This document shows, in pieces, positions 1 to 64,000 of a stretch of DNA of 64,000 bases (within the stretch, counting starts at the first letter, position 1; every line of letters starts with the position of its first letter). Source of the stretch: Candidatus Marsarchaeota G1 archaeon BE_D (GTDB taxonomy: Archaea > Thermoproteota > Thermoprotei_A > Marsarchaeales > Marsarchaeaceae); contig NEXD01000002.1 in assembly GCA_003019595.1 (NCBI GenBank), forward strand, positions 13,137 to 77,136. The letters run 5' to 3'. A program made the position numbers and the translations under genes. The notes below the pieces were generated by a model. It did no database searches, was not told the DNA's origin, and saw only the letters and a list, made by a program, of their open reading frames with translations.

Positions 1-295
1 ATAGCCTTTTTTATGACACTGAGCCATTTTACTAAAGCGCCAAAAATCGCCAAAACCACTTTTTCGTCTAAATTCTCTAATTGTGCCACGTGATCTATTG
101 GTGCCACAAGCAAATGACCTGAATTGTATGGGTAAAGATTCATCAAAACAATATGATGAACACCCTTTTCCAAAACATAGTGTTTTTTCTGATCAGTAGC
201 GGCGACAGCATCGCAAATAAAACATCCTTCTTCCTTTTTTCTTTAAACTTCTCTAAATATTCTATTCTCCAAGGAGCCCAAAGCCTTTGCACCAT
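1..295 (-). pseudogene. HIT-family nucleotide hydrolase/phosphorylase, reading frame disrupted; C-terminus lies beyond the window edge
   Basis: Not in the ORF track. Minus-strand translation from ATG at 295 gives MVQRLWAPWRIEYLEKFKEKRKKD. The conserved continuation (G)CFICDAVAATDQKKHYVLEKGVHHIVLMNLYPYNSGHLLVAPIDHV is in the -1 frame. The frame switch lies in or near the A6 run (plus-strand T6 at 235-240). Confidence 0.5.
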
Positions 296-298
296 CAA

Positions 299-670
299 TC
301 ACCTTTTTTGAAGACATTTTTTTCTTCCTGCTTTGTACAGTAATTCAAGTGTCTGGACATATTTTTGCCCTTCTTTTCTTCTTTTCAAAGAACGTATTAT
401 CCCTGTGAGCGTTCCTGATGTGACTAAAGAAAAAAGGTCGCCTATTTCACCAGTCAGCAAAACTGCGGCTCTTAATTGTGGTAAGTACAGATGATTAACC
501 CTTATCACCACCCAATTTTCGTGTTCTAAGATTGGTCTCACAGAAGCTTTGTTGTAGCACAACTTACCAAAAAACGCTTTGAAGGTGCTCGTAATCTGAG
601 TTGAAGTGATGTCGTTGTTCTTAACTACAAAAATGTAGCGCCTTTTTTCATACCTCAAAAAATAACTCAC
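299..670 (-). CDS. rnp2: RNase P protein component 2 (Pop5 family)
   Basis: 123 aa. LRYEKRRYIFV N-terminal motif and TSGTLTG..LKRR C-terminal motif are typical of archaeal Pop5. Adjacent to an Rpp30-like gene, as in the archaeal RNase P/exosome superoperon. Confidence 0.6.
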   Translation of the reverse strand: MSYFLRYEKRRYIFVVKNNDITSTQITSTFKAFFGKLCYNKASVRPILEHENWVVIRVNHLYLPQLRAAVLLTGEIGDLFSLVTSGTLTGIIRSLKRRKEGQKYVQTLELLYKAGRKKCLQKR

Positions 671-1187
671 CTAAGCGTAAAGAATTCGATCTGATAATAC
701 TGTCAACTGTGTTATAACTTTCGTCTATCAAGATTGACAACAACGCTATGCAATCACGAATTGCAGGCGGCGGATCTGTATCGGAGCTTAATATTACACG
801 ATAAAGGTTCTTCTTTATCTCATGATTGAACCATCGGTAGTAATTGGGATTTTGTGAACATTTTTTTAATGTTTTCGGTGTAATTTCTATCCAGCTATTC
901 CTATATGACTTGAATTTTTCAAAAGGATTTGCCCTTATAATCGTGATATCTTTGTAGCGTGCAATCATGTTTTTAGAGTCCCGTCTTTCCATTACACAAT
1001 CTTTAACATCGAAACTAGAAGTGCGCACCTTCCAACCGATGTTTAAAGCTTCCAAAATGGATTCTACGTTTTCTATTTGTTTAACTGAATCAATTTTTAC
1101 TAAACAAAACTTTAAATCATATAAATAAGGATTTAAATTCATTATTACTGATGAGGAAACACAGAAATCGGCATAACTCTTTTTCAA
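648..1187 (-). CDS. rnp3: RNase P protein component 3 (Rpp30 family)
   Basis: 179 aa. YADFCV start and the SSDTDPPPAIRD segment resemble the Rpp30 TIM-barrel. Synteny with Pop5. Confidence 0.5.
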   Translation of the reverse strand: MKKSYADFCVSSSVIMNLNPYLYDLKFCLVKIDSVKQIENVESILEALNIGWKVRTSSFDVKDCVMERRDSKNMIARYKDITIIRANPFEKFKSYRNSWIEITPKTLKKCSQNPNYYRWFNHEIKKNLYRVILSSDTDPPPAIRDCIALLSILIDESYNTVDSIIRSNSLRLGELFFEV

Positions 1188-1621
1188 TTTGGTATTAAAC
1201 CTACCTTTGAAAGAATTGACTTTGGTGGAAGACCCTTAAAATAACCAGAAAAGCTCAGGATCACTTTTATAGCGTCTCCTCTATCGACCAGCTCTTTTTG
1301 TCCATAAAAAGCCTTAAATTTTGAAAACTTTAGAAAGATTCGAGAGCCTTCTGTTCGATTTTCTAAAGTGGATAATAAGTAATCCAAGTCGTGCGGGTTC
1401 ATACTTGCAATAAGCAATTGAGCTGATTTGGCTGCTTTATCGCCTTTTAGTGCTATTTTCATTACTTTTATTACATTGCCATAATGTCCCCTTAACACCT
1501 GTGTAATGGCAACCAACTGTAAGTCAGATGGAACGAATGACTTCAAACATTCGTACACTTTGGCCTCACTCTCAGTTGAGTGACATATCGCACTAACTTC
1601 GTATTGAGAAACTCTAATCAT
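1184..1621 (-). CDS. DUF54/COG1325-type predicted RNA-binding protein (exosome-superoperon associated)
   Basis: 145 aa. ICHSTESEAKV resembles the HaTED motif of this family. Position immediately upstream of rnp3-rnp2. Confidence 0.35.
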   Translation of the reverse strand: MIRVSQYEVSAICHSTESEAKVYECLKSFVPSDLQLVAITQVLRGHYGNVIKVMKIALKGDKAAKSAQLLIASMNPHDLDYLLSTLENRTEGSRIFLKFSKFKAFYGQKELVDRGDAIKVILSFSGYFKGLPPKSILSKVGLIPN

Positions 1622-1729
1622 CCAATTTTTTTATGTTTTTGAGACAAATAAATTCTCCGAAAGGCCTGCCCAAGCATTAAATCAACGTAAAAGATATAGG
1701 TTATTACGAATCTTTTTGAGAGTTGAATT

Positions 1730-2155
1730 ATGACATCAATAACTCGTTTAAAGGCAACGGTATGGAAAAAAATGGTGTGTGAAGAAGATCCTATTTTTGT
1801 TAAGCGCTATCGTGAACGAATGATACAGTGGAGGAGGGAACCAACTGTTCATCGAATCGATAAACCTACAAGAATTGAAAGGGCACGCGCTCTTGGGTAC
1901 CGTGAAAACAAAATGTCAATCGTCGTAAGAGTCAGAATAAGAAAGGGAAACCCATTTCACACGAGACCACGTTCTGGTAGAAGACCAAAAAGAATGGGTG
2001 TGAAAAAGCTCACATATGCTATAAGTGACAAAAAAATTGCTGAACAAAGAGCTCAAAGAAAGTTTACCAATATGAAAGTAATGGGAAGCTATTTGGTAGG
2101 CGAAGATGGTCAATACAAATGGTACGAGGTAATTTTAGTAAGAGAAAAGCAATAG
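1730..2155 (+). CDS. rpl15e: 50S ribosomal protein L15e (unusually short, 141 aa)
   Basis: WRREPTVHRIDKPTRIERARALGYRENK, VRVRIRKG, RPKRMGV and GEDGQYKWYEVILV are L15e signatures. The ORF stops about 50 aa before the usual end. Confidence 0.85.
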   Translation: MTSITRLKATVWKKMVCEEDPIFVKRYRERMIQWRREPTVHRIDKPTRIERARALGYRENKMSIVVRVRIRKGNPFHTRPRSGRRPKRMGVKKLTYAISDKKIAEQRAQRKFTNMKVMGSYLVGEDGQYKWYEVILVREKQ

Positions 2156-2220
2156 GACGTCAGGCTGGGACGGCGATATCACAGGCTACCCTCAAATCGT
2201 CGCGAGCACATCATTCGCCC
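2155..2220 (-). ncRNA. C/D box sRNA (2'-O-methylation guide)
   Basis: Minus strand reads GGGCG-A-AUGAUGU(C)-12 nt-UUGA(D')-9 nt-GUGAUAU(C')-12 nt-CUGA(D)-CGUCC. It has a 5-bp terminal stem (GGGCG/CGUCC), both guides are exactly 12 nt, and it is a GC-rich island in AT-rich DNA. Confidence 0.7.
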
Positions 2221-2279
2221 ATTTCGATAATGGTTTAACAAATAAAAAAGTCTAACCATTTCCTAATGGTGGAACTAGT

Positions 2280-3461
2280 TTGTTAATAGGAATTGTCGGA
2301 AAAACTAATGTAGGAAAATCGACTTTCTTTTCGGCGGCCACGCTTATAGATGTGGAAATAGCAAACAGACCATTTAAAACGATTAAACCAAATCGTGGTA
2401 TTGCTTACGTGAGAACAAAGTGTGTTTGTTCAGAATTAAATGTAAAAGACAAAGTGTGTCACGATGGGATAAGATTTCTACCGGTTGAGCTTTTAGATGT
2501 TGCAGGCCTTGTTCCAGGTGCTCATCTTGGAAGAGGGTTGGGAAACAAGTTCTTGGACGATCTGAGGCAGGCCGATGTTTTTATTCATGTGGTCGACGCA
2601 AGTGGAAGCACGGACGAAGAAGGAAGACCAGTTCAAGCGGGAACAAGGGATCCAATCGAAGACGTGAAGTTTTTAGAAAAAGAACTTGATGAATGGATTG
2701 TTGGACTCTTAAGCAAAGATTGGGAAAAAACTATAAGAGTAGTTGAGCAAGGATCGACAGACATTGTGATGTCACTTTATGAAAAACTATCCGGTTTAGG
2801 TTTTACAAAGCAGTTGATCGAAAAAACTTTAGTGGAACAAGGTCTTTGGAGAAAAAGACCATCGACGTGGACAAAAGACGAGATTAGAACGTTTGTTACA
2901 CGATTAAGAAAAATTGGCAAACCAAGTGTGATAGCCGCTAATAAGGCCGACATTCCGCCTGCTATTGAAAATATAGAGCGGATGCGAAAAACACTTTCTA
3001 TACCGGTTATACCAACAATCGCTGAAGCTGAGCTAGCACTCAGAAAAGCTTCAAAAAAAGGTATAATAAAATACTTACCAGGAGACACAACTTTCGAGAT
3101 GCTTAGCGACAAGATTCCACAAAACCTTAAGGAAGCGCTAGAAAGACTTTCCTTTTTACTGAAAAAATTTCAGGGTACTGGTGTTCAGCAAGCACTAGAA
3201 ACTGCTGTCTTTCATTCATATGATGGGATAGTTGTATATCCAGTAGAAGACATAAACAACTATTCAGACAAAAATGGTAATGTTTTGCCCGATGCGTTTA
3301 TTCTAAAGAAAGGTTCAAAACCTATTGATTTGGCAAGGAAGATTCACACAGATTTGGCAAAGGGTTATTTGTATGCAATAGATGCAAAAACCAAACAAAG
3401 ACTTAGTTCGGACTACGAATTAAGAAATGGCGATGTCATAAAGATTGTGGCAACTGCCTAA
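2280..3461 (+). CDS. YchF/OLA1-family P-loop GTPase/ATPase with C-terminal TGS domain
   Basis: 393 aa. G1 GIVGKTNVGKST, G3 DVAGLV, NKAD, and a C-terminal TGS-like LRNGDVIKI. TTG start. Confidence 0.8.
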   Translation: MLIGIVGKTNVGKSTFFSAATLIDVEIANRPFKTIKPNRGIAYVRTKCVCSELNVKDKVCHDGIRFLPVELLDVAGLVPGAHLGRGLGNKFLDDLRQADVFIHVVDASGSTDEEGRPVQAGTRDPIEDVKFLEKELDEWIVGLLSKDWEKTIRVVEQGSTDIVMSLYEKLSGLGFTKQLIEKTLVEQGLWRKRPSTWTKDEIRTFVTRLRKIGKPSVIAANKADIPPAIENIERMRKTLSIPVIPTIAEAELALRKASKKGIIKYLPGDTTFEMLSDKIPQNLKEALERLSFLLKKFQGTGVQQALETAVFHSYDGIVVYPVEDINNYSDKNGNVLPDAFILKKGSKPIDLARKIHTDLAKGYLYAIDAKTKQRLSSDYELRNGDVIKIVATA

Positions 3462-4684
3462 AAACATTTGTACACTTCTTCGTCTTGTATGTTTTTTGAA
3501 ACAACGCACCCAGGATAAACTTTCACATCGCGACCAATTACAATACCTGGATTAATACTTACATTTACGCCGATTTTCGCTCTAGGTCCAATGAAGCAAC
3601 CAAGTTTAGAAAAACCGCTATCGAACATTTTCCCTGATAATTCCACTTTAACGCTTTTTTCATCGAACCTTAAGTTTGCTGCAATTGTTCCTGCTCCTAT
3701 GTTAACATCTTCCGATATCACACTATCACCAATATAGGATAGGTGGGAAATTTTCGTTCGAGAGTATATTACAGACGCTTTTATTTCGCAACCATTTCCA
3801 ATACGACACTCGTTATCAATATAACTATACGCTCGTAAATAGCTATTTGGTCCTATTGTAACGTTGTTACCGATCCATACAGGTCCTTCGATATAACTCC
3901 CGCTTTTGATCAAACTGCCCTTACCCACATGAACTTTGCCTTTAATCGTCACGTTTTTTTCTATATCACCTTCAATTTTTTGTTCATAAAAGTTGTCTTG
4001 AAAGAACTTATTTACGATTAAGACGTCCCAAGGATATGTAAGGTCTAACCAAGTGGATTTATCAAATTTGACTACTAATATCTTTTCATTTTTCGCGGCC
4101 TCATTTAAAGCGTCCGTTACTTCTAATTCGCCGCGAATAGAAGGTTTAACGCCTTTTAGGAATTTTAGAAAATCTGGTTCAACAAGTAGTACGCCCGCAA
4201 AAACAAGATTTGTTCTTGGTCGCTGGGGTTTTTCGACTATTCTTTTTAAGATGTAAGAGTGGCCAAGTTCTACTACACCATAAGAAGAAGGATTCGATAC
4301 TTCTACGGCACCAATTGTCGCTATGTATGAATGCTTATGGGCTTCAATAAGTTTTTTAATGGAAGGGTGCAGGATTAAGTTGTCTCCGTACTGAATCAAC
4401 GTTCTTTCTCCTGTGTTCTCCAAAATTCTTCTTATGGCATCAGCCGTGCCTAATGGTTTCGGCTGTTCAACTATGTGTATCTTTTTACCTAAAGCCCTTA
4501 AATATAATTCACGAAACTTTGGATTTATTAAAATCGTTTGAGAAGTGACGCCTACTTTATTTTGTTCAGTGAGTTGATGCTCACAAAATGGTTTACCAAG
4601 AAAACGTAGCAAAGGTTTTGGGGTTAGAGCTGTTATTGGATAAAGGCGTGTGCCTAAACCGGCTGCTAGTATAGCACCCCACAA
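3458..4684 (-). CDS. Sugar-1-phosphate nucleotidyltransferase with C-terminal left-handed beta-helix (GlmU/ST0452-like)
   Basis: 408 aa. N-terminal AILAAGLGTRLYPITALTPKPLL motif. Hexapeptide repeats in the C-terminal half. Confidence 0.75.
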   Translation of the reverse strand: MWGAILAAGLGTRLYPITALTPKPLLRFLGKPFCEHQLTEQNKVGVTSQTILINPKFRELYLRALGKKIHIVEQPKPLGTADAIRRILENTGERTLIQYGDNLILHPSIKKLIEAHKHSYIATIGAVEVSNPSSYGVVELGHSYILKRIVEKPQRPRTNLVFAGVLLVEPDFLKFLKGVKPSIRGELEVTDALNEAAKNEKILVVKFDKSTWLDLTYPWDVLIVNKFFQDNFYEQKIEGDIEKNVTIKGKVHVGKGSLIKSGSYIEGPVWIGNNVTIGPNSYLRAYSYIDNECRIGNGCEIKASVIYSRTKISHLSYIGDSVISEDVNIGAGTIAANLRFDEKSVKVELSGKMFDSGFSKLGCFIGPRAKIGVNVSINPGIVIGRDVKVYPGCVVSKNIQDEEVYKCF

Positions 4685-4693
4685 AAAAGTCCC

Positions 4694-5290
4694 CTACTTA
4701 GCTTCTACATTTTGCGGAGCTTCGACGATATGTGTTGGCGGCCTTAGCACTTTCACCTTTCTCACTTCTAATGTGCTAATGTTCGCTATTTTTCTTGCTG
4801 CGGCAAAAATTTCTGAAGTCATTTTCCCAAAAACGAGCTCTTGTGTAAATTGGTCGAAAAGCAGATTTGTAGCTTTGTTTATAAGAATTTCTCCAGCCAC
4901 TTTCCTTATTGCTGTCCTTTTAGATCTGTGTAATCTTCCTTTGCTTATTGCCACAATAAAGATGCGTAAGTGAGCATCGTCTTTCGTAAATACATCTGTT
5001 ATGACTTCGGTTTTTGTAGTCCCACGTCTTGCCATTCCTCTGACAAACTCTCTTGCAAGTTCTAACTGGTCAAATCTTGTTTTTGCTGTGTTATCAGTCA
5101 CTTCTATTATTCTGAACTTAACAAATACATGCGCTTGTCTTATATCACCTGTTATGTCTGAAAGCGAGACAGTTACACGCCTATTCAAAACAGCTTCGGG
5201 TGAAGATGCCAAAATTTTTGGCAAAGGAGCTTGATTAAAGTTGGGTGGCGCACTAACTGATATCCATACTTTTTGAACTTTAGAAGACAT
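4694..5290 (-). CDS. rps3ae: 30S ribosomal protein S3Ae (S1e)
   Basis: 198 aa. KVWISVSAPPNFN and the overall S3Ae pattern. Confidence 0.85.
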   Translation of the reverse strand: MSSKVQKVWISVSAPPNFNQAPLPKILASSPEAVLNRRVTVSLSDITGDIRQAHVFVKFRIIEVTDNTAKTRFDQLELAREFVRGMARRGTTKTEVITDVFTKDDAHLRIFIVAISKGRLHRSKRTAIRKVAGEILINKATNLLFDQFTQELVFGKMTSEIFAAARKIANISTLEVRKVKVLRPPTHIVEAPQNVEAK

Positions 5291-5313
5291 TTTAAAAGTA
5301 AATCAACTCTCCT

Positions 5314-5321
5314 AATTATAA
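5314..5321 (-). promoter_or_regulatory. Putative TATA box for rps3ae
   Basis: Minus strand TTATAATT lies 24-31 nt upstream of the ATG at 5290, consistent with a leaderless or short-leader archaeal transcript. Confidence 0.35.
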
Positions 5322-5400
5322 GCGTTTTACTTAATTACATCCTACTCATCTTTTGGATAAGGTTTCTTTTATAGTAGCTCTTTGATTTATGTACTTATAA

Positions 5401-5540
5401 GGCGCCCATTTGTTCAGCAAAGCTAATACCAGTGAGCCACTACGTCCTAAAAGGCGAAGTTTCCTGGACCATCGCCACACCTTACGTCCACTTTAGTCCA
5501 GGGTAGAGAACAGTTTCAAACTACTCAATGGTGACCCACA
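5401..5540. ncRNA. Candidate structured ncRNA of unresolved class (GC-enriched intergenic block)
   Basis: No ORF. GC content is clearly above the surroundings. Plus-strand ends pair (GGCGCCCAUU / AAUGGUGACC, 7 bp with an internal loop) and are followed by ACAACA. Internal 7-bp helix CCUGGAC/GUCCAGG. Strand and family not determined. Confidence 0.3.
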
Positions 5541-5565
5541 ACAGACGATAAAAAAATTCAATGTT

Positions 5566-5614
5566 TAAAACTTGTCAATTATACCACAAATGCGAGAGAT
5601 GTTGTGGGTGGAGA
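5566..5614 (+). repeat. 49-bp perfect direct repeat, copy 1
   Basis: taaaacttgtcaattataccacaaatgcgagagatgttgtgggtggaga is identical to 7771-7819. Contains the inverted repeat CCACAA-N12-TTGTGG. Confidence 0.9.
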
Positions 5615-5623
5615 GTAAAAAGC

Positions 5624-5872
5624 TCACTCTTTGTCAACCAAAATCTTCAAACACAACTGAAGATCTTCTAAAAATGAATCTATTGTCGAACGAAAGGTTT
5701 TTGAAGACCGAGATGAACATTGCACTATTAGCAGCGTATCACAAACCTTTTGTTCAAATGTTGTGCCGGGAGGCAAATCTTTTACGTCGACAAGTAGAAT
5801 TTTGTTTACTTTACTAGCAAGAATCCTATCATTGAAAAACATTTTCAGGTTTAAATGCCATTTTGCCTCCAT
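5624..5872 (-). CDS. Hypothetical small protein (82 aa), last gene of the rps15-cdc45 operon
   Basis: ATG preceded by AGGTG 8 nt upstream. Starts directly after the cdc45/recJ-like stop. No recognisable family. Confidence 0.4.
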   Translation of the reverse strand: MEAKWHLNLKMFFNDRILASKVNKILLVDVKDLPPGTTFEQKVCDTLLIVQCSSRSSKTFRSTIDSFLEDLQLCLKILVDKE

Positions 5873-5882
5873 TAAAACACAC

Positions 5883-7244
5883 CTAAGTTGGGCTTCCTAA
5901 TTGTACATCAACTTCATCAAAAAACTCTTCGACGTTTTGTGTAGGAATCACCGCTTCTGCCAAATATGGCAGACCCTTGCCTATTCCTCTATACTTTTTC
6001 GCAAGACTATAAAAAATTCGTCCCAAATCATATTGGGTGTCCATAAAGAGGCTTGCGGCCGCAATATAAGATTTTGAACCAATATGGTCAACAACAAGAA
6101 CTGGTTTTTCGCGCGCAGACGAGTGTTGTGCTAATGTTTTGGCAACTCTAAGAGCAATTTCTTTGCTCACGCCTTTTGGACTCAACACATAAAGAGCGTT
6201 CTGTGTTTCTCTCACATATTCTTGCGTCTGAAGAATTTGAATTACGGCGTTTGCCACTTGTGTAACATAAGAGTCAAGAACGTCAAGAACGTCAGAGTAA
6301 ATCTTTTTGTCGTCTATAAGTGCCAATTTGTATATCAAAGAATATTCACCTTTATTCACGCAAGCTTCAAGACAAAAAGTGGTTCCTATTAGATTACGAA
6401 TTGGAGTTTCTAAAGGCAAAGCGGGCGAAATATAATTTGTTCCTATAAATTTTTCTGGCAATTCTTTAAAACCGCTTTCCGACCTTAAACGTGATATTTC
6501 GTCTCTTATAGCTCTAGCTTCTTCACCTGTAAAAATGCCATTCGTTTTTTTAATTAGGCCTCCTTGTGAAAGCTTTTTCACAAGCTTTTGGGCCCCTCTT
6601 TTGTCGCCAGTAACACCAGGTATATAGGGTTCTAATGTCAAAAATAAAGACGTAGAAAGGTCAACTCCTTCTGCTAGAGGAATTTTAGGACTATTAATGC
6701 TTGCCAGATTTCCCTTTGAAACAAACGAATCCAGCATTTCCTTGTTTAGACCAACTAACACATCAGCATCATACACACTTTGTGAAGTAATACTTGCAGC
6801 AACAAGCAAAGGAGCAAGTCTTTGTGTTATCTCAAATTCATCCTTAATTATCATATAGGTCAAACATGCAGTCGAGCCTATAAGAGCGCCATTCAAACCA
6901 AATTTATAAGGATTTATCTTTTCAGAGAAAATGCAATTACATGACGAATTATGAGAAATTTCGAAAACGCTTTCTATAAGAAAATTCTGTGGTATGCAAC
7001 CAAAATTCACCTTTTGACCAACGTATTTATTGAGTTCAATTTCGGTAAAAAGTGGGTTAACAAAATGAGCTGCAAAAGGGATGTTTCTTTTTATCAGAAA
7101 AGCGCTCAAAAGTAATGATGCAATTACAGTGTCAGGCGTGCTTTCCGAAAAAAGATGGATATAATTGTCACTTAAAATGAAAGATTCAATCCTTTTTTTT
7201 GCTCTTTCGATTTCGTTCAACAAAGCTTCGTTCGCGATCGACAT
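5883..7244 (-). CDS. RecJ/Cdc45-like DHH-superfamily protein (probable inactive RecJdbh/Cdc45 type)
   Basis: 453 aa. Located immediately downstream of rps15, the conserved archaeal position of recJ/cdc45. The N-terminal motif region reads HLFSESTPDTVIAS instead of the acidic DHH motif I. Confidence 0.6.
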   Translation of the reverse strand: MSIANEALLNEIERAKKRIESFILSDNYIHLFSESTPDTVIASLLLSAFLIKRNIPFAAHFVNPLFTEIELNKYVGQKVNFGCIPQNFLIESVFEISHNSSCNCIFSEKINPYKFGLNGALIGSTACLTYMIIKDEFEITQRLAPLLVAASITSQSVYDADVLVGLNKEMLDSFVSKGNLASINSPKIPLAEGVDLSTSLFLTLEPYIPGVTGDKRGAQKLVKKLSQGGLIKKTNGIFTGEEARAIRDEISRLRSESGFKELPEKFIGTNYISPALPLETPIRNLIGTTFCLEACVNKGEYSLIYKLALIDDKKIYSDVLDVLDSYVTQVANAVIQILQTQEYVRETQNALYVLSPKGVSKEIALRVAKTLAQHSSAREKPVLVVDHIGSKSYIAAASLFMDTQYDLGRIFYSLAKKYRGIGKGLPYLAEAVIPTQNVEEFFDEVDVQLGSPT

Positions 7245-7280
7245 TAAAGATTATAAAGCAAGGTTTAGTAAAAATCTTTA

Positions 7281-7730
7281 TCAGATAAATGAGGCTGCGC
7301 GTGGCTTATATTTCCAATCTGGTGGCAAAATTCCCTTTCTCTTGTAGTATTTTACTAACCTGTGTATCTTTGATTCTGTTATTTCTAAACCCCTAAGCGA
7401 AGCCTTATCTTTGGGATGCTGTTCCAAATGTTTAATTGTTCTTTCAGCATGAGCGATTAAAGCCTCTAAATCATCGGGTATTCTTTTTTCAATACCGTGG
7501 TCTTTTAAAACTTGTGAAATTGATTTGCCCAAAATGGGCTTGACAAGCGGTATACCTTCTTGGTCTCTTAAGATCTGCCCGATCATCGCTTGTGAATATC
7601 CTTTCTTTGCTAATTCTACAATCATCTTTTCTATGACTTCGGGTTGAACATTAATCCAACTCGGTGCTTCTGGATTAGCAGGACGTTTTGAGTGCGATTT
7701 GCCTTTAGCGGTTTTTTTACGCATAAGCAA
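7281..7730 (-). CDS. rps15: 30S ribosomal protein S15 (S13e)
   Basis: 149 aa. YSQAMIGQILRDQEGIP and HLEQHPKDKASLRGL are S15/S13e signatures. Confidence 0.9.
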   Translation of the reverse strand: MLMRKKTAKGKSHSKRPANPEAPSWINVQPEVIEKMIVELAKKGYSQAMIGQILRDQEGIPLVKPILGKSISQVLKDHGIEKRIPDDLEALIAHAERTIKHLEQHPKDKASLRGLEITESKIHRLVKYYKRKGILPPDWKYKPRAASFI

Positions 7731-7770
7731 CCATCTAATTCACTTTAGATTGCTATATTTAAGCTTGTGG

Positions 7771-7819
7771 TAAAACTTGTCAATTATACCACAAATGCGA
7801 GAGATGTTGTGGGTGGAGA
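7771..7819 (+). repeat. 49-bp perfect direct repeat, copy 2
   Basis: Identical to 5566-5614. Lies 41 nt upstream (in minus-strand sense) of the rps15 start. Confidence 0.9.
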
Positions 7820-8269
7820 AAGAACAGCTTTTCCGCGCTTTAGAAGCACTTGAGCTTCTTAACTCGGAAAAAGATGACGCATAAAGCTTCAGCCTTGTTG
7901 TTTTTGGTTTTTCCTTATTTTGGATCATTCCAAGGGTTCTTCTTTCAAAATTCCAAAGCGACTTGTCTTAATTCGTTACCCAATGGGTTTTTCGTACTAT
8001 TTTTCAGCGGATGAGTTTTCAACGTGTAGTGTTTTTTTAAGAGTGCGCTAGGTAGCTATCGGCTTTCACGAGAATGGCAATCTCTAGTACTTCGGGATCT
8101 CACCTTCGGGGGCAATATTTTGAAAAGTTATAGCATAATTTGATTAATGTTCGACGCATCTTGTCAAACTGAGCATGTAAAACATTAGCGATTAAGAGCG
8201 CTTATCATAGTAGATTGTGTCTTAATAACAAATTTACACACTTGAAGACACTCTTTGAAAGTCAAATAA

Positions 8270-8872
8270 TTATGACGGCTTAATTTTGAACGTTGAGCTG
8301 TACCATTTTGCAAACTTAGTGAACGCTTTGGCACGATGAGAGTATTTGTTTTTTTCTGTTTTATTCATTTCCCCAAACGTTTTGTTTGACGCGTGTTTTG
8401 GAGTAAAAATTGGATCGAATCCAAAGCCCTTATTTCCCTTACATTCTGTCGCTATCTCTCCTTGCACCGTTCCAGAAAAAGTTTTTAAGAAAGTTCCATC
8501 AAAAAAAGTAACTACAGACTTAAAGATGGCATTTCTTTGTGTTATATCATCTAAAAGTTTAAGCAGACCATGAACGCCTATCGTGCGGAAGATGTATGAA
8601 GAATAAGGTCCAGGAAATCCCCTTAATGCAAAAACAAAGAGTCCAGCATCTTCTGTGATCACAGGTTTTCTTAACATTTGATAACCATGAATTGCGCTAT
8701 AAATCGAAATTTCTTCCAAGCTTTCTGACTGTATTTCTAGCCTCTCTAGCATTCCCATTCTTTTTAGTCTTATCCCAAATCTGTTTAACACAGACTGCGC
8801 CTCGCGAAATTTGTTGACGTTACTTGTTAAAAAAATAATCTCATTGCGAACGTGATCTTCTTTGTTCGACAT
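8270..8872 (-). CDS. Non-canonical purine NTP pyrophosphatase (HAM1/RdgB/ITPase)
   Basis: 200 aa. FLTSNVNKFREA, EDAGLFV, GFPGPYS and GFGFDPIF motifs. Confidence 0.85.
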   Translation of the reverse strand: MSNKEDHVRNEIIFLTSNVNKFREAQSVLNRFGIRLKRMGMLERLEIQSESLEEISIYSAIHGYQMLRKPVITEDAGLFVFALRGFPGPYSSYIFRTIGVHGLLKLLDDITQRNAIFKSVVTFFDGTFLKTFSGTVQGEIATECKGNKGFGFDPIFTPKHASNKTFGEMNKTEKNKYSHRAKAFTKFAKWYSSTFKIKPS

Positions 8873-9506
8873 ATCTACCCCTCAATCTAAGTTGCCTCAT
8901 TCTTTCAAACACTCTTTTTGTATACTCATGTCCCATTTCTTCTTGATATCCTCTAAAAAACTCGTTAAGAACTTCTCTGTGAATACTTGGTCTTAATGAT
9001 TCTATAACTTTTAGAAAGAGATTGATGTCAACCGCTTCAGCTTCTAGGTCGTAACTGAATTCCCCAAGTCCAAAATCCATTATGAAGACCTCATCTTCTT
9101 TTACTATAAAATTTGATGGCGTGGGGTCGCCGTGAATAATGCCATTTGTATGCAATCTTCCCAAACTGGACCCCACTTGGAAGGCGTGCTTTAAAAATTC
9201 ACTATCTGGTAGATCAGAAAGTCTTAAGCCTTTGACGTATTCCATAAGTATCGCTGCATGTGTTTTACTCACAGCATAAACAGCAGGAACTTTTACATCA
9301 AAAAGGCACGCTTTCACAAGAAGCTTTGCTTCAAGAATTGTTCGTCTTTTCCGTATAATATTATCAAGTTCTGTATTCCTATACGATTTAACCTTTCTTA
9401 TCTTCATCACACATTTTTCTCCAAAAAAGTCCACTATGTATAGCGTTGCTTCTGCACCAGAGCTCAAAACTTGTAAAGGTGTCAAACCGAGAAGCTTGTT
9501 CTCCAT
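8841..9506 (-). CDS. bud32: KEOPS subunit Bud32 (RIO-type kinase/ATPase)
   Basis: 221 aa. GAEATLY, VMKIR, GIIHGDPTPSNF and IMDFGL motifs. Overlaps the kae1 end by 25 nt in another frame. Confidence 0.8.
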   Translation of the reverse strand: MENKLLGLTPLQVLSSGAEATLYIVDFFGEKCVMKIRKVKSYRNTELDNIIRKRRTILEAKLLVKACLFDVKVPAVYAVSKTHAAILMEYVKGLRLSDLPDSEFLKHAFQVGSSLGRLHTNGIIHGDPTPSNFIVKEDEVFIMDFGLGEFSYDLEAEAVDINLFLKVIESLRPSIHREVLNEFFRGYQEEMGHEYTKRVFERMRQLRLRGRYVEQRRSRSQ

Positions 9507-10479
9507 GGTACCTTCACTTCTTCAATTCTCCATCGAGGTCTTACAAAGCTTTCTTCTATTTCTATAAAACTTTTAAATGGATAATAGAGCGCACCAACGT
9601 ATGCTATCATCGCACCATTATCGCCAGCCAAATCTCCAGGAACAACTGAGAATTTAGCCCCCCTTTCTTCACACATTTTTCCTAACATTTCCACTAGTTT
9701 TTTTGAACGCGCAAGCCCTCCCGTTAAAGAAACTTCATCTTTTCCACTGGCAACTAGCACCCGCTCGGTCACTTCGGTTACCATCGCAAAAGATTCTTCA
9801 ACTAGGGTGTAAGCAAGGTCTACCACATCAACCCCTTTTGACAACATTCTTTTTGCGGCCGTTAGCATTCCTGAAAAACTCAAGTCTTGTCCTTTTATTG
9901 GCATTGGAATGTCTACTAGTTTTTCCCTTTTTGGGCAAGCTCTAGCACTTTTGGTGCACCAGGATATCCATAACCTAATTCTCTGGCGAACACGTCCAAA
10001 AGATTGCCTAGCGAAATATCTAAAGTTTCACCAGCTACAACATACCTGCCAGCAGCGAAGATCACTACGGCCGTGTTTCCTCCTGAAACATAAAGAGTCA
10101 CAGGATCCTTGGTTTGGGTGAATTTTCGAGCAATTTCAATATGAGCAACCGCATGATTTACTGCAATTAACGGGACCGATAGTTTGAGTGAAAGCGCTCT
10201 TGCGGTGACAGCTCCTACTCTTAAGCAAGGCCCAAGTCCAGGACCAAGCGCAACGGCCACAGAACAAATATTCAATTTTTTTTCTGAACAGAAACTAAGC
10301 GCGTCACGAACAATTTCTGGTGCCACTTCCACGTGATGTCTTGCAGCTTCTCTTGGGTGTATCCCGCCTTCTTTAGTTGTGTAGGTTGAAGAAAGATTTA
10401 GCAGAATTTCTCCTTCTAAAGTGCTCAAACCAACACCAAAGGTGTGCGCGGTGCTTTCTATACCCAAAACTACGTCCAT
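9482..10479 (-). CDS. kae1: KEOPS subunit Kae1 (tRNA t6A37 threonylcarbamoyltransferase), frame-disrupted at an A5 run
   Basis: Track ORFs 9916-10479 (GIESTAHTFGV..HHVE..GPGLGPCLRVG..YVSGGNT..LAQKGKN**) and 9482-9904 (PIKGQDLSFSG..GGLARSKKL) are the two halves of one Kae1. A -1 shift at GGG AAA AAC (plus-strand T5 at 9920-9924) gives LAQKGKKLVDIPMPIKGQDLSFSG. Confidence 0.85.
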
Positions 10480-10485
10480 TGTTAG

Positions 10486-10659
10486 CTACTTCGATTTGGT
10501 TTTCAAGTATTCCGTATACCCACATTTTCCACAAGCTAGTCTCTCAACACCGGCTTTGTGGTGAGCCAAATATGATCCACAACGTGGGCATTTTTTGTTT
10601 TTCGGTTTTATTAACATCTTTTGATAGTCATATTCATAAATCTTGTGCACGTAAGGCAT
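10486..10659 (-). CDS. rps27ae: 30S ribosomal protein S27ae
   Basis: Not in the track (57 aa): [57 protein letters not shown]. CxxC..CxxC zinc ribbon, directly downstream of rps24e. Confidence 0.8.
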
Positions 10660-10689
10660 ACATCTAAATCACCAATGGGCTATTTTACG

Positions 10690-11022
10690 TTATTGCTTTT
10701 GCGTAGTAGCCTGTTCTTGTTTTTGTTGTTTCTTTTTGCCCATATCTCTGTTTAATCTGTACTCTCTCTCTATAAGCGGAACAAGCTCAGGATAATCGTA
10801 CACGTGTAATTGAACATAAACTTCGTTTGAACCATAGCGATGGCGAATGTTTTTAATCACGATTTGTTCTGGCTTAACGCCTAAGGCTTCTGCAAAACGC
10901 TGTTTTAGCTGTAGTCTAGAAGGTGTGGGTTCATGATAGGAAAGCGTCAATAGCACGCTCACTTCACGTCTCTTTAAAAGAGGATTTCTCGTATCCGTGA
11001 TTATTTTCGATGCACTACTCAT
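10690..11022 (-). CDS. rps24e: 30S ribosomal protein S24e
   Basis: 110 aa. NPLLKRREVSV and the HRYGSNE..YVQLHVYD pattern. Confidence 0.85.
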   Translation of the reverse strand: MSSASKIITDTRNPLLKRREVSVLLTLSYHEPTPSRLQLKQRFAEALGVKPEQIVIKNIRHRYGSNEVYVQLHVYDYPELVPLIEREYRLNRDMGKKKQQKQEQATTQKQ

Positions 11023-11530
11023 AAAGTCTAGCCTCCATTTGCCTAAAGATGGATAACGCTAACCCTCTTTTATTTTTGTTGACTTTTATGCAGACCACGC
11101 CCATATCGGGCTGACCGTAACACACGGTATAACCATTGGGGCAAAGAATCAAAGCAGGAATTGTAAGAAGATCTTCTTCGCCTTCGATAAAAAGGATGTA
11201 AGGGCTTTTTTTAAAAATGAGTAAGCGGAGGGTAAAAATTGCATCCAACGAAATCGAACCAGCAGGGTTCCAAGTCTTTGCTTTTTTTAAATTAAATGGC
11301 AAATTTATATCAGTTCGTTCACGTTTGGTCTTACCATCTATAATTCCTATCTTTGGCACTATTCCCTTTTGAATTACACTTGCTGTGACAATATCACCAA
11401 CCGTAACAAGCCTTCTTGGGTTTACACGTGATATCAATTTCTCAAATTCGTGTGCAGAGTACACTTTATCTAAGGGTCTTGCAAGCTTCGGTCTTAGTTT
11501 AAGAGGAAGGGTCCAGACCAACCTTGGCAT
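11015..11530 (-). CDS. DUF359/COG1909 protein (GTP-dependent dephospho-CoA kinase family)
   Basis: 171 aa. LVTVGDIVT and IIDGKTKR motifs. Conserved position between spt4 and rps24e. Confidence 0.55.
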   Translation of the reverse strand: MPRLVWTLPLKLRPKLARPLDKVYSAHEFEKLISRVNPRRLVTVGDIVTASVIQKGIVPKIGIIDGKTKRERTDINLPFNLKKAKTWNPAGSISLDAIFTLRLLIFKKSPYILFIEGEEDLLTIPALILCPNGYTVCYGQPDMGVVCIKVNKNKRGLALSIFRQMEARLYE

Positions 11531-11531
11531 T

Positions 11532-11744
11532 TTAGTACAAGGTTAGAGCATATTTTCCAGGCTTTTTCAAGCCTAGTTCTTGCGCAATTTTTGATGTTTC
11601 TATGTCGTACACTATTATTAGACCTTCCCAAACGTCTGCGAATCTTTGAGACCCACAATTTTCACAACTCTGCGCTTCTAGTGAGTTAAGATATCTGCAT
11701 TCACGACAAGCTTTGTAAGGCGTGCCACTCTTTTTTGTGGGCAT
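11532..11744 (-). CDS. spt4: Transcription elongation factor Spt4 (RpoE'')
   Basis: 70 aa. Zinc ribbon CRECRYL..CENCGS, downstream of rpo7. Confidence 0.75.
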   Translation of the reverse strand: MPTKKSGTPYKACRECRYLNSLEAQSCENCGSQRFADVWEGLIIVYDIETSKIAQELGLKKPGKYALTLY

Positions 11745-11756
11745 ATGATAACACCC

Positions 11757-12323
11757 TTACTTCTTTTGTGCGACGGGTTGTTCTTGAGGTTTGTTCCATT
11801 CAGACTTTCCAAGCCCTGGTTGTCTACAAGTTAACATAAGCCTTGTTTCTCTCGTTTCATTTCTTGTGCTTATGTTTGTTATTCTTACCTTTAGTGAATC
11901 ATTAACTTGAAGCACTTTCTGTGTGTTTTTGCCTATTATCGCGTTTCTTTTCTGATCATACACGGCATAATCACTGTCAAAAACTTGAGAAATGTGCAAA
12001 ATACCTGTCATTGGACCAACCCTTATACTCGCACCCGATTCTGTGATTTCATCTACGACACCTTCGGCTATATCTCCAGGATATGGGATAAAGGATAATA
12101 GATCAGCAACAACTCTAACCTTAACTCCCCCATCACCAGGAATCAAATAACCCTCATCGTCGATCTCAACCGCGTCTAAAACAGTAACTACGTATCCAAG
12201 CTCTTTGTCAAAAACGCCAGAATACTTTTCTCGTAGTGTATCAAGAATCGCCTGTTTGGGTGGTGACCGCAATCTAAATGGGTCAACCCTCACTGCTTCT
12301 TCTATTCTTGTTAGATAAAACAT
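11757..12323 (-). CDS. rpoE: DNA-directed RNA polymerase subunit Rpo7 (E')
   Basis: 188 aa. N-terminal SHS2 region followed by an S1 domain (GDIAEGVVDEITESGASIRVGPMTGILHISQ). Confidence 0.8.
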   Translation of the reverse strand: MFYLTRIEEAVRVDPFRLRSPPKQAILDTLREKYSGVFDKELGYVVTVLDAVEIDDEGYLIPGDGGVKVRVVADLLSFIPYPGDIAEGVVDEITESGASIRVGPMTGILHISQVFDSDYAVYDQKRNAIIGKNTQKVLQVNDSLKVRITNISTRNETRETRLMLTCRQPGLGKSEWNKPQEQPVAQKK

Positions 12324-12364
12324 TATACAACTAAGTTTTTGATATCATATATTAGGCTTACACA

Positions 12365-12817
12365 TTAATTGAACACAATTCTGCCATCTTTACTCAACGA
12401 AGCTACCCTTAATCCATGTGTTTTTAAGGTTTTTCGCAAAGCCTTATCACCAGTAACCACTATCGTCTTAGGATACGATTTGGCAAACCATACAATCGAT
12501 TCGTCGGCCGATGTGCAAGGTGTCGATACTATTGAAAACTTTTCGAGTAGACGTAAGCCTAGTCTGGCTCCTAGCTTTTTTTTACCTATGTTTGATTCGC
12601 GCAAATTGATTAGTTCTTTTTTTACTGCATCAGTTACACACAATTCATATGGTCCATCCACGATTTCGTCTAAAAGTGAAAAGACAGATTTTTTACCTTT
12701 TAAAATATGGTAAAATACATTTGTGTCAATAACAATTTTCCATTTCTCATTTGAGTGTTCCGTACCCAGTGAGCCTCCATTTTTCAAAAACCTTTCTTGC
12801 GATTGCAACACGACCAC
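12365..12817 (-). CDS. PIN-domain protein (Fcf1/Utp23-like, COG1412)
   Basis: 150 aa. KIVIDTNVF and VVTGDKALR. Conserved position between eif2g and rpo7. The true start is uncertain (71-nt overlap with eif2g if ATG 12817 is used). Confidence 0.6.
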   Translation of the reverse strand: MVVLQSQERFLKNGGSLGTEHSNEKWKIVIDTNVFYHILKGKKSVFSLLDEIVDGPYELCVTDAVKKELINLRESNIGKKKLGARLGLRLLEKFSIVSTPCTSADESIVWFAKSYPKTIVVTGDKALRKTLKTHGLRVASLSKDGRIVFN

Positions 12818-13970
12818 CAGTTGTGGCTACAACAGGTCTATTCAACTTAACATCTAATTGTCCACTTTTAAAAGATTTTACTACACCGCTTACTATAGCT
12901 GGACCTATCGCCAAAACAATCTGTTCTCCTGGTTTAAGCGGTCCTAGAGTGGCCATTTCTTTAGTGCCAATCACTCTTTGAAAAACATGCGCTTCAATGC
13001 TTACTTCAGAGGTAGGTTGTGGAAGTGTGCCAATCATGCCAACGACGCTTCCTACAAGATTATCAGCCTTTGTCAAACTGGGATCCAAATCTGTTTCTAC
13101 GCCAATAAGACCTCCAGGATCGGCTTCTGTAAGTTCAATGCTATCACTTTTTAGACCTCTAACTGAGGCGGTTAATGGAGTGTATTTACCGTTTGACTTA
13201 ACACCTGGAAGAATTTCCACTTCATCACCAAGTTTTAATAGTCCAGTTAGAATAGATCCACCTAAAACTCCTCCATGAAACTCGTCTGGTGTAGTACCTG
13301 GTTTGTTTATATCGAACGACCTAATAACATACATTTGAAAGGGTTTCGTAAAATCTCTTTGCGGAACAGGAATCGTCTCTACAAGAGCTTTGATTAAAGC
13401 CGAAATGTTAATCTCGCGTAATGCTGAAACGGGTATTATAGGAGAACCTTCAGCCCAAGTTCCAGCTATCATTTGTTTAATTTCTTTATAGTTTTCAAGC
13501 GCCTTTTCTTTAGAAACAACATCCACTTTGTTTTGTACAATCACAAGTTTTTTAACACCCATGATTTCTAAAGCAGTAAAATGTTCTCTTGTTTGCGGTT
13601 GTGGACAAGGTTCATTTGCTGCTATCACTAGCATTGCACCATCCATCACAGCCGCTCCGCTTAGCATTCTTGCCATTAGCACTTCATGACCAGGAGAATC
13701 AACGAAAGACACGCTTCTTATAAATTGCGTGTCAGAACCACAGACTTTACACTTTGGTGTAGTTCCATACGTACCGCAGTTTGGGCAACGGTAAAATTGT
13801 GCACTGGCAAATCCAAGTTTGATCGTCATTCCTCTTTTTATCTCTTCACTATGTCTTGCAGTCCACACACCTGTTAAAGCCTTAACAAGTGTAGATTTAC
13901 CATGATCAACGTGTCCTACTACTCCAATGTTGAGTTTGGGTTTTCTTGGGTCAATTACCATTTGGTTCAA
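12747..13970 (-). CDS. eif2g: Translation initiation factor aIF2 gamma
   Basis: 407 aa. NIGVVGHVDHGKSTL, zinc knuckle CPNCG..CKVCG, DSPGHE and NKVD. Confidence 0.9.
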   Translation of the reverse strand: MNQMVIDPRKPKLNIGVVGHVDHGKSTLVKALTGVWTARHSEEIKRGMTIKLGFASAQFYRCPNCGTYGTTPKCKVCGSDTQFIRSVSFVDSPGHEVLMARMLSGAAVMDGAMLVIAANEPCPQPQTREHFTALEIMGVKKLVIVQNKVDVVSKEKALENYKEIKQMIAGTWAEGSPIIPVSALREINISALIKALVETIPVPQRDFTKPFQMYVIRSFDINKPGTTPDEFHGGVLGGSILTGLLKLGDEVEILPGVKSNGKYTPLTASVRGLKSDSIELTEADPGGLIGVETDLDPSLTKADNLVGSVVGMIGTLPQPTSEVSIEAHVFQRVIGTKEMATLGPLKPGEQIVLAIGPAIVSGVVKSFKSGQLDVKLNRPVVATTGGRVAIARKVFEKWRLTGYGTLK

Positions 13971-14292
13971 CCTTTTTCTTTGCCTTTACATTTATTTGGA
14001 CTATCGATTCTGTGATTAGCGATCCCCTTCTATAAACTCTTCTAGCTATTCCATTCTTGTCACGCAGAAGAACTCTGATCAAACCACCGCCTTGAATAAA
14101 AGGAACCATTGGAAAACCTGCTGAATCGCTACCTCCTGTGATCACCATTTCGAAACCTGGTTTTTCAATTAAAGAGCCGTCAAAAACGTCTCCGATTTTC
14201 ATTCCAATTAGTTGGGTAGCAACTTTATCCTTTGCAATAACAGTTTCCGCTTTTCCATCTGGATATGACACTACGATTTTAAATTCTACCAT
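13951..14292 (-). CDS. rps6e: 30S ribosomal protein S6e
   Basis: 113 aa. ITGGSDSAGFPM motif. Confidence 0.85.
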   Translation of the reverse strand: MVEFKIVVSYPDGKAETVIAKDKVATQLIGMKIGDVFDGSLIEKPGFEMVITGGSDSAGFPMVPFIQGGGLIRVLLRDKNGIARRVYRRGSLITESIVQINVKAKKKVEPNGN

Positions 14293-14342
14293 GGATTTTC
14301 AAATAGTGCGCAGAGATTAAAGCTTATTTGAATAACGAGCTT

Positions 14343-16132
14343 TTATCGCTTGTCTTCACAACCTTTTCTGTACTCTTCTAAGAGTGCTAACTCTTCTTCA
14401 GTGAGCATAGACCTGAATTTAGATTTCAAAAGATTTGCGTGTTCTTCTGGAACAGCGGTGTACAATACCTCGCCTTCAAAGATATGTCTACCCACAACTA
14501 CGTCACCCTTAATTGATATCGCAACACTTTGCCCTTTTGTTGCGCTTTCCAAAGTTTTTCCACTTTCTTGAATCTGCATAATAGTACCGATAAACTCACA
14601 TTTAGCATTTTGTAAAGGATAACCTGGTTTAATTTGTCCCTCTAAAACTTCAATGCCCACAATTACAGGATTGCTTCTTCTGAATACATATCCTTCAAGA
14701 ATTTTGAGTTTTGCTGGTCTTATAAGCGCAGAAAATTCATTGATTAAGGCTTTGCTTTTTTGTTCCTGTAACCATTTGGTGTATTCTTCAATTAATTCGT
14801 AGATCACTTCTTTTCTAAATATTGGAACACCTAACTCTTTGGCTTCTTCAACGACATTTGACAAAGGTCTAACATTAAAAGCCAAAACTACTCCGAAAAA
14901 TGGATCGCTCTTTTTTGTTATTGCCGCTTCGAGAACATCCCTTTTTGAGATGTTTCCTATATCCGCATATCTCACAGGAATACCATTTCTTCTTAATGCG
15001 TCTACAAGGGCTTCTAATGAACCAAGTGCGTCAGCCTTGACAACAACACCCACCTTGTCCGATTTTATTCTTATGGAATTTAACTCATTGAGGATCAATT
15101 CTTGTGCTTTGTCTAATGACATCATTCCGTTTACCACATATATCGGTGAACCTGCGACAGTTTTGTCCAAATCGGCCGCAACGATCTTTACGCCCATTGC
15201 GGCTTGTGCTGTTTCCACCTCGATAAACTTATCTTCAGGGCTTCTCATATCATTAAGTGGTTTTGGCACAAGAATCGCCTTTACTTTGGTAATTATCGCA
15301 CCCTGTAGCCCACCTAAAACGATCGTGTCTCCTTTTTTGAGAACTCCGTCGTAAATTATAGCATCCACAGTGGTTCCCAAACCTGGCTCTTCTTTCACTT
15401 CAAGCACGACGCCTTTGGTCTCATTAAAATTAATTTGAAGTTTATTTTTAAGAAAAATCTGGCACAGTCCGATTGTGATTAGCATTAATTCTGGTATGCC
15501 TTCACCTGTCAGTGCGCTAACGGGAACTATTGAAAGCTGGGATCTAAAATCTTTAATCCTGTCAAATCTTTCTGCAAAAAAACCCAAATTGGCTAAATCT
15601 CCGATTAGTTTGTAAAAAAGACTGTCAAAATTAGTCTTTACCAATATAGTTTGGCTATTGAGACTGCTGATTACATCCATTTCAGGGTGAGCGACCCACC
15701 CAGGAATTCTGTCTATTTTGTTTAACGCAATTAGAAAAGGTGTCTTTTTTTCCTTAAGTATTTGAATGCTTTCAATTGTTTGTTTTTCTAGGCCTTTTAG
15801 CACATCCACCACTAAAATCACAATATCAGCTATTGAACCACCTCGCTTTCTTAAATTTACGAAGGCTTCATGACCTGGTGTGTCAATAAACAAAAGTCCT
15901 GGAATTTCAATTTTCACGCGATATTTGGAAATCAAATTACCAGCTAGTTTTCGCACCACTTCAGAAGGAACGTAACTAGCTCCGATATGCTGCGTCTAGC
16001 ATCCTTTTACAGGATCATGCCCGCAGCTTCTCGGAGCTGAACAGTCGTTCCTCGGATTTTATCGAGTAGTGTTGTTTTCCCAGAATCAACGTGACCAAGA
16101 ACTGAAACTATAGCTTGACGAAGAATCGTCAC
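14343..16132 (-). CDS. infB: Translation initiation factor aIF5B, interrupted by a 20-nt BHB intron: join(16132..16016, 15995..14343)
   Basis: Exon 1 (GTG 16132, GGTGAT 6 nt upstream) encodes [39 protein letters not shown]. Exon 2 continues [32 protein letters not shown]. The two are in different frames, separated by 20 nt containing stops. The spliced product is 589 aa. Confidence 0.85.
15996..16015 (-). other. Bulge-helix-bulge mini-intron in the aIF5B pre-mRNA
   Basis: Coding strand reads GCUGCG|GGCA|[UGA]|UCCU-GUAAA-AGGA|UGCU|[AGA]|CGCAGC. That is a 6-bp outer helix, a 4-bp central helix, two 3-nt bulges on opposite strands, and a 4-bp inner hairpin. Confidence 0.8.
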
Positions 16133-16239
16133 ACGTCTATCACCAAAACTATAAAACGAATTTTAGATTTTTAGGTGTTTTCCTTAGTAGGGGTTCATAA
16201 TTTCGCTGTCGTTTATGATGTTATCACAAACGAAACTTT

Positions 16240-16644
16240 CTACCCAAAGATTAATTTAATTTCGTACTGTGAGGATTCAGGAGAATCAGAGGCGTGTACC
16301 ACATTCCTTTGGATAGACGTACCAAAATCTCCACGGATTGTTCCAGGAGGGGCAATCGTCGAATCGGTAGGTCCAACAAGATTTCTTACTACTTTTATTG
16401 CCGACTCGCCTTCGACAAGAAGAGCAACTACCTCACCTGAAGTTATATACTCAATAAGTTCGTTAAAAAATGGTTTGTTTTTGTGAACGGCGTAAAATTT
16501 TTCTGCCAATTCTCTCGTAAACAAAAATTTCTTTATAGCTACGATTTTTAATCCTTTTCTTTCAACTCTTGAAATTACTTCGCCAGTTATTTTGGCTTCT
16601 ACCCCATCTGGCTTTATCATTAAAAGGGTCCTTTCTAAAACCAA
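16240..16644 (-). CDS. ndk: Nucleoside diphosphate kinase
   Basis: 134 aa. [12 protein letters not shown] and [11 protein letters not shown]. Confidence 0.9.
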
Positions 16645-16650
16645 TCGACT

Positions 16651-16851
16651 TCACCGAGTTTTTGCTTTTACGTATTTTTTAGTCCATTTAGTTTTTTGAG
16701 GAATATGTTTTAAAAACAGCATATTTTTCTTACATTTTGAGCTACAAAATCGTAGAATAGACCCATCGTTTTTAACGTAAACCAAACCAGTTCCTGGTTC
16801 TATCCTGTTGCCACAAAAGGAGCAGTCGTAATATTTGGCCATGAGCTTCAC
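16651..16851 (-). CDS. rpl24e: 50S ribosomal protein L24e
   Basis: 66 aa. [20 protein letters not shown]. Confidence 0.85.
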
Positions 16852-17072
16852 CTTTTAGTAGAAATTTTTCTAGCTTCTCTTTCTGTTTCTCGTAGCATTA
16901 GTATGTCTCCTATCCTTACAGGACCCATAACATTTCTTGTTATTGTCCTTCCTTTCATAGGTCCACTTAATATTCTAACACGCACCTGTGTAACTTCGCC
17001 CGCAACGCCTGTTCTACCAACAATGGATACAACCTCAGCAGGAAATGCCTCTTCGGTAGGCTGTGCACTCAT
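16848..17072 (-). CDS. rps28e: 30S ribosomal protein S28e
   Basis: 74 aa. [39 protein letters not shown]. Confidence 0.85.
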
Positions 17073-17083
17073 GCATTAATCCC

Positions 17084-17461
17084 CTATTTCTTTTGCTGTT
17101 TTAAGGAAGATATTGAGTTTATTATCTCAGCTAGCAACTCTTTGTTTTGTACTTCAATGATACAAGCAGCTGCTGCGCTGACCTCTAAACCAGCGGCCTC
17201 GCCTATCTTTTTCTTTTCACTAATAAAAATATAAGGAACCTTTTTGTCTTCGCATAGTAAAGGTAGATGTGCTACAACTTCAGGCGGTTGCACGTCTAAA
17301 GCTATGTACACAAGTTTGGCAAGTCCGCGCTCAATCGCTTTTGTTGTTTCATTAGTGCCCTTTCTTATTTTTCCACTTTCTTTTGCTTCTCTTAGTAATT
17401 TTAACGCTTTTTCCTCAAGCTCAGCTGGTGTTTGAAAAGTTACATAAAATGGTGTCGACAT
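17084..17461 (-). CDS. rpl7ae: 50S ribosomal protein L7Ae (K-turn binding protein)
   Basis: 125 aa. [44 protein letters not shown]. Confidence 0.9.
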
Positions 17462-17503
17462 TTTTATTCACGAGCCATCATTGGCATTCACACTTGAGCG
17501 TGC

Positions 17504-17513
17504 ATATTTTAAA
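17504..17513 (-). promoter_or_regulatory. Putative TATA box for rpl7ae
   Basis: Minus strand TTTAAAATAT lies 43-52 nt upstream of the rpl7ae ATG, implying a roughly 25-30 nt 5' UTR. Confidence 0.35.
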
Positions 17514-17591
17514 GTTTTATGGTTACACTCTGATGACGAATAAAAACTATTTACTACACGTTTTTCATACTTTAATAGTTTGTCAATATGG

Positions 17592-19349
17592 TTAATCGTG
17601 TGTGAATATCAAATTAGCTTCTTCCGATAGTTCATCTAACCGAGCATAACCTATCCGGACTAGTTGTACTACACTTCCTTTTTCGATCAAACGCACACTA
17701 CTTTCTATGAATCCCTTTTTGACATACAGATTCATGCCGTTAGCGATAAAGAGTGTTGCTCTGACAGAATCATTTGCTGGAACCCATTGAAATATTGGAA
17801 CTCTTTGTCCACCCAATTCTTCTATGCTTTTTGACTCGTAATCTGCAATCAGTTTCTCGTGATCTTTTCCAAAAATTTTTATATTAAACAATTCCATTAA
17901 CCTAAGCTTATCACCCGGTTTAAGTGAAAGAGCGTCCGAACCAGATATATAAACGTCTATCGTATTTTCTATTATTTTAAGCTTAATTTTTCGAAATCCC
18001 ATAGCAGGATAGCTTGGATGTAAAGGAAGTTCAACGATTTCTGACAACTCTTTTGGCACGTTCCTTACTACGAGTTTTACTGGATCAAGCGTCAAAAAAA
18101 GCCTATTTGCCTTTGGCTCTACAACCCTTCTATTTAGCGTAGCAAGATTGTCCCAACTTATCGTAGCTTCCGAAGGTTTGAAACCAACGTCTATTATAAG
18201 ATCAATTAAAGCTTTTGGTTGAAACCCTCTTCTACGCAAAGCCATAAGGGTTGCTAGCCTTGGATCGTCCCACCCGTCACAAAACGAAGGAAAATCTATA
18301 AGTTGCCCTGATAAGATTGTTGAACGAATTTTCGATTTGCTGAGAATATAGCCTTCTAATTTCAACCTGCCATATTGAATCGAAAAAGGTGTGGATAATC
18401 CTAATTTTTTTTGAATTTCTGTCTGTATTAAACTATTTGTCAAATGCTCCTTACCACGAAAAATTAGTGTGACGCCCATTAATGAGTCGTCTAAAGCCGC
18501 AGAAAAATTGTACAAAGGAAAAACATAGTATTTTGAGCCTATTCGTGGATGCGGATGTTTTCTTGTATCTATCACTCTCATCAACGGCGGATCACGTAAA
18601 GCGGGGTTGGATTCGTGCATTGAAGTTTTGAGCCGTAAGACCGCTTTTCCTTCTTCAATATTACCAGCGATCATTTTTTCAAACAGCACAAGGGAGTCTT
18701 TTCGATCCCTGTGTGGACAAGCCAAACCACTATTTTTATAGTTTTTAAAGACTTCTTGCGTACATTCGCACACGTATGCATCATCATTTGCTATTAGTCT
18801 TCTTGCATATTCATAGTAAAGTTCTAATCTGTCAGATTGTATATATAGTTCGTCCCATTCTAATCCTAGCCATTTTAGATCTTCCTGTATCCAGTCATAC
18901 GCCTTTAGTAAAGGTGGTTTGATTTTCGGGTCTGTGTCTTCAAAACGAAGGATAAACTTTCCTCCGTATTTTTTTGCGTATTTGTAACTTAGCACAGCAG
19001 CTCTTAGATTTCCTATATGTAGTGGTCCATCGGGATTCGGCGCAAATCTTGTGACAACCCTTTCTGGTCTGTTTGGAATGTCAGGTAGATCTTTTTCTTC
19101 TTGAGGTTTTTGTTTAATCGAAAGATAGGATTTGTATTTTTCCAATTCTATTTTTTGTTCTTCATAAGATAAAGAGTTTACCTTTATCGTAAATTGCTCA
19201 ACAATTTTCAAAATTTCTTTCACCTTGGATCTTAATTCTTGGTGTTTTGCCAAAATTTTGCCAAGTACCGCTTGAGTAGAAGCTTTTCCATTATGCTCTA
19301 TTGCATTAAATAACGTTTCCGCATATATTTCGTAGTCTAAATCATTCAA
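17592..19349 (-). CDS. gltX: Glutamyl-tRNA synthetase (archaeal type)
   Basis: 585 aa. RFAPNPDGPLHIGNLRAA (HIGH) and LSKSK (KMSKS). Confidence 0.85.
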   Translation of the reverse strand: MNDLDYEIYAETLFNAIEHNGKASTQAVLGKILAKHQELRSKVKEILKIVEQFTIKVNSLSYEEQKIELEKYKSYLSIKQKPQEEKDLPDIPNRPERVVTRFAPNPDGPLHIGNLRAAVLSYKYAKKYGGKFILRFEDTDPKIKPPLLKAYDWIQEDLKWLGLEWDELYIQSDRLELYYEYARRLIANDDAYVCECTQEVFKNYKNSGLACPHRDRKDSLVLFEKMIAGNIEEGKAVLRLKTSMHESNPALRDPPLMRVIDTRKHPHPRIGSKYYVFPLYNFSAALDDSLMGVTLIFRGKEHLTNSLIQTEIQKKLGLSTPFSIQYGRLKLEGYILSKSKIRSTILSGQLIDFPSFCDGWDDPRLATLMALRRRGFQPKALIDLIIDVGFKPSEATISWDNLATLNRRVVEPKANRLFLTLDPVKLVVRNVPKELSEIVELPLHPSYPAMGFRKIKLKIIENTIDVYISGSDALSLKPGDKLRLMELFNIKIFGKDHEKLIADYESKSIEELGGQRVPIFQWVPANDSVRATLFIANGMNLYVKKGFIESSVRLIEKGSVVQLVRIGYARLDELSEEANLIFTHD

Positions 19350-19355
19350 GGCCTT

Positions 19356-20408
19356 TCACCAGTCTCTTCTTGCTGCATAATTTGCAAGTTCTATAAGTCT
19401 AGATTTAGCTTCTGAAGGATCAAATTTAGATAGGCTTTCTATTGCTTTGTTTGCATAGTTTAAAGCAAGAAATTCACATGTCTTATGTATATTCAACTTC
19501 TTCATATAACTTACAGCTTCATCCAATTCATTTTGCGAAGCATTATCCTTGCCAAGCACTTTTAATAAAGGACTGTCCTTTTCGCTGTTTTGTAAAGCTA
19601 GCAATATAGGCGCGGTCTTTTTCCCACGTTTTATATCGTTTCCAACTGGCTTGCCAGTCATTTTTTGTTCACCGAAAACACCGAGAAAATCGTCTCTGAT
19701 CTGAAACGCTAACCCCAAATTCAAACCATAATTTGCGAGGCAGATGAGACTTTCTTGGTTTATTGGCGTTACTGTTAACGCCCCAATTACCGCTGAAGCT
19801 TCATAAAGCGTAGCGGTTTTTAACGAAATCATTCTCAAATATTCTTCTAGTGATATTGTACTTTTGCTTTCAAAACTAATGTCCAAGTATTGTCCTTCGT
19901 CAATTTTAATAGAGGCTTCGACCAGCTTTTCAACTATTCCCTTGTTTCCACTCAATTTTTCAGCTTTTGAGGCACACTCAAAAGCCTTTGAAAAAAGGAG
20001 GTCGCCCGCTAATATTGCCACCGTTTCACCAAATTTCACATGTGTAGTCGGATGTCCACGTCGCAATGTATCCTTATCCATTATGTCATCATGAACAAGT
20101 GTGAAATTGTGTAACAATTCAACAGCAGTTGCAGCATAATACGTTGATTCATTTGCACCGCCAAACATGCCTGCCGTTTTTATGACTAAGTAAGGTCTCA
20201 TTCTTTTTCCGCCTAGTAACGGAAGATACGCCGCCGCTTCATAAAGTGCCATGGGTTCGCCCTTTAACACTTCCCTTATTTTTTGTTCTATTGGAAAAGT
20301 TGTCACTTTTATTTCTTGAAGTAAATCACCATTTTCAGATATGTGAATGCTCACTCTTGGTTCACCAAAATTATTTTTTACCATTATTTTAGCTTGTTTG
20401 AATTCCAT
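19356..20408 (-). CDS. idsA: Geranylgeranyl diphosphate synthase (trans-polyprenyl synthase)
   Basis: 350 aa. FARM LVHDDIMD and SARM FQIRDDFLG. Confidence 0.85.
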   Translation of the reverse strand: MEFKQAKIMVKNNFGEPRVSIHISENGDLLQEIKVTTFPIEQKIREVLKGEPMALYEAAAYLPLLGGKRMRPYLVIKTAGMFGGANESTYYAATAVELLHNFTLVHDDIMDKDTLRRGHPTTHVKFGETVAILAGDLLFSKAFECASKAEKLSGNKGIVEKLVEASIKIDEGQYLDISFESKSTISLEEYLRMISLKTATLYEASAVIGALTVTPINQESLICLANYGLNLGLAFQIRDDFLGVFGEQKMTGKPVGNDIKRGKKTAPILLALQNSEKDSPLLKVLGKDNASQNELDEAVSYMKKLNIHKTCEFLALNYANKAIESLSKFDPSEAKSRLIELANYAARRDW

Positions 20409-21162
20409 GGTTTCTCCATACTATTTTAGAGCATTTTACTTCTTCGTTAAGTATCGCTTTCTTAAGCAAACCGGGTTTTGTGGCATTTAATATTAGCGTA
20501 TTCACGCCGGCTTTTGCTGCTAATAAAGCTTGTTCAACCTTATTCTTTATACCACCAGTGGCATCTTTTGTGATTGACTTAAAGTTTGTGTATTGATCAA
20601 CTACTTCAATAAGGTTCTTGCTTTTATAGTCTTTATAAACTCCGTCTACAGCTGTGGCAAAAATCAATGTTTCTGCTTTAAGTTGAATTGCGAGCTGAGA
20701 AGCAAGCTGGTCACCTGAAATTATTGTAAAACCTGTTTTTTGATCTAGCACAACATCGCCATAAGTCACAGGAGTAAAACCTTCAGAGATCGCTCTTTCA
20801 AAAATTTGCCAAAAAGGTTTTTTAATTCTTTTGTCCAAAACAAATGAATGGGGAGGGAAACTAATTGGCGCAAAACCATTCTTGAGCATTTCCTCTAGCA
20901 CGACTTTGTTAAGCTCTAACATGCTTAACATTGTTTCGGATGCACCTTTGTTATTTGAGATCGGTTTACCGAATTGCACTTTGTTTTTTAAAGCAACTGA
21001 ATGACCAAAACTTCCTCCTCCGTGTATCACTACTAAATTCTTTCTTGTTTCTGCCATTTCCGCTATAACTCTTTCAAGATTATGCGTATTAACTCCTCTA
21101 GCACTTTTGTGTTTGTATGTTATCACACTACCTCCAAGTTTTACTACTACAACGTTTTTCAT
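20389..21162 (-). CDS. Isopentenyl phosphate kinase (amino-acid-kinase fold)
   Basis: VVVKLGGSVIT and VVIHGGGSFGH. The start is placed at ATG 21162 (MKNVVVVKLGGS), overlapping the upstream stop as TGATG. The track's TTG at 21186 is less likely. Confidence 0.8.
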   Translation of the reverse strand: MKNVVVVKLGGSVITYKHKSARGVNTHNLERVIAEMAETRKNLVVIHGGGSFGHSVALKNKVQFGKPISNNKGASETMLSMLELNKVVLEEMLKNGFAPISFPPHSFVLDKRIKKPFWQIFERAISEGFTPVTYGDVVLDQKTGFTIISGDQLASQLAIQLKAETLIFATAVDGVYKDYKSKNLIEVVDQYTNFKSITKDATGGIKNKVEQALLAAKAGVNTLILNATKPGLLKKAILNEEVKCSKIVWRNHGIQTS

Positions 21163-21905
21163 CAAAGCCACACAAATATTCGCCAACTAGGGATATAAGC
21201 GCATCCCAAAGCCCCATCATTATAAAGTTTTAATGAATGCTCTTGTAAGAGAGACAAAAAGGCTGGGTCGCCTGAACTAGCTTGAACAAGGCAACCAAAT
21301 ATGTTCAAACATTCCGCCAGTGATTTTGTCATTCTTTTTCTTAAAAACTCAGAGCAACGCACGGTAAGTCTACCAACAGAATGTGCAATAACATCATTTA
21401 CATAGCTATCCAATTTATTCTGCTTAAACGCGCCAAAATCTGCAGTCTGTGCTTTAAGAATACTTAAACCTTTTTTGTAAATCACCACTGGGTCTTCAAA
21501 TCCCTTAAATGCTACGCTAAAGCCTGTATATCCCGCATAGGCCAAAGGAAAGATCTTTGTATACTCTTTACCAAGGATACTTCTCATATCATTCGCAAAA
21601 ACCGATGCAGATTTTCCCCTGCCGTAAGCAATACCAAGAGCTGCTGCACACCATAGGGCCAATTGTTGAAACTCAAATAGATTGATTTGAGGTTTTATAA
21701 AGTCAAAAAACATTATTTCCTTTCCAGCTTTTTCAAAAATTTTTTTGACAATTTTACTTATTTTTTCGTTTGTAAAACTCGCTTCTTTTTTATAAAATAC
21801 CCCAACTCTTTTATTTGGCACTACTATGCATGGCTGCGTAGGATATACTATGGGGTCTCCTATCAAAGGTAGAGCTGTTTTTACGTAGAAAATCTCTTTT
21901 GTCAT
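21162..21905 (-). CDS. GHMP-kinase-like protein at the mevalonate kinase position, with degenerate catalytic motifs
   Basis: 247 aa. Colinear with mevalonate kinase (VKTALPLIGDPIVYPTQP vs GKvILfGEHaVVyG; GALGCAY vs GAkLTGAGGGG). The motif II region reads EFQQLALWCAAALGI instead of GLGSSAA. Synteny rps2-MEMO-mvk-ipk. Confidence 0.45.
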   Translation of the reverse strand: MTKEIFYVKTALPLIGDPIVYPTQPCIVVPNKRVGVFYKKEASFTNEKISKIVKKIFEKAGKEIMFFDFIKPQINLFEFQQLALWCAAALGIAYGRGKSASVFANDMRSILGKEYTKIFPLAYAGYTGFSVAFKGFEDPVVIYKKGLSILKAQTADFGAFKQNKLDSYVNDVIAHSVGRLTVRCSEFLRKRMTKSLAECLNIFGCLVQASSGDPAFLSLLQEHSLKLYNDGALGCAYIPSWRIFVWL

Positions 21906-22732
21906 CGTACGAAAAATACAACTGAAGCATACCCAACTACACTGTCGTAATTACCTGTGGCATCACCACTAGTGCTATACTTTAACATTTTTGCTTCGAC
22001 TTTACCCAATTTTTTAAGACAATTTATTACACTTATTATTGGACCTAGACCACAAGCGTTTACTCCAAGCTCGTCAGCCACTTTTATCACTTCTTTTTCG
22101 TCTAATCTAAGAATGGCTTGAATAACTTGTAAATCATTACTCATCGCCACTTTTTGTGGCTCATAATGGGTAAAATCCGAACTAGCAAGCAAAGCAACGT
22201 TTTTGCCATTTACTGCGGCGCTTAATGATTCACCTAATTTAATCATCTTTTTAAGTGATTGGTCTAATACACACACGGGTACTATTTTAACCTCTGGGCC
22301 AAAGGTATAATAAATAAAGGGCAACTGAACCTCAATTGAATGCTCAAATTCATGCGCTTCGTAAGTGAACTCAGGAAAATCCTTTAACAAAATTCGTGAC
22401 ACTTCTTCGTCAATCTTTAATGAACCTAATGGGGTTTCCCATTCTCCCTCATACCAAACGCTTACATCCGAACCATAACCAGTATGGTTAGGACCAACGA
22501 TCACAACCGTTTCTGGTTTCTTGTAGGCCCTAATTGTGGCATATGTATAAGACGCCACACTACCCGAATATGTATAGCCTGCGTGCGGAACAATTCCGCC
22601 TATTGGTTTCTTTTCATTACCAAACTCAGGGAGATTACCAAAACCTTTACTGAAGCATCTGTTAAGCTCTTCTAGAAGCAAACCAGGACTTTTAGGATAA
22701 AAACCATCTGCAACCGCAACTTTTCGAATCAA
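21902..22732 (-). CDS. MEMO1/AmmeMemoRadiSam system protein B family (COG1355)
   Basis: 276 aa. VADGFYP, GGIVPHAGYTYSG and SSDFTHYE. Confidence 0.75.
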   Translation of the reverse strand: MIRKVAVADGFYPKSPGLLLEELNRCFSKGFGNLPEFGNEKKPIGGIVPHAGYTYSGSVASYTYATIRAYKKPETVVIVGPNHTGYGSDVSVWYEGEWETPLGSLKIDEEVSRILLKDFPEFTYEAHEFEHSIEVQLPFIYYTFGPEVKIVPVCVLDQSLKKMIKLGESLSAAVNGKNVALLASSDFTHYEPQKVAMSNDLQVIQAILRLDEKEVIKVADELGVNACGLGPIISVINCLKKLGKVEAKMLKYSTSGDATGNYDSVVGYASVVFFVR

Positions 22733-22747
22733 TTGTGTTCGCCAGAA

Positions 22748-23350
22748 TCACATTTTTTCGAATTCATCTGGCTTAACCGTCCATTCTGTATCGAGAGGAA
22801 TTTCTCCTCTTAGCTTTAGAATTTCACGAGCTAAAAGCCAGTACACTAGTGCCAAGGATTTTCTACCACGATTATTCGCGGGTATAACAAGGTCCACATA
22901 CTCCACTGGAGAGTCCGTGTCGCAAATTGCAACTACTGGAATTCCCATTTCTGCAGCTTCTAAAACTGGTTGAGCCTCGTTTAAAGGATCAGATATAAGA
23001 ACCGCATCTGGTTCAATGTATGTTGGAAGTGATGGATTAGTAAAAGTGCCTGCCACAAAACTTTCGATTATAGCTTTATATCTTGTATGGGCAGCAAATT
23101 TTAAAACTGGTGCATGAGCGTTTCTTCGCAAACCGACGCACACAACTTTTTCAGGTTCAAATTGAAAGAGAAATCTAGCGCCAAGCCTTATTCTTTCGTC
23201 TATTTTAGATATATTTAACAAGTACACTCCATCGCTCTGAATTCCTTGTATAAATCTGTGCATTAGTTTTGCCTTTCTATTAGTTCCTAGATTTACATTA
23301 GCGTTTTTGTAAACATCTTCTCCTATCAAAAGTTGTGTCAATTCACTCAA
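22748..23350 (-). CDS. rps2: 30S ribosomal protein S2
   Basis: 200 aa. [18 protein letters not shown] and [12 protein letters not shown]. Confidence 0.9.
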
Positions 23351-23577
23351 TTCTGCGCACTCTCCTGTGTTTTCATCGCAGAAAATACAGTTATGTCGTC
23401 AATCAACTCAACATGCGAAATAAACATACGCCTACAACAATATCTTTTAATTCCCATAGAATCCAAGACATCTTTCGGCCTTTCTCCTTTTGAAACACGT
23501 GAATAATATTCTTCCCAGTAGTGTGCTAAAACTTTTCCGCAAGTAAAACATCTTACTGGAAACATCATTTTTATCAC
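23347..23577 (-). CDS. rpoN: DNA-directed RNA polymerase subunit N (Rpo10)
   Basis: 76 aa. [20 protein letters not shown]. Confidence 0.85.
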
Positions 23578-23993
23578 CTATACGACTTTTGGAACCTTCT
23601 TCTTGCGCCTGGTCCACCAAACTTTTTCGGCTCTTTACGTCTTGGATCACCACTAAGAATTGTTCTGTCATAGTCCATAAGTAGTCTTTTTATTTCTTCA
23701 GAACCAGTAAATTTGACCAACGCTCTTCCTATTGCGATTCTACATGCATCAGCCTGTCCCATAAAACCTCCACCAGAAACTTTTACGAAAATATCCACTT
23801 TATGTCTTAAAGTTTCTGGAATGACATTAAGCGGTTCCAAAATCCGTTCTCTTACTTGCTCGATTGGAATTGTTTCAAGCGGTCGTCCATTTATGAATAC
23901 TCTTCCTATGCCAGGGCGGATTAACGCCTTAGCTATAGCAGTTTTTCTTTTTCCAGTAACAATTACGTCGACCATCTTTAAACACCCTTCCAA
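23574..23993 (-). CDS. rps9: 30S ribosomal protein S9
   Basis: 139 aa. [18 protein letters not shown] and a C-terminal KSYR. Confidence 0.9.
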
Positions 23994-24424
23994 CCAAAAC
24001 GTTTTGCGATTGTCTCAAGAGTGTAAAAGCCCTTAGTGGCGTTAACGCGAGCAACGTCAACAGATTCAAAGCGCTGATTGACAAGTTCAGCTGGTACTCC
24101 AATATAAACTTTTAGTCTCGAAAGAGCACTTTTTCCTTTAGCCTTTCTATAGGGTAACATTCTTTTTACTACGCTTCTAAAATATTTATCTGGTCTAACA
24201 TATCTTTTTGGGGAGTGTCTAAATGGGTTTATCACCGATTTTATTTCATACCTGTGTTCCCATTCTCGCACAATAGATAGCCAATTGCCTTTTATCACCG
24301 CTTTTTCAACGTTTACTATAATAATCGTTTCACCATTAAGCAAGCGTTTGGCTACTTGTGAGGCAAGTCTACCAAGCACTAAACCGTTTGCGTCTATTAT
24401 TGTTTTTTTAATTTGTTCACTCAT
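23978..24424 (-). CDS. rpl13: 50S ribosomal protein L13
   Basis: 148 aa. IDANGLVLGRLAS.VAK.LL.G and MLPYRKAKG. Confidence 0.9.
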   Translation of the reverse strand: MSEQIKKTIIDANGLVLGRLASQVAKRLLNGETIIIVNVEKAVIKGNWLSIVREWEHRYEIKSVINPFRHSPKRYVRPDKYFRSVVKRMLPYRKAKGKSALSRLKVYIGVPAELVNQRFESVDVARVNATKGFYTLETIAKRFGWKGV

Positions 24425-24777
24425 TTTAGAATCACCAAACCTGAGCCACTCGGGTTAACTCTTACAACTTCGCTTAGTGGAAGCGCTCTTCCTCCAGCTT
24501 GTACTATCTTTTTTTGTGCGCTTTTAGAAAAAGAAAGAGCTGCAATTGTAATTGGTGAATTTATCGTACCAGCTCCTAATACCCTACCTGGGACAACAAC
24601 TATGGAATCTGGTTTGGCATATCTTGCAATTTTTGAAAGATTAACTTCGTGAACTAATCTTCTTGATTTGTTTACTTCTTTAAACACGGCTTTCCAAAAA
24701 GCGCTTCCTTTTGCCGCTTTTTTTATGCGTCTAATTTCCATTCTTAGAAACAGATTGGTTGGACCCGTTCTTTTCAC
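24421..24777 (-). CDS. rpl18e: 50S ribosomal protein L18e
   Basis: 118 aa. KRTGPTN start and VVVPGRVLGAG. Confidence 0.8.
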   Translation of the reverse strand: MKRTGPTNLFLRMEIRRIKKAAKGSAFWKAVFKEVNKSRRLVHEVNLSKIARYAKPDSIVVVPGRVLGAGTINSPITIAALSFSKSAQKKIVQAGGRALPLSEVVRVNPSGSGLVILK

Positions 24778-25606
24778 TTATAATTTCCTCCTTTTTTTCT
24801 AATAAGCTCACAAGTATCTCAAGTTTACGAATTAGTATTAGTGCGGCTGTTTTAAGTATTACCTTCGGTGGTAAAGAGCCAGTCGATTCTATTGTCATTC
24901 TAACAATGGATTCATCCCATGAAATTTTGGTGGCACCAGTTTTGCAATCTTTTTCACAAGCTCTACAAAGAATGCACTCCCATGCATCTGTAAATCTCAA
25001 AACGCCATCTTTGTATTCAAGACATTGTTTAGGACAAACATTAACATGCTCCTCACAATTGAATTCTTTGCTCTTATCAAAAATCAAAACTGGTTTAAAG
25101 CTGTAACTCACTGGACTTACTGGACTGAATTTCGCATGTTGTTTTCCTATACCGTATCTTGCAAATGCTTGCAATTCTACAATTTGTCCTACTCCTAGCT
25201 TAAAAAGGGGAATGTTCTTTTCCACAACTTCTATCTCTTCAGCCCCCAAACTCTTTAAGTCGCTAGAATAAATCGTAAGAGATTTTCCCGCTTGTGGTGG
25301 ACATTCCGCTCTTAGTTGTAGATCAGACCTGTATTCTGGGATTAAGCCGTTTTGTATATCAATAGACAAGTTGGCAAGGAACTCTGGGTCAGGGTTGGTT
25401 TTTAGTGGCAAAAGTCCTAGTCTGTGCGCTATGTATTCATTATAAAGCGAAGATGTGTTTTCTGTAAATAAAACCTCATCTATAGCGAGTGTTGGAACTT
25501 CGGCTATCATTGTTCTTCTTAAAGCGTTTACTATTTCTTTTGGAAAACCTGAGATTTCTAATTTTAAAAAGTGTTCGTTTTCTTCTATAATCTTTATTTC
25601 GGCCAA
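24731..25606 (-). CDS. rpoD: DNA-directed RNA polymerase subunit D (Rpo3) with 4Fe-4S-type Cys cluster
   Basis: 291 aa. NALRRTMIAEVPTLAID, HRLGLLPL, and CPKQC..CILCRACEKDC. Confidence 0.85.
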   Translation of the reverse strand: MAEIKIIEENEHFLKLEISGFPKEIVNALRRTMIAEVPTLAIDEVLFTENTSSLYNEYIAHRLGLLPLKTNPDPEFLANLSIDIQNGLIPEYRSDLQLRAECPPQAGKSLTIYSSDLKSLGAEEIEVVEKNIPLFKLGVGQIVELQAFARYGIGKQHAKFSPVSPVSYSFKPVLIFDKSKEFNCEEHVNVCPKQCLEYKDGVLRFTDAWECILCRACEKDCKTGATKISWDESIVRMTIESTGSLPPKVILKTAALILIRKLEILVSLLEKKEEIISEKNGSNQSVSKNGN

Positions 25607-25611
25607 TTTAT

Positions 25612-26010
25612 CTACACTCTCCTACCTCTTCTTCCTCCAGGTCGCCTTGTAGAATCCGTTGGTAGTGGTGTGACGTCTGTTATTTTGCCAATCACAAAAC
25701 CAGCTCGCGATAACGTCCTTATTGCTGATTGGGCGCCTGGTCCTGGAGTCTTTGGTCCATGACCACCAGGAGCGCGCACATAAATCACTAATGCGTTTAT
25801 ACCCTTAGCCATTGCTGCTTGAGCCGCTTGTGATGCTGAAAGCATTGCGGCATAAGGAGAAGCTTTCTCCCTATCTGCTTTGACAACTCTACCACCAGAA
25901 CTTATGCCCACAGTTTCTGCGCCAGAAAGATCTGTAATATGCACAATTGTGTTGTTATACGAACTATAAATATGTGCTAATCCCCAATTCAAATCCAGCA
26001 TTGATGACAT
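25612..26010 (-). CDS. rps11: 30S ribosomal protein S11
   Basis: 132 aa. [18 protein letters not shown] and [15 protein letters not shown]. Confidence 0.9.
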
Positions 26011-26016
26011 TCAATA

Positions 26017-26550
26017 TCAACCCTGTGTGTTTGAAGGTGTCTGCAACTTCTGTTGGTATACTTTGTAAAATGGGCTCGTTACCCTTATTTTAATTCGACT
26101 TTCTTCGTCGGCTTTTACAAAATATCCTGGAACATCTACTACGCGATCATCAATGGTTATGTGTCTGTGCACAACCATTTGTCTTGCAGCATGGATTGTG
26201 GGAGCGTAGCCCTTTCTGAATACTATTGTTTGTAACCGTCTTTCGAGCACGTCTTTTGCGGTAAGAGAAAGAATGCTATCAGCGGTTGCGTTTTCGTATT
26301 TAATTAAGCCCAAGCGATATAATCTTTGCACAAGCTCTTTTTCTACTTTAGCCCGCTCAGCTTCAGGCAGGCCTAGAATTTTTCTTGCCATTTTACGATA
26401 CCTTCTTGCAATTGTTTGAGCCTTGTACAACTCACGTTTGTTTCGAAGACCGTATTCACCTATTAACTTAAGCGCTTCGCGTAAATCTGTCGCACGCCAA
26501 GGTTTTTTTGGGCCTTCCCATGTCTTTTTTAAGCGGCGAGGGTCTCCCAA
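26017..26550 (-). CDS. rps4: 30S ribosomal protein S4
   Basis: The start is moved to TTG 26550 (xGDPRRLKKTWEGPKKPW), with GGTGAT 6 nt upstream. This removes the 50-nt overlap with rps13 implied by the track ATG. Confidence 0.9.
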   Translation of the reverse strand: MGDPRRLKKTWEGPKKPWRATDLREALKLIGEYGLRNKRELYKAQTIARRYRKMARKILGLPEAERAKVEKELVQRLYRLGLIKYENATADSILSLTAKDVLERRLQTIVFRKGYAPTIHAARQMVVHRHITIDDRVVDVPGYFVKADEESRIKIRVTSPFYKVYQQKLQTPSNTQG

Positions 26551-26557
26551 TTTAATA

Positions 26558-27070
26558 TCACCCTTCCTTCTTTTGTTGGGTTGCCACGCCCTTTCTCTTA
26601 ACACCAACTGTTTGGCCTAGTCGACCTGTAGTTCTAGTGCGCTGACCCCTAACTTTAAGGCCAAGAGAATGACGAATACCTTTCCAACTTCTTATTTTCA
26701 TCATCGTTTCTACATCTTTTCTAATTGCCATAAGTAAGTCTGGGCCTATCAAATGTATTGATTGGCCGAGATAAGGATCTCTTTGTCTATTAAACATCCA
26801 AGCTGGTATACCAAACTTCTCTGGATTTCTAATCGCTTGCTCAATTTTTGATATTTCTTCTTCGTTAAGCTGTCCGATGGGTGTGTCAGGATCGATGTTG
26901 GTTGCCCTTAATACTGCATTAGAGAAAGATCTACCTATTCCTCTTACACGGGGTAGCGCATAACCAGTCTTAATGTTTCCAGGCAAATCAACTCCGGCAA
27001 TTCTTACTACCGCCTTAAAGCTTTCAGACAATCTTTCTACCACCGTTTTGCATTGTGAACTGCTATGCAA
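26558..27070 (-). CDS. rps13: 30S ribosomal protein S13
   Basis: 170 aa. RIAGVDLPG, GIGRSF and GLKVRGQRTRTTGR. Confidence 0.9.
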   Translation of the reverse strand: MHSSSQCKTVVERLSESFKAVVRIAGVDLPGNIKTGYALPRVRGIGRSFSNAVLRATNIDPDTPIGQLNEEEISKIEQAIRNPEKFGIPAWMFNRQRDPYLGQSIHLIGPDLLMAIRKDVETMMKIRSWKGIRHSLGLKVRGQRTRTTGRLGQTVGVKRKGVATQQKKEG

Positions 27071-27099
27071 TACTATATAAGTTTGTCTTTTCTCACTGC

Positions 27100-27184
27100 G
27101 CCGGGGGCGGGATTTGAACCCGCGCGGCCTTTTAGGCCACGGGCTCTCCAGGCCCGCTCCCTTCCAGGCTAGGAGACCCCGGCG
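27100..27184 (-). tRNA. tRNA-Ser (GGA)
   Basis: GCCGGGG acceptor, anticodon arm CGGGC-CUGGAGA-GCCCG, long variable arm UGGCCUAAAAGGCCGC, T arm GCGGG-UUCAAAU-CCCGC, discriminator G. CCA is not encoded. Confidence 0.9.
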
Positions 27185-27219
27185 TAAAAAAGATTAACAC
27201 TTCGAGTTTTTTAAGGTTT

Positions 27220-28192
27220 TTAATCTTGCTTAATAGGATCAAGCACCCTTACTGGTACAGCAACAATTCCACTTTTTGAGTTGAGAATGTCATTTATTCC
27301 TTTTTTGGCTTTGGCTATTTCGATTAGATCCCCTTTTTGTGAATAAACTAACACTTCTTTGTTCCTCTCTAAGTTCTTACTTGCACACAGCACACCTGGC
27401 ATCGTAAGCGCAGCGCCTTTATACAAATTGGTTGCCGCAGATTCTCGTACAATTATTACTGGTAAATCATTAATCGCCCTTTCTACTGGCACAAAGTATT
27501 TGTACAGCTTATCTTCATCGCCTTGTGTTTTATATAAATGCAACGCATACGCTAACTGATTAAGCGTAACTGCGTCTTCTTCAGTAAATGAACCGCTTTT
27601 TGTTCTTCTCAATTCCACCATGCTTGCGCCTACACCCAGCGCTTCACCTATATCAAAACAAAGCTTTCTGATATAAGTACCCGCATCCGTCAAAGCTCTA
27701 AAAAGAACATATCTACCTTTAATTTCAATAATCTTTAACTCGTATATCCTTCTTTTTCTTATTTGTCTTTTTACTGCGGCTTTTTGCGGTGGCGTTTGAA
27801 AAATTTCGGCTTCGAATTCGCTGAACACTTTCTTTAAATCTTCTAGTTTGACTTCTGCGTGTAACTTAAGAATTCCAACATATTCTTTGCGTGTGTTCAT
27901 TATCCAGTGAAGAATTCTGTTTGCCACATTAAAAGAAATCGTAAGAACTCCACTCACGAGGGGATGTCACCGCTTTTTTAAACTCTAGTGTCCCCCCATG
28001 ACCTACTTTTTTTGCGCCCACCATTTTGGCCACCCAAGCAGTAACTTCATGACTGCTAGGTCCACGTGGCTTATCAATGTTAATTAAGCTCCGTTCGATT
28101 AATTGCGAAAAGCTTGGATACAAATCTCTGACATTTATTTTAGTCAGAGTCACGTCGCTCAGTTTGACTAATTCATTTAGTTCGTTAAGCAT
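27220..28192 (-). CDS. cbf5: tRNA/rRNA pseudouridine synthase Cbf5 (H/ACA RNP catalytic subunit), interrupted by a 19-nt BHB intron: join(28192..27985, 27965..27220)
   Basis: Track ORFs 27929-28192 (INIDKPRGPSSHEVTAWVAKMVGAKKVGHGGTL) and 27220-27957 (VSGVLTISFN.. plus PUA domain) are in different frames. Removing 19 nt gives HGGTL-D-PLVSGVL and recreates the catalytic Asp codon. The product is 317 aa. Confidence 0.9.
27966..27984 (-). other. Bulge-helix-bulge mini-intron in the cbf5 pre-mRNA
   Basis: Coding strand reads GGGGGGA|CACU|[AGA]|GUUU-AAAA-AAGC|GGUG|[ACA]|UCCCCUC. That is a 7-bp outer helix, a 4-bp central helix, two 3-nt bulges, and a 4-bp inner hairpin. The intron could equally be 27965-27983 because of the repeated A. 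Confidence 0.85.
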
Positions 28193-28194
28193 TC

Positions 28195-28752
28195 TTATTT
28201 GCGTAATGTGTTTTCACCTCTTAAGAAAAGTAGTGAACCTTTCACAGCCATTACAATAAGATCAAGCATAGGTTTTAACTCCCATTTCGATGTGTCCAAA
28301 ACTAAATCAAAATTATTTAGGCAATCCAAATTGTAACCATAAATTTCTCTATAACGCATTTTTTCGCTCATTTCTCGTATGCGTGTTTGTTCCAAAGCTT
28401 TTAAAAAAGGAATGGATTCGCGCATAGCTATTCTTTGAGCTCTAATAGTTAGTGGAGCGTTAAGATAAATCTTAAGGTCTGCCTGAGGTACGACCCATCC
28501 AGTGATATGACCTTCAAGAACAACGTTTCCCTTCTTGGCCTCTTCTAAGGTTATACTATCTACTTCTTTATCGATTGTGTGATCTTTTTCTGCGATAAGG
28601 CTTAATTGCAAAAGGTCTAATCCCTTATCAGCGGCTAATTTTCTAAAAATTTGACCAGCAGAAACATGTCTTAATCCTAGTTCATTTGCAAGCCTTATTG
28701 CAACCGTGGATTTACCACTACCCGGTGGACCACTGACTGTTATGACCACCAT
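28195..28752 (-). CDS. cmk: Cytidylate kinase (archaeal type)
   Basis: 185 aa. VITVSGPPGSGKSTVA P-loop. Position between adk and cbf5. Confidence 0.8.
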   Translation of the reverse strand: MVVITVSGPPGSGKSTVAIRLANELGLRHVSAGQIFRKLAADKGLDLLQLSLIAEKDHTIDKEVDSITLEEAKKGNVVLEGHITGWVVPQADLKIYLNAPLTIRAQRIAMRESIPFLKALEQTRIREMSEKMRYREIYGYNLDCLNNFDLVLDTSKWELKPMLDLIVMAVKGSLLFLRGENTLRK

Positions 28753-28766
28753 GAAAACTAGTTTAT

Positions 28767-29369
28767 TTAAGAACTGAAAAGTTTAACGATTTCTTTTGCT
28801 GCAAAAGATGGGTCCCCTTCTATATTTTGAACTATAACTACTGCTGCGCCCACAAGAACAGCGGACGCTATTGCGGCTGCACGTATAAGCTCCATAAAGG
28901 TGCGTATCTCTTCAATCGATGATTGATCCTTTCGTTCCCTTAATTTATCCAAATTTCTTCGCATAAAAATAACATCTGGAGGCGCTTCGAGAATAACGAT
29001 TATATCGGGCGCCAAAGATTCAACTACCCATTTAGGAAGGCCTGGCCATGCCCCGCTAGGTGTAGGAATTAGCACATGCGTGTCAACAATTATATTTTTT
29101 TCCTTTGCTTTAAGAGAAAGATTTTGTGCTGCTTCTTTTTGTAACAACAGCTGTCTTTCTAAAGGTAATTTTCTAATTTGATCTCGATTTTGCACCCATC
29201 CACGTTGAGATGCTATCGAAAACATTTCATCTCCGTAATTCACCACCTCTATCTCTTTTGTCAGTTGTTTTACGCTGTTTAACACTGTAGTCTTCCCTAC
29301 ACCGTTTATACCGGCCACAACGATTAGCTTGCCCTTTCTTGATAGTTTTACTTCATCCACGCTCATCAC
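28767..29369 (-). CDS. adkA: Adenylate kinase (archaeal AdkA type)
   Basis: 200 aa. VVAGINGVGKTTV. Directly downstream of secY. Confidence 0.8.
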   Translation of the reverse strand: MMSVDEVKLSRKGKLIVVAGINGVGKTTVLNSVKQLTKEIEVVNYGDEMFSIASQRGWVQNRDQIRKLPLERQLLLQKEAAQNLSLKAKEKNIIVDTHVLIPTPSGAWPGLPKWVVESLAPDIIVILEAPPDVIFMRRNLDKLRERKDQSSIEEIRTFMELIRAAAIASAVLVGAAVVIVQNIEGDPSFAAKEIVKLFSS

Positions 29370-29373
29370 AACG

Positions 29374-30822
29374 TCACTCCAACAATCTTGCCAAACCTGG
29401 ATAGACTTCTTCTATCTGTTCTTGCAGTAAAATTTGGTAAACTTGATAGATTATACCTATCGCAAGCAATAATCCCATACCAGAACCAAAGGCGCCAAGC
29501 ACGTCAGCAACTCCCGCAATTATTCCAGCAAGCAAAGAGCTAACAAAGGTAAGTGAATAAATGGGCTTTCTCAAAACCGCCTCTATTATCCCAACGGAGC
29601 TCCTAAAACCAGCGATTTGCAGACCACTACTTGCAAGTTGCTCGGCTTGATCGCGTGGGCCAAGTCCTGCTATTTCAACCCACATATACGCAAATACCAC
29701 AGAAAGAAGTGTAAGAAGGACCACAAAAACAAGAGCTCTTATGGGCTCTTGTATAGTCATACCCAATCCAATGGGATTTTGAATGTAGAAAGCTAAACCT
29801 CCAGTAGGTTCTATTTGACCACTGGCGGTTCTTGTGTATGTCCCTAGCCAGTTGAGATACCAAATATTATTGTTAGGATTTAATCTAGACCAAACTATTT
29901 GAGAGAAAAAGATATAGTCAGAAAAGAGTATTCCTGCTAGCAGCACCGGTACGTTAGAAACATATAGAAACTGTAGTGGTATTTTACTTCTATAACCCTG
30001 TGCTTTTTGATAAACCACAGGTATTTGTACCTTCATTCCTTGTAAATACACAAGCAGTATTATAAAAACGATTGTCGCAACTAGACCTACCAGATCTGGT
30101 GCGGGAGGAGAATATTGGCTTGGTGGGTAACGTATTACAGCCGCAAGGAAATTCCCTCTTAGGGCAGCTTGAAAAGCGGCAACAACCGCACCATAAGCGT
30201 ATACCGCACTAACCCCTTGAACATTAAAGGGCTGTGGGGAAAATGCGGAATAAAATACTTGAAAAGTCACACCCGCTAAAATAAAAAGGCTTATACCGCT
30301 ACCTATACCCCAACCTTTTTGAAGCATTTCATCAAGAAGTATCACTACGAGTGTTGAGAAAACTAGTTGCACAAAAACGAGAAGATCCTGTGTTGGAGTT
30401 AATGCACCGAATATCCGACCAAGCGTATACGCAGCTGCTTGAACCATCGTGAAAAGCACAGCGAATGTCTTTTGTGCGGCGGTAAAATCGATTCTGTCTG
30501 CTGGATTAGACAGGTCGATCTGTATGATTTTCGATCCGACGAGTATTTGCATAATCATGCCTGCTGTAACAATAGGCCCTATTCCAAGTTGCATTAGTGT
30601 ACCCTGTTTTGAAGCGAAAATCAGGTTGAGAACGCTAAATTGATTTGACACCTGCGGAGGAATCCCAAACAAGGGAATATCAGACATAATAAGATATACC
30701 ACTAGTGCAAGTCCAGTCCAAGCGAGTTTTTCTCTAAGAGAAGGTTTCTGGGCTGGCTTTTCTGCGGCAGGTAAGTATTTTGCCACCGAAGCAAGAGCGC
30801 TTAAAAATTTGCTACTACCCAT
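29374..30822 (-). CDS. secY: Preprotein translocase subunit SecY
   Basis: 482 aa, about 10 TM segments. GTLMQLGIGPIVTAGMIMQIL and GWGIGSGISLFI. Confidence 0.9.
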   Translation of the reverse strand: MGSSKFLSALASVAKYLPAAEKPAQKPSLREKLAWTGLALVVYLIMSDIPLFGIPPQVSNQFSVLNLIFASKQGTLMQLGIGPIVTAGMIMQILVGSKIIQIDLSNPADRIDFTAAQKTFAVLFTMVQAAAYTLGRIFGALTPTQDLLVFVQLVFSTLVVILLDEMLQKGWGIGSGISLFILAGVTFQVFYSAFSPQPFNVQGVSAVYAYGAVVAAFQAALRGNFLAAVIRYPPSQYSPPAPDLVGLVATIVFIILLVYLQGMKVQIPVVYQKAQGYRSKIPLQFLYVSNVPVLLAGILFSDYIFFSQIVWSRLNPNNNIWYLNWLGTYTRTASGQIEPTGGLAFYIQNPIGLGMTIQEPIRALVFVVLLTLLSVVFAYMWVEIAGLGPRDQAEQLASSGLQIAGFRSSVGIIEAVLRKPIYSLTFVSSLLAGIIAGVADVLGAFGSGMGLLLAIGIIYQVYQILLQEQIEEVYPGLARLLE

Positions 30823-31247
30823 TATATCCCTTCCTCTAAAAGAATCTGACCTCCGGCTTTCTTAATCTTTTCTATCGCACCTTTTGATGCGCTTTTAACT
30901 TTCACAGTTATGGGTTGCGATATACTACCTCGGCCTAGTAATTTCGTGTACCCGTAATCCGACAAATTGATTTCTTTTAATCCTTTTTCATTTATCAACT
31001 CGTTTAATTGCAAAATATTTATAGTTACCTCTTCTTTTACGTCGTATGGTCTTTTAAACCCGTGTTTGCCGAAAGCGTCTTTGCCATACTTTACAGTCCA
31101 ACTCCATTTGTGTTTATGTCTCCCTGCTTTCCCCACACCACCTTTAGCTCCTGCCTTTCTGTGTTGGCCTATCCTACCCCAACCAACACTTCGTGTGCCT
31201 CTTCTTTTTCTGGATCTTTTCTCTCTTCTTACAACCAAGATTATCAC
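30822..31247 (-). CDS. rpl15: 50S ribosomal protein L15
   Basis: 141 aa. Basic G-rich N-terminus. Last gene before secY. Confidence 0.85.
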   Translation of the reverse strand: MIILVVRREKRSRKRRGTRSVGWGRIGQHRKAGAKGGVGKAGRHKHKWSWTVKYGKDAFGKHGFKRPYDVKEEVTINILQLNELINEKGLKEINLSDYGYTKLLGRGSISQPITVKVKSASKGAIEKIKKAGGQILLEEGI

Positions 31248-31730
31248 CTAGATCATTCTTTTTATGAGGTCTTTTATGCTTTCGCCATAATAACCCCAAA
31301 CTCCTCCTTCTGCTCGTTTCTTTTTGTGATCACCTTTAAACCCACCGCTTGGTGGTGTTAGACGGAAAATTCTTAATAAGCCTTTTTTTATTAATTGATT
31401 GAGTTCACCATTCATTATCAATTGCGCAAGTTCTTCAATCGAATTTACTCCGAGTTTTTGTAATGCCTCTTGAGTAATCTTATGGTTTCCGACAATTCTA
31501 CCACGTTTTTTTAAAGTTTGAACTAAAATTTCTAAATCATTCACTTCTCCCCATGCAACATAGCGTTCAGCTTTTTTTATCATGCCTATTATCGAAGGAT
31601 CGTCATAATATATTACCATTGAATTTCTCTTCTTAAGGTTAAGCCTTTCCAGCGTTTCTGCTATTTCTTGTGGTACCTTCACGGTTCCCTTTATTCTTAT
31701 TATCGCTAAGAGCTTAGGCACTTTCAACAC
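31248..31730 (-). CDS. rpl30: 50S ribosomal protein L30
   Basis: 160 aa. LAIIRIKGTVKVPQEIAETLERLNL. Confidence 0.85.
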   Translation of the reverse strand: MLKVPKLLAIIRIKGTVKVPQEIAETLERLNLKKRNSMVIYYDDPSIIGMIKKAERYVAWGEVNDLEILVQTLKKRGRIVGNHKITQEALQKLGVNSIEELAQLIMNGELNQLIKKGLLRIFRLTPPSGGFKGDHKKKRAEGGVWGYYGESIKDLIKRMI

Positions 31731-31733
31731 CCT

Positions 31734-32375
31734 TTAACGATTCCAATCGATTGGAGACTTAAACTTTAAGGCTTTTCTTAACGAGTCAAGAGCGGCGTAT
31801 GCCATATTCACTCGGTTTCTCGTCTCTCCGAAGCTTTTAACCCACGCATCAGAAATCCCAGCAAAGCTGAACACTTCCCTTACAATATCAGAAGCCACAA
31901 CGCCTGTACCACGAGGGGCTGGAAGAACAATTAGTTCTACACTACCCGACTTTCCCCTTACCATATTAGGCAGGCTGTGTTGCGTACCACATCTACATTC
32001 CCAACTTCCACATCCACGTTTAACGTAGGTGATGTTTAGCTTTGCATCGATCAAAGATTTTTGTCTTGCGTCATTCAACTGTCTTGCTTTTCCTGTGCCC
32101 ACTCCAACAAAACCAGAACGATTGCCTACGATTGTGACCACTCTATAACTATTGACCTCACCAGCGTCTGTTTGCCTTTGAACAATATCGGAATAGATTA
32201 TCTTTGATTCAAGCGATGGTATTAAAAGATCAACAATTTGATATTCACGGATAGGCATGTTGTATTCAAGAATGTCCTTTATTGACGCAACTTTACCTTC
32301 TTTTACGAGTTTTCCTAATTTTGTTCTTGGTATCCACTCTTGGGTATCAACGTTCGATTCAGACATTTTTTTCAC
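31734..32375 (-). CDS. rps5: 30S ribosomal protein S5
   Basis: 213 aa. WIPRTKLGKLV, VVTIVGNRSGFVGVGTGKA and PAPRGTGVVA. Confidence 0.9.
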   Translation of the reverse strand: MKKMSESNVDTQEWIPRTKLGKLVKEGKVASIKDILEYNMPIREYQIVDLLIPSLESKIIYSDIVQRQTDAGEVNSYRVVTIVGNRSGFVGVGTGKARQLNDARQKSLIDAKLNITYVKRGCGSWECRCGTQHSLPNMVRGKSGSVELIVLPAPRGTGVVASDIVREVFSFAGISDAWVKSFGETRNRVNMAYAALDSLRKALKFKSPIDWNR

Positions 32376-32958
32376 CCATAGATTTAATCTTGTTCTTTAT
32401 TTCCTCAAAAAGTTGTTCTAGTCGCTCAGGTTCAACATTAGAAGAGATGTATTTTGAAAACAGTCTGGAATATTTTTCAGGAGACTCCTGTTTTAGCTTC
32501 TTGGCATATGCCGCAATGTGTGCACCTTGGATTCTTTCTTCCGATGGTATTACCTCATCTGAATGTGGAATTTCTAAACCCATGTCTAAGCATCCTTTCA
32601 AAAGTGCGTACACATTGGACTTAGGTACATGAGGTAAAAGGCCTATATCAATAATAGCTTCTTTCACGCCTTTTTTAAGGGCACGTAACGCTATTAACAT
32701 ACCAGTAAGATAACTCGCCGGAGCGGACGTGAGGCCAGTTGGGTAACCCAATTTGATCAATTCTCTGCTACAAGCTTGCGCAATCACATCGTCTTTTGCC
32801 TCATTAGATGAAATTATCTGAGCATAAATATACTTATTAGACCTTCTCACTACGAGTCTTGGAAGACCAGAACTTAAAAGGCGTAGCCTTTTTCTGTAGT
32901 CCGTCTTCCCCTCTCTTCTTCTTCTAAAAACTACTTTATAATTAGGACCATGCGCCAT
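32359..32958 (-). CDS. rpl18: 50S ribosomal protein L18
   Basis: 199 aa. RRRREGKTDYRKRLRLL and RLVVRRSNKYIYAQII. Confidence 0.85.
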   Translation of the reverse strand: MAHGPNYKVVFRRRREGKTDYRKRLRLLSSGLPRLVVRRSNKYIYAQIISSNEAKDDVIAQACSRELIKLGYPTGLTSAPASYLTGMLIALRALKKGVKEAIIDIGLLPHVPKSNVYALLKGCLDMGLEIPHSDEVIPSEERIQGAHIAAYAKKLKQESPEKYSRLFSKYISSNVEPERLEQLFEEIKNKIKSMGEKNV

Positions 32959-32961
32959 CTT

Positions 32962-33402
32962 TTACACCTTCTTTGTAAGAAAGTTTTTAAGGGATGAGAG
33001 GCTTGGAAAAACCCCACCTTTAATTTTCAAATACAATTCCCTGTATGTCTTTTTGTCCAATTTTCCACTTCTATATAGCTCCCTAATATAGGCTCTCTGT
33101 TTTCTTACACGATACACCCAGCTTCGTTCGAGGTCTCTGCGCGAGCCAGCACGACCTTTCCTAGACCCATGTCCTTTTCGCTTTCCTTTAGCTTTTTTTA
33201 TCATCAATTTTCTTTTTCTTCCTCTGGAAGGCGTAGAGGGGGGACGGCGTTCTATGTAACCCATATTTATTAAACTTCGAACGTCGTCTTTAGTTATTGC
33301 TTCAGCAACTTCGTCAACATGACGCGGATCGATATAGATTCGAGTAACTCCTACTCCAAGAATTTCGGCTGCAAGTCTTTTTTGAAGACGTAGATCAGGC
33401 AT
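32962..33402 (-). CDS. rpl19e: 50S ribosomal protein L19e
   Basis: The start is placed at internal ATG 33402 (MPDLRLQKRLAAEILGVG), which removes the overlap with rpl32e. Confidence 0.85.
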   Translation of the reverse strand: MPDLRLQKRLAAEILGVGVTRIYIDPRHVDEVAEAITKDDVRSLINMGYIERRPPSTPSRGRKRKLMIKKAKGKRKGHGSRKGRAGSRRDLERSWVYRVRKQRAYIRELYRSGKLDKKTYRELYLKIKGGVFPSLSSLKNFLTKKV

Positions 33403-33799
33403 TCTCACTTTCACCCTTTTCCACGTTTTTTTGTTTTCCATTCACCACTAATATGCCTTTTTCGACTGCCATTGCCTCTAATTTTGCAAATTTTTGAGCG
33501 CCAAGTCTTCCTGAAAGAATCACACACTGTGTTTTAGGATCCACTTTTGCTAGTTCTGATTCATTCGTAACATACACGGGTATTTTACCAGAAGGATGAT
33601 AGCCTCTCACAGCTTTAGGTGTTCGATAGCCAATTTTGACATTTGGTGGGTAACCCTTGAATTCATGACGATACTTATTGTCAATCCCTTTTGGCTTTCT
33701 CCAAGACGTGCCTAACTTAACCCTTGTCCAATAATGGGGTCTTAGAAATTCAGGTTTTCTTAATTTTGCCCTAATTTTTTTGATCATTTGGGGTTCCAT
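33395..33799 (-). CDS. rpl32e: 50S ribosomal protein L32e
   Basis: 134 aa. SWRKPKGIDNK and GYRTPKAVRGYHPSG. Confidence 0.85.
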   Translation of the reverse strand: MEPQMIKKIRAKLRKPEFLRPHYWTRVKLGTSWRKPKGIDNKYRHEFKGYPPNVKIGYRTPKAVRGYHPSGKIPVYVTNESELAKVDPKTQCVILSGRLGAQKFAKLEAMAVEKGILVVNGKQKNVEKGESENA

Positions 33800-33805
33800 C
33801 TTTCA

Positions 33806-34339
33806 TCAACTCTTCGAGTAAACAAAAATGCCATCCGAGAATACGCGCGGGTCGTAATCCTTAATTTTTGTGGCTCTTTGAATGTTCGCTGCCGTTTGTC
33901 CAACAGCTTCTTTGTCTAATCCGCTTACTATAACATCATCGCCTTCTACTTTTACATTGACTTGGCCTACGATTTTTGCATAACGAGGAGATCTTTCCCC
34001 AATAAAGTTTTCAATCTTTACAAATCCATTTTCAACTTTTACATTCATAGGAAAGTGAGCGTATACCATCTTTAACCTATAAGTGAACCCTTGAGTAACT
34101 CCTTTTATCATGTTTTTGACGTGTGCCTCTGCTGTTCCAAGCAAAGAAAGCTCACGCTTCTTAACATTTCGTAACTCTATCTTAAGTGTGTTTTCGCTAA
34201 GCTCAAAATGGAGAGGTGTTCCTTCAAAGCTTTTTTTAAGAGAGCCTAGAGGACCAGTGACTTCAATTGTTTGATTTTCGATAGTCAGTTTCACATTTTC
34301 TGGAACCTTAAACTCTCTTTTGGCATACGGGATTTTCAT
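33806..34339 (-). CDS. rpl6: 50S ribosomal protein L6
   Basis: 177 aa. Two L6 repeats (VTGPLGSL..; YAHFPMNV). Confidence 0.9.
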   Translation of the reverse strand: MKIPYAKREFKVPENVKLTIENQTIEVTGPLGSLKKSFEGTPLHFELSENTLKIELRNVKKRELSLLGTAEAHVKNMIKGVTQGFTYRLKMVYAHFPMNVKVENGFVKIENFIGERSPRYAKIVGQVNVKVEGDDVIVSGLDKEAVGQTAANIQRATKIKDYDPRVFSDGIFVYSKS

Positions 34340-34351
34340 TTTTTAACACCT

Positions 34352-34753
34352 CTAATAAACGTAAGCGACCGCAATTCCTCCTATTCCTTTGCTCCTAGCT
34401 TCTACATGAGACATTACACCACTTGAAGTGGAAATTACAAGCACTCCAACCTCTTTAGATGGTAGATACTTGGTTGCTAGTTGGTCTATTCTTTCTTTGG
34501 ATACATTTAATCTTGGAACGATAACGCCACAGTCATTAATTCTCCCTAATAGCTGTATTCTAAATTTCCCTATCCTTCCATCATCGATATACTCGAACTC
34601 ACCAATGTAGCCAGCTTTTTGAATCACATTTAGGACGTATCCAACAAATTTTGATGCGCCATCGACTATGCAATAGCTTCTTCCTCTTTCTTCACATAAC
34701 TTAATTGTGTTCATCGTCGTAGCTAAAATGTTTTGTGTAGGCATGTTTATCAC
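34352..34753 (-). CDS. rps8: 30S ribosomal protein S8
   Basis: 133 aa. AGYIGEFEYIDDGRIGKF and LVISTSSGVMSH. Confidence 0.9.
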   Translation of the reverse strand: MINMPTQNILATTMNTIKLCEERGRSYCIVDGASKFVGYVLNVIQKAGYIGEFEYIDDGRIGKFRIQLLGRINDCGVIVPRLNVSKERIDQLATKYLPSKEVGVLVISTSSGVMSHVEARSKGIGGIAVAYVY

Positions 34754-34918
34754 CTAATCATACTTTTTGAAACCCAGTTTTTCAGCAACTTCTCTAAAGC
34801 ATTGGCGACAAAATAACAAACCATATCGTCTTATTAAATTACCCTGTGATCCACATCTAGTGCACCTGTAAGCGCCCTTGCCGTATTTTCTCTGCTTCAT
34901 AATAGGAGTTTTACCCAT
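34754..34918 (-). CDS. rps14: 30S ribosomal protein S14 (type Z / S29e)
   Basis: Not in the track (54 aa): [54 protein letters not shown]. Confidence 0.85.
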
Positions 34919-34920
34919 TT

Positions 34921-35457
34921 TTAAATCACCTTGACCCCAAACTTTTCAATCAAATAATTTATTGCTTCCTCTTTATTTACAAGATGTCTTTTTGGCACTT
35001 TTGCTCTTTTTAGTTTTCTTTTTTCTACCCTTATTCCCTTTCGAACAAGTCTTACGCATACATCCAAACCAAAAATGCCTAACTCTGGATCATATTTTGT
35101 TCCAGGAATATAGATGTATTCCTTAATACCAAAACTAAAGTTTCCATAATCGTCAAAAACTGAAGATTTCAGCGTGTTTCCAATAGCCGCCAAGGCTCTT
35201 CTTAAAAAATCTTCCGCTTGTTTTCCTCTTAAAGTCACCACGCAACCTATTTCTTCCCCTTTTCTAACACCAAAATCACGTATGCTTTTTTTCGCTTTTC
35301 TTATGGCAGCTTTTCTTGACGTTAGTCTTTCTAGAATTGTAGTAGCCTTTTTTAACTTATCCCCTCCTTCGCCTACACCTATGTTTAGTACAACCTTTTC
35401 AATTCTGATTTCTCGCATAGGATTTTCTTTTTGCAAAACTTGTGACATCACCATCAT
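34921..35457 (-). CDS. rpl5: 50S ribosomal protein L5
   Basis: 178 aa. [21 protein letters not shown] and FGIKEYI. Confidence 0.9.
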
Positions 35458-36212
35458 TCACCATTCATACTTGGAAGTGATATAAGGGGTTTATCTTTGC
35501 CCACAACTATGACATAATCAAGGATAGTTTCGACAACGCGATTGTTCGAAAGAGTTATCCTTACTAATGATCTTCGCTTTTTGAATGCGGGCACAATTTC
35601 TGTAAGAACACCCCAAGCGCCACTGTTTTTACCTTTGAACACCAAAACCAGCTTTCCTATTTCAAGCTTTATATGATCCAAAATTTGCTTACCTGTCACG
35701 TCAACTTTTAGCGAATCTAGTGTTTTATATTGAACATTCTTTCCATCTTGTGGAGAAGTTAGCTTGATAGCAAGGTTTACGCCAGCACTTAGATTAAGTT
35801 GCATCAAATTTTTGGACAAGATCGTTTTGTTTTCGATACGAAGAATTCTGAATTTCGATTCCTCTTCGCCTATCTCGTGTAATAGAAATCCATTTTTATA
35901 AGGCAATAATCTAAAAGTTTTATCTAAATCAGGAATTTTTACGACGTCCATTATTCCAACAGGAAAATCTATCCTTTTTATGATTTTTCCGTTTACAATA
36001 AACTTACCTTGGTTCAGAACCACTTTAGCCTCATGTGTGTTTTCAACGAGACCAAGCATATCCCTTAATATCAATAGAACTGGTACACTTTGATCTTGTG
36101 GATGAGGACCAGGCGAAGGTTTTACGACCCATTTAAAACTCTTTCTTTCAACAGGCCAAATTGGAGGTGCCGCGCTTCTTTTTAACGTTCGACTACCACC
36201 CATACTTCCCAT
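35454..36212 (-). CDS. rps4e: 30S ribosomal protein S4e
   Basis: 252 aa. LKRSAAPPIWPV, GPHPQDQSVPVLLILRD and DFPVGIMDVV. Confidence 0.9.
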   Translation of the reverse strand: MGSMGGSRTLKRSAAPPIWPVERKSFKWVVKPSPGPHPQDQSVPVLLILRDMLGLVENTHEAKVVLNQGKFIVNGKIIKRIDFPVGIMDVVKIPDLDKTFRLLPYKNGFLLHEIGEEESKFRILRIENKTILSKNLMQLNLSAGVNLAIKLTSPQDGKNVQYKTLDSLKVDVTGKQILDHIKLEIGKLVLVFKGKNSGAWGVLTEIVPAFKKRRSLVRITLSNNRVVETILDYVIVVGKDKPLISLPSMNGE

Positions 36213-36695
36213 TTAGCCATGCACCTCTTTTTCGATCTCAGTTTGCTCTTTACTTTGAGATTGTGTAGTCGTGCTTTTAGACTGGCTTTCAGCCTTCTCT
36301 GCTTCCTCTATTTCCTTTTGAATAATTTCTGCCGATACGCCCTTTCGCTCTAATATTTGGCGACGATATTTATCTGAAAGATCTAATTTAGTTATCATAA
36401 TGTTAGAAACATGAATGCCAACAAGTTTTGTTTTCCCTTTTTGAGACATTTCAGTTATTCCTTCAATGAAAACAAGTCTTCTTTTTACATCCACTCTAAC
36501 CACTTTACCAGAGCGTCCTTTATACCCACCGCTAACAATTTTGACCGAATCATTAACCCTGACTGGAATGGATTTTACAGAAAACCTCTGTCTCAACTCC
36601 TTTGAAAGAGGAGCACTCATGAGTTTTATGGCCTTGTGCCAAGGAAGGTTGTACAACGCCTTTCTCTGTTTTGAAGGTTTAGCGGAAAGCACCAT
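36213..36695 (-). CDS. rpl24: 50S ribosomal protein L24 (with acidic/Ser-Gln-rich C-terminal extension)
   Basis: 160 aa. KOW motif VRVNDSVKIVSGGYKGRSGKVVRV. Confidence 0.85.
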   Translation of the reverse strand: MVLSAKPSKQRKALYNLPWHKAIKLMSAPLSKELRQRFSVKSIPVRVNDSVKIVSGGYKGRSGKVVRVDVKRRLVFIEGITEMSQKGKTKLVGIHVSNIMITKLDLSDKYRRQILERKGVSAEIIQKEIEEAEKAESQSKSTTTQSQSKEQTEIEKEVHG

Positions 36696-36698
36696 TTT

Positions 36699-37124
36699 TT
36701 ATACCACCACGGATGCCAAACTCGCTAACTTTGGCAGTCGATCGACCGCCTCCTTTGCGACAGGACCACGCACCTCAGTTCCTTTTAAATCGCCTTCTGG
36801 TGTTATTATTACAGCCGCATTGTCTTCAAACTGAATTCTAGTACCGTCTACTCGTCGATAAGGCTTTCTTTGTCTTATAATTACTGCACGAACTATTTGT
36901 TTCCTCATTTCTGGATTTCCTCGCTTAACGGCTGCAATAATCACATCGCCTACTGCCGCACCAGGAATTCTTCTTGCTCTACCTTTAAACCCTGTCAACA
37001 TAACCATTTTTATCACTTTAGCACCTGTGTTGTCGGCACATACAAGCTCTGATTCGTTAAAAACCCCTGGTGTGAGATCTGGTCTGTATGTTATTCCAGT
37101 ACTTCTACCTCCTCGTTTTACCAT
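36699..37124 (-). CDS. rpl14: 50S ribosomal protein L14
   Basis: 141 aa. CADNTGAK, GDVIIAAVK and FEDNAAVII. Confidence 0.9.
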   Translation of the reverse strand: MVKRGGRSTGITYRPDLTPGVFNESELVCADNTGAKVIKMVMLTGFKGRARRIPGAAVGDVIIAAVKRGNPEMRKQIVRAVIIRQRKPYRRVDGTRIQFEDNAAVIITPEGDLKGTEVRGPVAKEAVDRLPKLASLASVVV

Positions 37125-37126
37125 TT

Positions 37127-37456
37127 TTATGACCTCCTTCCTAGAATCACAAACGAAACAGACTTGGCAAGAGGACGAGTCTCCCCAATTAAAACGAGAT
37201 CTCCCTCTTTAATGTCCAAACATGCTGGCAAGTGAGCGTGTATTCTTGATCTTCTACGTTCGTAACGCTGGTATTTTTTGTTATAGAAGGTATATTCTCT
37301 TTCGACGACAGCCATTCTTGTTGCCCTTAGTTGAGACACTTTCGCGTCAAGAATTAAACCTCTAACACTAACCGTGCCATGATAAGGACATTTTTTATCG
37401 TCACAAGAACGAGAGGGTTTTTCGACACCGTTTATTCCAATATTTCGTGTCAACAT
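37127..37456 (-). CDS. rps17: 30S ribosomal protein S17
   Basis: 109 aa. CPYHGTVSVRG, YERRRSRIHAH and GDLVLIGETRPLAK. Confidence 0.85.
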   Translation of the reverse strand: MLTRNIGINGVEKPSRSCDDKKCPYHGTVSVRGLILDAKVSQLRATRMAVVEREYTFYNKKYQRYERRRSRIHAHLPACLDIKEGDLVLIGETRPLAKSVSFVILGRRS

Positions 37457-37459
37457 CTT

Positions 37460-37696
37460 TCACCTTTTACACAATCTTTCCCAAGGTCTACCGATCAGCT
37501 CTTTTCCTTTTATTGTTCTTTGATTTAGGTGTAGCGTTATAACCTCTTTTGGAAATCTTTTAGTTTTGCCGTTTAAGCAAACAAGTATAGTTTTTTGAGT
37601 CTCATCTATCACGATGGCTTTGTAAGTTTTATTATAAGCTTTAAGCTCGCAATCTATTCCCAAAAGACCAATTGATGAACTCATTTTGAGACTCAC
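37460..37696 (-). CDS. rnp1: RNase P protein component 1 (Rpp29 family)
   Basis: 78 aa. Sm-like fold signature LLGIDCELK..YKAIVIDETQKTILV..KRFPKEV..IKGKELIGRPWERL. Conserved slot between rpl29 and rps17. Confidence 0.7.
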   Translation of the reverse strand: MSLKMSSSIGLLGIDCELKAYNKTYKAIVIDETQKTILVCLNGKTKRFPKEVITLHLNQRTIKGKELIGRPWERLCKR

Positions 37697-37893
37697 TTCT
37701 TTTTTCTTTCGCTCAGAACAGTTAACACCCTTGCAATATCTTTCTTAAGCTCATGTATCGCTTTTGTGTTTTTAGATGCGCCGCGTGTATATATATTAGA
37801 CCTTTCGTTGAAAAGCTCTTTTTTTAGTTCTAGAAGTTTATTTTTTAATTCGTCATCAGTGAGCTTTCTTAGTTCTTCCGCTTTAATCGTCAT
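37693..37893 (-). CDS. rpl29: 50S ribosomal protein L29
   Basis: 66 aa. ELRKLTDDELKNKLLELKKELF. Confidence 0.8.
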   Translation of the reverse strand: MTIKAEELRKLTDDELKNKLLELKKELFNERSNIYTRGASKNTKAIHELKKDIARVLTVLSERKKK

Positions 37894-38627
37894 GTCGTCT
37901 CACCTTCTTTAACGACGTTCGTTTGAATGACTTCCTTTGTTTCATTCTTTTGTTCCTGAACACCACTTTCTACTTGCGCTTCTTGAACGGTCATGCTTTC
38001 GCGCTCCTTTAATATATTAGCCAGTAACGCTTGGTCAATTTGGCGAATTGCTATTTGCGGTTTGAACACACCTGGTTTTGCTATCTTAACCTTAATTCCT
38101 ATTATTCCTGGTTTAAGGAGAACATAAGTCACTGTTTTGTCTATCAGACTTGCTGGTTCGCCAGACTGATGGATTCGACCGCTTCTTAGTTTTATAAATC
38201 TAGATCTTTCAGTGGTCAATTTTCCTCGGATGGTGACTTCTGCGCCTTCTGCACCTGCTTTCATAATAGAATCTAATGCAGAAAATACCACCCTTTTATG
38301 TGGCAATCCTCTTTCTAAGTAAAATCTTATTCGATTAGCCATAATTTTACTGTTAAGTTCTGGATTATCAATAGGTCTTACTTCAATTTGAGGATTCTCT
38401 AAACCAAACTTTTGTTCTAAAAGAAATGATAGGTCTCTAATAGAACCCCCTTTTTTACCTATTATTATTCCTGGTTTTTCTGCGTAAATTGTCACTTGAT
38501 GACCTAATGGCACTTTGCTTATTATAACTCCCTGATATCCCGCTTTTCTATACATTTCTTCAAGTTGTTCGTCAATTAGCAGATTTCTTTTGTTTTCGTT
38601 GATAAATTGCTTATAAATTGTGACCAT
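37890..38627 (-). CDS. rps3: 30S ribosomal protein S3
   Basis: 245 aa. KH domain (VTIYAEKPGIIIGKKGGSIRDL) and GAEGAEVTIRGKL. Confidence 0.9.
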   Translation of the reverse strand: MVTIYKQFINENKRNLLIDEQLEEMYRKAGYQGVIISKVPLGHQVTIYAEKPGIIIGKKGGSIRDLSFLLEQKFGLENPQIEVRPIDNPELNSKIMANRIRFYLERGLPHKRVVFSALDSIMKAGAEGAEVTIRGKLTTERSRFIKLRSGRIHQSGEPASLIDKTVTYVLLKPGIIGIKVKIAKPGVFKPQIAIRQIDQALLANILKERESMTVQEAQVESGVQEQKNETKEVIQTNVVKEGETT

Positions 38628-38629
38628 TT

Positions 38630-39106
38630 TTACTCACCTTTCACCTGTTTGAGCGCAATTTCTATATGTGTGTAAATTCGTCGTTTTACACTCATTCTTC
38701 CAAAGGCACGCGGAAATGGACGAATGATGATACGAGCCTTTTGCGCCGCAGCGTGAACTATTTTTAATGATGAAGTATCAAAACCTTTTTGCGAAGCATT
38801 GTTCTCCGCGTTTTCAAGCACCTTTAGCATTGCCTTAGCCGCTTTGACAGGATACCTACCAGCCGCGCCTGTTCTTCCGCCTAATGCCGCTTTATGGGCT
38901 ACTTTTTTCTTGTATGTAGTAAACGGAACAGGAGTTTTAAGTTGGATGACCTCATTAAGGAATTTTTTTGCGTCGTCAAGCGTCATGCCTTTTATAGCTC
39001 TGCATAAATTCACAGCCTTTTTGAATGATATAGGAAGGTCCCTTCCACTAGCTAACACCATCGTTGAAGGGTCGTATTCCTTAATTGAATAACCCCAAGT
39101 CGGCAC
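38630..39106 (-). CDS. rpl22: 50S ribosomal protein L22
   Basis: 158 aa. ASGRDLPISFKKAVNLCRAIKGM, GRYPVKAA and HIEIAL. Confidence 0.85.
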   Translation of the reverse strand: MPTWGYSIKEYDPSTMVLASGRDLPISFKKAVNLCRAIKGMTLDDAKKFLNEVIQLKTPVPFTTYKKKVAHKAALGGRTGAAGRYPVKAAKAMLKVLENAENNASQKGFDTSSLKIVHAAAQKARIIIRPFPRAFGRMSVKRRIYTHIEIALKQVKGE

Positions 39107-39115
39107 AACTCACAC

Positions 39116-39526
39116 CTACTTAAGTGGCACATACATGCTTGATCTAGTCGCTCTAAGACCAGGTTCGCCGTGCACCACTTTCTTGGTGGTAATCGCAAAC
39201 TCGCCTAGATAGTGTCCTATCATTTCTGGCTTTATTTCTACAGGAACAAATTCCTTACCGTTATGCACGTGAATTGTAAGTCCTACCATTTCAGGTAGAA
39301 TTATCATATCTCTACAATGAGTTCTTAATTTTACAGAATCTCGGCCTGCTTTTTTTGCCTTTCTTATTTTTTCTAGAAGTGGTGCTTGATCTGGTTTTAT
39401 TCCACGTTTTAATGTTCTTCTAGCTCTCGCAGGAAGTATTGCAATTAAATCCTCCATGCTCATTGACAAGAGTTGCTCAAGCGTATAGCCTTTGTAAGCG
39501 AATCTTAAAGCTTCTGATTCAGCCAT
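39116..39526 (-). CDS. rps19: 30S ribosomal protein S19
   Basis: 136 aa. [32 protein letters not shown]. Confidence 0.9.
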
Positions 39527-39565
39527 ATATCAAAACCACACTAAAGCGTTACAAAAGTCTTTCTT

Positions 39566-40273
39566 TTAGCGTCTACCCGCTCTTCTTGCGCTTATATGGC
39601 CAACTTTTCTTCCTGGAGGGAGTCTTCTACTTACTGTTGTCGATCTGCTCACTGATGGGTGATTTCCGCCACCATGTGGATGACTCACAGCATTCATGGC
39701 CACACCTCTTACACGTGGATATTTTGCCGCCTTGGCCTTCATTAAATGGTATTTCGCACCTGCTTTAAGAAATGGTTTTTCAATACGCCCACTAGCGGCA
39801 ACTACACCAATTGTAGCTAAACAAGTAGAAGACAAAACTTTACTAGAACCAGAAGGAAGACTCACTACAACTCCTTGTTCAACATGTGACACTAGCGTGC
39901 AATAACTTCCAGATGAGCGTGCTAGTTTGCCTCCATCACCAGCTCTTAATTCAACATTAAAAATTTTTGTGCCATCTGGAATTTCAGAAAGCGGAAGTAT
40001 ATTTCCATTAGCTGGTGCGGCTTTTGGCCCCATTTGAATTACTTGACCAACGTACATGCCTTCTGCAGCTACAGTAAGAAAAGTGCCCTCTTTATAGCGT
40101 ATTTTGGCAAGGGGAGCGCCTCTACCTGGGTCATGAATCAATTCTGTAACTACTCCTTCAACAAGTGGTTCATTTATAGAGGGATATTTTGCTGGCCCTT
40201 TCTTTTTCCATGCAGGACTACGAAAAACTGACGTTCCTCTTCCTTCTCTCCTTGGTAAAATTCTTTTGCCCAT
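39566..40273 (-). CDS. rpl2: 50S ribosomal protein L2
   Basis: 235 aa. GRGAPLA, GDGGKLARS.G and RGVAMNAVSHPHGGG. Confidence 0.9.
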   Translation of the reverse strand: MGKRILPRREGRGTSVFRSPAWKKKGPAKYPSINEPLVEGVVTELIHDPGRGAPLAKIRYKEGTFLTVAAEGMYVGQVIQMGPKAAPANGNILPLSEIPDGTKIFNVELRAGDGGKLARSSGSYCTLVSHVEQGVVVSLPSGSSKVLSSTCLATIGVVAASGRIEKPFLKAGAKYHLMKAKAAKYPRVRGVAMNAVSHPHGGGNHPSVSRSTTVSRRLPPGRKVGHISARRAGRR

Positions 40274-40286
40274 TTACGTCACCCAC

Positions 40287-40583
40287 CTAAAGAATACCAA
40301 GTCTAGTAGCAATTTCTTGTGCTTTGTATTGGGGAGATAGTCTAACATAGGCTTTTTTACGATTTGTAGGCGTGTTGACTGTGCGTACCTTCATTACTTT
40401 TACTCCAAATTGATATTCCACCGCTTTTTTGATTTCTGATTTTGTAGCATTACGGGCTACTTCAAAAACTAGCGTGTTTTGTTTTTCGATTAAACCAGTT
40501 GTTTTTTCTGTCACCCAAGGTCTTATAAGCACGTTTGAAAGCCCTATTGATTTATTTAGATTTGTATTTTTTGTTTCACTCAT
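40287..40583 (-). CDS. rpl23: 50S ribosomal protein L23
   Basis: 98 aa. LIRPWVTEKT, FEVARNATKSEIKKAVE and KKAYVRL. Confidence 0.85.
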   Translation of the reverse strand: MSETKNTNLNKSIGLSNVLIRPWVTEKTTGLIEKQNTLVFEVARNATKSEIKKAVEYQFGVKVMKVRTVNTPTNRKKAYVRLSPQYKAQEIATRLGIL

Positions 40584-41379
40584 AGCTATTCACTCTTTCA
40601 ACAAGTTTTTTTAGAGCAGATTCACTGAAAATTGTTAGCCTTCCTGCTCTACCTCCTGGAGCAAGATGAGCCACATTAAGCAAATTGACTGCTACAATGT
40701 CAACACCAGGTATGTTTCTAAAAGCCTTTATAGCCGAGCAATTATTACTTGAAACCACAACAAGTGGTCCTACTGGTTTCTTCAGTTTACGACCCCTCAT
40801 TTTTCCCTTTCCAGCCCTTATCGTGGTGTTCTTTTTTACGCGTAGTATATCATTATAAACGCCAATCTTTTGCATAAAGAATGATGCTTCTCTTGTCTTT
40901 TCTAAGGTTTCCAAGTCATCCTTAACTATAATAGGAAGTGCTTTAATTTTTTCTTGATCAAATTTATGACCGCGTAATTTCACAAATTCTTTTTTTGAAG
41001 TGGCTGCGAGAGCCGAAACGAAAGCTAGTCTTTTTTCTTTTATGTTGATTAACTCGATAATTTTCTTTTCAACCCGTGGCGGATGAGGTTTATAACCACC
41101 GCGAGTCATAGGAGCAAAACCAGCCCTTCCATTAACATGTCGTGGGACACGCGCAAGTTCAAGACCAGTTCCAAAACTTCTCACCGACACTTTTTTACCG
41201 GCGAGCGGATCTCGGCCTTGTGGTTGTTTTCTCGAAGTGAAAATTGCAAGATATGCTCTTTTAATAAGGTCTTTTCTTACAGGCATAGCAAAAAAGCTCG
41301 GAAGATCGATTTCACCAATTACCTCTCCGTCGAGAGAATATAGCGGGACAGCTACTTTCTGAATCGTTTCTATCGACAT
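40576..41379 (-). CDS. rpl4: 50S ribosomal protein L4
   Basis: 267 aa. QPQGRDPLAGKK, ARVPR and GGYKPHPP. Confidence 0.85.
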   Translation of the reverse strand: MSIETIQKVAVPLYSLDGEVIGEIDLPSFFAMPVRKDLIKRAYLAIFTSRKQPQGRDPLAGKKVSVRSFGTGLELARVPRHVNGRAGFAPMTRGGYKPHPPRVEKKIIELINIKEKRLAFVSALAATSKKEFVKLRGHKFDQEKIKALPIIVKDDLETLEKTREASFFMQKIGVYNDILRVKKNTTIRAGKGKMRGRKLKKPVGPLVVVSSNNCSAIKAFRNIPGVDIVAVNLLNVAHLAPGGRAGRLTIFSESALKKLVERVNSYE

Positions 41380-41385
41380 TTCCTA

Positions 41386-42372
41386 TCACCTAATTGCTAA
41401 ATATTCCATTAGAGGTGTTTCTTTAGGTAACGCTTTGTAGCTTCTTATTGCTTTTCTTAGTAGTATTAATCGTTTTACAGGACCTGGCACTGAGCCGCTT
41501 ATAAATAATAGTGTGGATTTTGGTACGCCATAATGCTTGAATCCAGCTTTGGGAATTAATTTTTCTGTCGGCTCTTCTATTCTAACTAGAATTTTATTAA
41601 GGTCGACCCTATTATGATAGCCCATTTGACCTGCTCGCGGTGCGCTTGACATTACTGCTCCAGGTGTAGAGGGTGAATCAGCACCTGGTCCTCTTTTTGT
41701 CTTCTTAGCTTTTTTCTTTGGTATAATCTTTATTCCAAACCTCGCCACAGGCCCTTCATAGCCTTTCCCCTTTGTTACCGCAATCGCATCAAGCGTTTCA
41801 GGCGGAGAAAATACCTCTTTTACGGATATTTCCTTTCCAAGCTTTTCGAGGTAACGAAGTTGTTCATTCAAACTACCACCGAGTGGTATCTCTAAAATTT
41901 CTGGTTTCTTTTTGCGTATACCTGATTTTACTGGTTGAGTGGCCACAATCAACGAAATTCTTTTTGCGTTGTTTTTTAAACTTTCAACTATTAATGTCTC
42001 ATCTTTTTTCTTTTTAGGTAGAGTTAATACTCTCGATAATTCTTTTGGCGGGTTTTTGGCCCATATTTCACCAAGTGCGATTTCAGAGCCAAATTGATCT
42101 ATTCCATAAAATCTTAATGCGACTAACACCACTGGTGGTGCTTCAAGTAATGTTATCGCCATAAACACTTCCTTACCGTAAGTTGGACTGGTTGGAAAGT
42201 TATCACGTATGATGGCGTGTGTCATACCGACTTTATAAGCGGGAAACCCAAGTGGCACGGCCTTTTCCAGTTTGGGCCAAGATCTTACACGTGGGATGAT
42301 AGAAGAAGCACGCTTTCTTGGCCTATAGCCTAACGAGCCATGCCTAGGAGCGCTCAGTTTTCTATGACCCAT
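41386..42372 (-). CDS. rpl3: 50S ribosomal protein L3
   Basis: 328 aa. PRHGSLGYRPRKRA, FPAYKVGMTH, VTKGKGYEG and AGQMGYHNR. GGGTGG Shine-Dalgarno upstream. Confidence 0.9.
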   Translation of the reverse strand: MGHRKLSAPRHGSLGYRPRKRASSIIPRVRSWPKLEKAVPLGFPAYKVGMTHAIIRDNFPTSPTYGKEVFMAITLLEAPPVVLVALRFYGIDQFGSEIALGEIWAKNPPKELSRVLTLPKKKKDETLIVESLKNNAKRISLIVATQPVKSGIRKKKPEILEIPLGGSLNEQLRYLEKLGKEISVKEVFSPPETLDAIAVTKGKGYEGPVARFGIKIIPKKKAKKTKRGPGADSPSTPGAVMSSAPRAGQMGYHNRVDLNKILVRIEEPTEKLIPKAGFKHYGVPKSTLLFISGSVPGPVKRLILLRKAIRSYKALPKETPLMEYLAIR

Positions 42373-42644
42373 TTATTCCACCCACTGACTTGTTGTTGAA
42401 GTGATGCTAAAAGATAAGTTTTCCTTTTCATCACCTCATTATACAAATACAGAAATGCACCGACCTATACATTGTTCAAAGAATAACTTATACCTTCCTT
42501 GATCAAAATATTATTTGGTGATGTTATGGGAGGAAGACAGAGAACGGTAATTCTTGATGAGATCTTTAAAAAGAATGCAAATGAAAAGAAAGAGAATCAA
42601 AAGAAATCATCTGCTAAATGAATTTGTTAAGGTTTTGAAAAGAT

Positions 42645-43913
42645 ATGGAAGTTAATATAAAATTTTTAGGCGGAGCATTAGAAGTTGGTAAGGAAGGCAT
42701 TCTTTTAACTAACGGTATCACAAAAATTCTACTTGATTACGGTAGTACCGTATCTGATGAAAAACCAAAATTTCCAGAACATGTCCGTCCATCAGAAATT
42801 GAAGCGATAATACTATCACACGCCCATCTTGATCACTCTGGAGCATTACCTTATTTATACGTGAGCGGAGCACCAGAGTTGTTGGCAACTCAGGCGACGA
42901 TTAAACTCAGTAAACTTTTACTAAAAGACTTTCTGAAAATATCTGGTGATTATTTGCCTTACGAAACAAAAGATATAGAAGCTCTTGAAAAACACGCACA
43001 TTGTGTGGAATATAAAGAAAGAATTGTTAGAAAGAATTTCGAAGCCACTTTCCTCAACGCCGGACATATTCCCGGTAGTATGATCAGTGTGATTGAAATT
43101 GGTTCAAAAACCATCGTATTTACAGGCGATTTTAACACTATTCCAACGCGTTTAGTAAAAGAGGCTGAACCCAATGTTCCACCTGCAGACGCAATTATTA
43201 TGGAGGGCACATATACAGAAAAGGACCATCCTGATAGAAATGAAATGGAAAGGCTTCTTGTAGAAGAAGTGAAAAACGTTGTTGAAAGCGGTGGTGTGGT
43301 TTTAATTCCGGCTTTTTCGGTTGGTAGATCCCATGAGATCATTATGGTTCTGAGAGAACTCGGTTACGATGGTGAAATACATTTAGATGGTATGGCTAGA
43401 GAAGCGGCCGAAATTAGTTTAAAAAATCCATCCTTTCTTAAAGACGCAAAAAAGTTCGAGAAAGTCTTAGAGTCTATAAACTGGATTGATAGATGGTCTG
43501 AACGAAGAAAAGCCGTAAAAATGCCAGGTGTTATCGTGTCACCAGCTGGTATGTTGCGTGGTGGTGCAGCGGTTTTCTATATGGAAAAGGTTGCATTTTC
43601 CAGTAAAAATGCAATTTTTATTGTGAGTTACCAAGCAAACAACACACCAGGAAGAATGTTACTAGACACTAAGAGCGTTGTTTTACACGGAAAAAGAAAG
43701 AAAGTTGAAGCTGAGATAAAGACTTTTGATTTTTCTTCGCATTGCGGAAGAAAAGAGTTGATTGAATTTATAAAGAATCTAAAAGGTGAACCAAAAGTCT
43801 TTCTCGTACACGGAGAAGCTGAAAACTTAAAGAAATTTGCACAAGAAGCTTCAGAAAAAACTGGACATCAAGTTTTTGCACCAGCAAACGGAGAAAATGT
43901 TGTTATTCACTAA
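42645..43913 (+). CDS. Metallo-beta-lactamase/beta-CASP ribonuclease (aCPSF2-like, no KH domains)
   Basis: 422 aa. SHAHLDHSGALP, the beta-CASP region and a C-terminal VHGE. Confidence 0.7.
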   Translation: MEVNIKFLGGALEVGKEGILLTNGITKILLDYGSTVSDEKPKFPEHVRPSEIEAIILSHAHLDHSGALPYLYVSGAPELLATQATIKLSKLLLKDFLKISGDYLPYETKDIEALEKHAHCVEYKERIVRKNFEATFLNAGHIPGSMISVIEIGSKTIVFTGDFNTIPTRLVKEAEPNVPPADAIIMEGTYTEKDHPDRNEMERLLVEEVKNVVESGGVVLIPAFSVGRSHEIIMVLRELGYDGEIHLDGMAREAAEISLKNPSFLKDAKKFEKVLESINWIDRWSERRKAVKMPGVIVSPAGMLRGGAAVFYMEKVAFSSKNAIFIVSYQANNTPGRMLLDTKSVVLHGKRKKVEAEIKTFDFSSHCGRKELIEFIKNLKGEPKVFLVHGEAENLKKFAQEASEKTGHQVFAPANGENVVIH

Positions 43914-43966
43914 TCCTCATGGCTAACGGATAATACTTAAGTTTGTCTGAAAAGTGATTTGGTATA

Positions 43967-44040
43967 GGGGCTGTCAGCTAGCCTGGCTAGGCGGCAAGCC
44001 TTGGGCGCTTGCGACCAGGGTTCAAATCCCTGCAGCCCCA
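43967..44040 (+). tRNA. tRNA-Pro (UGG)
   Basis: Acceptor GGGGCUG/CAGCCCC, anticodon arm CAAGC-CUUGGGC-GCUUG, T arm CAGGG-UUCAAAU-CCCUG, discriminator A. The D stem has one A-G mismatch. Confidence 0.85.
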
Positions 44041-44072
44041 TTAAACAAAACTACTTTAAAGGGGTATAGCAT

Positions 44073-45308
44073 TTGCTAAGTATGCGAGAAGATCTAGTTC
44101 AAGAGGCTATTTCTAAAAGAATTCCATTACATAAAATTGCAGAAGTCTTTGGTGTGGACGAAAACGAAGCCGCAAAGATTCGTGCAAAAATTTTAGAAAT
44201 AAAAACGAACACAAAACTAAACAAGGTTTCTTCGATAATCTTTGATTTTAACAAACTGGTTGGTAAAAATATAGAAAATCCGATAGGCGGAGTCGCCTTA
44301 CCTGTAGGTGTGGTAGGCCCAATTCTAATAAAAGGAGATTATGCCAATGGTGAATTGTATCTGCCTATCGCGACAACGGAAGGAGCGTTGGTCGCATCAG
44401 TAAATAGAGGCGCTAATGCCACGTTTAAGAGTGGAGGGATAAAGACAAAAATTCTAAAAGATTATATGACACGAGCTCCCGTGTTTAAAACGCAGTCGTT
44501 AGAAATGAGTTTGGCAGTAAAAGAATGGATTGAAAAAAATTTCGAGGAATTAAAAAAAGTTGCTGAAAGTACCACAAGGCACGGTAAGCTTATTGACGCA
44601 ACTTCTTTTGTGATAGGAAACAATTTGTTTGTGCGCTTTTCATTTACGACAAGCGACGCTATGGGAATGAACATGGTCACGATCGCCTCAGAAAGGATGT
44701 GTAGGTTGATTGAAAGAGAAACTGGAGCAAAACTTGTTTCTTTGAGTGGAAACCTGTGTTCTGATAAAAAGTCTTCATTGGTTAATGTTTTACTAGGAAG
44801 GGGTAAAAACGTTGTAGCAGAATGTGTTATTAAGAGTAGTGTTATTAAAGAAGTGCTGAAAACTACTGCGTCAGAAATTGTTGATGTAAATATAAGAAAA
44901 AACATGCTTGGAAGCGCTTTGGCAGGATCCTTTTCGCAAAACGCGCATTTTGCAAACATAATCGCTGGAGCATTTATCGCACTTGGTCAAGATGTGGCTC
45001 AAACAGTTGAATCAAGTCAAGGTTATGTTTTCGCCGAACAAAGGGGGGACGATTTATATTTTTCAATCACGCTTCCAAATCTTGAAATAGGCACAGTTGG
45101 TGGAGGTACTGCTCTTGATGCACAAAGGGAGTTGCTAGAGTTGACTGGGGCTTTAAAAGCGAAAGAAGGTGAAAGGGCCAAATGGTTGGCAGAAGTGATT
45201 GCGGCTGGTGTTCTTTGCGGCGAGCTTTCGTTACTTGCAGCGCTTGCCTCTAACACTTTAGCTGAGTCTCACATAAAACTTGGAAGAGGGTTAAAGACTG
45301 AACGTTAG
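44073..45308 (+). CDS. hmgA: HMG-CoA reductase (class I)
   Basis: 411 aa. ENPIGGVALPVGVVGP, ATTEGALVAS, DAMGMNMV and GTVGGGT. The start may be ATG 44082 rather than TTG 44073. Confidence 0.9.
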   Translation: MLSMREDLVQEAISKRIPLHKIAEVFGVDENEAAKIRAKILEIKTNTKLNKVSSIIFDFNKLVGKNIENPIGGVALPVGVVGPILIKGDYANGELYLPIATTEGALVASVNRGANATFKSGGIKTKILKDYMTRAPVFKTQSLEMSLAVKEWIEKNFEELKKVAESTTRHGKLIDATSFVIGNNLFVRFSFTTSDAMGMNMVTIASERMCRLIERETGAKLVSLSGNLCSDKKSSLVNVLLGRGKNVVAECVIKSSVIKEVLKTTASEIVDVNIRKNMLGSALAGSFSQNAHFANIIAGAFIALGQDVAQTVESSQGYVFAEQRGDDLYFSITLPNLEIGTVGGGTALDAQRELLELTGALKAKEGERAKWLAEVIAAGVLCGELSLLAALASNTLAESHIKLGRGLKTER

Positions 45309-46001
45309 ATTAGGTAAACTTGTGAATATTGTTTGGTTGACCAAATATACAGGACAAGTGTTGTATAAAGCGAATAAAAAGCAATCATTTATTTGAAGTA
45401 GTATATAAGACGTCTCGTTAAAACTTTTAATTACCAATTTTCCGTTAACTTGAGGGTTTTCTCTGATCCATGAAGCTAAAAAGATATACAAATTTTGCGT
45501 AGAATCTTTTTGATGAATTAAAGATAAGACTTTACCAAATAAAGACTCGCTTATCGAAAATCTTACTGGAATCTCTAACTCCATTTTTTCATGCAAAAAT
45601 AATCCTTGTTTTTGCAAATAAATGTTCGAACTGATATAAATTAAAGGATAATAATTTTTCAAACCATAATATCCCAAAACGTAATTAGTAACGTTTGCAA
45701 GATAAGTATAACCATAAAGTGTATACAGAATTTGCGTATTTGTTTTGAGTTTATTTTCAATATAAAATAATAATTTTATATAGCTTTCATTAGTTAAAAT
45801 ATAAGAAAATTGATTCAAAAAATTCTTTGTGGTTTCATATGCTAACCATTCGTTGTAATATCTAGTGCTGTAAATCAAAACCGCAAGGCTTGGGTATATT
45901 TCTAAACTTGTGGTGACGGAGTATAGATAAAGCTCAAAGCCAATTAGCATAACCAACAAAACAAGCGCCACAACTGTAGTTAAAAAACCCTTTTTAGCCA
46001 A
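45291..46001 (-). CDS. Pilin-like secreted protein with class III (type IV prepilin) signal peptide
   Basis: 236 aa. MAKKG|FLTTVVALVLLVMLIG (KKG followed by a hydrophobic helix). Five N-glycosylation sequons (NES, NVT, NET, NQT, NLT). Tyr/Asn-rich. Confidence 0.5.
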   Translation of the reverse strand: MAKKGFLTTVVALVLLVMLIGFELYLYSVTTSLEIYPSLAVLIYSTRYYNEWLAYETTKNFLNQFSYILTNESYIKLLFYIENKLKTNTQILYTLYGYTYLANVTNYVLGYYGLKNYYPLIYISSNIYLQKQGLFLHEKMELEIPVRFSISESLFGKVLSLIHQKDSTQNLYIFLASWIRENPQVNGKLVIKSFNETSYILLQINDCFLFALYNTCPVYLVNQTIFTSLPNLTFSL

Positions 46002-46197
46002 CTTTAATCACCATTCTTATGGTTGACACGCTTATGGTCAAGTTGTTTGTCGAATGGTTTGCCTCAAACAAACAAGAAACGCTTGGACAATTCTGGAATA
46101 GTTGAGCGAATAATTGCGTTATCTTTTGTTGATTTTCTATTTTTGCATGGAAATTTTGAAGAAGAACATTGTTTATGCCGCTCGTTACGAGTAACAA
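45994..46197 (-). CDS. Hypothetical small protein (weak call, non-ATG start)
   Basis: 67-aa track ORF with a TTG start. The frame is open from 46228 (..IGDIFLLLVTSGINNV..). Sequons NHS and NLT. It overlaps the start of the 236-aa gene by 8 nt. Confidence 0.2.
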   Translation of the reverse strand: MLLVTSGINNVLLQNFHAKIENQQKITQLFAQLFQNCPSVSCLFEANHSTNNLTISVSTIRMVIKVG

Positions 46198-46243
46198 AAA
46201 AATATCGCCAATACGAGAATTACGTCAAGTGTTGAGATCAAAG

Positions 46244-46405
46244 CTATATATCACCCCAATAGAGTTGACCCTGCGCGTAACCAATGACTTTTAGTATTTC
46301 TGATATAGAATGCGTAATTTGATTTATAAAAAAATGTGTAGTCAATATTAATAAAATCGAACACAAGATAGTCGAAAAAAATTCGATGAGTGATGTCATG
46401 AACAT
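46244..46405 (-). CDS. Small N-terminally hydrophobic protein (53 aa), pilin-like
   Basis: The start is moved to ATG 46405 (MFMTSLIEFFSTILCSILLILT), preceded by GAGGT 3 nt upstream. Shares an IGYAQ motif with the 127-aa neighbour. Confidence 0.35.
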   Translation of the reverse strand: MFMTSLIEFFSTILCSILLILTTHFFINQITHSISEILKVIGYAQGQLYWGDI

Positions 46406-46779
46406 TTTACCTCTTGTAAGAGCAAGGGGGAAGTGGTGCCATTTATCATAATACACTCGTCATTATAGTTAAATGTTAAATTCACATATGAAAAATCAAA
46501 AGGAAAGACTGTTATAAATCTGGAATTATTAACAAAAAAGACTGCATGCGTTCCATTTGTTTGCAAATTCACCAAACCCTTTGGCACCTTGATTAAGACT
46601 ATCACCTTAAAGAGTTGAGCGTAACCAATGGTATCAAAAAGGTAATTCATTCTTTCTTGGGTGAGAGCTTTCATTCCTTGTTTTACTAACGGAATGGTTT
46701 CGCTAACAACTTCATTTAAGAAATATCCTGAAGTTATCACCATAAGCAATATTAAGAAGGTTTCAAACAAGAGCTCCAA
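46396..46779 (-). CDS. Small N-terminally hydrophobic secreted protein (127 aa), pilin-like
   Basis: MELLFETFLILLMVITSGYF hydrophobic N-terminus, IGYAQ motif, sequons NGT, NNS, NLT, NGT. First gene of the leftward operon. Confidence 0.4.
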   Translation of the reverse strand: MELLFETFLILLMVITSGYFLNEVVSETIPLVKQGMKALTQERMNYLFDTIGYAQLFKVIVLIKVPKGLVNLQTNGTHAVFFVNNSRFITVFPFDFSYVNLTFNYNDECIMINGTTSPLLLQEVKCS

Positions 46780-46832
46780 AGTTTGTCTAAAATATTATTC
46801 AAGTAAGCTTTTGCCTTTTATCGAAGGTAATA
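46780..46832. promoter_or_regulatory. Divergent promoter region of the pilus-like locus
   Basis: A 53-bp AT-rich spacer between divergent genes, with TATA-like AAAATATTATT and CTTTTATCG. Confidence 0.3.
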
Positions 46833-48242
46833 ATGATGAACCTAACAATAGGATGGGATGCTAGTAGAGTGGTTTTCTCTCAGAGTATAGACAAAATGGA
46901 TTTTTCGCTTTATACAAAAGCAAAAAAAGAGACGGTTTTTATTTTAGACCGACTAGTTTTGGTAATCGATGAAAAAAAGCTTTTTAAATTCGTGTTCCCG
47001 CGTACGAACAAAATCGCAAGTTATAATTTAGGACCATTCACAATAGAAATAAATGGTGGAGATTGGCCTAGCTACAATTGGAAAGCCCAAAATTTAGAAT
47101 ATATTAATACGGTTATAGAGGAAATTGTAAAAGAAAAAATTTATGTAGAAAGCTATAGCAACATGTTTGGTGAGATTTTCGAAAGTCTAAGACGATATGC
47201 AGAACACAAAATCTCGTTTTATGCAAAAAATTGGAACAAAGAAATACCCGTTTTTTGCGTTCTTTCTGCACTTGGGCTTACGCCTATAGCGCCATTAATC
47301 ATCGACGACAAAATCGAAGAAATTTATCTTGATAGACCTGGCTCATTGTGTTATATAGATCACGCGGAATTTGGAAGATTATGGTATCCATATATCGTAA
47401 CAAGATTGTGTCTTAAAAGATTAGGTTTTTATGCACAACTTTCTTCGTCAGGAACGCTCAGCCTTAGCACAAACACCATAAAAGCGCATATCGTAACTGA
47501 TTTCTTCCATTTACGAGTAAATGTGGACTCAGAACCATTAGCCTTCGATGGAGGTTCTTGCATTATTAGAAAATTCAACTTTACGCGTATGAATTTATAT
47601 AATTTAATAGAAAGAGGTACTTTAACTAAAGAGTGCGCCGCTTTGCTTATCGGTTTGATTAACGCAGGTTATAATCTTTTTGTGTGCGGCTTGCCAAGAA
47701 GTGGCAAAACGACCTTGTGTAACGCTTTACTACAATTCGTAAACAAGGAGTGGAGAAAAGTTTACATAGAAGATGTTGTGGAAACCTCTACCCCTTTGCC
47801 GCAAGACAAAGTGGTAAGATTCAGTACCGAATCAAGCTATAACACCGATAAGCTTTTTGAAGTAACAAAAACTCTGCACAGATCACCAGACTTGGTTTTT
47901 GTGGGAGAACTGCAAACTAGAGAGCAAACGCTTGCAGCGGCTACTCTGCTCAATATTGGCATACCTTCTATTCAAACTGTTCACTCAAAGACAGTTGAAG
48001 GACTATTAAAAAGATGGAGAGAAATTTACGGATTGAAAGAAGCTGGATCTATTTTTTATGCATGCTTTATGGAACGATTTAACAACCAAAGATTGGTTGA
48101 TAGAGTTGAACAAATCTTAGTGCAAAACGAGCAAGTGCATGTCACAACATTATACAAACAAGGGGAAATTCATTATGATGTAATAAAAGCACTCGGATTA
48201 GAAAAAGTGTTTCAGGATGGACTTAAAGCGCTTATATTATAG
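46833..48242 (+). CDS. Type II/IV secretion-family ATPase (FlaI/PilB/TadA/VirB11 superfamily)
   Basis: 469 aa. Walker A CGLPRSGKTTL, Walker B PDLVFVGELQTRE, His box IQTVHSKT. Confidence 0.8.
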   Translation: MMNLTIGWDASRVVFSQSIDKMDFSLYTKAKKETVFILDRLVLVIDEKKLFKFVFPRTNKIASYNLGPFTIEINGGDWPSYNWKAQNLEYINTVIEEIVKEKIYVESYSNMFGEIFESLRRYAEHKISFYAKNWNKEIPVFCVLSALGLTPIAPLIIDDKIEEIYLDRPGSLCYIDHAEFGRLWYPYIVTRLCLKRLGFYAQLSSSGTLSLSTNTIKAHIVTDFFHLRVNVDSEPLAFDGGSCIIRKFNFTRMNLYNLIERGTLTKECAALLIGLINAGYNLFVCGLPRSGKTTLCNALLQFVNKEWRKVYIEDVVETSTPLPQDKVVRFSTESSYNTDKLFEVTKTLHRSPDLVFVGELQTREQTLAAATLLNIGIPSIQTVHSKTVEGLLKRWREIYGLKEAGSIFYACFMERFNNQRLVDRVEQILVQNEQVHVTTLYKQGEIHYDVIKALGLEKVFQDGLKALIL

Positions 48243-49413
48243 AAAGGCGCTGTTATTCATTATTTTCATTTGCCTAGCCTTGTTAGCTATGCGTTTTAGC
48301 GTGCTTTTGCCAGCGTTAATAATGCCGCTATCAAATTTGTTCGATGACAAAAAGGAGACTTCTTTTTTTATAAAGGTAATGAATCAAAATTTAAAACATG
48401 TGATGACGAAGATAGGCATTAATCCGCAAAAAGTGGATATTGTGATCAAAGGGGAGTTTAGAGTGTTAAGAAACAGTCACACAAGAGTCTTAATTAATGA
48501 ATATATTTTGAGCAAACTTACCAGTTATAAATTGCAAGAGCTTTTACTCGAAAACGGAATTATACTCTTAATTGGCATGTCGACAGTGGGTTTGCTCACT
48601 TCGTATATTATTGGTTTGTTATATGGAAAAGCATTACTTAAGAGTCTGTTCGTTGCGCTTTTGCTAAGCGTATACGTAGTAAGAAAATACTCTATCACAC
48701 ACTTGGGCAATGCGTTGAACAAAAAGTGGGTTGAGGCTTGTTGTTACGTTTTTCTTGTAATGCTACTGTTAAATAAACTTCGTTTTATAAGATTAATACT
48801 ATTTGTTTCGGGGATGTTGTTTATATCTTTTTGTTATAAGAAACATAGATTGAGAAAGAGAAATGAAAAAGAAGAAAAAGAACTCTTTAATGGTTTAATT
48901 AATTCGTTGGGCACAAACCCATTTGCCTTTTCAAAAAGGATTTTACGTGCAATTAGTCAAAAAGGATTGGTCACAGCATCGCTTTTCGTTGAAAATCCTT
49001 CATCTTATGAGATTTTAAAAAATATGTCGATGCGCTTTTCTAACCCAGATTTTGGGGAAACGCTAAAGGCAATTTCAATTTCCGTTTCTCTTATAGGGTA
49101 TAATCCCAAATGGGCATCTTACGTTATCAAAATACGTAAATCACTCGAAAATGCAAAAACAAAGGTAAAGCATCAGTTAGCAAAAGTGCAACTAATGAGC
49201 TCTTTAATGTTTTTGATAACTGGCGTTAGCCTTTCTATTCTTTCTACAAATCCTATTTTCTCACTAAATTCGCTGGTTTCGTCTATCGTGCCCATTCTTT
49301 ATTTTGATTCTTGTTTTTTGGCGTTTTCTTTCATTTATTCTTCTGAGTTGACTTTTAGCACGCTCTTTTTTTGCACCATATTTTCAGAAATCGTCTTACT
49401 CTTTCTCAAGTAA
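48217..49413 (+). CDS. Polytopic membrane platform protein (FlaJ/TadC/PilC-like)
   Basis: 398 aa, about 8 hydrophobic segments separated by two soluble segments. 26-nt overlap with the ATPase gene, the typical ATPase-platform pair. Confidence 0.5.
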   Translation: MDLKRLYYRKALLFIIFICLALLAMRFSVLLPALIMPLSNLFDDKKETSFFIKVMNQNLKHVMTKIGINPQKVDIVIKGEFRVLRNSHTRVLINEYILSKLTSYKLQELLLENGIILLIGMSTVGLLTSYIIGLLYGKALLKSLFVALLLSVYVVRKYSITHLGNALNKKWVEACCYVFLVMLLLNKLRFIRLILFVSGMLFISFCYKKHRLRKRNEKEEKELFNGLINSLGTNPFAFSKRILRAISQKGLVTASLFVENPSSYEILKNMSMRFSNPDFGETLKAISISVSLIGYNPKWASYVIKIRKSLENAKTKVKHQLAKVQLMSSLMFLITGVSLSILSTNPIFSLNSLVSSIVPILYFDSCFLAFSFIYSSELTFSTLFFCTIFSEIVLLFLK

Positions 49414-49449
49414 ATTTTTCTCTTTAATGGAAAATATTATTGATGTGAA

Positions 49450-49686
49450 ATGTTGTTGGAACTACTAAGAAATAAAAGGGGTTCTCCGCTATTAGAAGAG
49501 GGGCTACTTGTCGGGCTTGCGTTGGTGCTTTTTGGTGTGCTTATATCAGCGATAATGGGAATTTTTGGATGGTTCCAAGCGGCTTCTCAACCATTGGGTA
49601 ATTTAGGTGGAGGATTGGGTACACTTTTTCAAGAAATTTTACAAGGATACTTAAAGATATTTAAATTTTTAACAGGGCAAGGGTAA
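49450..49686 (+). CDS. Flp/Epd-type prepilin (78 aa)
   Basis: MLLELLRNKRG|SPLLEEGLLVGLALVLFGVLISAI. Basic leader ending in G, Glu at +5, Gly at +7, then a hydrophobic helix. This is the pattern of Flp (G|xxxxEYG) and Methanococcus Epd pilins. Confidence 0.55.
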   Translation: MLLELLRNKRGSPLLEEGLLVGLALVLFGVLISAIMGIFGWFQAASQPLGNLGGGLGTLFQEILQGYLKIFKFLTGQG

Positions 49687-49695
49687 ATCGCAAAA

Positions 49696-51147
49696 ATGTA
49701 CAATCCCTTTACAACTAAGGTCATCAAAGACGGCATACGCTGGCTTGCCTTCAAAACTTTTACCATAAAAAAACTACAAAAAGAGATAAATATCGAGCTT
49801 GTCTCAAGACTCAATTACGAACTAATTAATAGTTCCGTAAATTTTGTAATCGTGGGATTTGCAAAGGCAGGTTTGCCTCTTTTTGGAAGAACTGTGGCTT
49901 CCTATCTTATACTTTACGAATGGGGTTTTAAAAAGAAAGACGCGCTCAACAGGTTAAAAAAAAGTTGTGAAAGAGTCAAATCTCTTGCAAGAATGGTTGG
50001 ATTTGACATAGATGAATCCACAAAACACGATCTAAACACATTTGATTTGATTTCAATGTTTTTGACAAAGCTAGATGATTTTCCAAGGCTTGATTTAAAT
50101 CCATCACAAAGTGGACAAATCAAGATTGGTAAAACGCTTACAGGCGAAGAAGTTAGTCTAGCTTTAGAAGACTTCTTTAAGCATTTTGCCGTTTTAGGAG
50201 AAACTGGCTCAGGAAAATCAACTTTCGTTTCCAAAATCGTTAAAAATTGGAGCGAGTTAGATCAGCACTATTTAATTTTTGACTGGCACGGCGAATACAT
50301 GAAGTTACTGAACGACAATTCGGCTTTGCTTGTTACACCAGAGCAAGATTTTGGATTCGATATCTTTGAATATCCAACTACTGCTGATCCGTTTGAACAC
50401 ATCGATTTACTTATGGAGGTCTTTTCTGAAAGTTTCGATTTGAGCGTCTCTCAACAATACGTTTTACGAATAGCATTAAAAAAGGCTTATACAGAAAAAG
50501 GACATGGCATGTCAAATCATACAAAACCTGTGACTGTTGATGATGTAATTAAGGCAATAAACGAAATCAGAACTTATTCTGGATGGGAACAAGAATCTAA
50601 ACTTGCTGTATTAAGAAGAGTTTCAAAAATAGCGGATACTGGTCTAAAGAATCTTTTAAATGCCTCACAAAAGGTTGGTTTTGACAATCTTACTAAAGAA
50701 AATATAATAATAGATTTAGGAAAACTTTCTGATGATTACGCCAAAATTTTTGTTATTGAAGCAATTGTCAGAATTCTTTATAATTACAGATTGGCAAGAA
50801 AAATAACGGAACCTCATCTTTTAGTTATTGAGGAAGCAAGAAACGTCGTTCCATTTAGAAGACAAGAGGAACCTCCAAGGATGATGGAGCGATTAGTAGA
50901 AGAACTTAGAAAGTTTAACGAGTCAGTGATGGTAGTCAACCAGCTTCCGTCGACTATCTCGCAAGAACTACTTTCTGCTGTAGGTAATATAGCAGTTTTC
51001 AGGTTAAAAGCCGATATTGAGCAGGATATTTTAGTCAAGCGGTGCGGCTTTGAAAAAGAGATTTTAAAGACTCTTTCGAATTTATCTATCGGACAAGCCA
51101 TTTTCCGAGGACATAATGGATTATGTAAAATTATAGAATACAGATGA
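49696..51147 (+). CDS. HerA/FtsK/VirB4-clade P-loop ATPase (DUF87-like)
   Basis: 483 aa. Walker A VLGETGSGKSTF, Walker B HLLVIEEARN. A possible N-terminal hydrophobic segment VNFVIVGFAKAGLPLF. Confidence 0.65.
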   Translation: MYNPFTTKVIKDGIRWLAFKTFTIKKLQKEINIELVSRLNYELINSSVNFVIVGFAKAGLPLFGRTVASYLILYEWGFKKKDALNRLKKSCERVKSLARMVGFDIDESTKHDLNTFDLISMFLTKLDDFPRLDLNPSQSGQIKIGKTLTGEEVSLALEDFFKHFAVLGETGSGKSTFVSKIVKNWSELDQHYLIFDWHGEYMKLLNDNSALLVTPEQDFGFDIFEYPTTADPFEHIDLLMEVFSESFDLSVSQQYVLRIALKKAYTEKGHGMSNHTKPVTVDDVIKAINEIRTYSGWEQESKLAVLRRVSKIADTGLKNLLNASQKVGFDNLTKENIIIDLGKLSDDYAKIFVIEAIVRILYNYRLARKITEPHLLVIEEARNVVPFRRQEEPPRMMERLVEELRKFNESVMVVNQLPSTISQELLSAVGNIAVFRLKADIEQDILVKRCGFEKEILKTLSNLSIGQAIFRGHNGLCKIIEYR

Positions 51148-51180
51148 AAGCTTAATTACCACGAAAACAAAAAATAATTT

Positions 51181-51642
51181 ATGAGTACCGAAATAGCCGA
51201 AGGAATGGAAGCTCCAGATTTTGAATTAAAAGACCAGAAAGGAAATGTTATTTCACTAAAAAATTTTCGTGGCAAAAAAGTTGTGTTATACTTTTATCCA
51301 AAAGATGACACACCAGGATGTACGAAAGAAGCATGCTCTTTTCGTGATAACATGGACAAAATTATTGAAAAAGGGGCTATAGTGATAGGTATCAGCAATG
51401 ACGATCTAAAAAGCCATGAAAAATTTTCTAAAAAATACAATTTGAATTTTTCTTTATTGAGCGATGTCGACAGAAGGGTTTCGATAAAGTATGGGGTGTA
51501 CAAAAAGAAGAACCTTTATGGAAAGATTGTTTGGGGAATTGAACGGTCAACTTTCATCATTGATGAACAAGGTAAGATAAAAAAGATTTTTAGAAAAGTA
51601 AATGTTGAAGGTCATGTTGATGAAGTATTAAAACATTTATAA
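51181..51642 (+). CDS. bcp: Peroxiredoxin (Bcp type)
   Basis: 153 aa. YFYPKDDTPGCTKEAC. Confidence 0.9.
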   Translation: MSTEIAEGMEAPDFELKDQKGNVISLKNFRGKKVVLYFYPKDDTPGCTKEACSFRDNMDKIIEKGAIVIGISNDDLKSHEKFSKKYNLNFSLLSDVDRRVSIKYGVYKKKNLYGKIVWGIERSTFIIDEQGKIKKIFRKVNVEGHVDEVLKHL

Positions 51643-51654
51643 TTTTATACAAGG

Positions 51655-51729
51655 TGGGTCAGGCCGGATTTGAACCGGCGATCTCCACCGTGTAAGGGTG
51701 GCGTCCTAACCAGACTAGACGACTGACCC
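51655..51729 (-). tRNA. tRNA-Val (UAC)
   Basis: Acceptor GGGUCAG/CUGACCC, D arm GUCU..GGAC, anticodon arm CCACC-CUUACAC-GGUGG, T arm GCCGG-UUCAAAU-CCGGC. Confidence 0.9.
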
Positions 51730-51748
51730 ATTTAGAATCTTTGTTGGC

Positions 51749-52042
51749 CTACTTATATCTTTTAATCAAACTTTCATAACCACATACAAAGCATTTCCAA
51801 ACAACAAAACCGGATGTCAGCCTGACGCGCACATTTTTACCTGGAATTCTGATGTTTTTACACTTTTCACAAAGAAGAAGCCTTAAAAGCTTTGGGACTT
51901 TAAGATCATGCTTTAAACAGATTTTCCATGCTAACTCTATTGAATTTTGAGACAAAGTGATGCATTGGTCGTATTGCTGAATTGCGATTTTAATAAGTCT
52001 TTGAACTTCATCCTCGTAACATTTTTTGCTCAATCTGTTCAT
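51749..52042 (-). CDS. rnp4: RNase P protein component 4 (Rpp21/Rpr2 family)
   Basis: 97 aa. Helical N-terminus plus zinc ribbon CEKCKN..RVRL..WKCFVCGY. Confidence 0.65.
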   Translation of the reverse strand: MNRLSKKCYEDEVQRLIKIAIQQYDQCITLSQNSIELAWKICLKHDLKVPKLLRLLLCEKCKNIRIPGKNVRVRLTSGFVVWKCFVCGYESLIKRYK

Positions 52043-53304
52043 AAAAATCTTCCTATTAAGTGCTCTGGTGTGTAATCGTCTATACGCACAATAACTTCTT
52101 TTCCAAGAAGTGCTGGTCGATCAGGCAAATATACTTTTAGATAATTGTCCAGTCTACCTTCGAGTCTTACGTTAGGTATACGATTTGTAATTAAAACAGA
52201 CAACTCTTTACCGGCGTAAAAGGAATGTTTTTCTAGTTGAACTTTTTTAATCACTTGTGAAGCAATTTCACTTCTTTTCTTTTTTAGATTTTCATCTAAC
52301 TGTTTTAATAAAGCGGCTTTTGTGTGAGGACGTGGTGTGAATCTAAACATGTGAATTTTATCAAACACTCCGCTTTCGATAAGTTTTAAAGATTTTTCAA
52401 AAGCTTCTTGAGTTTCTGTAGGATACCCAACCATAATATCAGTGGCTACCATAAGATTTGGAATTTCTTGTTTTAACTCAATGATTTTTTGTACGACGAC
52501 TAGTGGATCATAATTTCTATTCATATCTTTTACGACATTTATGTCACCTGACTGAATTGGAATATGGAGAAACTTGAACACTTTTTTGAACATAAGTGCT
52601 CTTTTTAAATCGAAAAATAATTTTAATGCTCCTTGAGGATTCATCATCCCTACTCTGATCTTGTAATTGCCTTCTACCTCATTAACAATCTTTTCTATTA
52701 ACTGAGGAAGTCTTGTGGCTGGAGGGTCGAAATAATCGGCACTATCCATAGAAGTAAGATCTATTTCCACAGACCCTGAAAGAACAGCAGATCTAACAGC
52801 ATTAACTATCTCGCTCGATGGTCTACACCATAATTTTGGTCGTGCCAATTTGGTCAGGCAAAAATAGCAGTTACTTGTACACCCTTGTGAAATCTTTAGT
52901 GGATAAATAAGAGAAGTAGGTTGCGCAGGCTTTAAAGTGGTTTTACCATACAAAACAGAACCTTGTTTTGCCCGTAAGGCATCTACGATTTCGGCGTTAT
53001 CGCCCCCAATTAAAATAACGGCATTAGGTAAATCGTTAATTAGTCTACCTGGTCTTGAATTGGCCAAGCAACTAGTAATAACAACCTTTTTCCCTTGGTT
53101 CAAAATCTTTTTTGTCTCGGAAATTATACTATCTTCTGTTTCATTTCTTACAGCACAAGAAAAGACAACCACCGTATCTGCATCGTCGATTTGTTCGACA
53201 ACTTTAAAACCATTTGATTTTAAAAAAGATTCTACGCTGAGCGCATCTGCTTGATTTAAAGTGCAACCATATACCTTAAAGGCTATACGGGTGTCTTTAA
53301 ACAA
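52039..53304 (-). CDS. Radical SAM methylthiotransferase (MiaB/RimO family, archaeal MtaB/CDKAL1-like)
   Basis: 421 aa. UPF0004 N-domain (VYGCTLNQAD), radical SAM CTSNCYFC, C-terminal TRAM-like domain. Confidence 0.8.
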   Translation of the reverse strand: MFKDTRIAFKVYGCTLNQADALSVESFLKSNGFKVVEQIDDADTVVVFSCAVRNETEDSIISETKKILNQGKKVVITSCLANSRPGRLINDLPNAVILIGGDNAEIVDALRAKQGSVLYGKTTLKPAQPTSLIYPLKISQGCTSNCYFCLTKLARPKLWCRPSSEIVNAVRSAVLSGSVEIDLTSMDSADYFDPPATRLPQLIEKIVNEVEGNYKIRVGMMNPQGALKLFFDLKRALMFKKVFKFLHIPIQSGDINVVKDMNRNYDPLVVVQKIIELKQEIPNLMVATDIMVGYPTETQEAFEKSLKLIESGVFDKIHMFRFTPRPHTKAALLKQLDENLKKKRSEIASQVIKKVQLEKHSFYAGKELSVLITNRIPNVRLEGRLDNYLKVYLPDRPALLGKEVIVRIDDYTPEHLIGRFL

Positions 53305-53315
53305 GGCGCATCACA

Positions 53316-55298
53316 TCAGTGGACTGGTGAGCCGTCTGCTATATCACGCATAACAGTCAGTAGTGATACAGAACCGTTATCCTCTGCGGCTAATAACATC
53401 GCTTCAGATTTTACACCCATAAACTCTGCAGGTTGAAGATTGTTCAAAACAACGATCTTTTTTCCAATAAGGCTTTGTGGTTCGTATTGGTCCGCTATTC
53501 CTGAGACGATCGTTTTAATTTCGTTACCTATTTTCACTGTTAATTTTAAAAGCTTCTTGCTATTTGGTATCTTAGAAGCTTCAAGAACTTGGGCTACTCG
53601 AATGTCCAGTTTTTGAAAATCTTGTAGCGTAACTTGCGTCTTTTGGGTTTCTACTGGAAGTAACGTTTTGATAGTTTTGTCATCAATCTTTTGAAAGACA
53701 GGCTTAGGCTCTAGTATTTTAGTTCCTTCTAGAGTAGTCTTTAATTCTTCAAATGGCCTTTGTGGAAGAGAAGTTTGACCTGTCAATAATTGCCACACCG
53801 ACCGCGAAAATCCTGGAAGATATGGAGTTGAAAGTAGCGCCAAAGCTTTTACTAGCTGTGCACAAACGAATAGCACAGTTTTTGCTCTCTCTAAATCTTT
53901 TTGGACAAGCTCCCAAGGTGCGTTTTTTGTTAGATATTTATTGCCATTACGTGCTAACGATATTAACGCGTCAAGACCAGCCCTGTATTCAAACGAATCT
54001 ATAGATGATATTACCTTCTCTTTAACTTGTTCAATTTGATTAATAAGGGCTTTGTCATCATCACTAAGATTTGATGGTGTTGGTATTTCTCCATTAAACT
54101 TTGTATAAATGAAGTGCAGTGTCCTATGTACAAAATTGCCCAAAGAATCAACAAGGTCGCCATTCACTCTTTTTTGGAAATCTTCTAATTTAAAGTCCAA
54201 ATCTTCTTCTAAAGGAGCTGCAATAATTAAGTAATATCTAAGATAATCATTATTCAACACTTTAACAAAATCTTGTGCCTTTATCATCCATCCACTACTC
54301 TTTGCCATCTTTTTTCCTGAAAGATTGAGTAAGCCAGCTGCCACAATGTTGGTTGGTAGATTTAAACCCACTCCTAACAACATAGAAGGCCAAAACAAAC
54401 CATGGTGGTAAATGATGTTTCTTCCTATAAAATGAACTATCTTGGAATCTTTGTTTTGCCAAAAATCCTTCCAACTGCAACCGTTTTTATCACAATATTC
54501 CTTAAGAAAGCTTACATAACCTATAGGCGCGTCAAACCATACATAGAAAACCTTGCCTTTTGCTTCTTGTAAAGGCACAGGTACCCCCCATTCTAAGTCT
54601 CGTGTTATTCCAAAACTTTCCAATGGTTTTGAAAGAAACTGTGTCAAAAGATATTTTTTTCCGTATAACGGGAAAAGGTTTTCAGAATTTTCTATCCAAG
54701 CTTGTAATTCTTTATGAAATTTTTCTAAATCAAAATACCAGTTTTCAGTCTCCCTTATAGTAGTAGGCTTTCCGCAAATTGCACACACTGGATTCAAAAG
54801 ATCACCTTGGGCAAGAACACGACCACAATTGTCACATTCGTCTCCTTTGGCATCTGGATATCCACAGTATTTACATGTTCCTCTAACATATCTATCTGGC
54901 AAAAATCTTTTATCATATTCACAATATGGTTGTTGGGTCTTCTTAGTTGTGATAAAACCTTTCTTTAAAAGTTCTAAAAAGAACCACTGAACTAATTCTT
55001 CGTGTTCTTTGCTAGTTGTACGCCCAAAATAATCAAAAGATATTTCTGTGTCTTTGAAAACCTTTTTGTCTAATTCATAGTATTTTGTCGTAATTTCAAT
55101 TGGTGAAACGCCTTCCTTTATTGCTCTTAACGAAATAGGCGTTCCGTGCTCGTCAGTACCGCATATGAATACCACATCGTCACCCAATGCTCTGTGAAGC
55201 CTAGCATAAACATCTGCTATTATATATGTGCTTCTAAAGTGGCCTATGTGTAGCTCATTGTTAGCATAAGGTAAAGCAGCTGTTACCAAGATTTTCAT
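53316..55298 (-). CDS. metG: Methionyl-tRNA synthetase with C-terminal tRNA-binding (Trbp111/EMAPII-like) domain
   Basis: 660 aa. ALPYANNELHIGH, zinc knuckles CKYCGY..CDNCG..CAICG, KMAKS, C-terminal LDIRVAQV..KLL. Confidence 0.9.
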   Translation of the reverse strand: MKILVTAALPYANNELHIGHFRSTYIIADVYARLHRALGDDVVFICGTDEHGTPISLRAIKEGVSPIEITTKYYELDKKVFKDTEISFDYFGRTTSKEHEELVQWFFLELLKKGFITTKKTQQPYCEYDKRFLPDRYVRGTCKYCGYPDAKGDECDNCGRVLAQGDLLNPVCAICGKPTTIRETENWYFDLEKFHKELQAWIENSENLFPLYGKKYLLTQFLSKPLESFGITRDLEWGVPVPLQEAKGKVFYVWFDAPIGYVSFLKEYCDKNGCSWKDFWQNKDSKIVHFIGRNIIYHHGLFWPSMLLGVGLNLPTNIVAAGLLNLSGKKMAKSSGWMIKAQDFVKVLNNDYLRYYLIIAAPLEEDLDFKLEDFQKRVNGDLVDSLGNFVHRTLHFIYTKFNGEIPTPSNLSDDDKALINQIEQVKEKVISSIDSFEYRAGLDALISLARNGNKYLTKNAPWELVQKDLERAKTVLFVCAQLVKALALLSTPYLPGFSRSVWQLLTGQTSLPQRPFEELKTTLEGTKILEPKPVFQKIDDKTIKTLLPVETQKTQVTLQDFQKLDIRVAQVLEASKIPNSKKLLKLTVKIGNEIKTIVSGIADQYEPQSLIGKKIVVLNNLQPAEFMGVKSEAMLLAAEDNGSVSLLTVMRDIADGSPVH

Positions 55299-55480
55299 AT
55301 TAATTCCCTAACTACAGATAAGTGAACAACAAAGTTATAAGCGTACACGCTTTTCTACACAATTTGCGGAAAGCCTACTATATAATAGTTTCGATTTCTT
55401 TGTTTCGAATTATACTAAAAAGCATTGGAAAAATGTAACGCAATATATGAGGAGAATATTTTCAACGTTGGTGATATCTT

Positions 55481-55867
55481 TTGTGTTTTAATATTTTGCA
55501 TTGTATGTCTTGGAATATCTTTGAAAAATTAAAAACGGTCTTTATGAAAGTGACGCAAATACTAGTTAAACTATTTAAGAAAACCAACAAAAGCACCTCG
55601 TTAACACCAGTAAGCAATGTTATTGCAACCCCAACGGCCCATTATGAAGGCGTACAAACGGCAACTATTATTGCGATACCAACAAATATTGCAAAAGCCG
55701 TTGTAAACTGCTGTTTAAAAAATAGAATAGATTTGGCCGAAGCCATTTTTCGTGGCTTCGGTTATGGAAATACCAAGATAGTTGTCACCGAAAAAGAAAT
55801 TATAGCTGAGACTTCAAGTGGGATCGTTTTGCTTGATCCTTCTAAATATCGCTTGTCAGAGCTCTAA
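55481..55867 (+). CDS. Hypothetical protein
   Basis: 128-aa track ORF (TTG start; possible internal ATG starts). No family recognised. Confidence 0.3.
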   Translation: MCFNILHCMSWNIFEKLKTVFMKVTQILVKLFKKTNKSTSLTPVSNVIATPTAHYEGVQTATIIAIPTNIAKAVVNCCLKNRIDLAEAIFRGFGYGNTKIVVTEKEIIAETSSGIVLLDPSKYRLSEL

Positions 55868-56545
55868 AAACTCTCCTGGCTTTAATATTATACATTTTGC
55901 CTTTGTCTTAGTTTCCACATTTTTCTTAAACTCCATAGCATCTGCTTTTATTATGGGAAATGTGTTGTAATGCATCGGTATGACAATTTTTGGTTGAAGA
56001 TATTCCACAGCATAAATAGCGTCGTGTGAATCCATTGTGTAAAATCCCCCAATGGGAAGAAGGGCTACATCCAAATTGTTTCTCTCACCAATAAGTTTCA
56101 TATCATAGAAAACGTCTGTGTCACCCGCGTGATATATGTTTTTTCCGCCCATTTTTATTACGAAACCGCAAGGATTGCCTGCTACGTTTAAACTTTCACC
56201 ATAACTAGAGCTATGAACTGCCCAAGTTATTTTCACTTTGGCAAACCCAAAATCATATGTCCCTCCGTGGTTTCCTCCAACCGCTTTTGCCCCATCCTTC
56301 TCTAATCTCACTGATAGTTCATAAGTTGTGAAAATTGGCGTTCCAAGTTTTTTTGACAGAAAAAGTGCATCGCCCAAATGATCCGAGTGACCGTGGGTCA
56401 CGAGAATTAAATCGGCTTTGATCGAATCGCTCTTTTCCGCTGCTACTGGATTGCCTGTAAGAAATGGATCGATTATTATGGTTTTGCTTTGATCTTCTAG
56501 GGTAAAACATGCATGACCCAAATACCTAATTTTCACCATAAACAC
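55856..56545 (-). CDS. UPF0173-type metal-dependent hydrolase (metallo-beta-lactamase fold)
   Basis: 229 aa. YLGHACF and LILVTHGHSDHLGD. Confidence 0.75.
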   Translation of the reverse strand: MFMVKIRYLGHACFTLEDQSKTIIIDPFLTGNPVAAEKSDSIKADLILVTHGHSDHLGDALFLSKKLGTPIFTTYELSVRLEKDGAKAVGGNHGGTYDFGFAKVKITWAVHSSSYGESLNVAGNPCGFVIKMGGKNIYHAGDTDVFYDMKLIGERNNLDVALLPIGGFYTMDSHDAIYAVEYLQPKIVIPMHYNTFPIIKADAMEFKKNVETKTKAKCIILKPGEFLEL

Positions 56546-56865
56546 ACAATTTTTTAACGTAGCTTTAAGGCTTCTGATAACAAACGGATTATAAAAACAG
56601 AATTTTATTACTAAGACAATTCATATTAGTTATTAAATATGTCGTTCGCTTGATTAGCATCTAAGTATGGAAACATCGTCGCTATTGTGCGCAAAAATAC
56701 ATACGAGGCATTTACAAATCAATGTGCGGACTATTGGACAGAGCGTATTTTTAAATTACAGTAACATCTCCTGCGCTAAGGCTTTACTGTGCACCAACGA
56801 TAATAAAGTGCTGTGCAAAATGAGCTTCTCAAATCCACGTGTACGCACTTTGTACTGTTAAAAAG

Positions 56866-56966
56866 TGCGGGGAGTGGGATTTGAACCCACGCAGGCCTTC
56901 GCCGGCAGATCACTCATTGTTTTGATCTTGAGTCTGCTCCCTTTGACCAGGCTCGGGCATCCCCGC
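56866..56966 (-). tRNA. tRNA-Leu (CAA) with a 16-nt canonical (37/38) BHB intron
   Basis: Acceptor GCGGGGA/UCCCCGC, anticodon stem GCAGA/UCUGC, loop CUCAAG|intron|A, long variable arm, T arm GUGGG-UUCAAAU-CCCAC. The intron pairs CUCA/UGAG, with AGA and UGA bulges. Confidence 0.85.
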
Positions 56967-58229
56967 TTTACTCTTGTTTTTTATGTTCCCGCCTAAAATT
57001 TTTACTGTTTGCACCTCTATTAATTTTTCTTGATCTTCTTTCTTAAGTTGTGAAAGTAAATCGGATAGCATTATACCTTTTACATTTCTGCCTTTTCTAT
57101 CCCTTACGGCCACAGTATTAGTGGTTTCCTCTTCAGATCCAACCACAATCATATACGGAATACCAGACAATACCGCATTTCTAATACGCTTAGGAAGAGT
57201 TAAAGAGTTGTTGTCTAAATCGGCCCTAAAACCACTTTTTCTTATTTCTTGATAAATTATCTTTGCATATTCTGAATATTTTTCTGACACTGGAATTACC
57301 CTTACTTGTTTGGGCGCTAGCCATAGCGGCAAATTTCCTTTATAATGTTCTAAAAGAATTCCTATGAATCTTTCTAATGATCCAACCAAAGCTCTGTGAA
57401 TGATTAACGGAGGCTTTTCTTTACCATCACGATCTGTGTATTTTAATCCCAATCTTTCTCCTAAATTAAAATCCAATTGAATTGTAGACAATTGCCACTG
57501 TCTGCCAAGAGAATCTTTCGCATGCACATCAATTTTTGGTCCATAAAAAGCTCCTTCTCCTTCTGCAATTTGGTAATTTAATCCAGCCTTAGAAGCAACT
57601 TCTATGAGCGTTTTTGTAGCAATTTCCCACATTTTTGGATCACCTATTGCATCTGCTGGCTTAGTAGAAATATTCACTGAAAGATCTTTTAAACCAAAAG
57701 TTTCCAAAACTGTAATAGCAGCCAAAAGGATATTTCGTAAAACGCTTTCAACCTGATCGTTTGCAAGAAAAACATGTCCATCATCTTGAGTTATTGATCT
57801 TACACGTAACAATCCTGTGAGCTCCCCTTCTTGTTCGTTTCTGTAAACTGTAGCAAATTCCGAATACATTATAGGTAAATCTTTGTAACTACGAGGTTTA
57901 GAAGAAAATATTAGTGCGTGCGCAGGACAATTCATAGGTTTTAAACCATATTCATGTTCGCCTATTTTAAACAAAAACATTCGGGTTTTATACGAAGAAT
58001 AGTGACCAGATTTTTTCCATAAATCCGCATTAAACAAATGCGGTGTCCAGACCTCTTCAAACCCTAATTTCTGATTCACTTCTCTTAGATAGTCAATTAT
58101 AATATTTCTTAAAACTGTACCGTCAGGATGAAAAACTGGAAGGCCAGAGCCTGCTTCTTCATGAAACGAAAATAAATCTCTTTCTCTTCCTAGTTGTAGA
58201 TGACTTTTGTTACCTGACATGTTTGTCAT
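56910..58229 (-). CDS. thrS: Threonyl-tRNA synthetase, catalytic form lacking the N-terminal editing domain (ThrRS-cat)
   Basis: 439 aa. It begins directly with the class II core (FHEEAGSGLPVFHPDG, KPMNCPAH, FRNEQEGELTGLLRVR, QDDGH, GPKID) plus the anticodon-binding domain. The last 19 codons overlap tRNA-Leu. Confidence 0.85.
   Translation of the reverse strand: MTNMSGNKSHLQLGRERDLFSFHEEAGSGLPVFHPDGTVLRNIIIDYLREVNQKLGFEEVWTPHLFNADLWKKSGHYSSYKTRMFLFKIGEHEYGLKPMNCPAHALIFSSKPRSYKDLPIMYSEFATVYRNEQEGELTGLLRVRSITQDDGHVFLANDQVESVLRNILLAAITVLETFGLKDLSVNISTKPADAIGDPKMWEIATKTLIEVASKAGLNYQIAEGEGAFYGPKIDVHAKDSLGRQWQLSTIQLDFNLGERLGLKYTDRDGKEKPPLIIHRALVGSLERFIGILLEHYKGNLPLWLAPKQVRVIPVSEKYSEYAKIIYQEIRKSGFRADLDNNSLTLPKRIRNAVLSGIPYMIVVGSEEETTNTVAVRDRKGRNVKGIMLSDLLSQLKKEDQEKLIEVQTVKILGGNIKNKSKAGMPEPGQREQTQDQNNE
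56911..56926 (-). other. tRNA-Leu intron
   Basis: AUCAAAACAAUGAGUG lies between positions 37 and 38 in a bulge-helix-bulge geometry. Confidence 0.8.
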
Positions 58230-58240
58230 AATTGCTTTAC

Positions 58241-58912
58241 CTACTCATAAATTATAGTTGTTCCACGCGCCTTAAAAAGCGCTGCCTCAATTATGATATT
58301 TTCGTGCCGACCGTTTGTTATTATTGTAGGAATTTTACTTCTTCTTAGCACTTTTATCAGAACATCGTCTACTAAATCATAAGTTCCTGCAAAAGCGGGT
58401 TTTTGTGACACAATCTTTGCTAATTCATCGATGTGTACTTGTGGTAAAAATTCTGAGGAAGAAATAGCAGGATTTTCTGTATACACACCATCAACATTAG
58501 TAAGAATAATCAGCCTATCTGCATTAACCCTTTCTGCAAGTATTGCGGCAACTGCCGTTGTAGATTGTCCAGGCGTTAGCCCACCCATTACAACTACATT
58601 AGAGTTGACCCACCCCGAATCAAACTCTTGCATGGTTGTGGGAATTAATGGGTATGCTAACTGTGGCAAACACTGAATTAGAACGTATGCATTGAGCCTT
58701 GAAACCATAATTCCTATCTCATCTAAAGCAGCCTCATTTGAGCCGAGTGTCCTTAAAAGCTCTATCCATCTTCTAGCCTGATTTCCTCCTCCTACGACCA
58801 CTGCGATTCTATGTCCTGCTTCAACCAAACTTTTAATTTGTGTGGCGTACTTTGAGAAACTGGCTTCTCCTTCATCAAGCAAATGTCCACCGATTTTTAC
58901 CACAAACCGCAT
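58241..58912 (-). CDS. pyrH: UMP kinase (archaeal PyrH)
   Basis: 223 aa. FVVKIGGHLL, VVVGGGN and an amino-acid-kinase fold. Confidence 0.8.
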   Translation of the reverse strand: MRFVVKIGGHLLDEGEASFSKYATQIKSLVEAGHRIAVVVGGGNQARRWIELLRTLGSNEAALDEIGIMVSRLNAYVLIQCLPQLAYPLIPTTMQEFDSGWVNSNVVVMGGLTPGQSTTAVAAILAERVNADRLIILTNVDGVYTENPAISSSEFLPQVHIDELAKIVSQKPAFAGTYDLVDDVLIKVLRRSKIPTIITNGRHENIIIEAALFKARGTTIIYE

Positions 58913-58969
58913 GACTCATTCTTTTTAATCTCACTGCTTATATTTGATAAGGCTAACTATTATAATGAG

Positions 58970-60187
58970 ATGTCAAAAGAAACAAGTTATGACTCATACG
59001 ATGAGTACAAGCTAAAGAAATTAATTTCGGAGTTGGAAGCAAAAGAAGGAAGAGGCACCGAACTGATAAGTTTGTACATTCCCCCTCAACGCGCGATTAG
59101 CGATGTAGTTAGAGACTTAAGAGAAGAAGCTAGTACTGCATCCAACATAAAGTCCAAATCAACGAGAAAGAACGTCATGGACGCCATAGAGTCAATCTTA
59201 CAAAAACTTAAACTGTTTAAAGAGCCGCCTCCAAACGGTCTAGTAATATTCTGTGGTGCAATTCCTCATGGTGCTCCAGGAAACGAAAAGATGGAAATCC
59301 ATGTGTTAGAGCCACCTGAACCTATCAACATATACTTGTATAGGTGTGATTCAAAATTTGTCGTTGAACCATTAAAAGAATTGTTAAGGGAGAAAGAAGT
59401 TTACGGAATAATTGTAATGGATCGGTCAGAAGCCACGTTTGCATTGCTTAGTGGAAGGAGTATAAACATATTAGATACGATAACTTCAGGAATTCCTGGT
59501 AAACATCATGCAGGCGGTCAGTCTGCAAGACGGTTTCAAAGAATTATTGAACAAGTCGCTCACGAATTTTATGTTAGAATAGGAGAATATGCTTCCAAAT
59601 ACTTCTTAAATAAAGAAATAAAGGGGATTATTATTGGTGGTCCTGGGCCTAATAAAAACGAGTTTTACGAAGGAAATTATTTGCATTATGAATTACAAAA
59701 GAAAGTATTAGGTCTAGTAGATGTTGGCTATACAGGCGAAGAAGGTGTTCGCGAGCTCATAAATCGAGCAACAGATTTATTACAAAAATCTAAATTAGCT
59801 CATGAAAAGCAAATCTTTAATAAATTGATGGAAACAATGGTTAAGGACCCGCAAAAAGTTGCGATTGGTAAAAAAGAAGTCCTTGAAAAACTTGACAGAG
59901 CTGAAATTCTTATTCTTTCAGAAGAAGCTAATGACTTACGTATCACGTATGAATGTCCAAATTGCCATGAGCGAGTGGTTTCTGATTCTGAGAACGACTC
60001 AAAAACGGTTGCATGTCCTAAATGTGGTACACCAATGCTAATTGAACAAAAAGAATCGCTTGTCGACTACCTTGCTGAGACTTTAAAAAAGCGTGGAAAA
60101 GTGGTGGAGTTTATGTCTACAAAAACAGAAGAGGGTGAACAACTAAAAAATTCATTTGGAGGATATGCGGCAATCTTGAGCGACTAA
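58970..60187 (+). CDS. prf1: Peptide chain release factor aRF1
   Basis: The start is placed at ATG 58970 (MSKETSYDSYDEYKLKKLI..). NIKS and GGQSARRFQR motifs. The track start at 58883 would overlap pyrH and add a non-conserved extension. Confidence 0.9.
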   Translation: MSKETSYDSYDEYKLKKLISELEAKEGRGTELISLYIPPQRAISDVVRDLREEASTASNIKSKSTRKNVMDAIESILQKLKLFKEPPPNGLVIFCGAIPHGAPGNEKMEIHVLEPPEPINIYLYRCDSKFVVEPLKELLREKEVYGIIVMDRSEATFALLSGRSINILDTITSGIPGKHHAGGQSARRFQRIIEQVAHEFYVRIGEYASKYFLNKEIKGIIIGGPGPNKNEFYEGNYLHYELQKKVLGLVDVGYTGEEGVRELINRATDLLQKSKLAHEKQIFNKLMETMVKDPQKVAIGKKEVLEKLDRAEILILSEEANDLRITYECPNCHERVVSDSENDSKTVACPKCGTPMLIEQKESLVDYLAETLKKRGKVVEFMSTKTEEGEQLKNSFGGYAAILSD

Positions 60188-60240
60188 AAAGGCTTGCTAA
60201 ACAAAACACTATTATCTCGCTTTATTTTTAACAAGGTGCC

Positions 60241-61008
60241 ATGAGTGGATTTGAAAGAAGACTTTCGAGGATCTTTTCAGACGATGGGAGAACTGTAATA
60301 ATAGCCATAGACCATGGTCTTTTCTTTGGCTCAATTAAGGGCTTGATTGACTTTAAAACCACTGTAACCCAATTGTTAGAAGGTGGTGCTGATGCTCTAC
60401 AAATGTCATTTGCAATGACTAGGTTTACTAAAGAGCCTATCACTAAGTGCGGATTAATAGTGCGATTGGACACCACTAATTTATGGAGACAAAAGCCTAA
60501 ACCCCAGATAGCTTTGCACAACGCTGTATTTAATTTAAAGCAAGCAATTAAAGCGGATGCAGATGCAGTGGTGGTATATCTTTTTATAGGGGGAGAGCTT
60601 GAAAGAAAAAGTTTTTCGCTTGTATCCGATATAATTAACAAAGCTCATGATTATGATTTACCTGTGATTGTTGAGCCTATGATCGAAAAAGGTATTGGTG
60701 AATCGATAGCAGAACCTACAGAATTAATAAACGCCGCAAGGTTAGCTGTTGAAATGGGTGCCGATATTTTAAAAGTCGATTACACAGGCGACCAAGAAAG
60801 TTTTAAAGAGTTGGTCAAAACGTCTTCTGTTCCAGTTCTATTGAGAGGTGGGCCAAAAAGAGAGTCTCAGTCTCTTATAGACGAAATGGTTAAGGATGCC
60901 ATTAAAGCTGGTGCTCGCGGCGTTGTCTTTGGAAGAAATGTTTGGCAAACAGAAAATGTGACAGAGAGAGTAAAGCATCTAATTAGCCTCGTACACGAAA
61001 AATTTTAG
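60241..61008 (+). CDS. Class I aldolase of the DhnA/FbaB family (FBP aldolase or ADH synthase)
   Basis: 255 aa. IIAIDHG, Schiff-base Lys context ILKVDYTGD, and RGVVFGRNVWQ. Confidence 0.75.
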   Translation: MSGFERRLSRIFSDDGRTVIIAIDHGLFFGSIKGLIDFKTTVTQLLEGGADALQMSFAMTRFTKEPITKCGLIVRLDTTNLWRQKPKPQIALHNAVFNLKQAIKADADAVVVYLFIGGELERKSFSLVSDIINKAHDYDLPVIVEPMIEKGIGESIAEPTELINAARLAVEMGADILKVDYTGDQESFKELVKTSSVPVLLRGGPKRESQSLIDEMVKDAIKAGARGVVFGRNVWQTENVTERVKHLISLVHEKF

Positions 61009-61030
61009 TATATTTAAATTCATATTTTAT

Positions 61031-61978
61031 TTATAATACCGAATAAAACACGGCTATTGTTGTATATAGCCTGTTTTCCGCTTGTTCAAACACTATGCTT
61101 CTAGGACCGTCGATTACCGATTCTGTGACTTCTTGACCACGATGGGCTGGTAAACAATGCATGAAATAAGCCTCTGGTTTAGCTAATGCAAAAAGCTGAT
61201 CGTTAACTTGGTAACCTTTAAGGAGTTCAATTTTAGAAGACGCTTCGGCTTCTTGACCCATGCTCACCCAAACGTCAGTATAAACCACATCAGCGCTTTC
61301 CACGGCTTTTTGTGGATTTGTATCTATTTCTATTTTTGCACCAGTTTTTCTTGCTTCAATTTTGGCTCTTGCGACTATATCTGGTGATGGTTTAAGATTT
61401 AAAGGTGTTGCAACACTTATATATGCACCTACTTTTGCTGTTGCTAGAATTAATGAATTTGCTACGTTATTACCATCGCCCACGTATGCAATCTTTACTT
61501 TTTTAAAGTCGCCAAATTTTTCTTTAATGGTCATAAAATCAGCTAAAGCTTGCAAAGGATGCTCTTTATCGCTTAAAGCATTTATTATAGGGATTTTTGC
61601 ATAATCTCGAAAAGTGTAAAGGTCGTCATGCGAAAACACTCTAGCGGCAACGCAATGAACCATTTTACCGAAAACACGAGCGGTATCGCTTAATGGTTCT
61701 CCTCGAGAAAGTTGTAATTCATTCCAATTTAAGGCGATAGGATGCATTTTTAACATGTTACACGCAACCTCTAAAGAAAGTCTTGTTCGCGTAGATGGTT
61801 TCTGAAATAACAGCGCTACAGATTTTCCTTCTTTCTCTAAGCTAAAAAGCCCTGCCTTTATTGACCTTTTAACCCTTAAGGCAAGCTCCAGAAGACCTTC
61901 AAACTCTTCTGAAGTTAAATCGTCCACGGAAATTATACTTCTTCCTGTCAAAAGATTTACGCGCATAGTGATACACAC
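61031..61978 (-). CDS. argF: Ornithine carbamoyltransferase
   Basis: 315 aa. STRTR, HPLQALAD, DVWVSMG and HCLPAHRGQEV. Confidence 0.85.
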   Translation of the reverse strand: MCITMRVNLLTGRSIISVDDLTSEEFEGLLELALRVKRSIKAGLFSLEKEGKSVALLFQKPSTRTRLSLEVACNMLKMHPIALNWNELQLSRGEPLSDTARVFGKMVHCVAARVFSHDDLYTFRDYAKIPIINALSDKEHPLQALADFMTIKEKFGDFKKVKIAYVGDGNNVANSLILATAKVGAYISVATPLNLKPSPDIVARAKIEARKTGAKIEIDTNPQKAVESADVVYTDVWVSMGQEAEASSKIELLKGYQVNDQLFALAKPEAYFMHCLPAHRGQEVTESVIDGPRSIVFEQAENRLYTTIAVFYSVL

Positions 61979-61988
61979 TTGGACAGTC

Positions 61989-62891
61989 TTAAAACAGTTT
62001 CTTAAGAATCACTTCTGGTGAAAACTCTATGAGAGAAGAATAATCCTGACCAATTCCAATAAAATAAATTGGTTTCTTTATTATTCTTGCAACAGAAAAT
62101 ATCAAACCGCCGTGTGAGTCAGCATCCATTTTTGTGATTATAACTCCGTCAATTCCAATGTCACTGTTAAAAGTTCTTATTTGATTTACTGCGTCGTTAC
62201 CTACTAAACTATCGCCTACAAAGATTTTAAGATCAGGCTTAGAAACTCTTACTATTTTCTTCATTTCTTGAATCAAATCTGTGTCAGTGTTCATCCTTCC
62301 AGCTGTATCTATCAAAACAACATTACGTTTATTTTTACGAGCTTCTTGTACACAACCAAAAGCTACAGAAGCAGGATCGGAACCATACTTTGACAAATAA
62401 ACAGGAACACCGATTTTCTCCGCGTGTGATTTTATTTGCTCGATTGCGCCTGCTCTAAATGTGTCTGCCGCGGCAATTATAGGTAAAAATCCCTTCTCCT
62501 TTAATTTAAAGGCAAGCTTGGCTATAGTGGTCGTTTTACCGCTTCCATTAACCCCAAAGAACACAATAGTGCATAAGCCTTTTTCCTTTATAATAGAAGA
62601 TACAAGCTGGTAAAAATCGGGCGGCTTTACGATTTCTAAGATTTTTGTCAAACTTTCCTTCATTTTTGATTCAATAATTGTATGTGAATTTGTAAACCTT
62701 CCTATTTTCACATCTTTTAAAGAAAGTCTTATTTCGTTCGCTATCTCAATCGCCACGTCGTATGCCACGTCGTTCTGAATCAATTCGTGCACAAATTCGT
62801 TTACTGCGCTTTCTATTTCTTTTTCAGAAAGTTCTCTTGTTGTTATACTGTCCGAAAAATTCTTTATGGCTTTTTTTAATGACTCAAACAC
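61989..62891 (-). CDS. ftsY: Signal recognition particle receptor FtsY
   Basis: 300 aa. GVNGSGKTTTIAKLA, DTAGR and TKMD. Confidence 0.9.
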   Translation of the reverse strand: MFESLKKAIKNFSDSITTRELSEKEIESAVNEFVHELIQNDVAYDVAIEIANEIRLSLKDVKIGRFTNSHTIIESKMKESLTKILEIVKPPDFYQLVSSIIKEKGLCTIVFFGVNGSGKTTTIAKLAFKLKEKGFLPIIAAADTFRAGAIEQIKSHAEKIGVPVYLSKYGSDPASVAFGCVQEARKNKRNVVLIDTAGRMNTDTDLIQEMKKIVRVSKPDLKIFVGDSLVGNDAVNQIRTFNSDIGIDGVIITKMDADSHGGLIFSVARIIKKPIYFIGIGQDYSSLIEFSPEVILKKLF

Positions 62892-62893
62892 GT

Positions 62894-63349
62894 CTATTGA
62901 CCCGCAATTTGTAATTCTTGAACTAGCCTTTCAATTTTTGGTTGTAACAATTGAATTCTTTGGAGAGTTAGCGTGTATTCCTTCAATAATTCAGCCGATC
63001 TTTCTCTTAGGAGATTGATTCTGTCATTCAAATATTTTAAAACATTAGACACAGACATTTTTGCGTATATGTTTTGTCCTAACAAAACAAGCAAATGGTC
63101 ATAGTTTTGAAGCATCATTTTGGCAAGAACACCACTTCCAAGCGAAACAAGAGTCTCTCTTTGTAATCCCTTTTCCCCAAGTTCCTTTATGGAACTTATC
63201 GTGGTTAAAGTTTCCAATTCAGCAGCTTGTATTAGTTTTAATTGCTCGTCTAACACTTGAGCTACAGAACTTAAATATTCATATTCGGTAACGAGTTTTT
63301 GTAACAAAGAATACTTATTAGAAACAGACTGGTCTTCCATAACTCTCAC
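62894..63349 (-). CDS. pfdA: Prefoldin alpha subunit
   Basis: 151 aa. Coiled coil, central beta hairpins (LVSLGSGVLAKM..LLVLLGQNIYAKMS), then coiled coil. Confidence 0.7.
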   Translation of the reverse strand: MRVMEDQSVSNKYSLLQKLVTEYEYLSSVAQVLDEQLKLIQAAELETLTTISSIKELGEKGLQRETLVSLGSGVLAKMMLQNYDHLLVLLGQNIYAKMSVSNVLKYLNDRINLLRERSAELLKEYTLTLQRIQLLQPKIERLVQELQIAGQ

Positions 63350-63588
63350 ACTTTTTGTTCGACAAAACTTCTTATTATTGGATCTTGAATCTCTTCTGTG
63401 TTTTCTACGGGCTTGATTTCTTGAATCTTAATTTGAAATCTTTTTAGTCTGTGTTTGCTCCCAATTATAGAATAGATTCTTTCTAATGCGACCTTTTCGT
63501 TTGGGGCTAGTACGTATTTGGTAAAACGTTGCCAACCAAAAGAGCTTTTCATAACTCCTGCAACCTTAAAGACTTTTTGAGTTATCAT
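63346..63588 (-). CDS. rplX: 50S ribosomal protein LX (L18Ae/L20A family)
   Basis: 80 aa. KVFKVAGVM..WQRFTKYVLA..ERIYSIIGSKHRLKR. Conserved eif6-rplX-pfdA-ftsY order. Confidence 0.75.
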   Translation of the reverse strand: MITQKVFKVAGVMKSSFGWQRFTKYVLAPNEKVALERIYSIIGSKHRLKRFQIKIQEIKPVENTEEIQDPIIRSFVEQKV

Positions 63589-63652
63589 TTTTTTCTGTTT
63601 TATTCAGCTTTAACCAGTATTTGAGCATAGCTAACTTGCTTAGCATTAAATT

Positions 63653-64000
63653 CTAGACTTTTAATGCTCTTTCTATTTCAGCCATTTCAATACCAGTGGT
63701 TTTGTATCCCACAAAAACGAAACTATCATTATAAATTATACCGCTACGCACATATGGATAGCCTGAATTCACGGTTACACGTACACCATTAAGATTTGTG
63801 TTAGAAGAAACTAATGCGAACTCGGTTTCTGTTGTCTGTGGATGGCAAACAAATCCTTTGCTGTTAAGAGCTAATGACGAGCCAATTGTGGTAAGACCTG
63901 CAATAGTGGTTTTGATTAGCTCAACTCCTAAAGTGTCCTCAGCCGCTTTTATCGTAGCCATGCTTAGTTTGGGCGACACAAACCCCACTTTGTTGTTTGC
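63653..64000 (-). CDS. eif6: Translation initiation factor aIF6 (N-terminus beyond the window edge)
   Basis: The frame is open to the window end (..ANNKVGFVSPKLS..). Repeated eIF6 pentein segments (NSKGFVCHP, GYPYVRSG). Confidence 0.8.
   Translation of the reverse strand, partial: ANNKVGFVSPKLSMATIKAAEDTLGVELIKTTIAGLTTIGSSLALNSKGFVCHPQTTETEFALVSSNTNLNGVRVTVNSGYPYVRSGIIYNDSFVFVGYKTTGIEMAEIERALKV

Follow-up and report, generated by a model that had tools for sequence, protein, structure and literature searches.

A 20-nucleotide bulge-helix-bulge intron in the aIF5B gene of Candidatus Marsarchaeota, probably excised by the tRNA splicing endonuclease

The gene for the translation initiation factor aIF5B (infB) of Candidatus Marsarchaeota, an archaeon of hot springs, very probably carries a genuine bulge-helix-bulge (BHB) intron within its coding sequence, which would be excised by the tRNA splicing endonuclease EndA and ligated by RtcB. 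The RNA around this insert has BHB geometry, its removal restores the reading frame and colinearity with homologous proteins, the site is shared clade-wide and accompanied by compensatory changes, and purifying selection acts on both exons. Removal by endonuclease and ligase had been proposed by a reading of the sequence alone (the sequence-only reading), and both geometry and comparison support that the insert would be spliced in this way. The gene was found in a stretch of 64,000 nucleotides (contig NEXD01000002.1), here called the window, to which all coordinates refer:

16144-16139, minus strand: Shine-Dalgarno-like hexamer GGUGAU upstream of the aIF5B GTG, as read from the sequence
16132-16016, minus strand: aIF5B exon 1, GTG start at 16132, 39 codons, with the P-loop GHVDSGKT and the end ...REAAGM (AUG at 16018-16016)
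16015-15996, minus strand: predicted BHB intron of 20 nt, AUCCUGUAAAAGGAUGCUAG, 5' cut at 16016/16015 and 3' cut at 15996/15995
15995-14343, minus strand: aIF5B exon 2, 550 codons plus stop, first codon the G2/switch-I threonine

The exon-1 frame meets a UAA within the 20-nt insert, and a UAG lies directly ahead of the exon-2 frame. Translation of the unspliced mRNA (junction GGGCATGATCCTGTAAAAGGATGCTAGACGCAG) gives a P-loop peptide of 41 residues at most, and in-frame start codons occur in exon 2 a few codons past the junction. Removal of the 20 nt (spliced junction GAAGCTGCGGGCATGACGCAGCATATCGGAGC) yields an aIF5B of 589 amino acids, in which ligation joins GGC AUG to ACG CAG and gives the switch-I sequence G-M-TQHIGA. 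This protein carries the motifs G1 to G4 in the correct order with a full-length family match, and only after removal of the 20 nt are scores of 793 bits with NCBIfam PRK04004 (NF003078, cut-off 468) and 735 with TIGR00491 (cut-off 554.75) obtained. It aligns without a gap over the junction with aIF5B of Aeropyrum pernix (PDB 5fg3; REAAGMTQHIGAS versus KEAGGITQHIGAS) and also with PDB 1g7r. Every statement of the sequence-only reading on the frame break and the stop-bearing insert is correct to the base, and a cut two nucleotides into each bulge indeed removes exactly 15996-16015 and restores the 589-residue product. Its description of aIF5B as essential was too strong for the support at hand, whereas the factor may safely be called universally conserved.

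The minimum-free-energy fold of 16036-15980 is GCUGCG|GGCA|[UGA]|UCCU-GUAAA-AGGA|UGCU|[AGA]|CGCAGC plus a distal helix, which is exactly the hBHBh' geometry that had been described for this junction, in its strict (3-4-3) form. Its elements are as follows:

15989-16027, minus strand: hBHBh' core, from the minimum-free-energy fold, pair counts and the RNAalifold consensus
16027-16022 with 15994-15989, minus strand: outer exon-exon helix of 6 bp, GCUGCG/CGCAGC
16021-16018 with 16001-15998, minus strand: central helix of 4 bp, GGCA/UGCU
16017-16015 and 15997-15995, minus strand: 3-nt bulges UGA and AGA on opposite strands
16014-16002, minus strand: intron hairpin UCCU-GUAAA-AGGA, inner helix of 4 bp
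16036-16031 with 15985-15980, minus strand: distal exon-exon helix CUCCGA/UCGGAG, across a 3x3 internal loop GAA/AUA

The fold has a free energy of -27.6 kcal/mol (z = -4.9), and none of 200 shuffled sequences folded as well. A bare BHB motif is not rare in the window, since a strict scan (outer helix of at least 6 bp, inner helix of at least 4 bp, intron of 10-120 nt) gave 6 occurrences against about 5.5 when the window sequence was simulated with a first-order Markov model. Among these six, the aIF5B motif is the only compact and G+C-rich one. For such a motif to fall by chance on one particular position with one particular length, the probability is about 4e-7, and this one marks the exact limits of a frame-breaking insert. 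A relaxed BHB scan combined with the test that removal merges two reading frames produced hundreds of chance matches in this window of 38% G+C and was dropped. A search against Rfam returned two sub-threshold microRNA-hairpin matches only (19 bits versus gathering scores of 69-93). A self-splicing group I or II intron was rejected, as no Rfam family matched and a ribozyme would need far more than 20 bases.

Comparison of related infB loci, which had been suggested as a check, placed the insert at one codon in 17 distinct alleles, with compensatory changes, intact exons and purifying selection. A genome scan with the spliced protein had no matches, its best peptide pattern (EAAGMTQH) spanning the intron, and DNA patterns were used instead; the pattern for the metagenome DNA search left the BHB core free. 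Chance matches of the DNA patterns were discarded (L013, L018, L020, L025, L026, L029, L034 and L040). All Marsarchaeota relatives fetched carry the insert at the codon GM|TQHIGA (12 distinct alleles), and a second, Bathyarchaeia-like lineage has it at the same aIF5B codon in the 5 further alleles. Insert lengths over the 17 alleles are 14, 15, 16, 19, 20 and 21 nt and cover all three frame offsets, with the 15- and 21-nt inserts bearing an in-frame TGA, and whatever the length, the same cut rule restores the frame and a colinear aIF5B in 17/17 alleles. Exon 2 of the relatives is intact at 547-554 codons, save for cuts at contig ends and L022 (369 codons). The inserts of two alleles with 96% protein identity and a dS of 0.21 (L005 and L011) differ by a 1-nt indel (14 versus 15 nt), a difference that the gene can bear only with the insert taken out ahead of translation. 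The relatives with inserts of 14-16 nt have no inner helix h', and their 5' cut site lies in the terminal loop; this is the relaxed bulge-helix-loop form, which not every type of EndA cleaves.

Among 5.8 billion proteins, the closest aIF5B homologues are all called as N-terminally truncated products of 519-531 aa, and their DNA shows the same gene neighbourhood and the insert at the same codon. In this search, all aIF5B proteins at 58% identity or more are of the split form, and the nearest full-length matches belong to other organisms with their own aIF5B-S6e neighbourhood. The matching species-representative genomes carry the label Marsarchaeota, and the window's L7Ae and NDK each have an exact match among Marsarchaeota proteins. 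The insert is present in more than 35 contigs that are independent in sample, source (NCBI, JGI, ENA, Logan) and assembler. Two short aIF5B calls (P0261 and P0267) were considered as a second intron site and put down to assembly noise, as both lie on long-read-style contigs with neighbouring genes that are also fragmented; neither has an intron at the GM|TQHIGA site.

The BHB pairing is kept in 97.7% of cells, versus 26-41% with the partners displaced by 1-3 columns; for the central helix the paired share of cells is 96.7% (15 alleles). Changes on both sides were found at six pairs, and 0 of 500 shuffles reached the observed covariation score. Where exon 1 has gone from GCG to GGG (Ala to Gly), exon 2 shows the synonymous change ACG to ACC; GCU to GUU goes with the synonymous change CAG to CAA, by way of C-G, U.G and U-A, and GGC to GGG has its counterpart in the intron, UGCC to UCCC. 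RNAalifold additionally forms a pair between the first base of the bulge, U, and the A preceding the 3' strand of the central helix. In nine sequences found through protein similarity alone, third-position entropy at codons for invariant residues is 0.64 bit inside the pairing region versus 1.34 outside (permutation p = 3e-5), and in relatives found in the same way the third codon positions of the distal helix are nearly invariant. The joined exons have a dN/dS of 0.04-0.07. The same codons are under the constraint of RNA structure and of protein: synonymous sites are frozen in the exon codons that take part in pairing, and where an amino acid of exon 1 has changed, a silent change in exon 2 makes up for it.

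In the proposed mechanism, the pre-mRNA would fold locally, with exon codons on either side of the insert pairing in the outer and the distal helix (6 bp each). The last four exon-1 bases before the UG of the AUG would form the 4-bp central helix with the 3' end of the intron, leaving two 3-nt bulges on opposite strands. EndA is predicted to cut after the second base of each bulge, and RtcB, a tRNA ligase, would then join GGC AUG to ACG CAG, from which the G-M-TQHIGA switch-I and the 589-aa protein would result. Neither enzyme is among the 60 ORFs of the window that were scanned against Pfam. Two other introns of the window need the same enzymes and give indirect support for EndA and RtcB in this organism:

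56866-56966, minus strand: tRNA-Leu(CAA) with a 16-nt intron at 37/38, central helix CUCA/UGAG, bulges AGA and UGA
27966-27984: cbf5 BHB intron of 19 nt, which splits the catalytic Asp codon of GHGGTLDP

As had been noted from the letters, the tRNA-Leu intron follows the same cut rule as the aIF5B insert. A junction-spanning protein of the Marsarchaeota type is absent from the protein collection, and the scan of metagenome DNA gave no match of spliced length (gap = 17 nt); both collections are essentially DNA-derived and hence uninformative on this point. The motif is located some 100 nt inside the coding sequence, where its folding could face competition from translating ribosomes.

A broken frame, for which gene callers give a truncated product only, might also mark a decaying pseudogene that the insertion of 20 nt has disabled, with another source for aIF5B function. 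This is extremely improbable, given that 17 alleles in two lineages share the insert codon with exon 2 intact, that dN/dS is low, that the RNA structure is kept with compensatory changes, and that no full-length Marsarchaeota-like paralogue was found among the 5.8 billion proteins. The window does contain at least one likely homopolymer frameshift elsewhere (kae1, ~9920-9924), as would suit an assembly or sequencing artefact with the 20 nt absent from the real genome; there is virtually no chance of this, however, with recurrence in the independent contigs and insert sequences that are lineage-specific and covary. The stable hairpin at the frame break superficially resembles a recoding stimulator, and cbf5 cases were formerly confused with frameshifting (PMC2738675). 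Ribosomes that shift frame or hop over the insert are nevertheless very improbable, since with lengths of 14-21 nt, close relatives would need shifts of +2, of 0 plus read-through of a stop, and of +1, which no single mechanism fits. A slippery sequence is absent, a hop between the sole matching take-off and landing codons (AUG ... AUG in the insert) would end in the wrong frame for exon 2, and what is conserved is specifically two 3-nt bulges four base pairs apart. On comparative evidence, assembly artefact, pseudogene and programmed frameshifting are excluded, because the insert site is conserved, lengths vary, pairing is kept, synonymous sites are frozen and dN/dS is low.

EndA also acts on substrates other than introns, among them precursors of rRNA and, in Haloferax, a 5' UTR (PMC7714728), and with in-frame starts just past the junction it was considered whether the message is cut without rejoining as a regulatory step, or yields two polypeptides, namely the 41-aa P-loop peptide and a large fragment. 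This is improbable: the cut sites always restore exact colinearity, and such precision would be expected only where joining of the ends follows. As regards two polypeptides, the first exon-2 start varies among relatives (called products of 519-564 aa), the switch-I threonine of TQHIGA would be missing or corrupted in every called product, and the junction has no conserved ribosome-binding signal. Excision by EndA followed by ligation by RtcB is thus the preferred explanation.

Since 2002, cbf5 has been the sole archaeal coding sequence known with an endonuclease-type intron (PMC2738675, PMC7714728). It is the one gene with experimental demonstration of such mRNA splicing (PMC2738675), and a paper of 2020 names it as the only other reported BHB intron in archaeal mRNA (PMC7714728). 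The cbf5 introns of Crenarchaeota (Desulfurococcales, Sulfolobales; Watanabe 2002, Yoshinari 2006, Yokobori 2009) are of the short BHB type with 16-44 bp (PMC2738675), and like the aIF5B intron they lie within the coding sequence near the 5' end of the gene, adjoin a catalytic residue, have a lineage-specific distribution and were overlooked by annotation pipelines. They are cut by the tRNA splicing endonuclease, and the same enzyme would cut the aIF5B intron. Unlike cbf5, the host gene here encodes a translational GTPase, and the clades are Marsarchaeota and a Bathyarchaeia-like lineage, whereas aIF5B of the Sulfolobales/Desulfurococcales type is intron-free (A. pernix 5fg3; Staphylothermus, full length). 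The aIF5B intron is not cbf5-type by location, as the latter sits at the catalytic Asp codon, where the cbf5 intron of the window itself fits. Many cbf5 motifs are relaxed, whereas the aIF5B motif of the window is strict 3-4-3, and some aIF5B inserts are only 14 nt long, below any cbf5 intron listed in PMC2738675. In Haloferax volcanii, the 5' UTR of HVO_1309 contains a BHB intron that is likewise an EndA substrate in mRNA, beyond tRNA and rRNA (PMC7714728). However, it lies in an untranslated leader and interrupts no reading frame, and it belongs to a euryarchaeon with a homodimeric enzyme (PMC7714728).

With archaeal tRNA introns at 37/38, which are of BHB or bulge-helix-loop form, the aIF5B intron shares geometry and cleavage rule, and the tRNA-Leu(CAA) intron of the window has the same architecture as the infB inserts of 14-16 nt in relatives. 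In contrast to tRNA introns, no tRNA body aids recognition, and the outer helix consists of two coding stretches with overlapping constraints. In eukaryotes, HAC1/XBP1 mRNA is spliced independently of the spliceosome by cuts of IRE1 at paired stem-loops, followed by a tRNA ligase (RtcB), and removal of the 26-nt intron of XBP1 shifts the reading frame. That system differs in its unrelated nuclease and recognition motif, and it is a regulated stress switch, whereas there is no evidence of regulation for aIF5B.

The literature search gave no description of an aIF5B intron and no paper joining aIF5B, intron and splicing endonuclease. The earlier view that the intron is undescribed therefore stands within the literature searched, including PMC7714728 with cbf5 as the only other case, and aIF5B would be the second archaeal protein-coding gene known with such splicing. 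With a second gene, found in a whole class-level lineage and in another lineage, mRNA splicing by the tRNA machinery would go beyond a one-gene oddity, and inserts of 14-21 nt are of use in testing which substrates the endonuclease still accepts when there is no tRNA body.

In a neighbour-joining tree of aIF5B, the two intron-bearing lineages are set apart by many intron-free lineages, and the nucleotides of the exon flanks are nearly identical between them (CAGCUCCGAGARGYUG...CAYAUCGGAGC). From the shared codon and flanks in two separated lineages, it follows that mini-BHB introns together with exon-borne helices may spread or recur in protein genes. It is a tentative and rather doubtful suggestion that the intron is more than a passive relic, reflecting either lateral spread or recurrent gain at a favoured site, or a checkpoint. 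If the latter were true, obligatory splicing about 100 nt into the message would tie synthesis of a core initiation factor to the capacity of EndA and RtcB for tRNA maturation.

All database entries met for split aIF5B genes are truncated or have a false start codon, which means that a universal translation factor is mis-annotated in these genomes. Frame-aware BHB searches at such breaks will probably yield more cases. Isolates of the Marsarchaeota lineage now exist (Tardisphaera; PMC12542729), and with them an experimental test may be feasible. The split kae1 gene of the window was also considered as an intron and turned out to be a 1-nt frameshift in an A run.

The aIF5B (infB) gene on the minus strand of the window is split into two exons lying in different frames, with the following layout:

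16132-16016, minus strand: aIF5B exon 1, GTG start, 39 codons, with the P-loop GHVDSGKT and the last residues ...REAAGM
16015-15996, minus strand: aIF5B insert, 20 nt, AUCCUGUAAAAGGAUGCUAG, with a UAA in the exon-1 frame
15995-14343, minus strand: aIF5B exon 2, 550 codons, the frame opening exactly at 15995 with a UAG immediately upstream

A Shine-Dalgarno-like hexamer (GGUGAU) precedes the GTG start. Joining the exons yields 589 residues that score 793 bits against NCBIfam PRK04004 (cut-off 468) and align gap-free across the junction with solved aIF5B structures (REAAGMTQHIGAS versus KEAGGITQHIGAS of Aeropyrum pernix 5fg3). The sequence-only reading had described a frame break, a 20-nt insert and a restored 589-aa protein, and frames, profile score and structural alignment bear this out. 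It had also drawn a strict bulge-helix-bulge (BHB) motif with flanking helices (hBHBh') at the junction, which is precisely the minimum-free-energy fold of 16036-15980 (-27.6 kcal/mol, z = -4.9, none of 200 shuffles as good). This fold consists of the following elements:

exon-exon helix, minus strand: GCUGCG/CGCAGC, 6 bp
central helix, minus strand: GGCA/UGCU, 4 bp
bulges, minus strand: UGA and AGA, 3 nt each, on opposite strands
intron hairpin, minus strand: 4 bp with a loop of 5 nt
further exon-exon helix, minus strand: CUCCGA/UCGGAG, across a 3x3 internal loop

Cuts after base 2 of each bulge excise exactly 15996-16015. Bare BHB geometry is not rare in the window, where six strict motifs were found and about 5.5 are expected from first-order Markov simulations of its sequence. 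The aIF5B motif is the only compact, G+C-rich one of the six; its cut sites coincide exactly with the ends of a frame-breaking insert, whose removal brings back a universally conserved protein motif. A BHB motif is expected by chance at a specified position and length with a probability of about 4e-7. What decides the matter is the comparison with relatives.

When spliced aIF5B was searched against 5.8 billion proteins, the nearest homologues (58-65% identity) were solely N-terminally truncated calls of 519-531 aa, and those at 53-57% identity were all full length (Thermoprotei, Bathyarchaeia, Methanomethylicota, Staphylothermus). All seven truncated calls for which DNA was retrieved carry an insert at the identical codon, GM|TQHIGA (the bar marks the exon junction), within a common neighbourhood of L7Ae, S28e, L24e, NDK, aIF5B, S6e, eIF2-gamma, PIN and Rpb7. 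DNA patterns scanned against one genome per species yielded seven further insert-bearing loci, in entries labelled Candidatus Marsarchaeota or unclassified archaeon. As L7Ae and NDK of the window match Marsarchaeota G1/G2 proteins exactly, the window belongs to Marsarchaeota, and all members of this group that were seen have the intron. Two public labels look wrong: a Marsarchaeota-type split aIF5B sits in DATGLQ010000002.1, titled 'bacterium isolate SMAG_U9890', and an archaeal aIF5B protein cluster (P0158) is named '[Eubacterium] cellulosolvens'.

Altogether, 17 distinct insert-bearing alleles were collected (12 from Marsarchaeota and five from a second lineage), with inserts of 14, 15, 16, 19, 20 or 21 nt. 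These lengths cover all three frame offsets. Inserts of 15 and 21 nt leave the frame unchanged but contain an in-frame TGA, and two relatives with 96% protein identity and a dS of 0.21 (loci L005 and L011) have inserts that differ in length by a single base (14 versus 15 nt). Frameshifting or hopping, in which the insert would stay in the RNA, cannot account for these observations and was ruled out, whereas removal of the insert fits them. A pseudogene was likewise rejected: the joined exons show constraint, with a dN/dS of 0.04-0.07, and exon 2 is intact, with 547-554 codons in all lineages not cut by a contig end. The exception is locus L022, a 5.7-kb contig from an older metagenome, where exon 2 stops after 369 codons, most likely through a sequencing error.

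Alignment of related infB loci had been proposed as a check, and both the insert and compensatory changes proved to be conserved across relatives. On an alignment of 15 alleles, 97.7% of cells pair, versus 26-41% with partners slid by 1-3 columns; six pairs are changed on both sides, and none of 500 shuffles matches the observed covariation score. Outer-helix pair 2 occurs as C-G, U.G and U-A (in exon 1, Ala GCU becomes Val GUU, and in exon 2 CAG changes silently to CAA), and pair 5 changes from C-G to G-C (GCG Ala to GGG Gly, offset by a silent change of ACG to ACC). In the central helix, pair 3 likewise turns from C-G to G-C by synonymous GGC to GGG and intron UGCC to UCCC. The inner hairpin is variable (UCCU/AGGA, UUCC/GGAA, UCUC/GAGA, UCCC/GGGA, or absent). 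The structure is therefore conserved by compensation, and the distal, outer and central helices also emerge independently from RNAalifold. Among nine sequences chosen by protein similarity alone, and hence free of pattern bias, third-position entropy at codons of invariant residues is 0.64 bit in the pairing region (codons -9 to +4) versus 1.34 outside (permutation p = 3e-5), which indicates selection on the RNA and not on the protein.

A metagenome DNA scan, in which the distal flanks alone were fixed and BHB core and insert length were left free (zero insert allowed), returned more Marsarchaeota alleles and a second group (loci L023, L030-L032, L035 and L041), to which L042 was later added via protein P0137. 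Here the insert has 19 nt at the same codon (e.g., L035 3344-3404), and the core is compensated (central helix GGGA/UCCY, outer helix GUUGGG/CCCARC), with a G-A first central pair in two alleles. Gene calls in this group use a false TTG start and read through the insert (MGGCSLEGSK...). The spliced proteins share only 47-51% identity with those of Marsarchaeota; their nearest named relatives are Bathyarchaeia (60-63%) and their nearest intron-free relatives reach 65-68%. In a neighbour-joining tree (midpoint rooted, without support values), all Marsarchaeota alleles form one clade, and the second group lies inside a Bathyarchaeia-like cluster, adjoining intron-free genes. Such intron-free relatives have an ordinary site without the exon-exon helix (REPGTM|TQHIGA in L044, REPGAI|TQWIGA in L043), and no intron-free allele with the flanks of the intron-bearing genes was found in the scan permitting zero insert. 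A VQLRE-x-x-G-M/I motif and nearly identical flank nucleotides are common to both intron-bearing groups, and third positions of the codons upstream of the insert are saturated, so that the distribution may reflect an old transfer of the intron together with the exon helices, independent gain, or ancestral presence with many losses. Two further loci with long-read-style contig names (L045 and L046; ENA contig_13500 and contig_62822) lack an intron at the GM|TQHIGA site despite encoding VQLREAGGM and VQAREAGGM; aIF5B and its neighbours (Top6A, glutamate synthase) are fragmented there, probably by indel noise.

Two other genes of the window carry introns:

27220-28192, minus strand: cbf5 gene, exon 1 at 28192-27985 and exon 2 at 27965-27220
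27984-27966, minus strand: cbf5 insert, 19 nt, AGUUUAAAAAAGCGGUGAC, splitting the catalytic Asp codon of GHGGTLDP
56866-56966, minus strand: tRNA-Leu(CAA), Rfam match, missed by ARAGORN
56926-56911, minus strand: tRNA-Leu(CAA) intron, 16 nt at position 37/38, central helix CUCA/UGAG, bulges AGA and UGA

The tRNA intron had already been recognised from the sequence and was confirmed. The cbf5 insert adopts a canonical hBHBh' as its minimum-free-energy fold, and spliced Cbf5 has 317 aa. Since both genes carry introns, the host organism uses the splicing machinery; neither EndA nor RtcB was found among 60 window ORFs scanned against Pfam. In Archaea, hBHBh' is the standard substrate of the tRNA splicing endonuclease, and RtcB ligates the 2',3'-cyclic phosphate and 5'-OH ends left by the cuts. 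Splicing very probably explains the aIF5B insert. The window allele, as a strict 3-4-3 form, should be cleavable by any EndA type. The 14-16-nt alleles of relatives lack the inner helix and have the 5' site in a 10-12-nt loop; the relaxed motif form has been associated with the heterotetrameric crenarchaeal enzyme (PMC2738675, PMC5829648). Each of the two mRNA introns falls in the first ~210 nt of its gene, an early position that may lessen interference from translating ribosomes.

In archaeal protein-coding mRNA, BHB introns are known from cbf5, where they were demonstrated in 2002; a survey followed in 2009 (PMC2738675), and in 2020 cbf5 was still the sole additional case reported besides a Haloferax 5'-UTR (PMC7714728). 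The cbf5 insert of the window extends this known crenarchaeal intron to Marsarchaeota. Unlike in Marsarchaeota, aIF5B is intron-free in Crenarchaeota with the cbf5 intron. No description of an aIF5B intron was found in the literature searched (the original Marsarchaeota paper lay outside that search), and Rfam holds no matching family. The first paper on Marsarchaeota isolates (Tardisphaera) leaves introns unmentioned and counts 24-29 pseudogenes (PMC12542729). Comparative and covariation evidence supports the earlier interpretation as an endonuclease-type intron, of which we infer the excision; aIF5B would thus be the second protein-coding gene family with such an intron. It is clade-wide in Marsarchaeota and recurrent in a second lineage, with unusually clear covariation between coding exons.

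The ribosomal protein L15e ORF of the window (1730-2155, plus strand) matches the 191-position Pfam model at positions 17-135 only, and no downstream frame shows an evident C-terminal part. The kae1/tsaD gene (9482-10479, minus strand) is called as two ORFs, with a single-nucleotide frameshift within an A5 run (GGGAAAAAC) at about 9920-9924 and no BHB motif at the break. With A6 it would read AQKGKKLVDIP; an assembly homopolymer error or slippage accounts for the break.

Follow-up and report, generated by a model that had tools for sequence, protein, structure and literature searches.

A conserved chromosomal Tad/Epd-like filament cluster with a CedD-clade ATPase in Marsarchaeota: a candidate apparatus for pilus-coupled DNA translocation

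CedD is the DNA-import ATPase of Sulfolobales, a Ced component named in 2025 (PMC11868833, PMC11823120), and neither S. acidocaldarius nor Sa. islandicus can import DNA without it (PMC11823120, PMC11868833). The Epd-like/Tad clade of type IV filaments is defined by its short, Flp-like pilin and by a pair of single-unit platform genes (PMC6668835), and DNA uptake in some bacteria requires Flp/Tad pili (PMC4322843, PMC8513845). On the chromosome of Ca. Marsarchaeota G1 archaeon BE_D, an eight-gene cluster lies between hmgA on one side and bcp/tRNA-Val on the other, arranged as two tightly packed divergent operons of four rightward and four leftward genes (Table 1). All eight open reading frames listed in a preliminary description of the window (the whole 64-kb stretch of DNA analysed) are present, and the cluster is, as that description had it, the sole non-housekeeping stretch, the remainder being ribosomal-protein and translation genes. 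We regard it as probable, with modest confidence, that the locus is a vertically inherited chromosomal Tad/Epd-like type IV filament cluster in which a HerA/VirB4-type ATPase of the CedD clade is a constant, co-transcribed part; judged by homology, its function would most likely be that of a pilus-coupled DNA translocation machine.

Table 1. Features of the cluster, with positions in the window; a slash marks the predicted cleavage position.
Feature	Position	Strand	Basis
MP4, 236-aa pilin-like protein, last leftward gene, N-terminus MAKKG/FLTTVVALVLLVML	45291..46001	-	ORF, hydrophobic segment, homologues
MP3, pilin-like protein, 82 aa when intact, MISTLDVILVLAIFFLLLVTSG...	45994..46241	-	DNA alignment, translations
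MP2, Flp-like mini-pilin of about 51-53 aa, M(FM)TSLIEFFSTILCSILLIL	46244..46405	-	Start-site signals, relatives
MP1, 127-aa pilin-like protein, first leftward gene, N-terminus MELLFETFLILLMVITSG	46396..46779	-	ORF, homologues, motif
Divergent intergenic region, 53 bp	46780..46832		Sequence
Type IV filament assembly ATPase, T2SSE family, FlaI/CpaF-like, 469 aa	46833..48242	+	Pfam, NCBIfam, PDB search
Polytopic membrane protein, 398 aa, inferred fused TadB-TadC-type platform	48217..49413	+	Topology, relatives' gene slot
Flp-like prepilin, 78 aa, MLLELLRNKRG/SPLLEEGLLVGLALVLFGVL...	49450..49686	+	Family motif
CedD-clade HerA/VirB4-fold P-loop ATPase, 483 aa	49696..51147	+	Pfam, NCBIfam, hhalign, AF2/Foldseek

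The 469-aa ATPase matched Pfam T2SSE (E=3.6e-16), and its best NCBIfam model was FlaI (89.8 bits), followed by TadA (50.6) and VirB11 (47.7); a PDB sequence search returned FlaI (65.7 bits), A. fulgidus GspE (59.6), CpaF (54) and VirB11 (29), and the best matches listed in a tblastn search against plasmids carry CpaF or Tad-type ATPase annotation. The motifs previously read from it (GLPRSGKTT, DLVFVGELQTRE and IQTVHS) were all found in the translation, and the 26-nt overlap of its gene with that of the membrane protein was confirmed. About eight transmembrane segments had been proposed for the latter; it is indeed polytopic, but a hydropathy scan gives seven segments, with two cytoplasmic stretches. 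The protein had no match in Pfam, NCBIfam or PDB sequence searches, and its AF2 model (pLDDT 56) gave no informative Foldseek match. In relatives its slot is taken by a pair of genes for proteins of about 230 and 210 aa, fused in loci L031 and L039. Scores of the split proteins against a bacterial TadB/TadC profile are 30-33 (E=7e-4 to 1.4e-3; reversed-sequence nulls, 12-22; positive control HofC, 34), and E is no better than 0.007 for the fused Marsarchaeota family. We read the 398-aa protein as a putative TadB-TadC fusion platform. The Tad/Epd-like label given earlier fits the short Flp-like pilin and the two single-unit platform genes seen in most relatives.

The 78-aa prepilin has a single, N-terminal hydrophobic segment by hydropathy scan and the sequence KRG/SPLLEE, with class III cleavage predicted after Gly11 and Glu at +5; its family motif, [KR][KR][GA]/[AS][QP]L[IVL]EE[AG]LL, recurs in about 20 loci and may be compared with bacterial Flp (G/VTAIEYGVL, G/ASSLEYIAL). 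Of all the proteins in the cluster it is the most conserved, with 76-82% identity between Marsarchaeota genomes whose hmgA shares 59-67%. It matched no Pfam or PDB profile, and none of the cluster's pilins matched any Flp, TadE or pilin profile; motifs and position suggest pilin status for these small proteins.

The leftward operon required more revision. MP4 has one N-terminal hydrophobic segment and is probably a large minor pilin or tip subunit; it matched nothing in Pfam or NCBIfam, Marsarchaeota have homologues at the equivalent place (phmmer E=1e-10 to 1e-29), and positional counterparts in Nitrososphaerales start with [RK][RK][GA] followed by a hydrophobic stretch. MP3 is split in the BE_D assembly by a T7 run at 46196-46202, which in three sister assemblies is T8 and gives an 82-aa protein with the hydrophobic N-terminus MISTLDVILVLAIFF...; in the DNA alignment the run is T7 in the window and L001 and T8 in L002 and L005. 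The 67-aa ORF (45994-46197) previously taken for a gene is thus an artefact of the T7 run, the downstream piece of MP3, whose homologues in relatives have 85 aa with Asp at about position +5 (MIVYTDLML, MIVLLDLLL). Nor does the 70-aa ORF at 46244-46456 survive at that length: MP2 most likely starts at an ATG at 46405 (53 aa) or 46399 (51 aa), the former preceded by a Shine-Dalgarno-like AGAGGT 4 nt upstream and the latter overlapping the MP1 stop codon as ATGA. MP2 carries the motif x-x-[LI]-[LI]-E-[YF] after a leader of at most 3 residues, and relatives (MASLLEYMAAV, MRMATILEYLS, (M)AAIIEYISA) have a stop codon a few codons upstream. MP1 has homologues in Marsarchaeota (E=1e-5 to 1e-13) and an N-terminal motif, ELLxE or EILEY, that is kept as far as Nitrososphaerales (MTEILEYCLVV, MAEILEYTLVF); gene callers picked a shorter start for it, giving 115 aa. 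The abundance of N-x-S/T sequons noted earlier is not a distinguishing trait, since the four small proteins have 5, 2, 0 and 4 (5 in MP4, 4 in MP1) and the cytoplasmic HerA-like protein has 7. Between the operons, the AT-rich element AAAATATTATT at 46789-46799 is a candidate shared TATA box and is not conserved among relatives; GAAGGT lies upstream of the ATPase ATG.

The 483-aa ATPase, a putative hexameric DNA translocase, contains the Pfam DUF87/HerA central domain (E=7.8e-26). Its best NCBIfam model was CedD (E=1.2e-42), at 146 bits far below the equivalog cut-off of 600 bits, and HerA models scored 55-77 bits. CedD was likewise the top NCBIfam match in every pilus-linked homologue tested, at 150-246 bits, compared with 45-82 for HerA, 28-49 for CedB and 25-36 for VirB4; true Sulfolobales CedD scored 570-737 bits. 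Comparison with Sulfolobales CedD by hhalign gave E=1e-41 (residues 36-479 of the 483-aa ATPase) and 1e-47, the N-terminal 140 residues being not independently alignable, and CedD has a transmembrane domain whereas the Marsarchaeota protein has no transmembrane segment. A PDB profile search found HerA (4d2i, E=4e-29), as did Foldseek with the AF2 model (pLDDT 77; E=7e-16). Walker A and B residues are invariant across the family, and the motifs GETGSGKST and HLLVIEEARN and the gap of 9-10 nt after the pilin stop were verified. On profile evidence its nearest characterised relative is CedD.

Of 25 genome loci of relatives that include at least 3.6 kb of upstream sequence, 22 have the T2SSE gene, the membrane protein gene or genes, the gene for the ~70-aa pilin and the HerA-like gene in the same order and on the same strand; the three exceptions are decayed copies. 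The linked loci include Marsarchaeota, one Thermoprotei MAG and about 20 Nitrososphaerales MAGs. Metagenome loci L007-L013 have the same gene order, and the divergent set of four small proteins is likewise kept in relatives. Since this order recurs in relatives only 25-50% identical, the arrangement is not due to chance. In Sulfolobales, the neighbours of cedD are a thermosome gene in convergent orientation and, upstream, S17e and Urm1; in L013 and L053 the pilus-linked gene is followed by an AAA_18 kinase and then a thermosome gene, and in L013 S17e and Urm1 are also nearby. This synteny, kept in two lineages and not in the BE_D window, argues for cedD orthology of the pilus-linked gene. Many soil Nitrososphaerales carry the cluster.

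The proposal that pilus module and translocase ATPase form a single transfer machine is supported: profile and fold searches kept the 483-aa protein in the HerA/VirB4 clade, and among the 25 loci its gene was unlinked only in the three degraded ones. Other readings deserve consideration. The ATPase might serve the filament rather than DNA, as a retraction motor, in protein extraction or secretion, or as a regulator or assembly factor. Archaea have no PilT (PMC4858521) and their pilus retraction motor is unknown, the ATPase has no transmembrane segment here, Pfam and NCBIfam detected no DNA channel, nuclease or DNA-binding protein in the cluster, and the unusual pilin conservation would suit an internal pseudopilus or a piston like those of secretion systems. 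We nevertheless consider this unlikely, if worth keeping in view, because all characterised members of the nearest HerA/VirB4/FtsK branch act on DNA or in DNA-transfer machines, the requirement for CedD is specific to DNA import and does not extend to aggregation (PMC11823120, PMC11868833), and the synteny supports cedD orthology. It is very improbable that a repair-type or defence-type HerA helicase merely happens to adjoin a pilus operon, even though JGI annotates a DNA helicase and the top PDB sequence and fold matches are HerA and anti-phage HerA complexes: the linkage spans phylum-level distances, the intergenic gap is only about 9 nt, no NurA, Mre11, Rad50, Sir2 or DUF4297 partner adjoins, and HerA and anti-phage HerA models score below CedD and far from their cut-offs of 800-970 bits. 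The conserved operon structure effectively refutes incidental adjacency.

Two further readings would derive the cluster from conjugation-type systems. Thaumarchaeal integrative-conjugative elements carry VirB4/VirD4-type ATPases together with FlaI, TadC, prepilin peptidase, pilins and a TFIIB homologue (PMC6563490); TFIIB-like genes flank the cluster in L024, L040, L044 and L053, in the window the cluster has tRNA genes on either side no more than a few kb away, and cluster GC (0.33-0.37) is slightly below that of neighbouring DNA. That the cluster serves as mating apparatus to such an element, now domesticated or decayed, and exports donor DNA rather than importing it, is nonetheless rather improbable: neither an integrase, relaxase, ParB or replication gene nor att-like repeats were found at the cluster, a viral/MGE contig collection held no relatives of it, and there is one HerA-type ATPase rather than a VirB4 and VirD4 pair. 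It remains beside hmgA across Marsarchaeota genomes that share no more than about 50% protein identity, and here and in Nitrososphaerales its flanks are housekeeping genes; it belongs to the chromosome and is not a mobile element. Bacterial type IV secretion systems typically pair an ATPase of the T2SSE family with one of VirB4/VirD4 type, as found here, and the 483-aa ATPase domain superposes well on VirB4 (4ag5; target-normalised TM 0.70, rmsd 4.7). In a Ced/Ted-type system derived from these, the T2SSE protein would be VirB11-like, the 398-aa protein a VirB6/CedA-like channel, the 78-aa protein a VirB2/CedA1-like conjugative pilin and the 483-aa protein VirB4-like; no profile or fold search placed the membrane protein or the 78-aa pilin, and BLAST is known to miss Ced and Ted components across lineages (PMC9905601). 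We give this little credence because the 78-aa protein has the Flp signature of a basic leader, G/S at the predicted cut and Glu5, whereas CedA1 is unprocessed and TedC is processed by signal peptidase I (PMC9905601); it also has one strongly hydrophobic helix, not two, and four further pilin-like genes with the same N-terminal logic adjoin. Moreover, the T2SSE ATPase scores 66 bits with FlaI and 54 with CpaF against 29 with VirB11, and the membrane component is split elsewhere into two paralogous genes, as in Tad/Epd, whose scores against TadB/C profiles come close to that of HofC.

In a pilus-coupled DNA translocation machine, the prepilin would be trimmed by a class III signal peptidase whose gene lies in another part of the genome (the 64-kb window has no prepilin peptidase), and a T2SSE hexamer docked on the TadB/C-like platform would polymerise a thin Flp-type pilus or pseudopilus primed by the four minor pilins. 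The filament may catch DNA or a partner cell, and the CedD-like hexamer would then pump DNA across the membrane, most likely inwards as in Sulfolobus CedD; it may be held there by its own transmembrane segments in some lineages, and in Marsarchaeota and Nitrososphaerales would presumably dock on the platform or ATPase. Homology suggests DNA as the substrate; the cluster contains no VirB6/CedA-like or ComEC-like channel that could serve as its route through the membrane. Given its conservation in many soil Nitrososphaerales, the cluster is a strong candidate for an archaeal DNA-uptake or DNA-exchange apparatus so far undescribed, and we found no paper describing an arrangement of a Flp-type pilus with a CedD-like ATPase. 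The earlier view that it matches no Ced layout is only half right: the ATPase belongs to the clade of CedD, itself a Ced component, and the cluster combines two known kinds of system, the type IV filament and Ced.

Every one of the eight open reading frames set out in the preliminary description was present as stated, and its claim that they form the sole non-housekeeping segment of the window agrees with the remaining content, a ribosomal-protein superoperon and other translation genes. The cluster lies between the gene for HMG-CoA reductase (hmgA) on one side and those for a peroxiredoxin (bcp) and tRNA-Val on the other, and consists of two divergent operons 53 bp apart. The rightward genes, for a T2SSE-family ATPase, a membrane protein (putative platform), a pilin and a HerA-like ATPase, follow one another with a 26-nt overlap, a 36-nt gap and a 9-nt gap, while the leftward genes for four pilin-like proteins (MP1 to MP4) are spaced by an ATGA stop/start overlap, a 2-nt gap and an 8-nt overlap. 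An 11-mer, AAAATATTATT, occurs 5′ of the operon and of the pilin gene; its conservation was not found in relatives, and it is probably a generic AT-rich or TATA-like element. The promoter and terminator scan used bacterial-type models and is uninformative for an archaeon. A 22-nt inverted repeat brackets the region but was rejected as an element boundary, its two arms being the similar 3′ (T-arm plus acceptor) ends of tRNA-Pro and tRNA-Val on opposite strands.

Features of the cluster, its surroundings and homologous loci (L-numbers, from sister assemblies, related genomes or metagenomes)
Locus	Feature	Position	Strand	Remark
Window	T2SSE-family ATPase, 469 aa	46833-48242	+	
Window	Membrane protein (putative platform), 398 aa	48217-49413	+	
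Window	Flp-like prepilin, 78 aa	49450-49686	+	
Window	CedD-like ATPase, 483 aa	49696-51147	+	
Window	MP1	46396-46779	-	N terminus ELLFE / EILEY
Window	MP2	46244-46405	-	N terminus M(xM)[AT]x[LI][LI]E[YF], almost no leader
Window	MP3	45994-46241	-	Acidic residue at about +5
Window	MP4	45291-46001	-	N terminus [RK][RK][GA], then hydrophobic stretch
Window	Poly-T run in MP3	46196-46202		
Window	11-mer	46789-46799		Divergent promoter region
Window	11-mer	49431-49441		9 nt 5′ of pilin ATG
Window	11-mer	42505-42515		Upstream of beta-CASP gene
Window	22-nt inverted repeat	44019-44040 / 51655-51676		
Window	Other protein with many TM segments	29374-30822		
L058	Sulfolobales cedD neighbourhood	6001-9928		Metallosphaera
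L060	Sulfolobales cedD neighbourhood	6001-9202		
L013	Pilus-linked CedD-like gene and neighbourhood	5002-9196		
L053	Pilus-linked CedD-like gene and neighbourhood	7827-11263		
L013	AAA_18 gene	6904-7491		
L044	AAA_18 gene	9038-9577		
L053	AAA_18 gene	9041-9610		
L040	AAA_18 gene	9137-9721		
L045	AAA_18 gene	2442-3047		
L014	AAA_18 gene	8740-9324		
L024	TFIIB-like paralogue	1838-2872		
L040	TFIIB-like paralogue	1344-2447		
L044	TFIIB-like paralogue	414-1412		
L053	TFIIB-like paralogue	1190-2239		
L014	TFIIB-like paralogue	6080-6892		Directly upstream of lone CedD-like gene
L045	CedD-like gene and repair operon	470-8788		Nitrososphaerota MAG
L025	Disrupted locus	1513-5883		Only C-terminal T2SSE fragment left; foreign ORFs upstream
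L047	CedD-like remnant	8082-8810		About 240-aa C-terminal piece
L048	CedD-like remnant	6800-7591		About 240-aa C-terminal piece
L029	IS240-type transposase	1897-3012		Between minor-pilin genes and ATPase

The last protein of the rightward operon, 100% identical to hypothetical protein B9Q02_01130 of Candidatus Marsarchaeota G1 archaeon BE_D, contains a HerA central domain (E = 7.8e-26), and its family profile matched Sulfolobus HerA in the PDB (E = 4e-29). Its earlier placement in the HerA/FtsK/VirB4 clade was borne out by an AF2 model (pLDDT 77; Foldseek match to HerA, E = 7e-16), in which the ATPase domain aligned with VirB4 at a target-normalised TM of 0.70 (rmsd 4.7 Å) and the N-domain is predicted to be alpha/beta. 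The top curated family was CedD (146 bits, E = 1e-42, against 55-77 bits for HerA models), every pilus-linked homologue tested likewise scored 150-246 bits for CedD against 45-82 for HerA, 28-49 for CedB and 25-36 for VirB4, and profile-profile alignment with Sulfolobales CedD (hhalign) gave E = 1e-41 over residues 36-479. Among characterised families, CedD comes nearest, before HerA, CedB and VirB4. Bona fide Sulfolobales CedD proteins score 570-737 bits on the CedD model, and the 146 bits of the window protein, which matched model positions 198-515 only, lie below the cut-off of 600 for the CedD equivalog NF053655. Taken alone, the N-terminal 140 residues of the ATPase gave no significant match to CedD or to the N-domains of the Nitrososphaerales proteins. 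Neither the window protein nor its Nitrososphaerales homologues have a TM segment of the kind that anchors the N terminus of CedD, an anchor that is also absent from some described orthologues; TM segments are present in the CedD-like homologues of L013 and L045, and in L053 they lie on a separate 184-aa protein. CedD itself (Saci_0667 / SiRe_1715) is a HerA/VirB4/VirD4-like ATPase that is indispensable for the import of DNA and dispensable for its export and for aggregation, its experimental hallmarks are DNA-damage induction and the import requirement, and its orthologues have been reported only from organisms with Ced or Ted systems (PMC11823120, PMC11868833). Identification of the 483-aa protein as a HerA helicase of double-strand-break repair was rejected, given scores of 62-67 bits against cut-offs of 800-970 and no NurA, Mre11 or Rad50 neighbours.

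The 78-aa pilin carries the motif KRG/SPLLEEGLLVGLALVL, which is kept across about 20 loci and is consistent with a class III signal at the motif level. In the family at large the motif reads [KR][KR][GA]/[AS][QP]L[IVL]EE[AG]LL and is followed by one hydrophobic helix and a short amphipathic tail; bacterial Flp prepilins have the same N-terminal logic (for example, G/VTAIEYGVL and G/ASSLEYIAL). The assignment stays at the motif level because no pilin profile matched: searches with the pilins found no Flp, TadE, VirB2 or CedA1 match in Pfam at E up to 10 or in PDB profile searches, and the sequence of the 78-aa protein matched neither 8DFU or 8DFT nor the VirB2 chains of the PDB. Pilins of the VirB2/CedA1 type are unprocessed or cleaved by signal peptidase I and have two hydrophobic helices, whereas the 78-aa protein has the class III-type motif and a single strongly hydrophobic helix. 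In comparisons of the window with three other Marsarchaeota genomes (L007, L009 and L011), the pilin was the most conserved protein of the cluster (76-82% identity), with 59-67% for hmgA, about 49% for the two ATPases and about 28% for the platform. It is unusual for a major pilin to exceed housekeeping hmgA in this way, and conservation of this degree would be easier to reconcile with a pseudopilus, perhaps a short one, under tight constraint than with an exposed fibre used in adhesion.

MP1 to MP4 have N-terminal logic in common with the 78-aa pilin. The four leftward genes of the preliminary description hold, but two of its gene models needed correction. Its 67-aa ORF is the tail of the 82-aa gene MP3, broken by a run of seven T; the run is T7 in the window and in sister assemblies L001 and L003, and T8 in L002, L004 and L005 (three of five), where it yields an intact 82-aa pilin-like protein with a hydrophobic N terminus. 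Either an assembly is in error at this run, or a minor pilin is phase-variable. For its 70-aa ORF, MP2, the most likely start is 46405 or 46399, which leaves 53 or 51 aa. MP2 and its counterparts in L009 and L011 have a Flp-type mature N terminus with a leader of at most three residues, and a stop codon lies five codons upstream in L009; to judge from this sequence, MP2 may need no prepilin peptidase. No prepilin (class III signal) peptidase was found among the ORFs of the 64-kb window, which encodes only one other protein with many TM segments.

The 469-aa protein belongs to the T2SSE family of PilB/FlaI/CpaF ATPases (PF00437, E = 3.6e-16, over the gathering score). FlaI was its top curated family and scored highest among PDB sequences (65.7 bits, with 59.6 for Archaeoglobus fulgidus GspE, 54 for CpaF and 29 for VirB11), and in a tblastn search of plasmids the best matches listed carry CpaF or Tad-type ATPase annotation. 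Its partner, the 398-aa protein, had been described as FlaJ/TadC-like with about eight TM segments; we found about seven and two cytoplasmic stretches, and its position beside the ATPase and its topology fit a type IV filament platform. Pfam and NCBIfam searches with this protein and 10 relatives returned no match (no PF00482), as did a profile search against PDB sequences; a word-index homologue search recovered only the protein itself and one relative, an exhaustive HMMER search, run over 1.84 billion representatives, yielded no more than 6 members of the family, and the AF2 model from a 5-sequence alignment (pLDDT 56) was unusable, with Foldseek returning only GPCR and ABC-transporter noise. 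The evidence for a T2SSF fold is thin in these respects, and we regard the protein as a putative TadB-TadC fusion.

The place of the 398-aa gene is taken in most relatives by a pair of genes, of about 230 and 210 aa, whose products are weak paralogues (hhalign E = 8.5e-4); the platform is fused into one gene in the window and in L031 and L039. Against a TadB/C reference of 12 sequences, hhalign gave E = 7e-4 to 1.4e-3 for the split relatives (scores 30-33, compared with 34 for HofC, a bona fide T2SSF control, and 12-22 for reversed-sequence nulls) and E = 0.007 for the fused Marsarchaeota family; with 4 references, even the TadBC-HofC control reached only E = 0.09. Fused Marsarchaeota and split Nitrososphaerales proteins showed no significant direct similarity, and we equate them because of their shared position and the fused variants. 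The Epd-like/Tad clade is defined by a two-gene platform and a short pilin (Denise et al. 2019, PMC6668835), and the relatives, most with two platform genes of one putative T2SSF unit each, and with unusually short major pilins of 67-86 aa, match this definition, in keeping with the label Tad/Epd-like given earlier.

The linkage of pilus and HerA-like genes, which the preliminary description proposed to check in relatives, is conserved. A scan restricted to one genome per species gave 39 loci, 25 of them with at least 3.6 kb upstream, and in 22 of these a same-strand T2SSE gene lies within 2.5 kb, with the membrane gene or genes and a pilin of about 70 aa in between, followed by the HerA-like gene. 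The exceptions are L025, with a disrupted ATPase gene, and L047 and L048, with gene remnants. Carriers comprise Marsarchaeota G1 and G2, a Thermoprotei MAG (L053), an unplaced archaeon (L013, 30% identity) and about 20 MAGs of Nitrososphaerales or 'Thaumarchaeota', several of them from soil. The divergent four-gene leftward set is likewise conserved, and Marsarchaeota relatives with ATPases about 49% identical keep all eight genes beside hmgA. The flanks of the cluster are housekeeping genes. Its interpretation as a mobile (integrative-conjugative) element was rejected: we found no integrase in the flanks, no att-like direct repeats and no relatives of the cluster in viral/MGE contigs, and the hmgA synteny is kept.

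In two Sulfolobales genomes (L058 and L060), the gene order is S17e, Urm1, a small ORF, cedD and a convergent thermosome gene, followed in Metallosphaera by the gene for a 193-aa TFB zinc-ribbon protein resembling TFB3. The pilus-linked CedD-like genes of L013 and L053 precede an AAA_18 kinase gene and then a thermosome gene, after which L013 has a histone gene, S17e and Urm1. The match holds for L013 and L053; the window lacks the thermosome neighbour, and hmgA and bcp adjoin the cluster there. The setting that L013 and L053 have in common with Sulfolobales cedD speaks for positional orthology between it and the pilus-linked genes, with the pilus genes lost from this site in Sulfolobales. Divergent TFIIB-like paralogues flank the cluster in four loci from Nitrososphaerales and Thermoprotei, and recall the control of ups and ced genes by TFB3 as well as the TFIIB genes that thaumarchaeal ICEs carry. 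Many lineages have a small AAA_18 (adenylate-kinase/Fap7-like) gene directly 3′ of the CedD-like gene, often convergent and overlapping its 3′ end; the Marsarchaeota locus has none. In L045, a TM-bearing 661-aa CedD-like gene lies 1 kb from a canonical Rad50-Mre11-HerA operon, on a contig that ends short of the pilus-gene position.

Gene content, operon structure, conservation and family relationships support the pilus-coupled transfer machine inferred in the preliminary description. In such a machine, the prepilin would be cleaved after Gly11 by a peptidase encoded elsewhere, and a FlaI/CpaF-like hexamer on the platform would build a thin Flp-type filament, with MP1 to MP4 as primers. The filament would touch DNA or a partner cell, and the CedD-like hexamer, held by TM segments of its own or docked on the machine, would pump DNA, most likely inwards; passage of DNA across the membrane is the weakest step of the scheme. 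Tentatively, the cluster may be an undescribed archaeal DNA-uptake or exchange machine that unites a Flp-type filament and a CedD-type hexameric translocase in one apparatus, without a VirB6/CedA or ComEC channel. It would be ancestral in Thermoproteota-Nitrososphaerota, the lone cedD of Sulfolobales would be a remnant, and CedD would have begun in a type IV filament machine before the T4SS-derived Ced system recruited it; a dedicated competence-like system would be present in Nitrososphaerales of soil and Marsarchaeota of hot springs.

An alternative interpretation is that the CedD-like ATPase serves the filament instead of DNA, which would put it forward as the second motor that archaeal pili have seemed to lack; we consider this rather unlikely. 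Surveys of archaeal type IV pili name KaiC, MinD/FleN and MoxR as accessory ATPases and no HerA-type partner (PMC4858521; bioRxiv 10.64898/2026.04.22.720090), as the preliminary description had said of these loci, and our literature search, limited in coverage, found no description of a compact operon of type IV filament and HerA/CedD genes. Export of DNA by a domesticated ICE mating module has a precedent in the conjugation modules of thaumarchaeal ICEs, which combine FtsK/HerA-superfamily ATPases (VirB4 and VirD4) with FlaI, TadC, pilins and a TFIIB homologue (Krupovic et al. 2019, PMC6563490), but it is improbable for a cluster with a fixed chromosomal site and no mobile-element genes. Were the genes a T4SS-type set of VirB11, VirB6, VirB2 and VirB4, neither the pilin motif and the four extra pilins nor the FlaI/CpaF affinity and the paralogous split platform would be expected, and we regard this as quite improbable; no Pfam TrbL/VirB6 match at E up to 1 was obtained. 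That a repair or defence HerA has come to lie beside pilus genes by chance is barely credible in view of the conserved operon linkage.

The tentative DNA-uptake reading bears on how DNA crosses the archaeal membrane, an open question that the cluster makes testable. Archaea have no recognisable ComEC, and which transporter brings DNA into naturally competent archaea has yet to be established (bioRxiv 10.1101/2022.08.17.504363); that DNA import cannot proceed without CedD was demonstrated as late as 2025, and the mechanism of CedD is unknown (PMC11823120, PMC11868833). In the cluster, a relative of CedD belongs to a fixed operon whose pilus module is complete, an arrangement that reaches many Nitrososphaerales-affiliated MAGs, several from soil, and Marsarchaeota, and shared synteny ties the pilus-linked gene to bona fide cedD. 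We hypothesize that CedD docks on a type IV filament platform, that carrier lineages are able to take up or exchange DNA, and that type IV filament machines and T4SS-like DNA importers have a component in common.

Among known systems, canonical archaeal HerA (HerA-NurA-Mre11-Rad50 end resection) and anti-phage HerA share the RecA-like core and hexameric fold and gave the top PDB matches, but the cluster has no NurA, Mre11, Rad50 or effector partner, and its scores lie far below the HerA cut-offs and below those for CedD. Bacterial competence machines (type IV/Com pilus with ComEC/ComFA; Flp-dependent transformation in Micrococcus, PMC4322843) follow a like logic, in which a filament captures DNA and a cytoplasmic ATPase pulls it inward, although the DEAD-box helicase ComFA and the channel ComEC are not homologous to any cluster protein. 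Thaumarchaeal ICEs are the nearest precedent, but they are large, non-syntenic mobile elements with integrases, VirB6, VirB3, ParB, replication genes and two T4SS ATPases (PMC6563490), whereas the cluster is an eight-gene chromosomal unit of fixed order with a single CedD-like ATPase. The Tad/Flp (type IVc) and Epd pili resemble the cluster in a CpaF/FlaI-like ATPase gene followed by platform genes, a very short pilin with G/xxx[IL]E[YE] and several TadE/F-like minor pilins; the cluster differs in having no TadZ/CpaE, secretin or prepilin peptidase, a platform fused in Marsarchaeota, platform and pilins below every Pfam threshold, and a HerA-type ATPase, which Tad and Epd loci lack. CedD (of Ced in Sulfolobales; TedD in Thermoproteales) provides, in its C-terminal HerA/VirB4-type domain, the best family match of the 483-aa protein and all pilus-linked homologues; its N-terminal TM segments are resembled in L013, L045 and L053, and both settings have a TFB paralogue close by (TFB3-like in L058, TFIIB-like in Nitrososphaerales loci). 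In Sulfolobales, however, cedD stands alone, its product works with the T4SS-like CedA/A1/A2/B, and the genes for the Ups pili lie elsewhere, whereas the soluble 483-aa ATPase of the window is encoded by the gene that closes a pilus operon, with no CedA or CedB in sight. What the cluster unites are two kinds already known, a filament of the Tad/Epd-like type and CedD from the Ced system.
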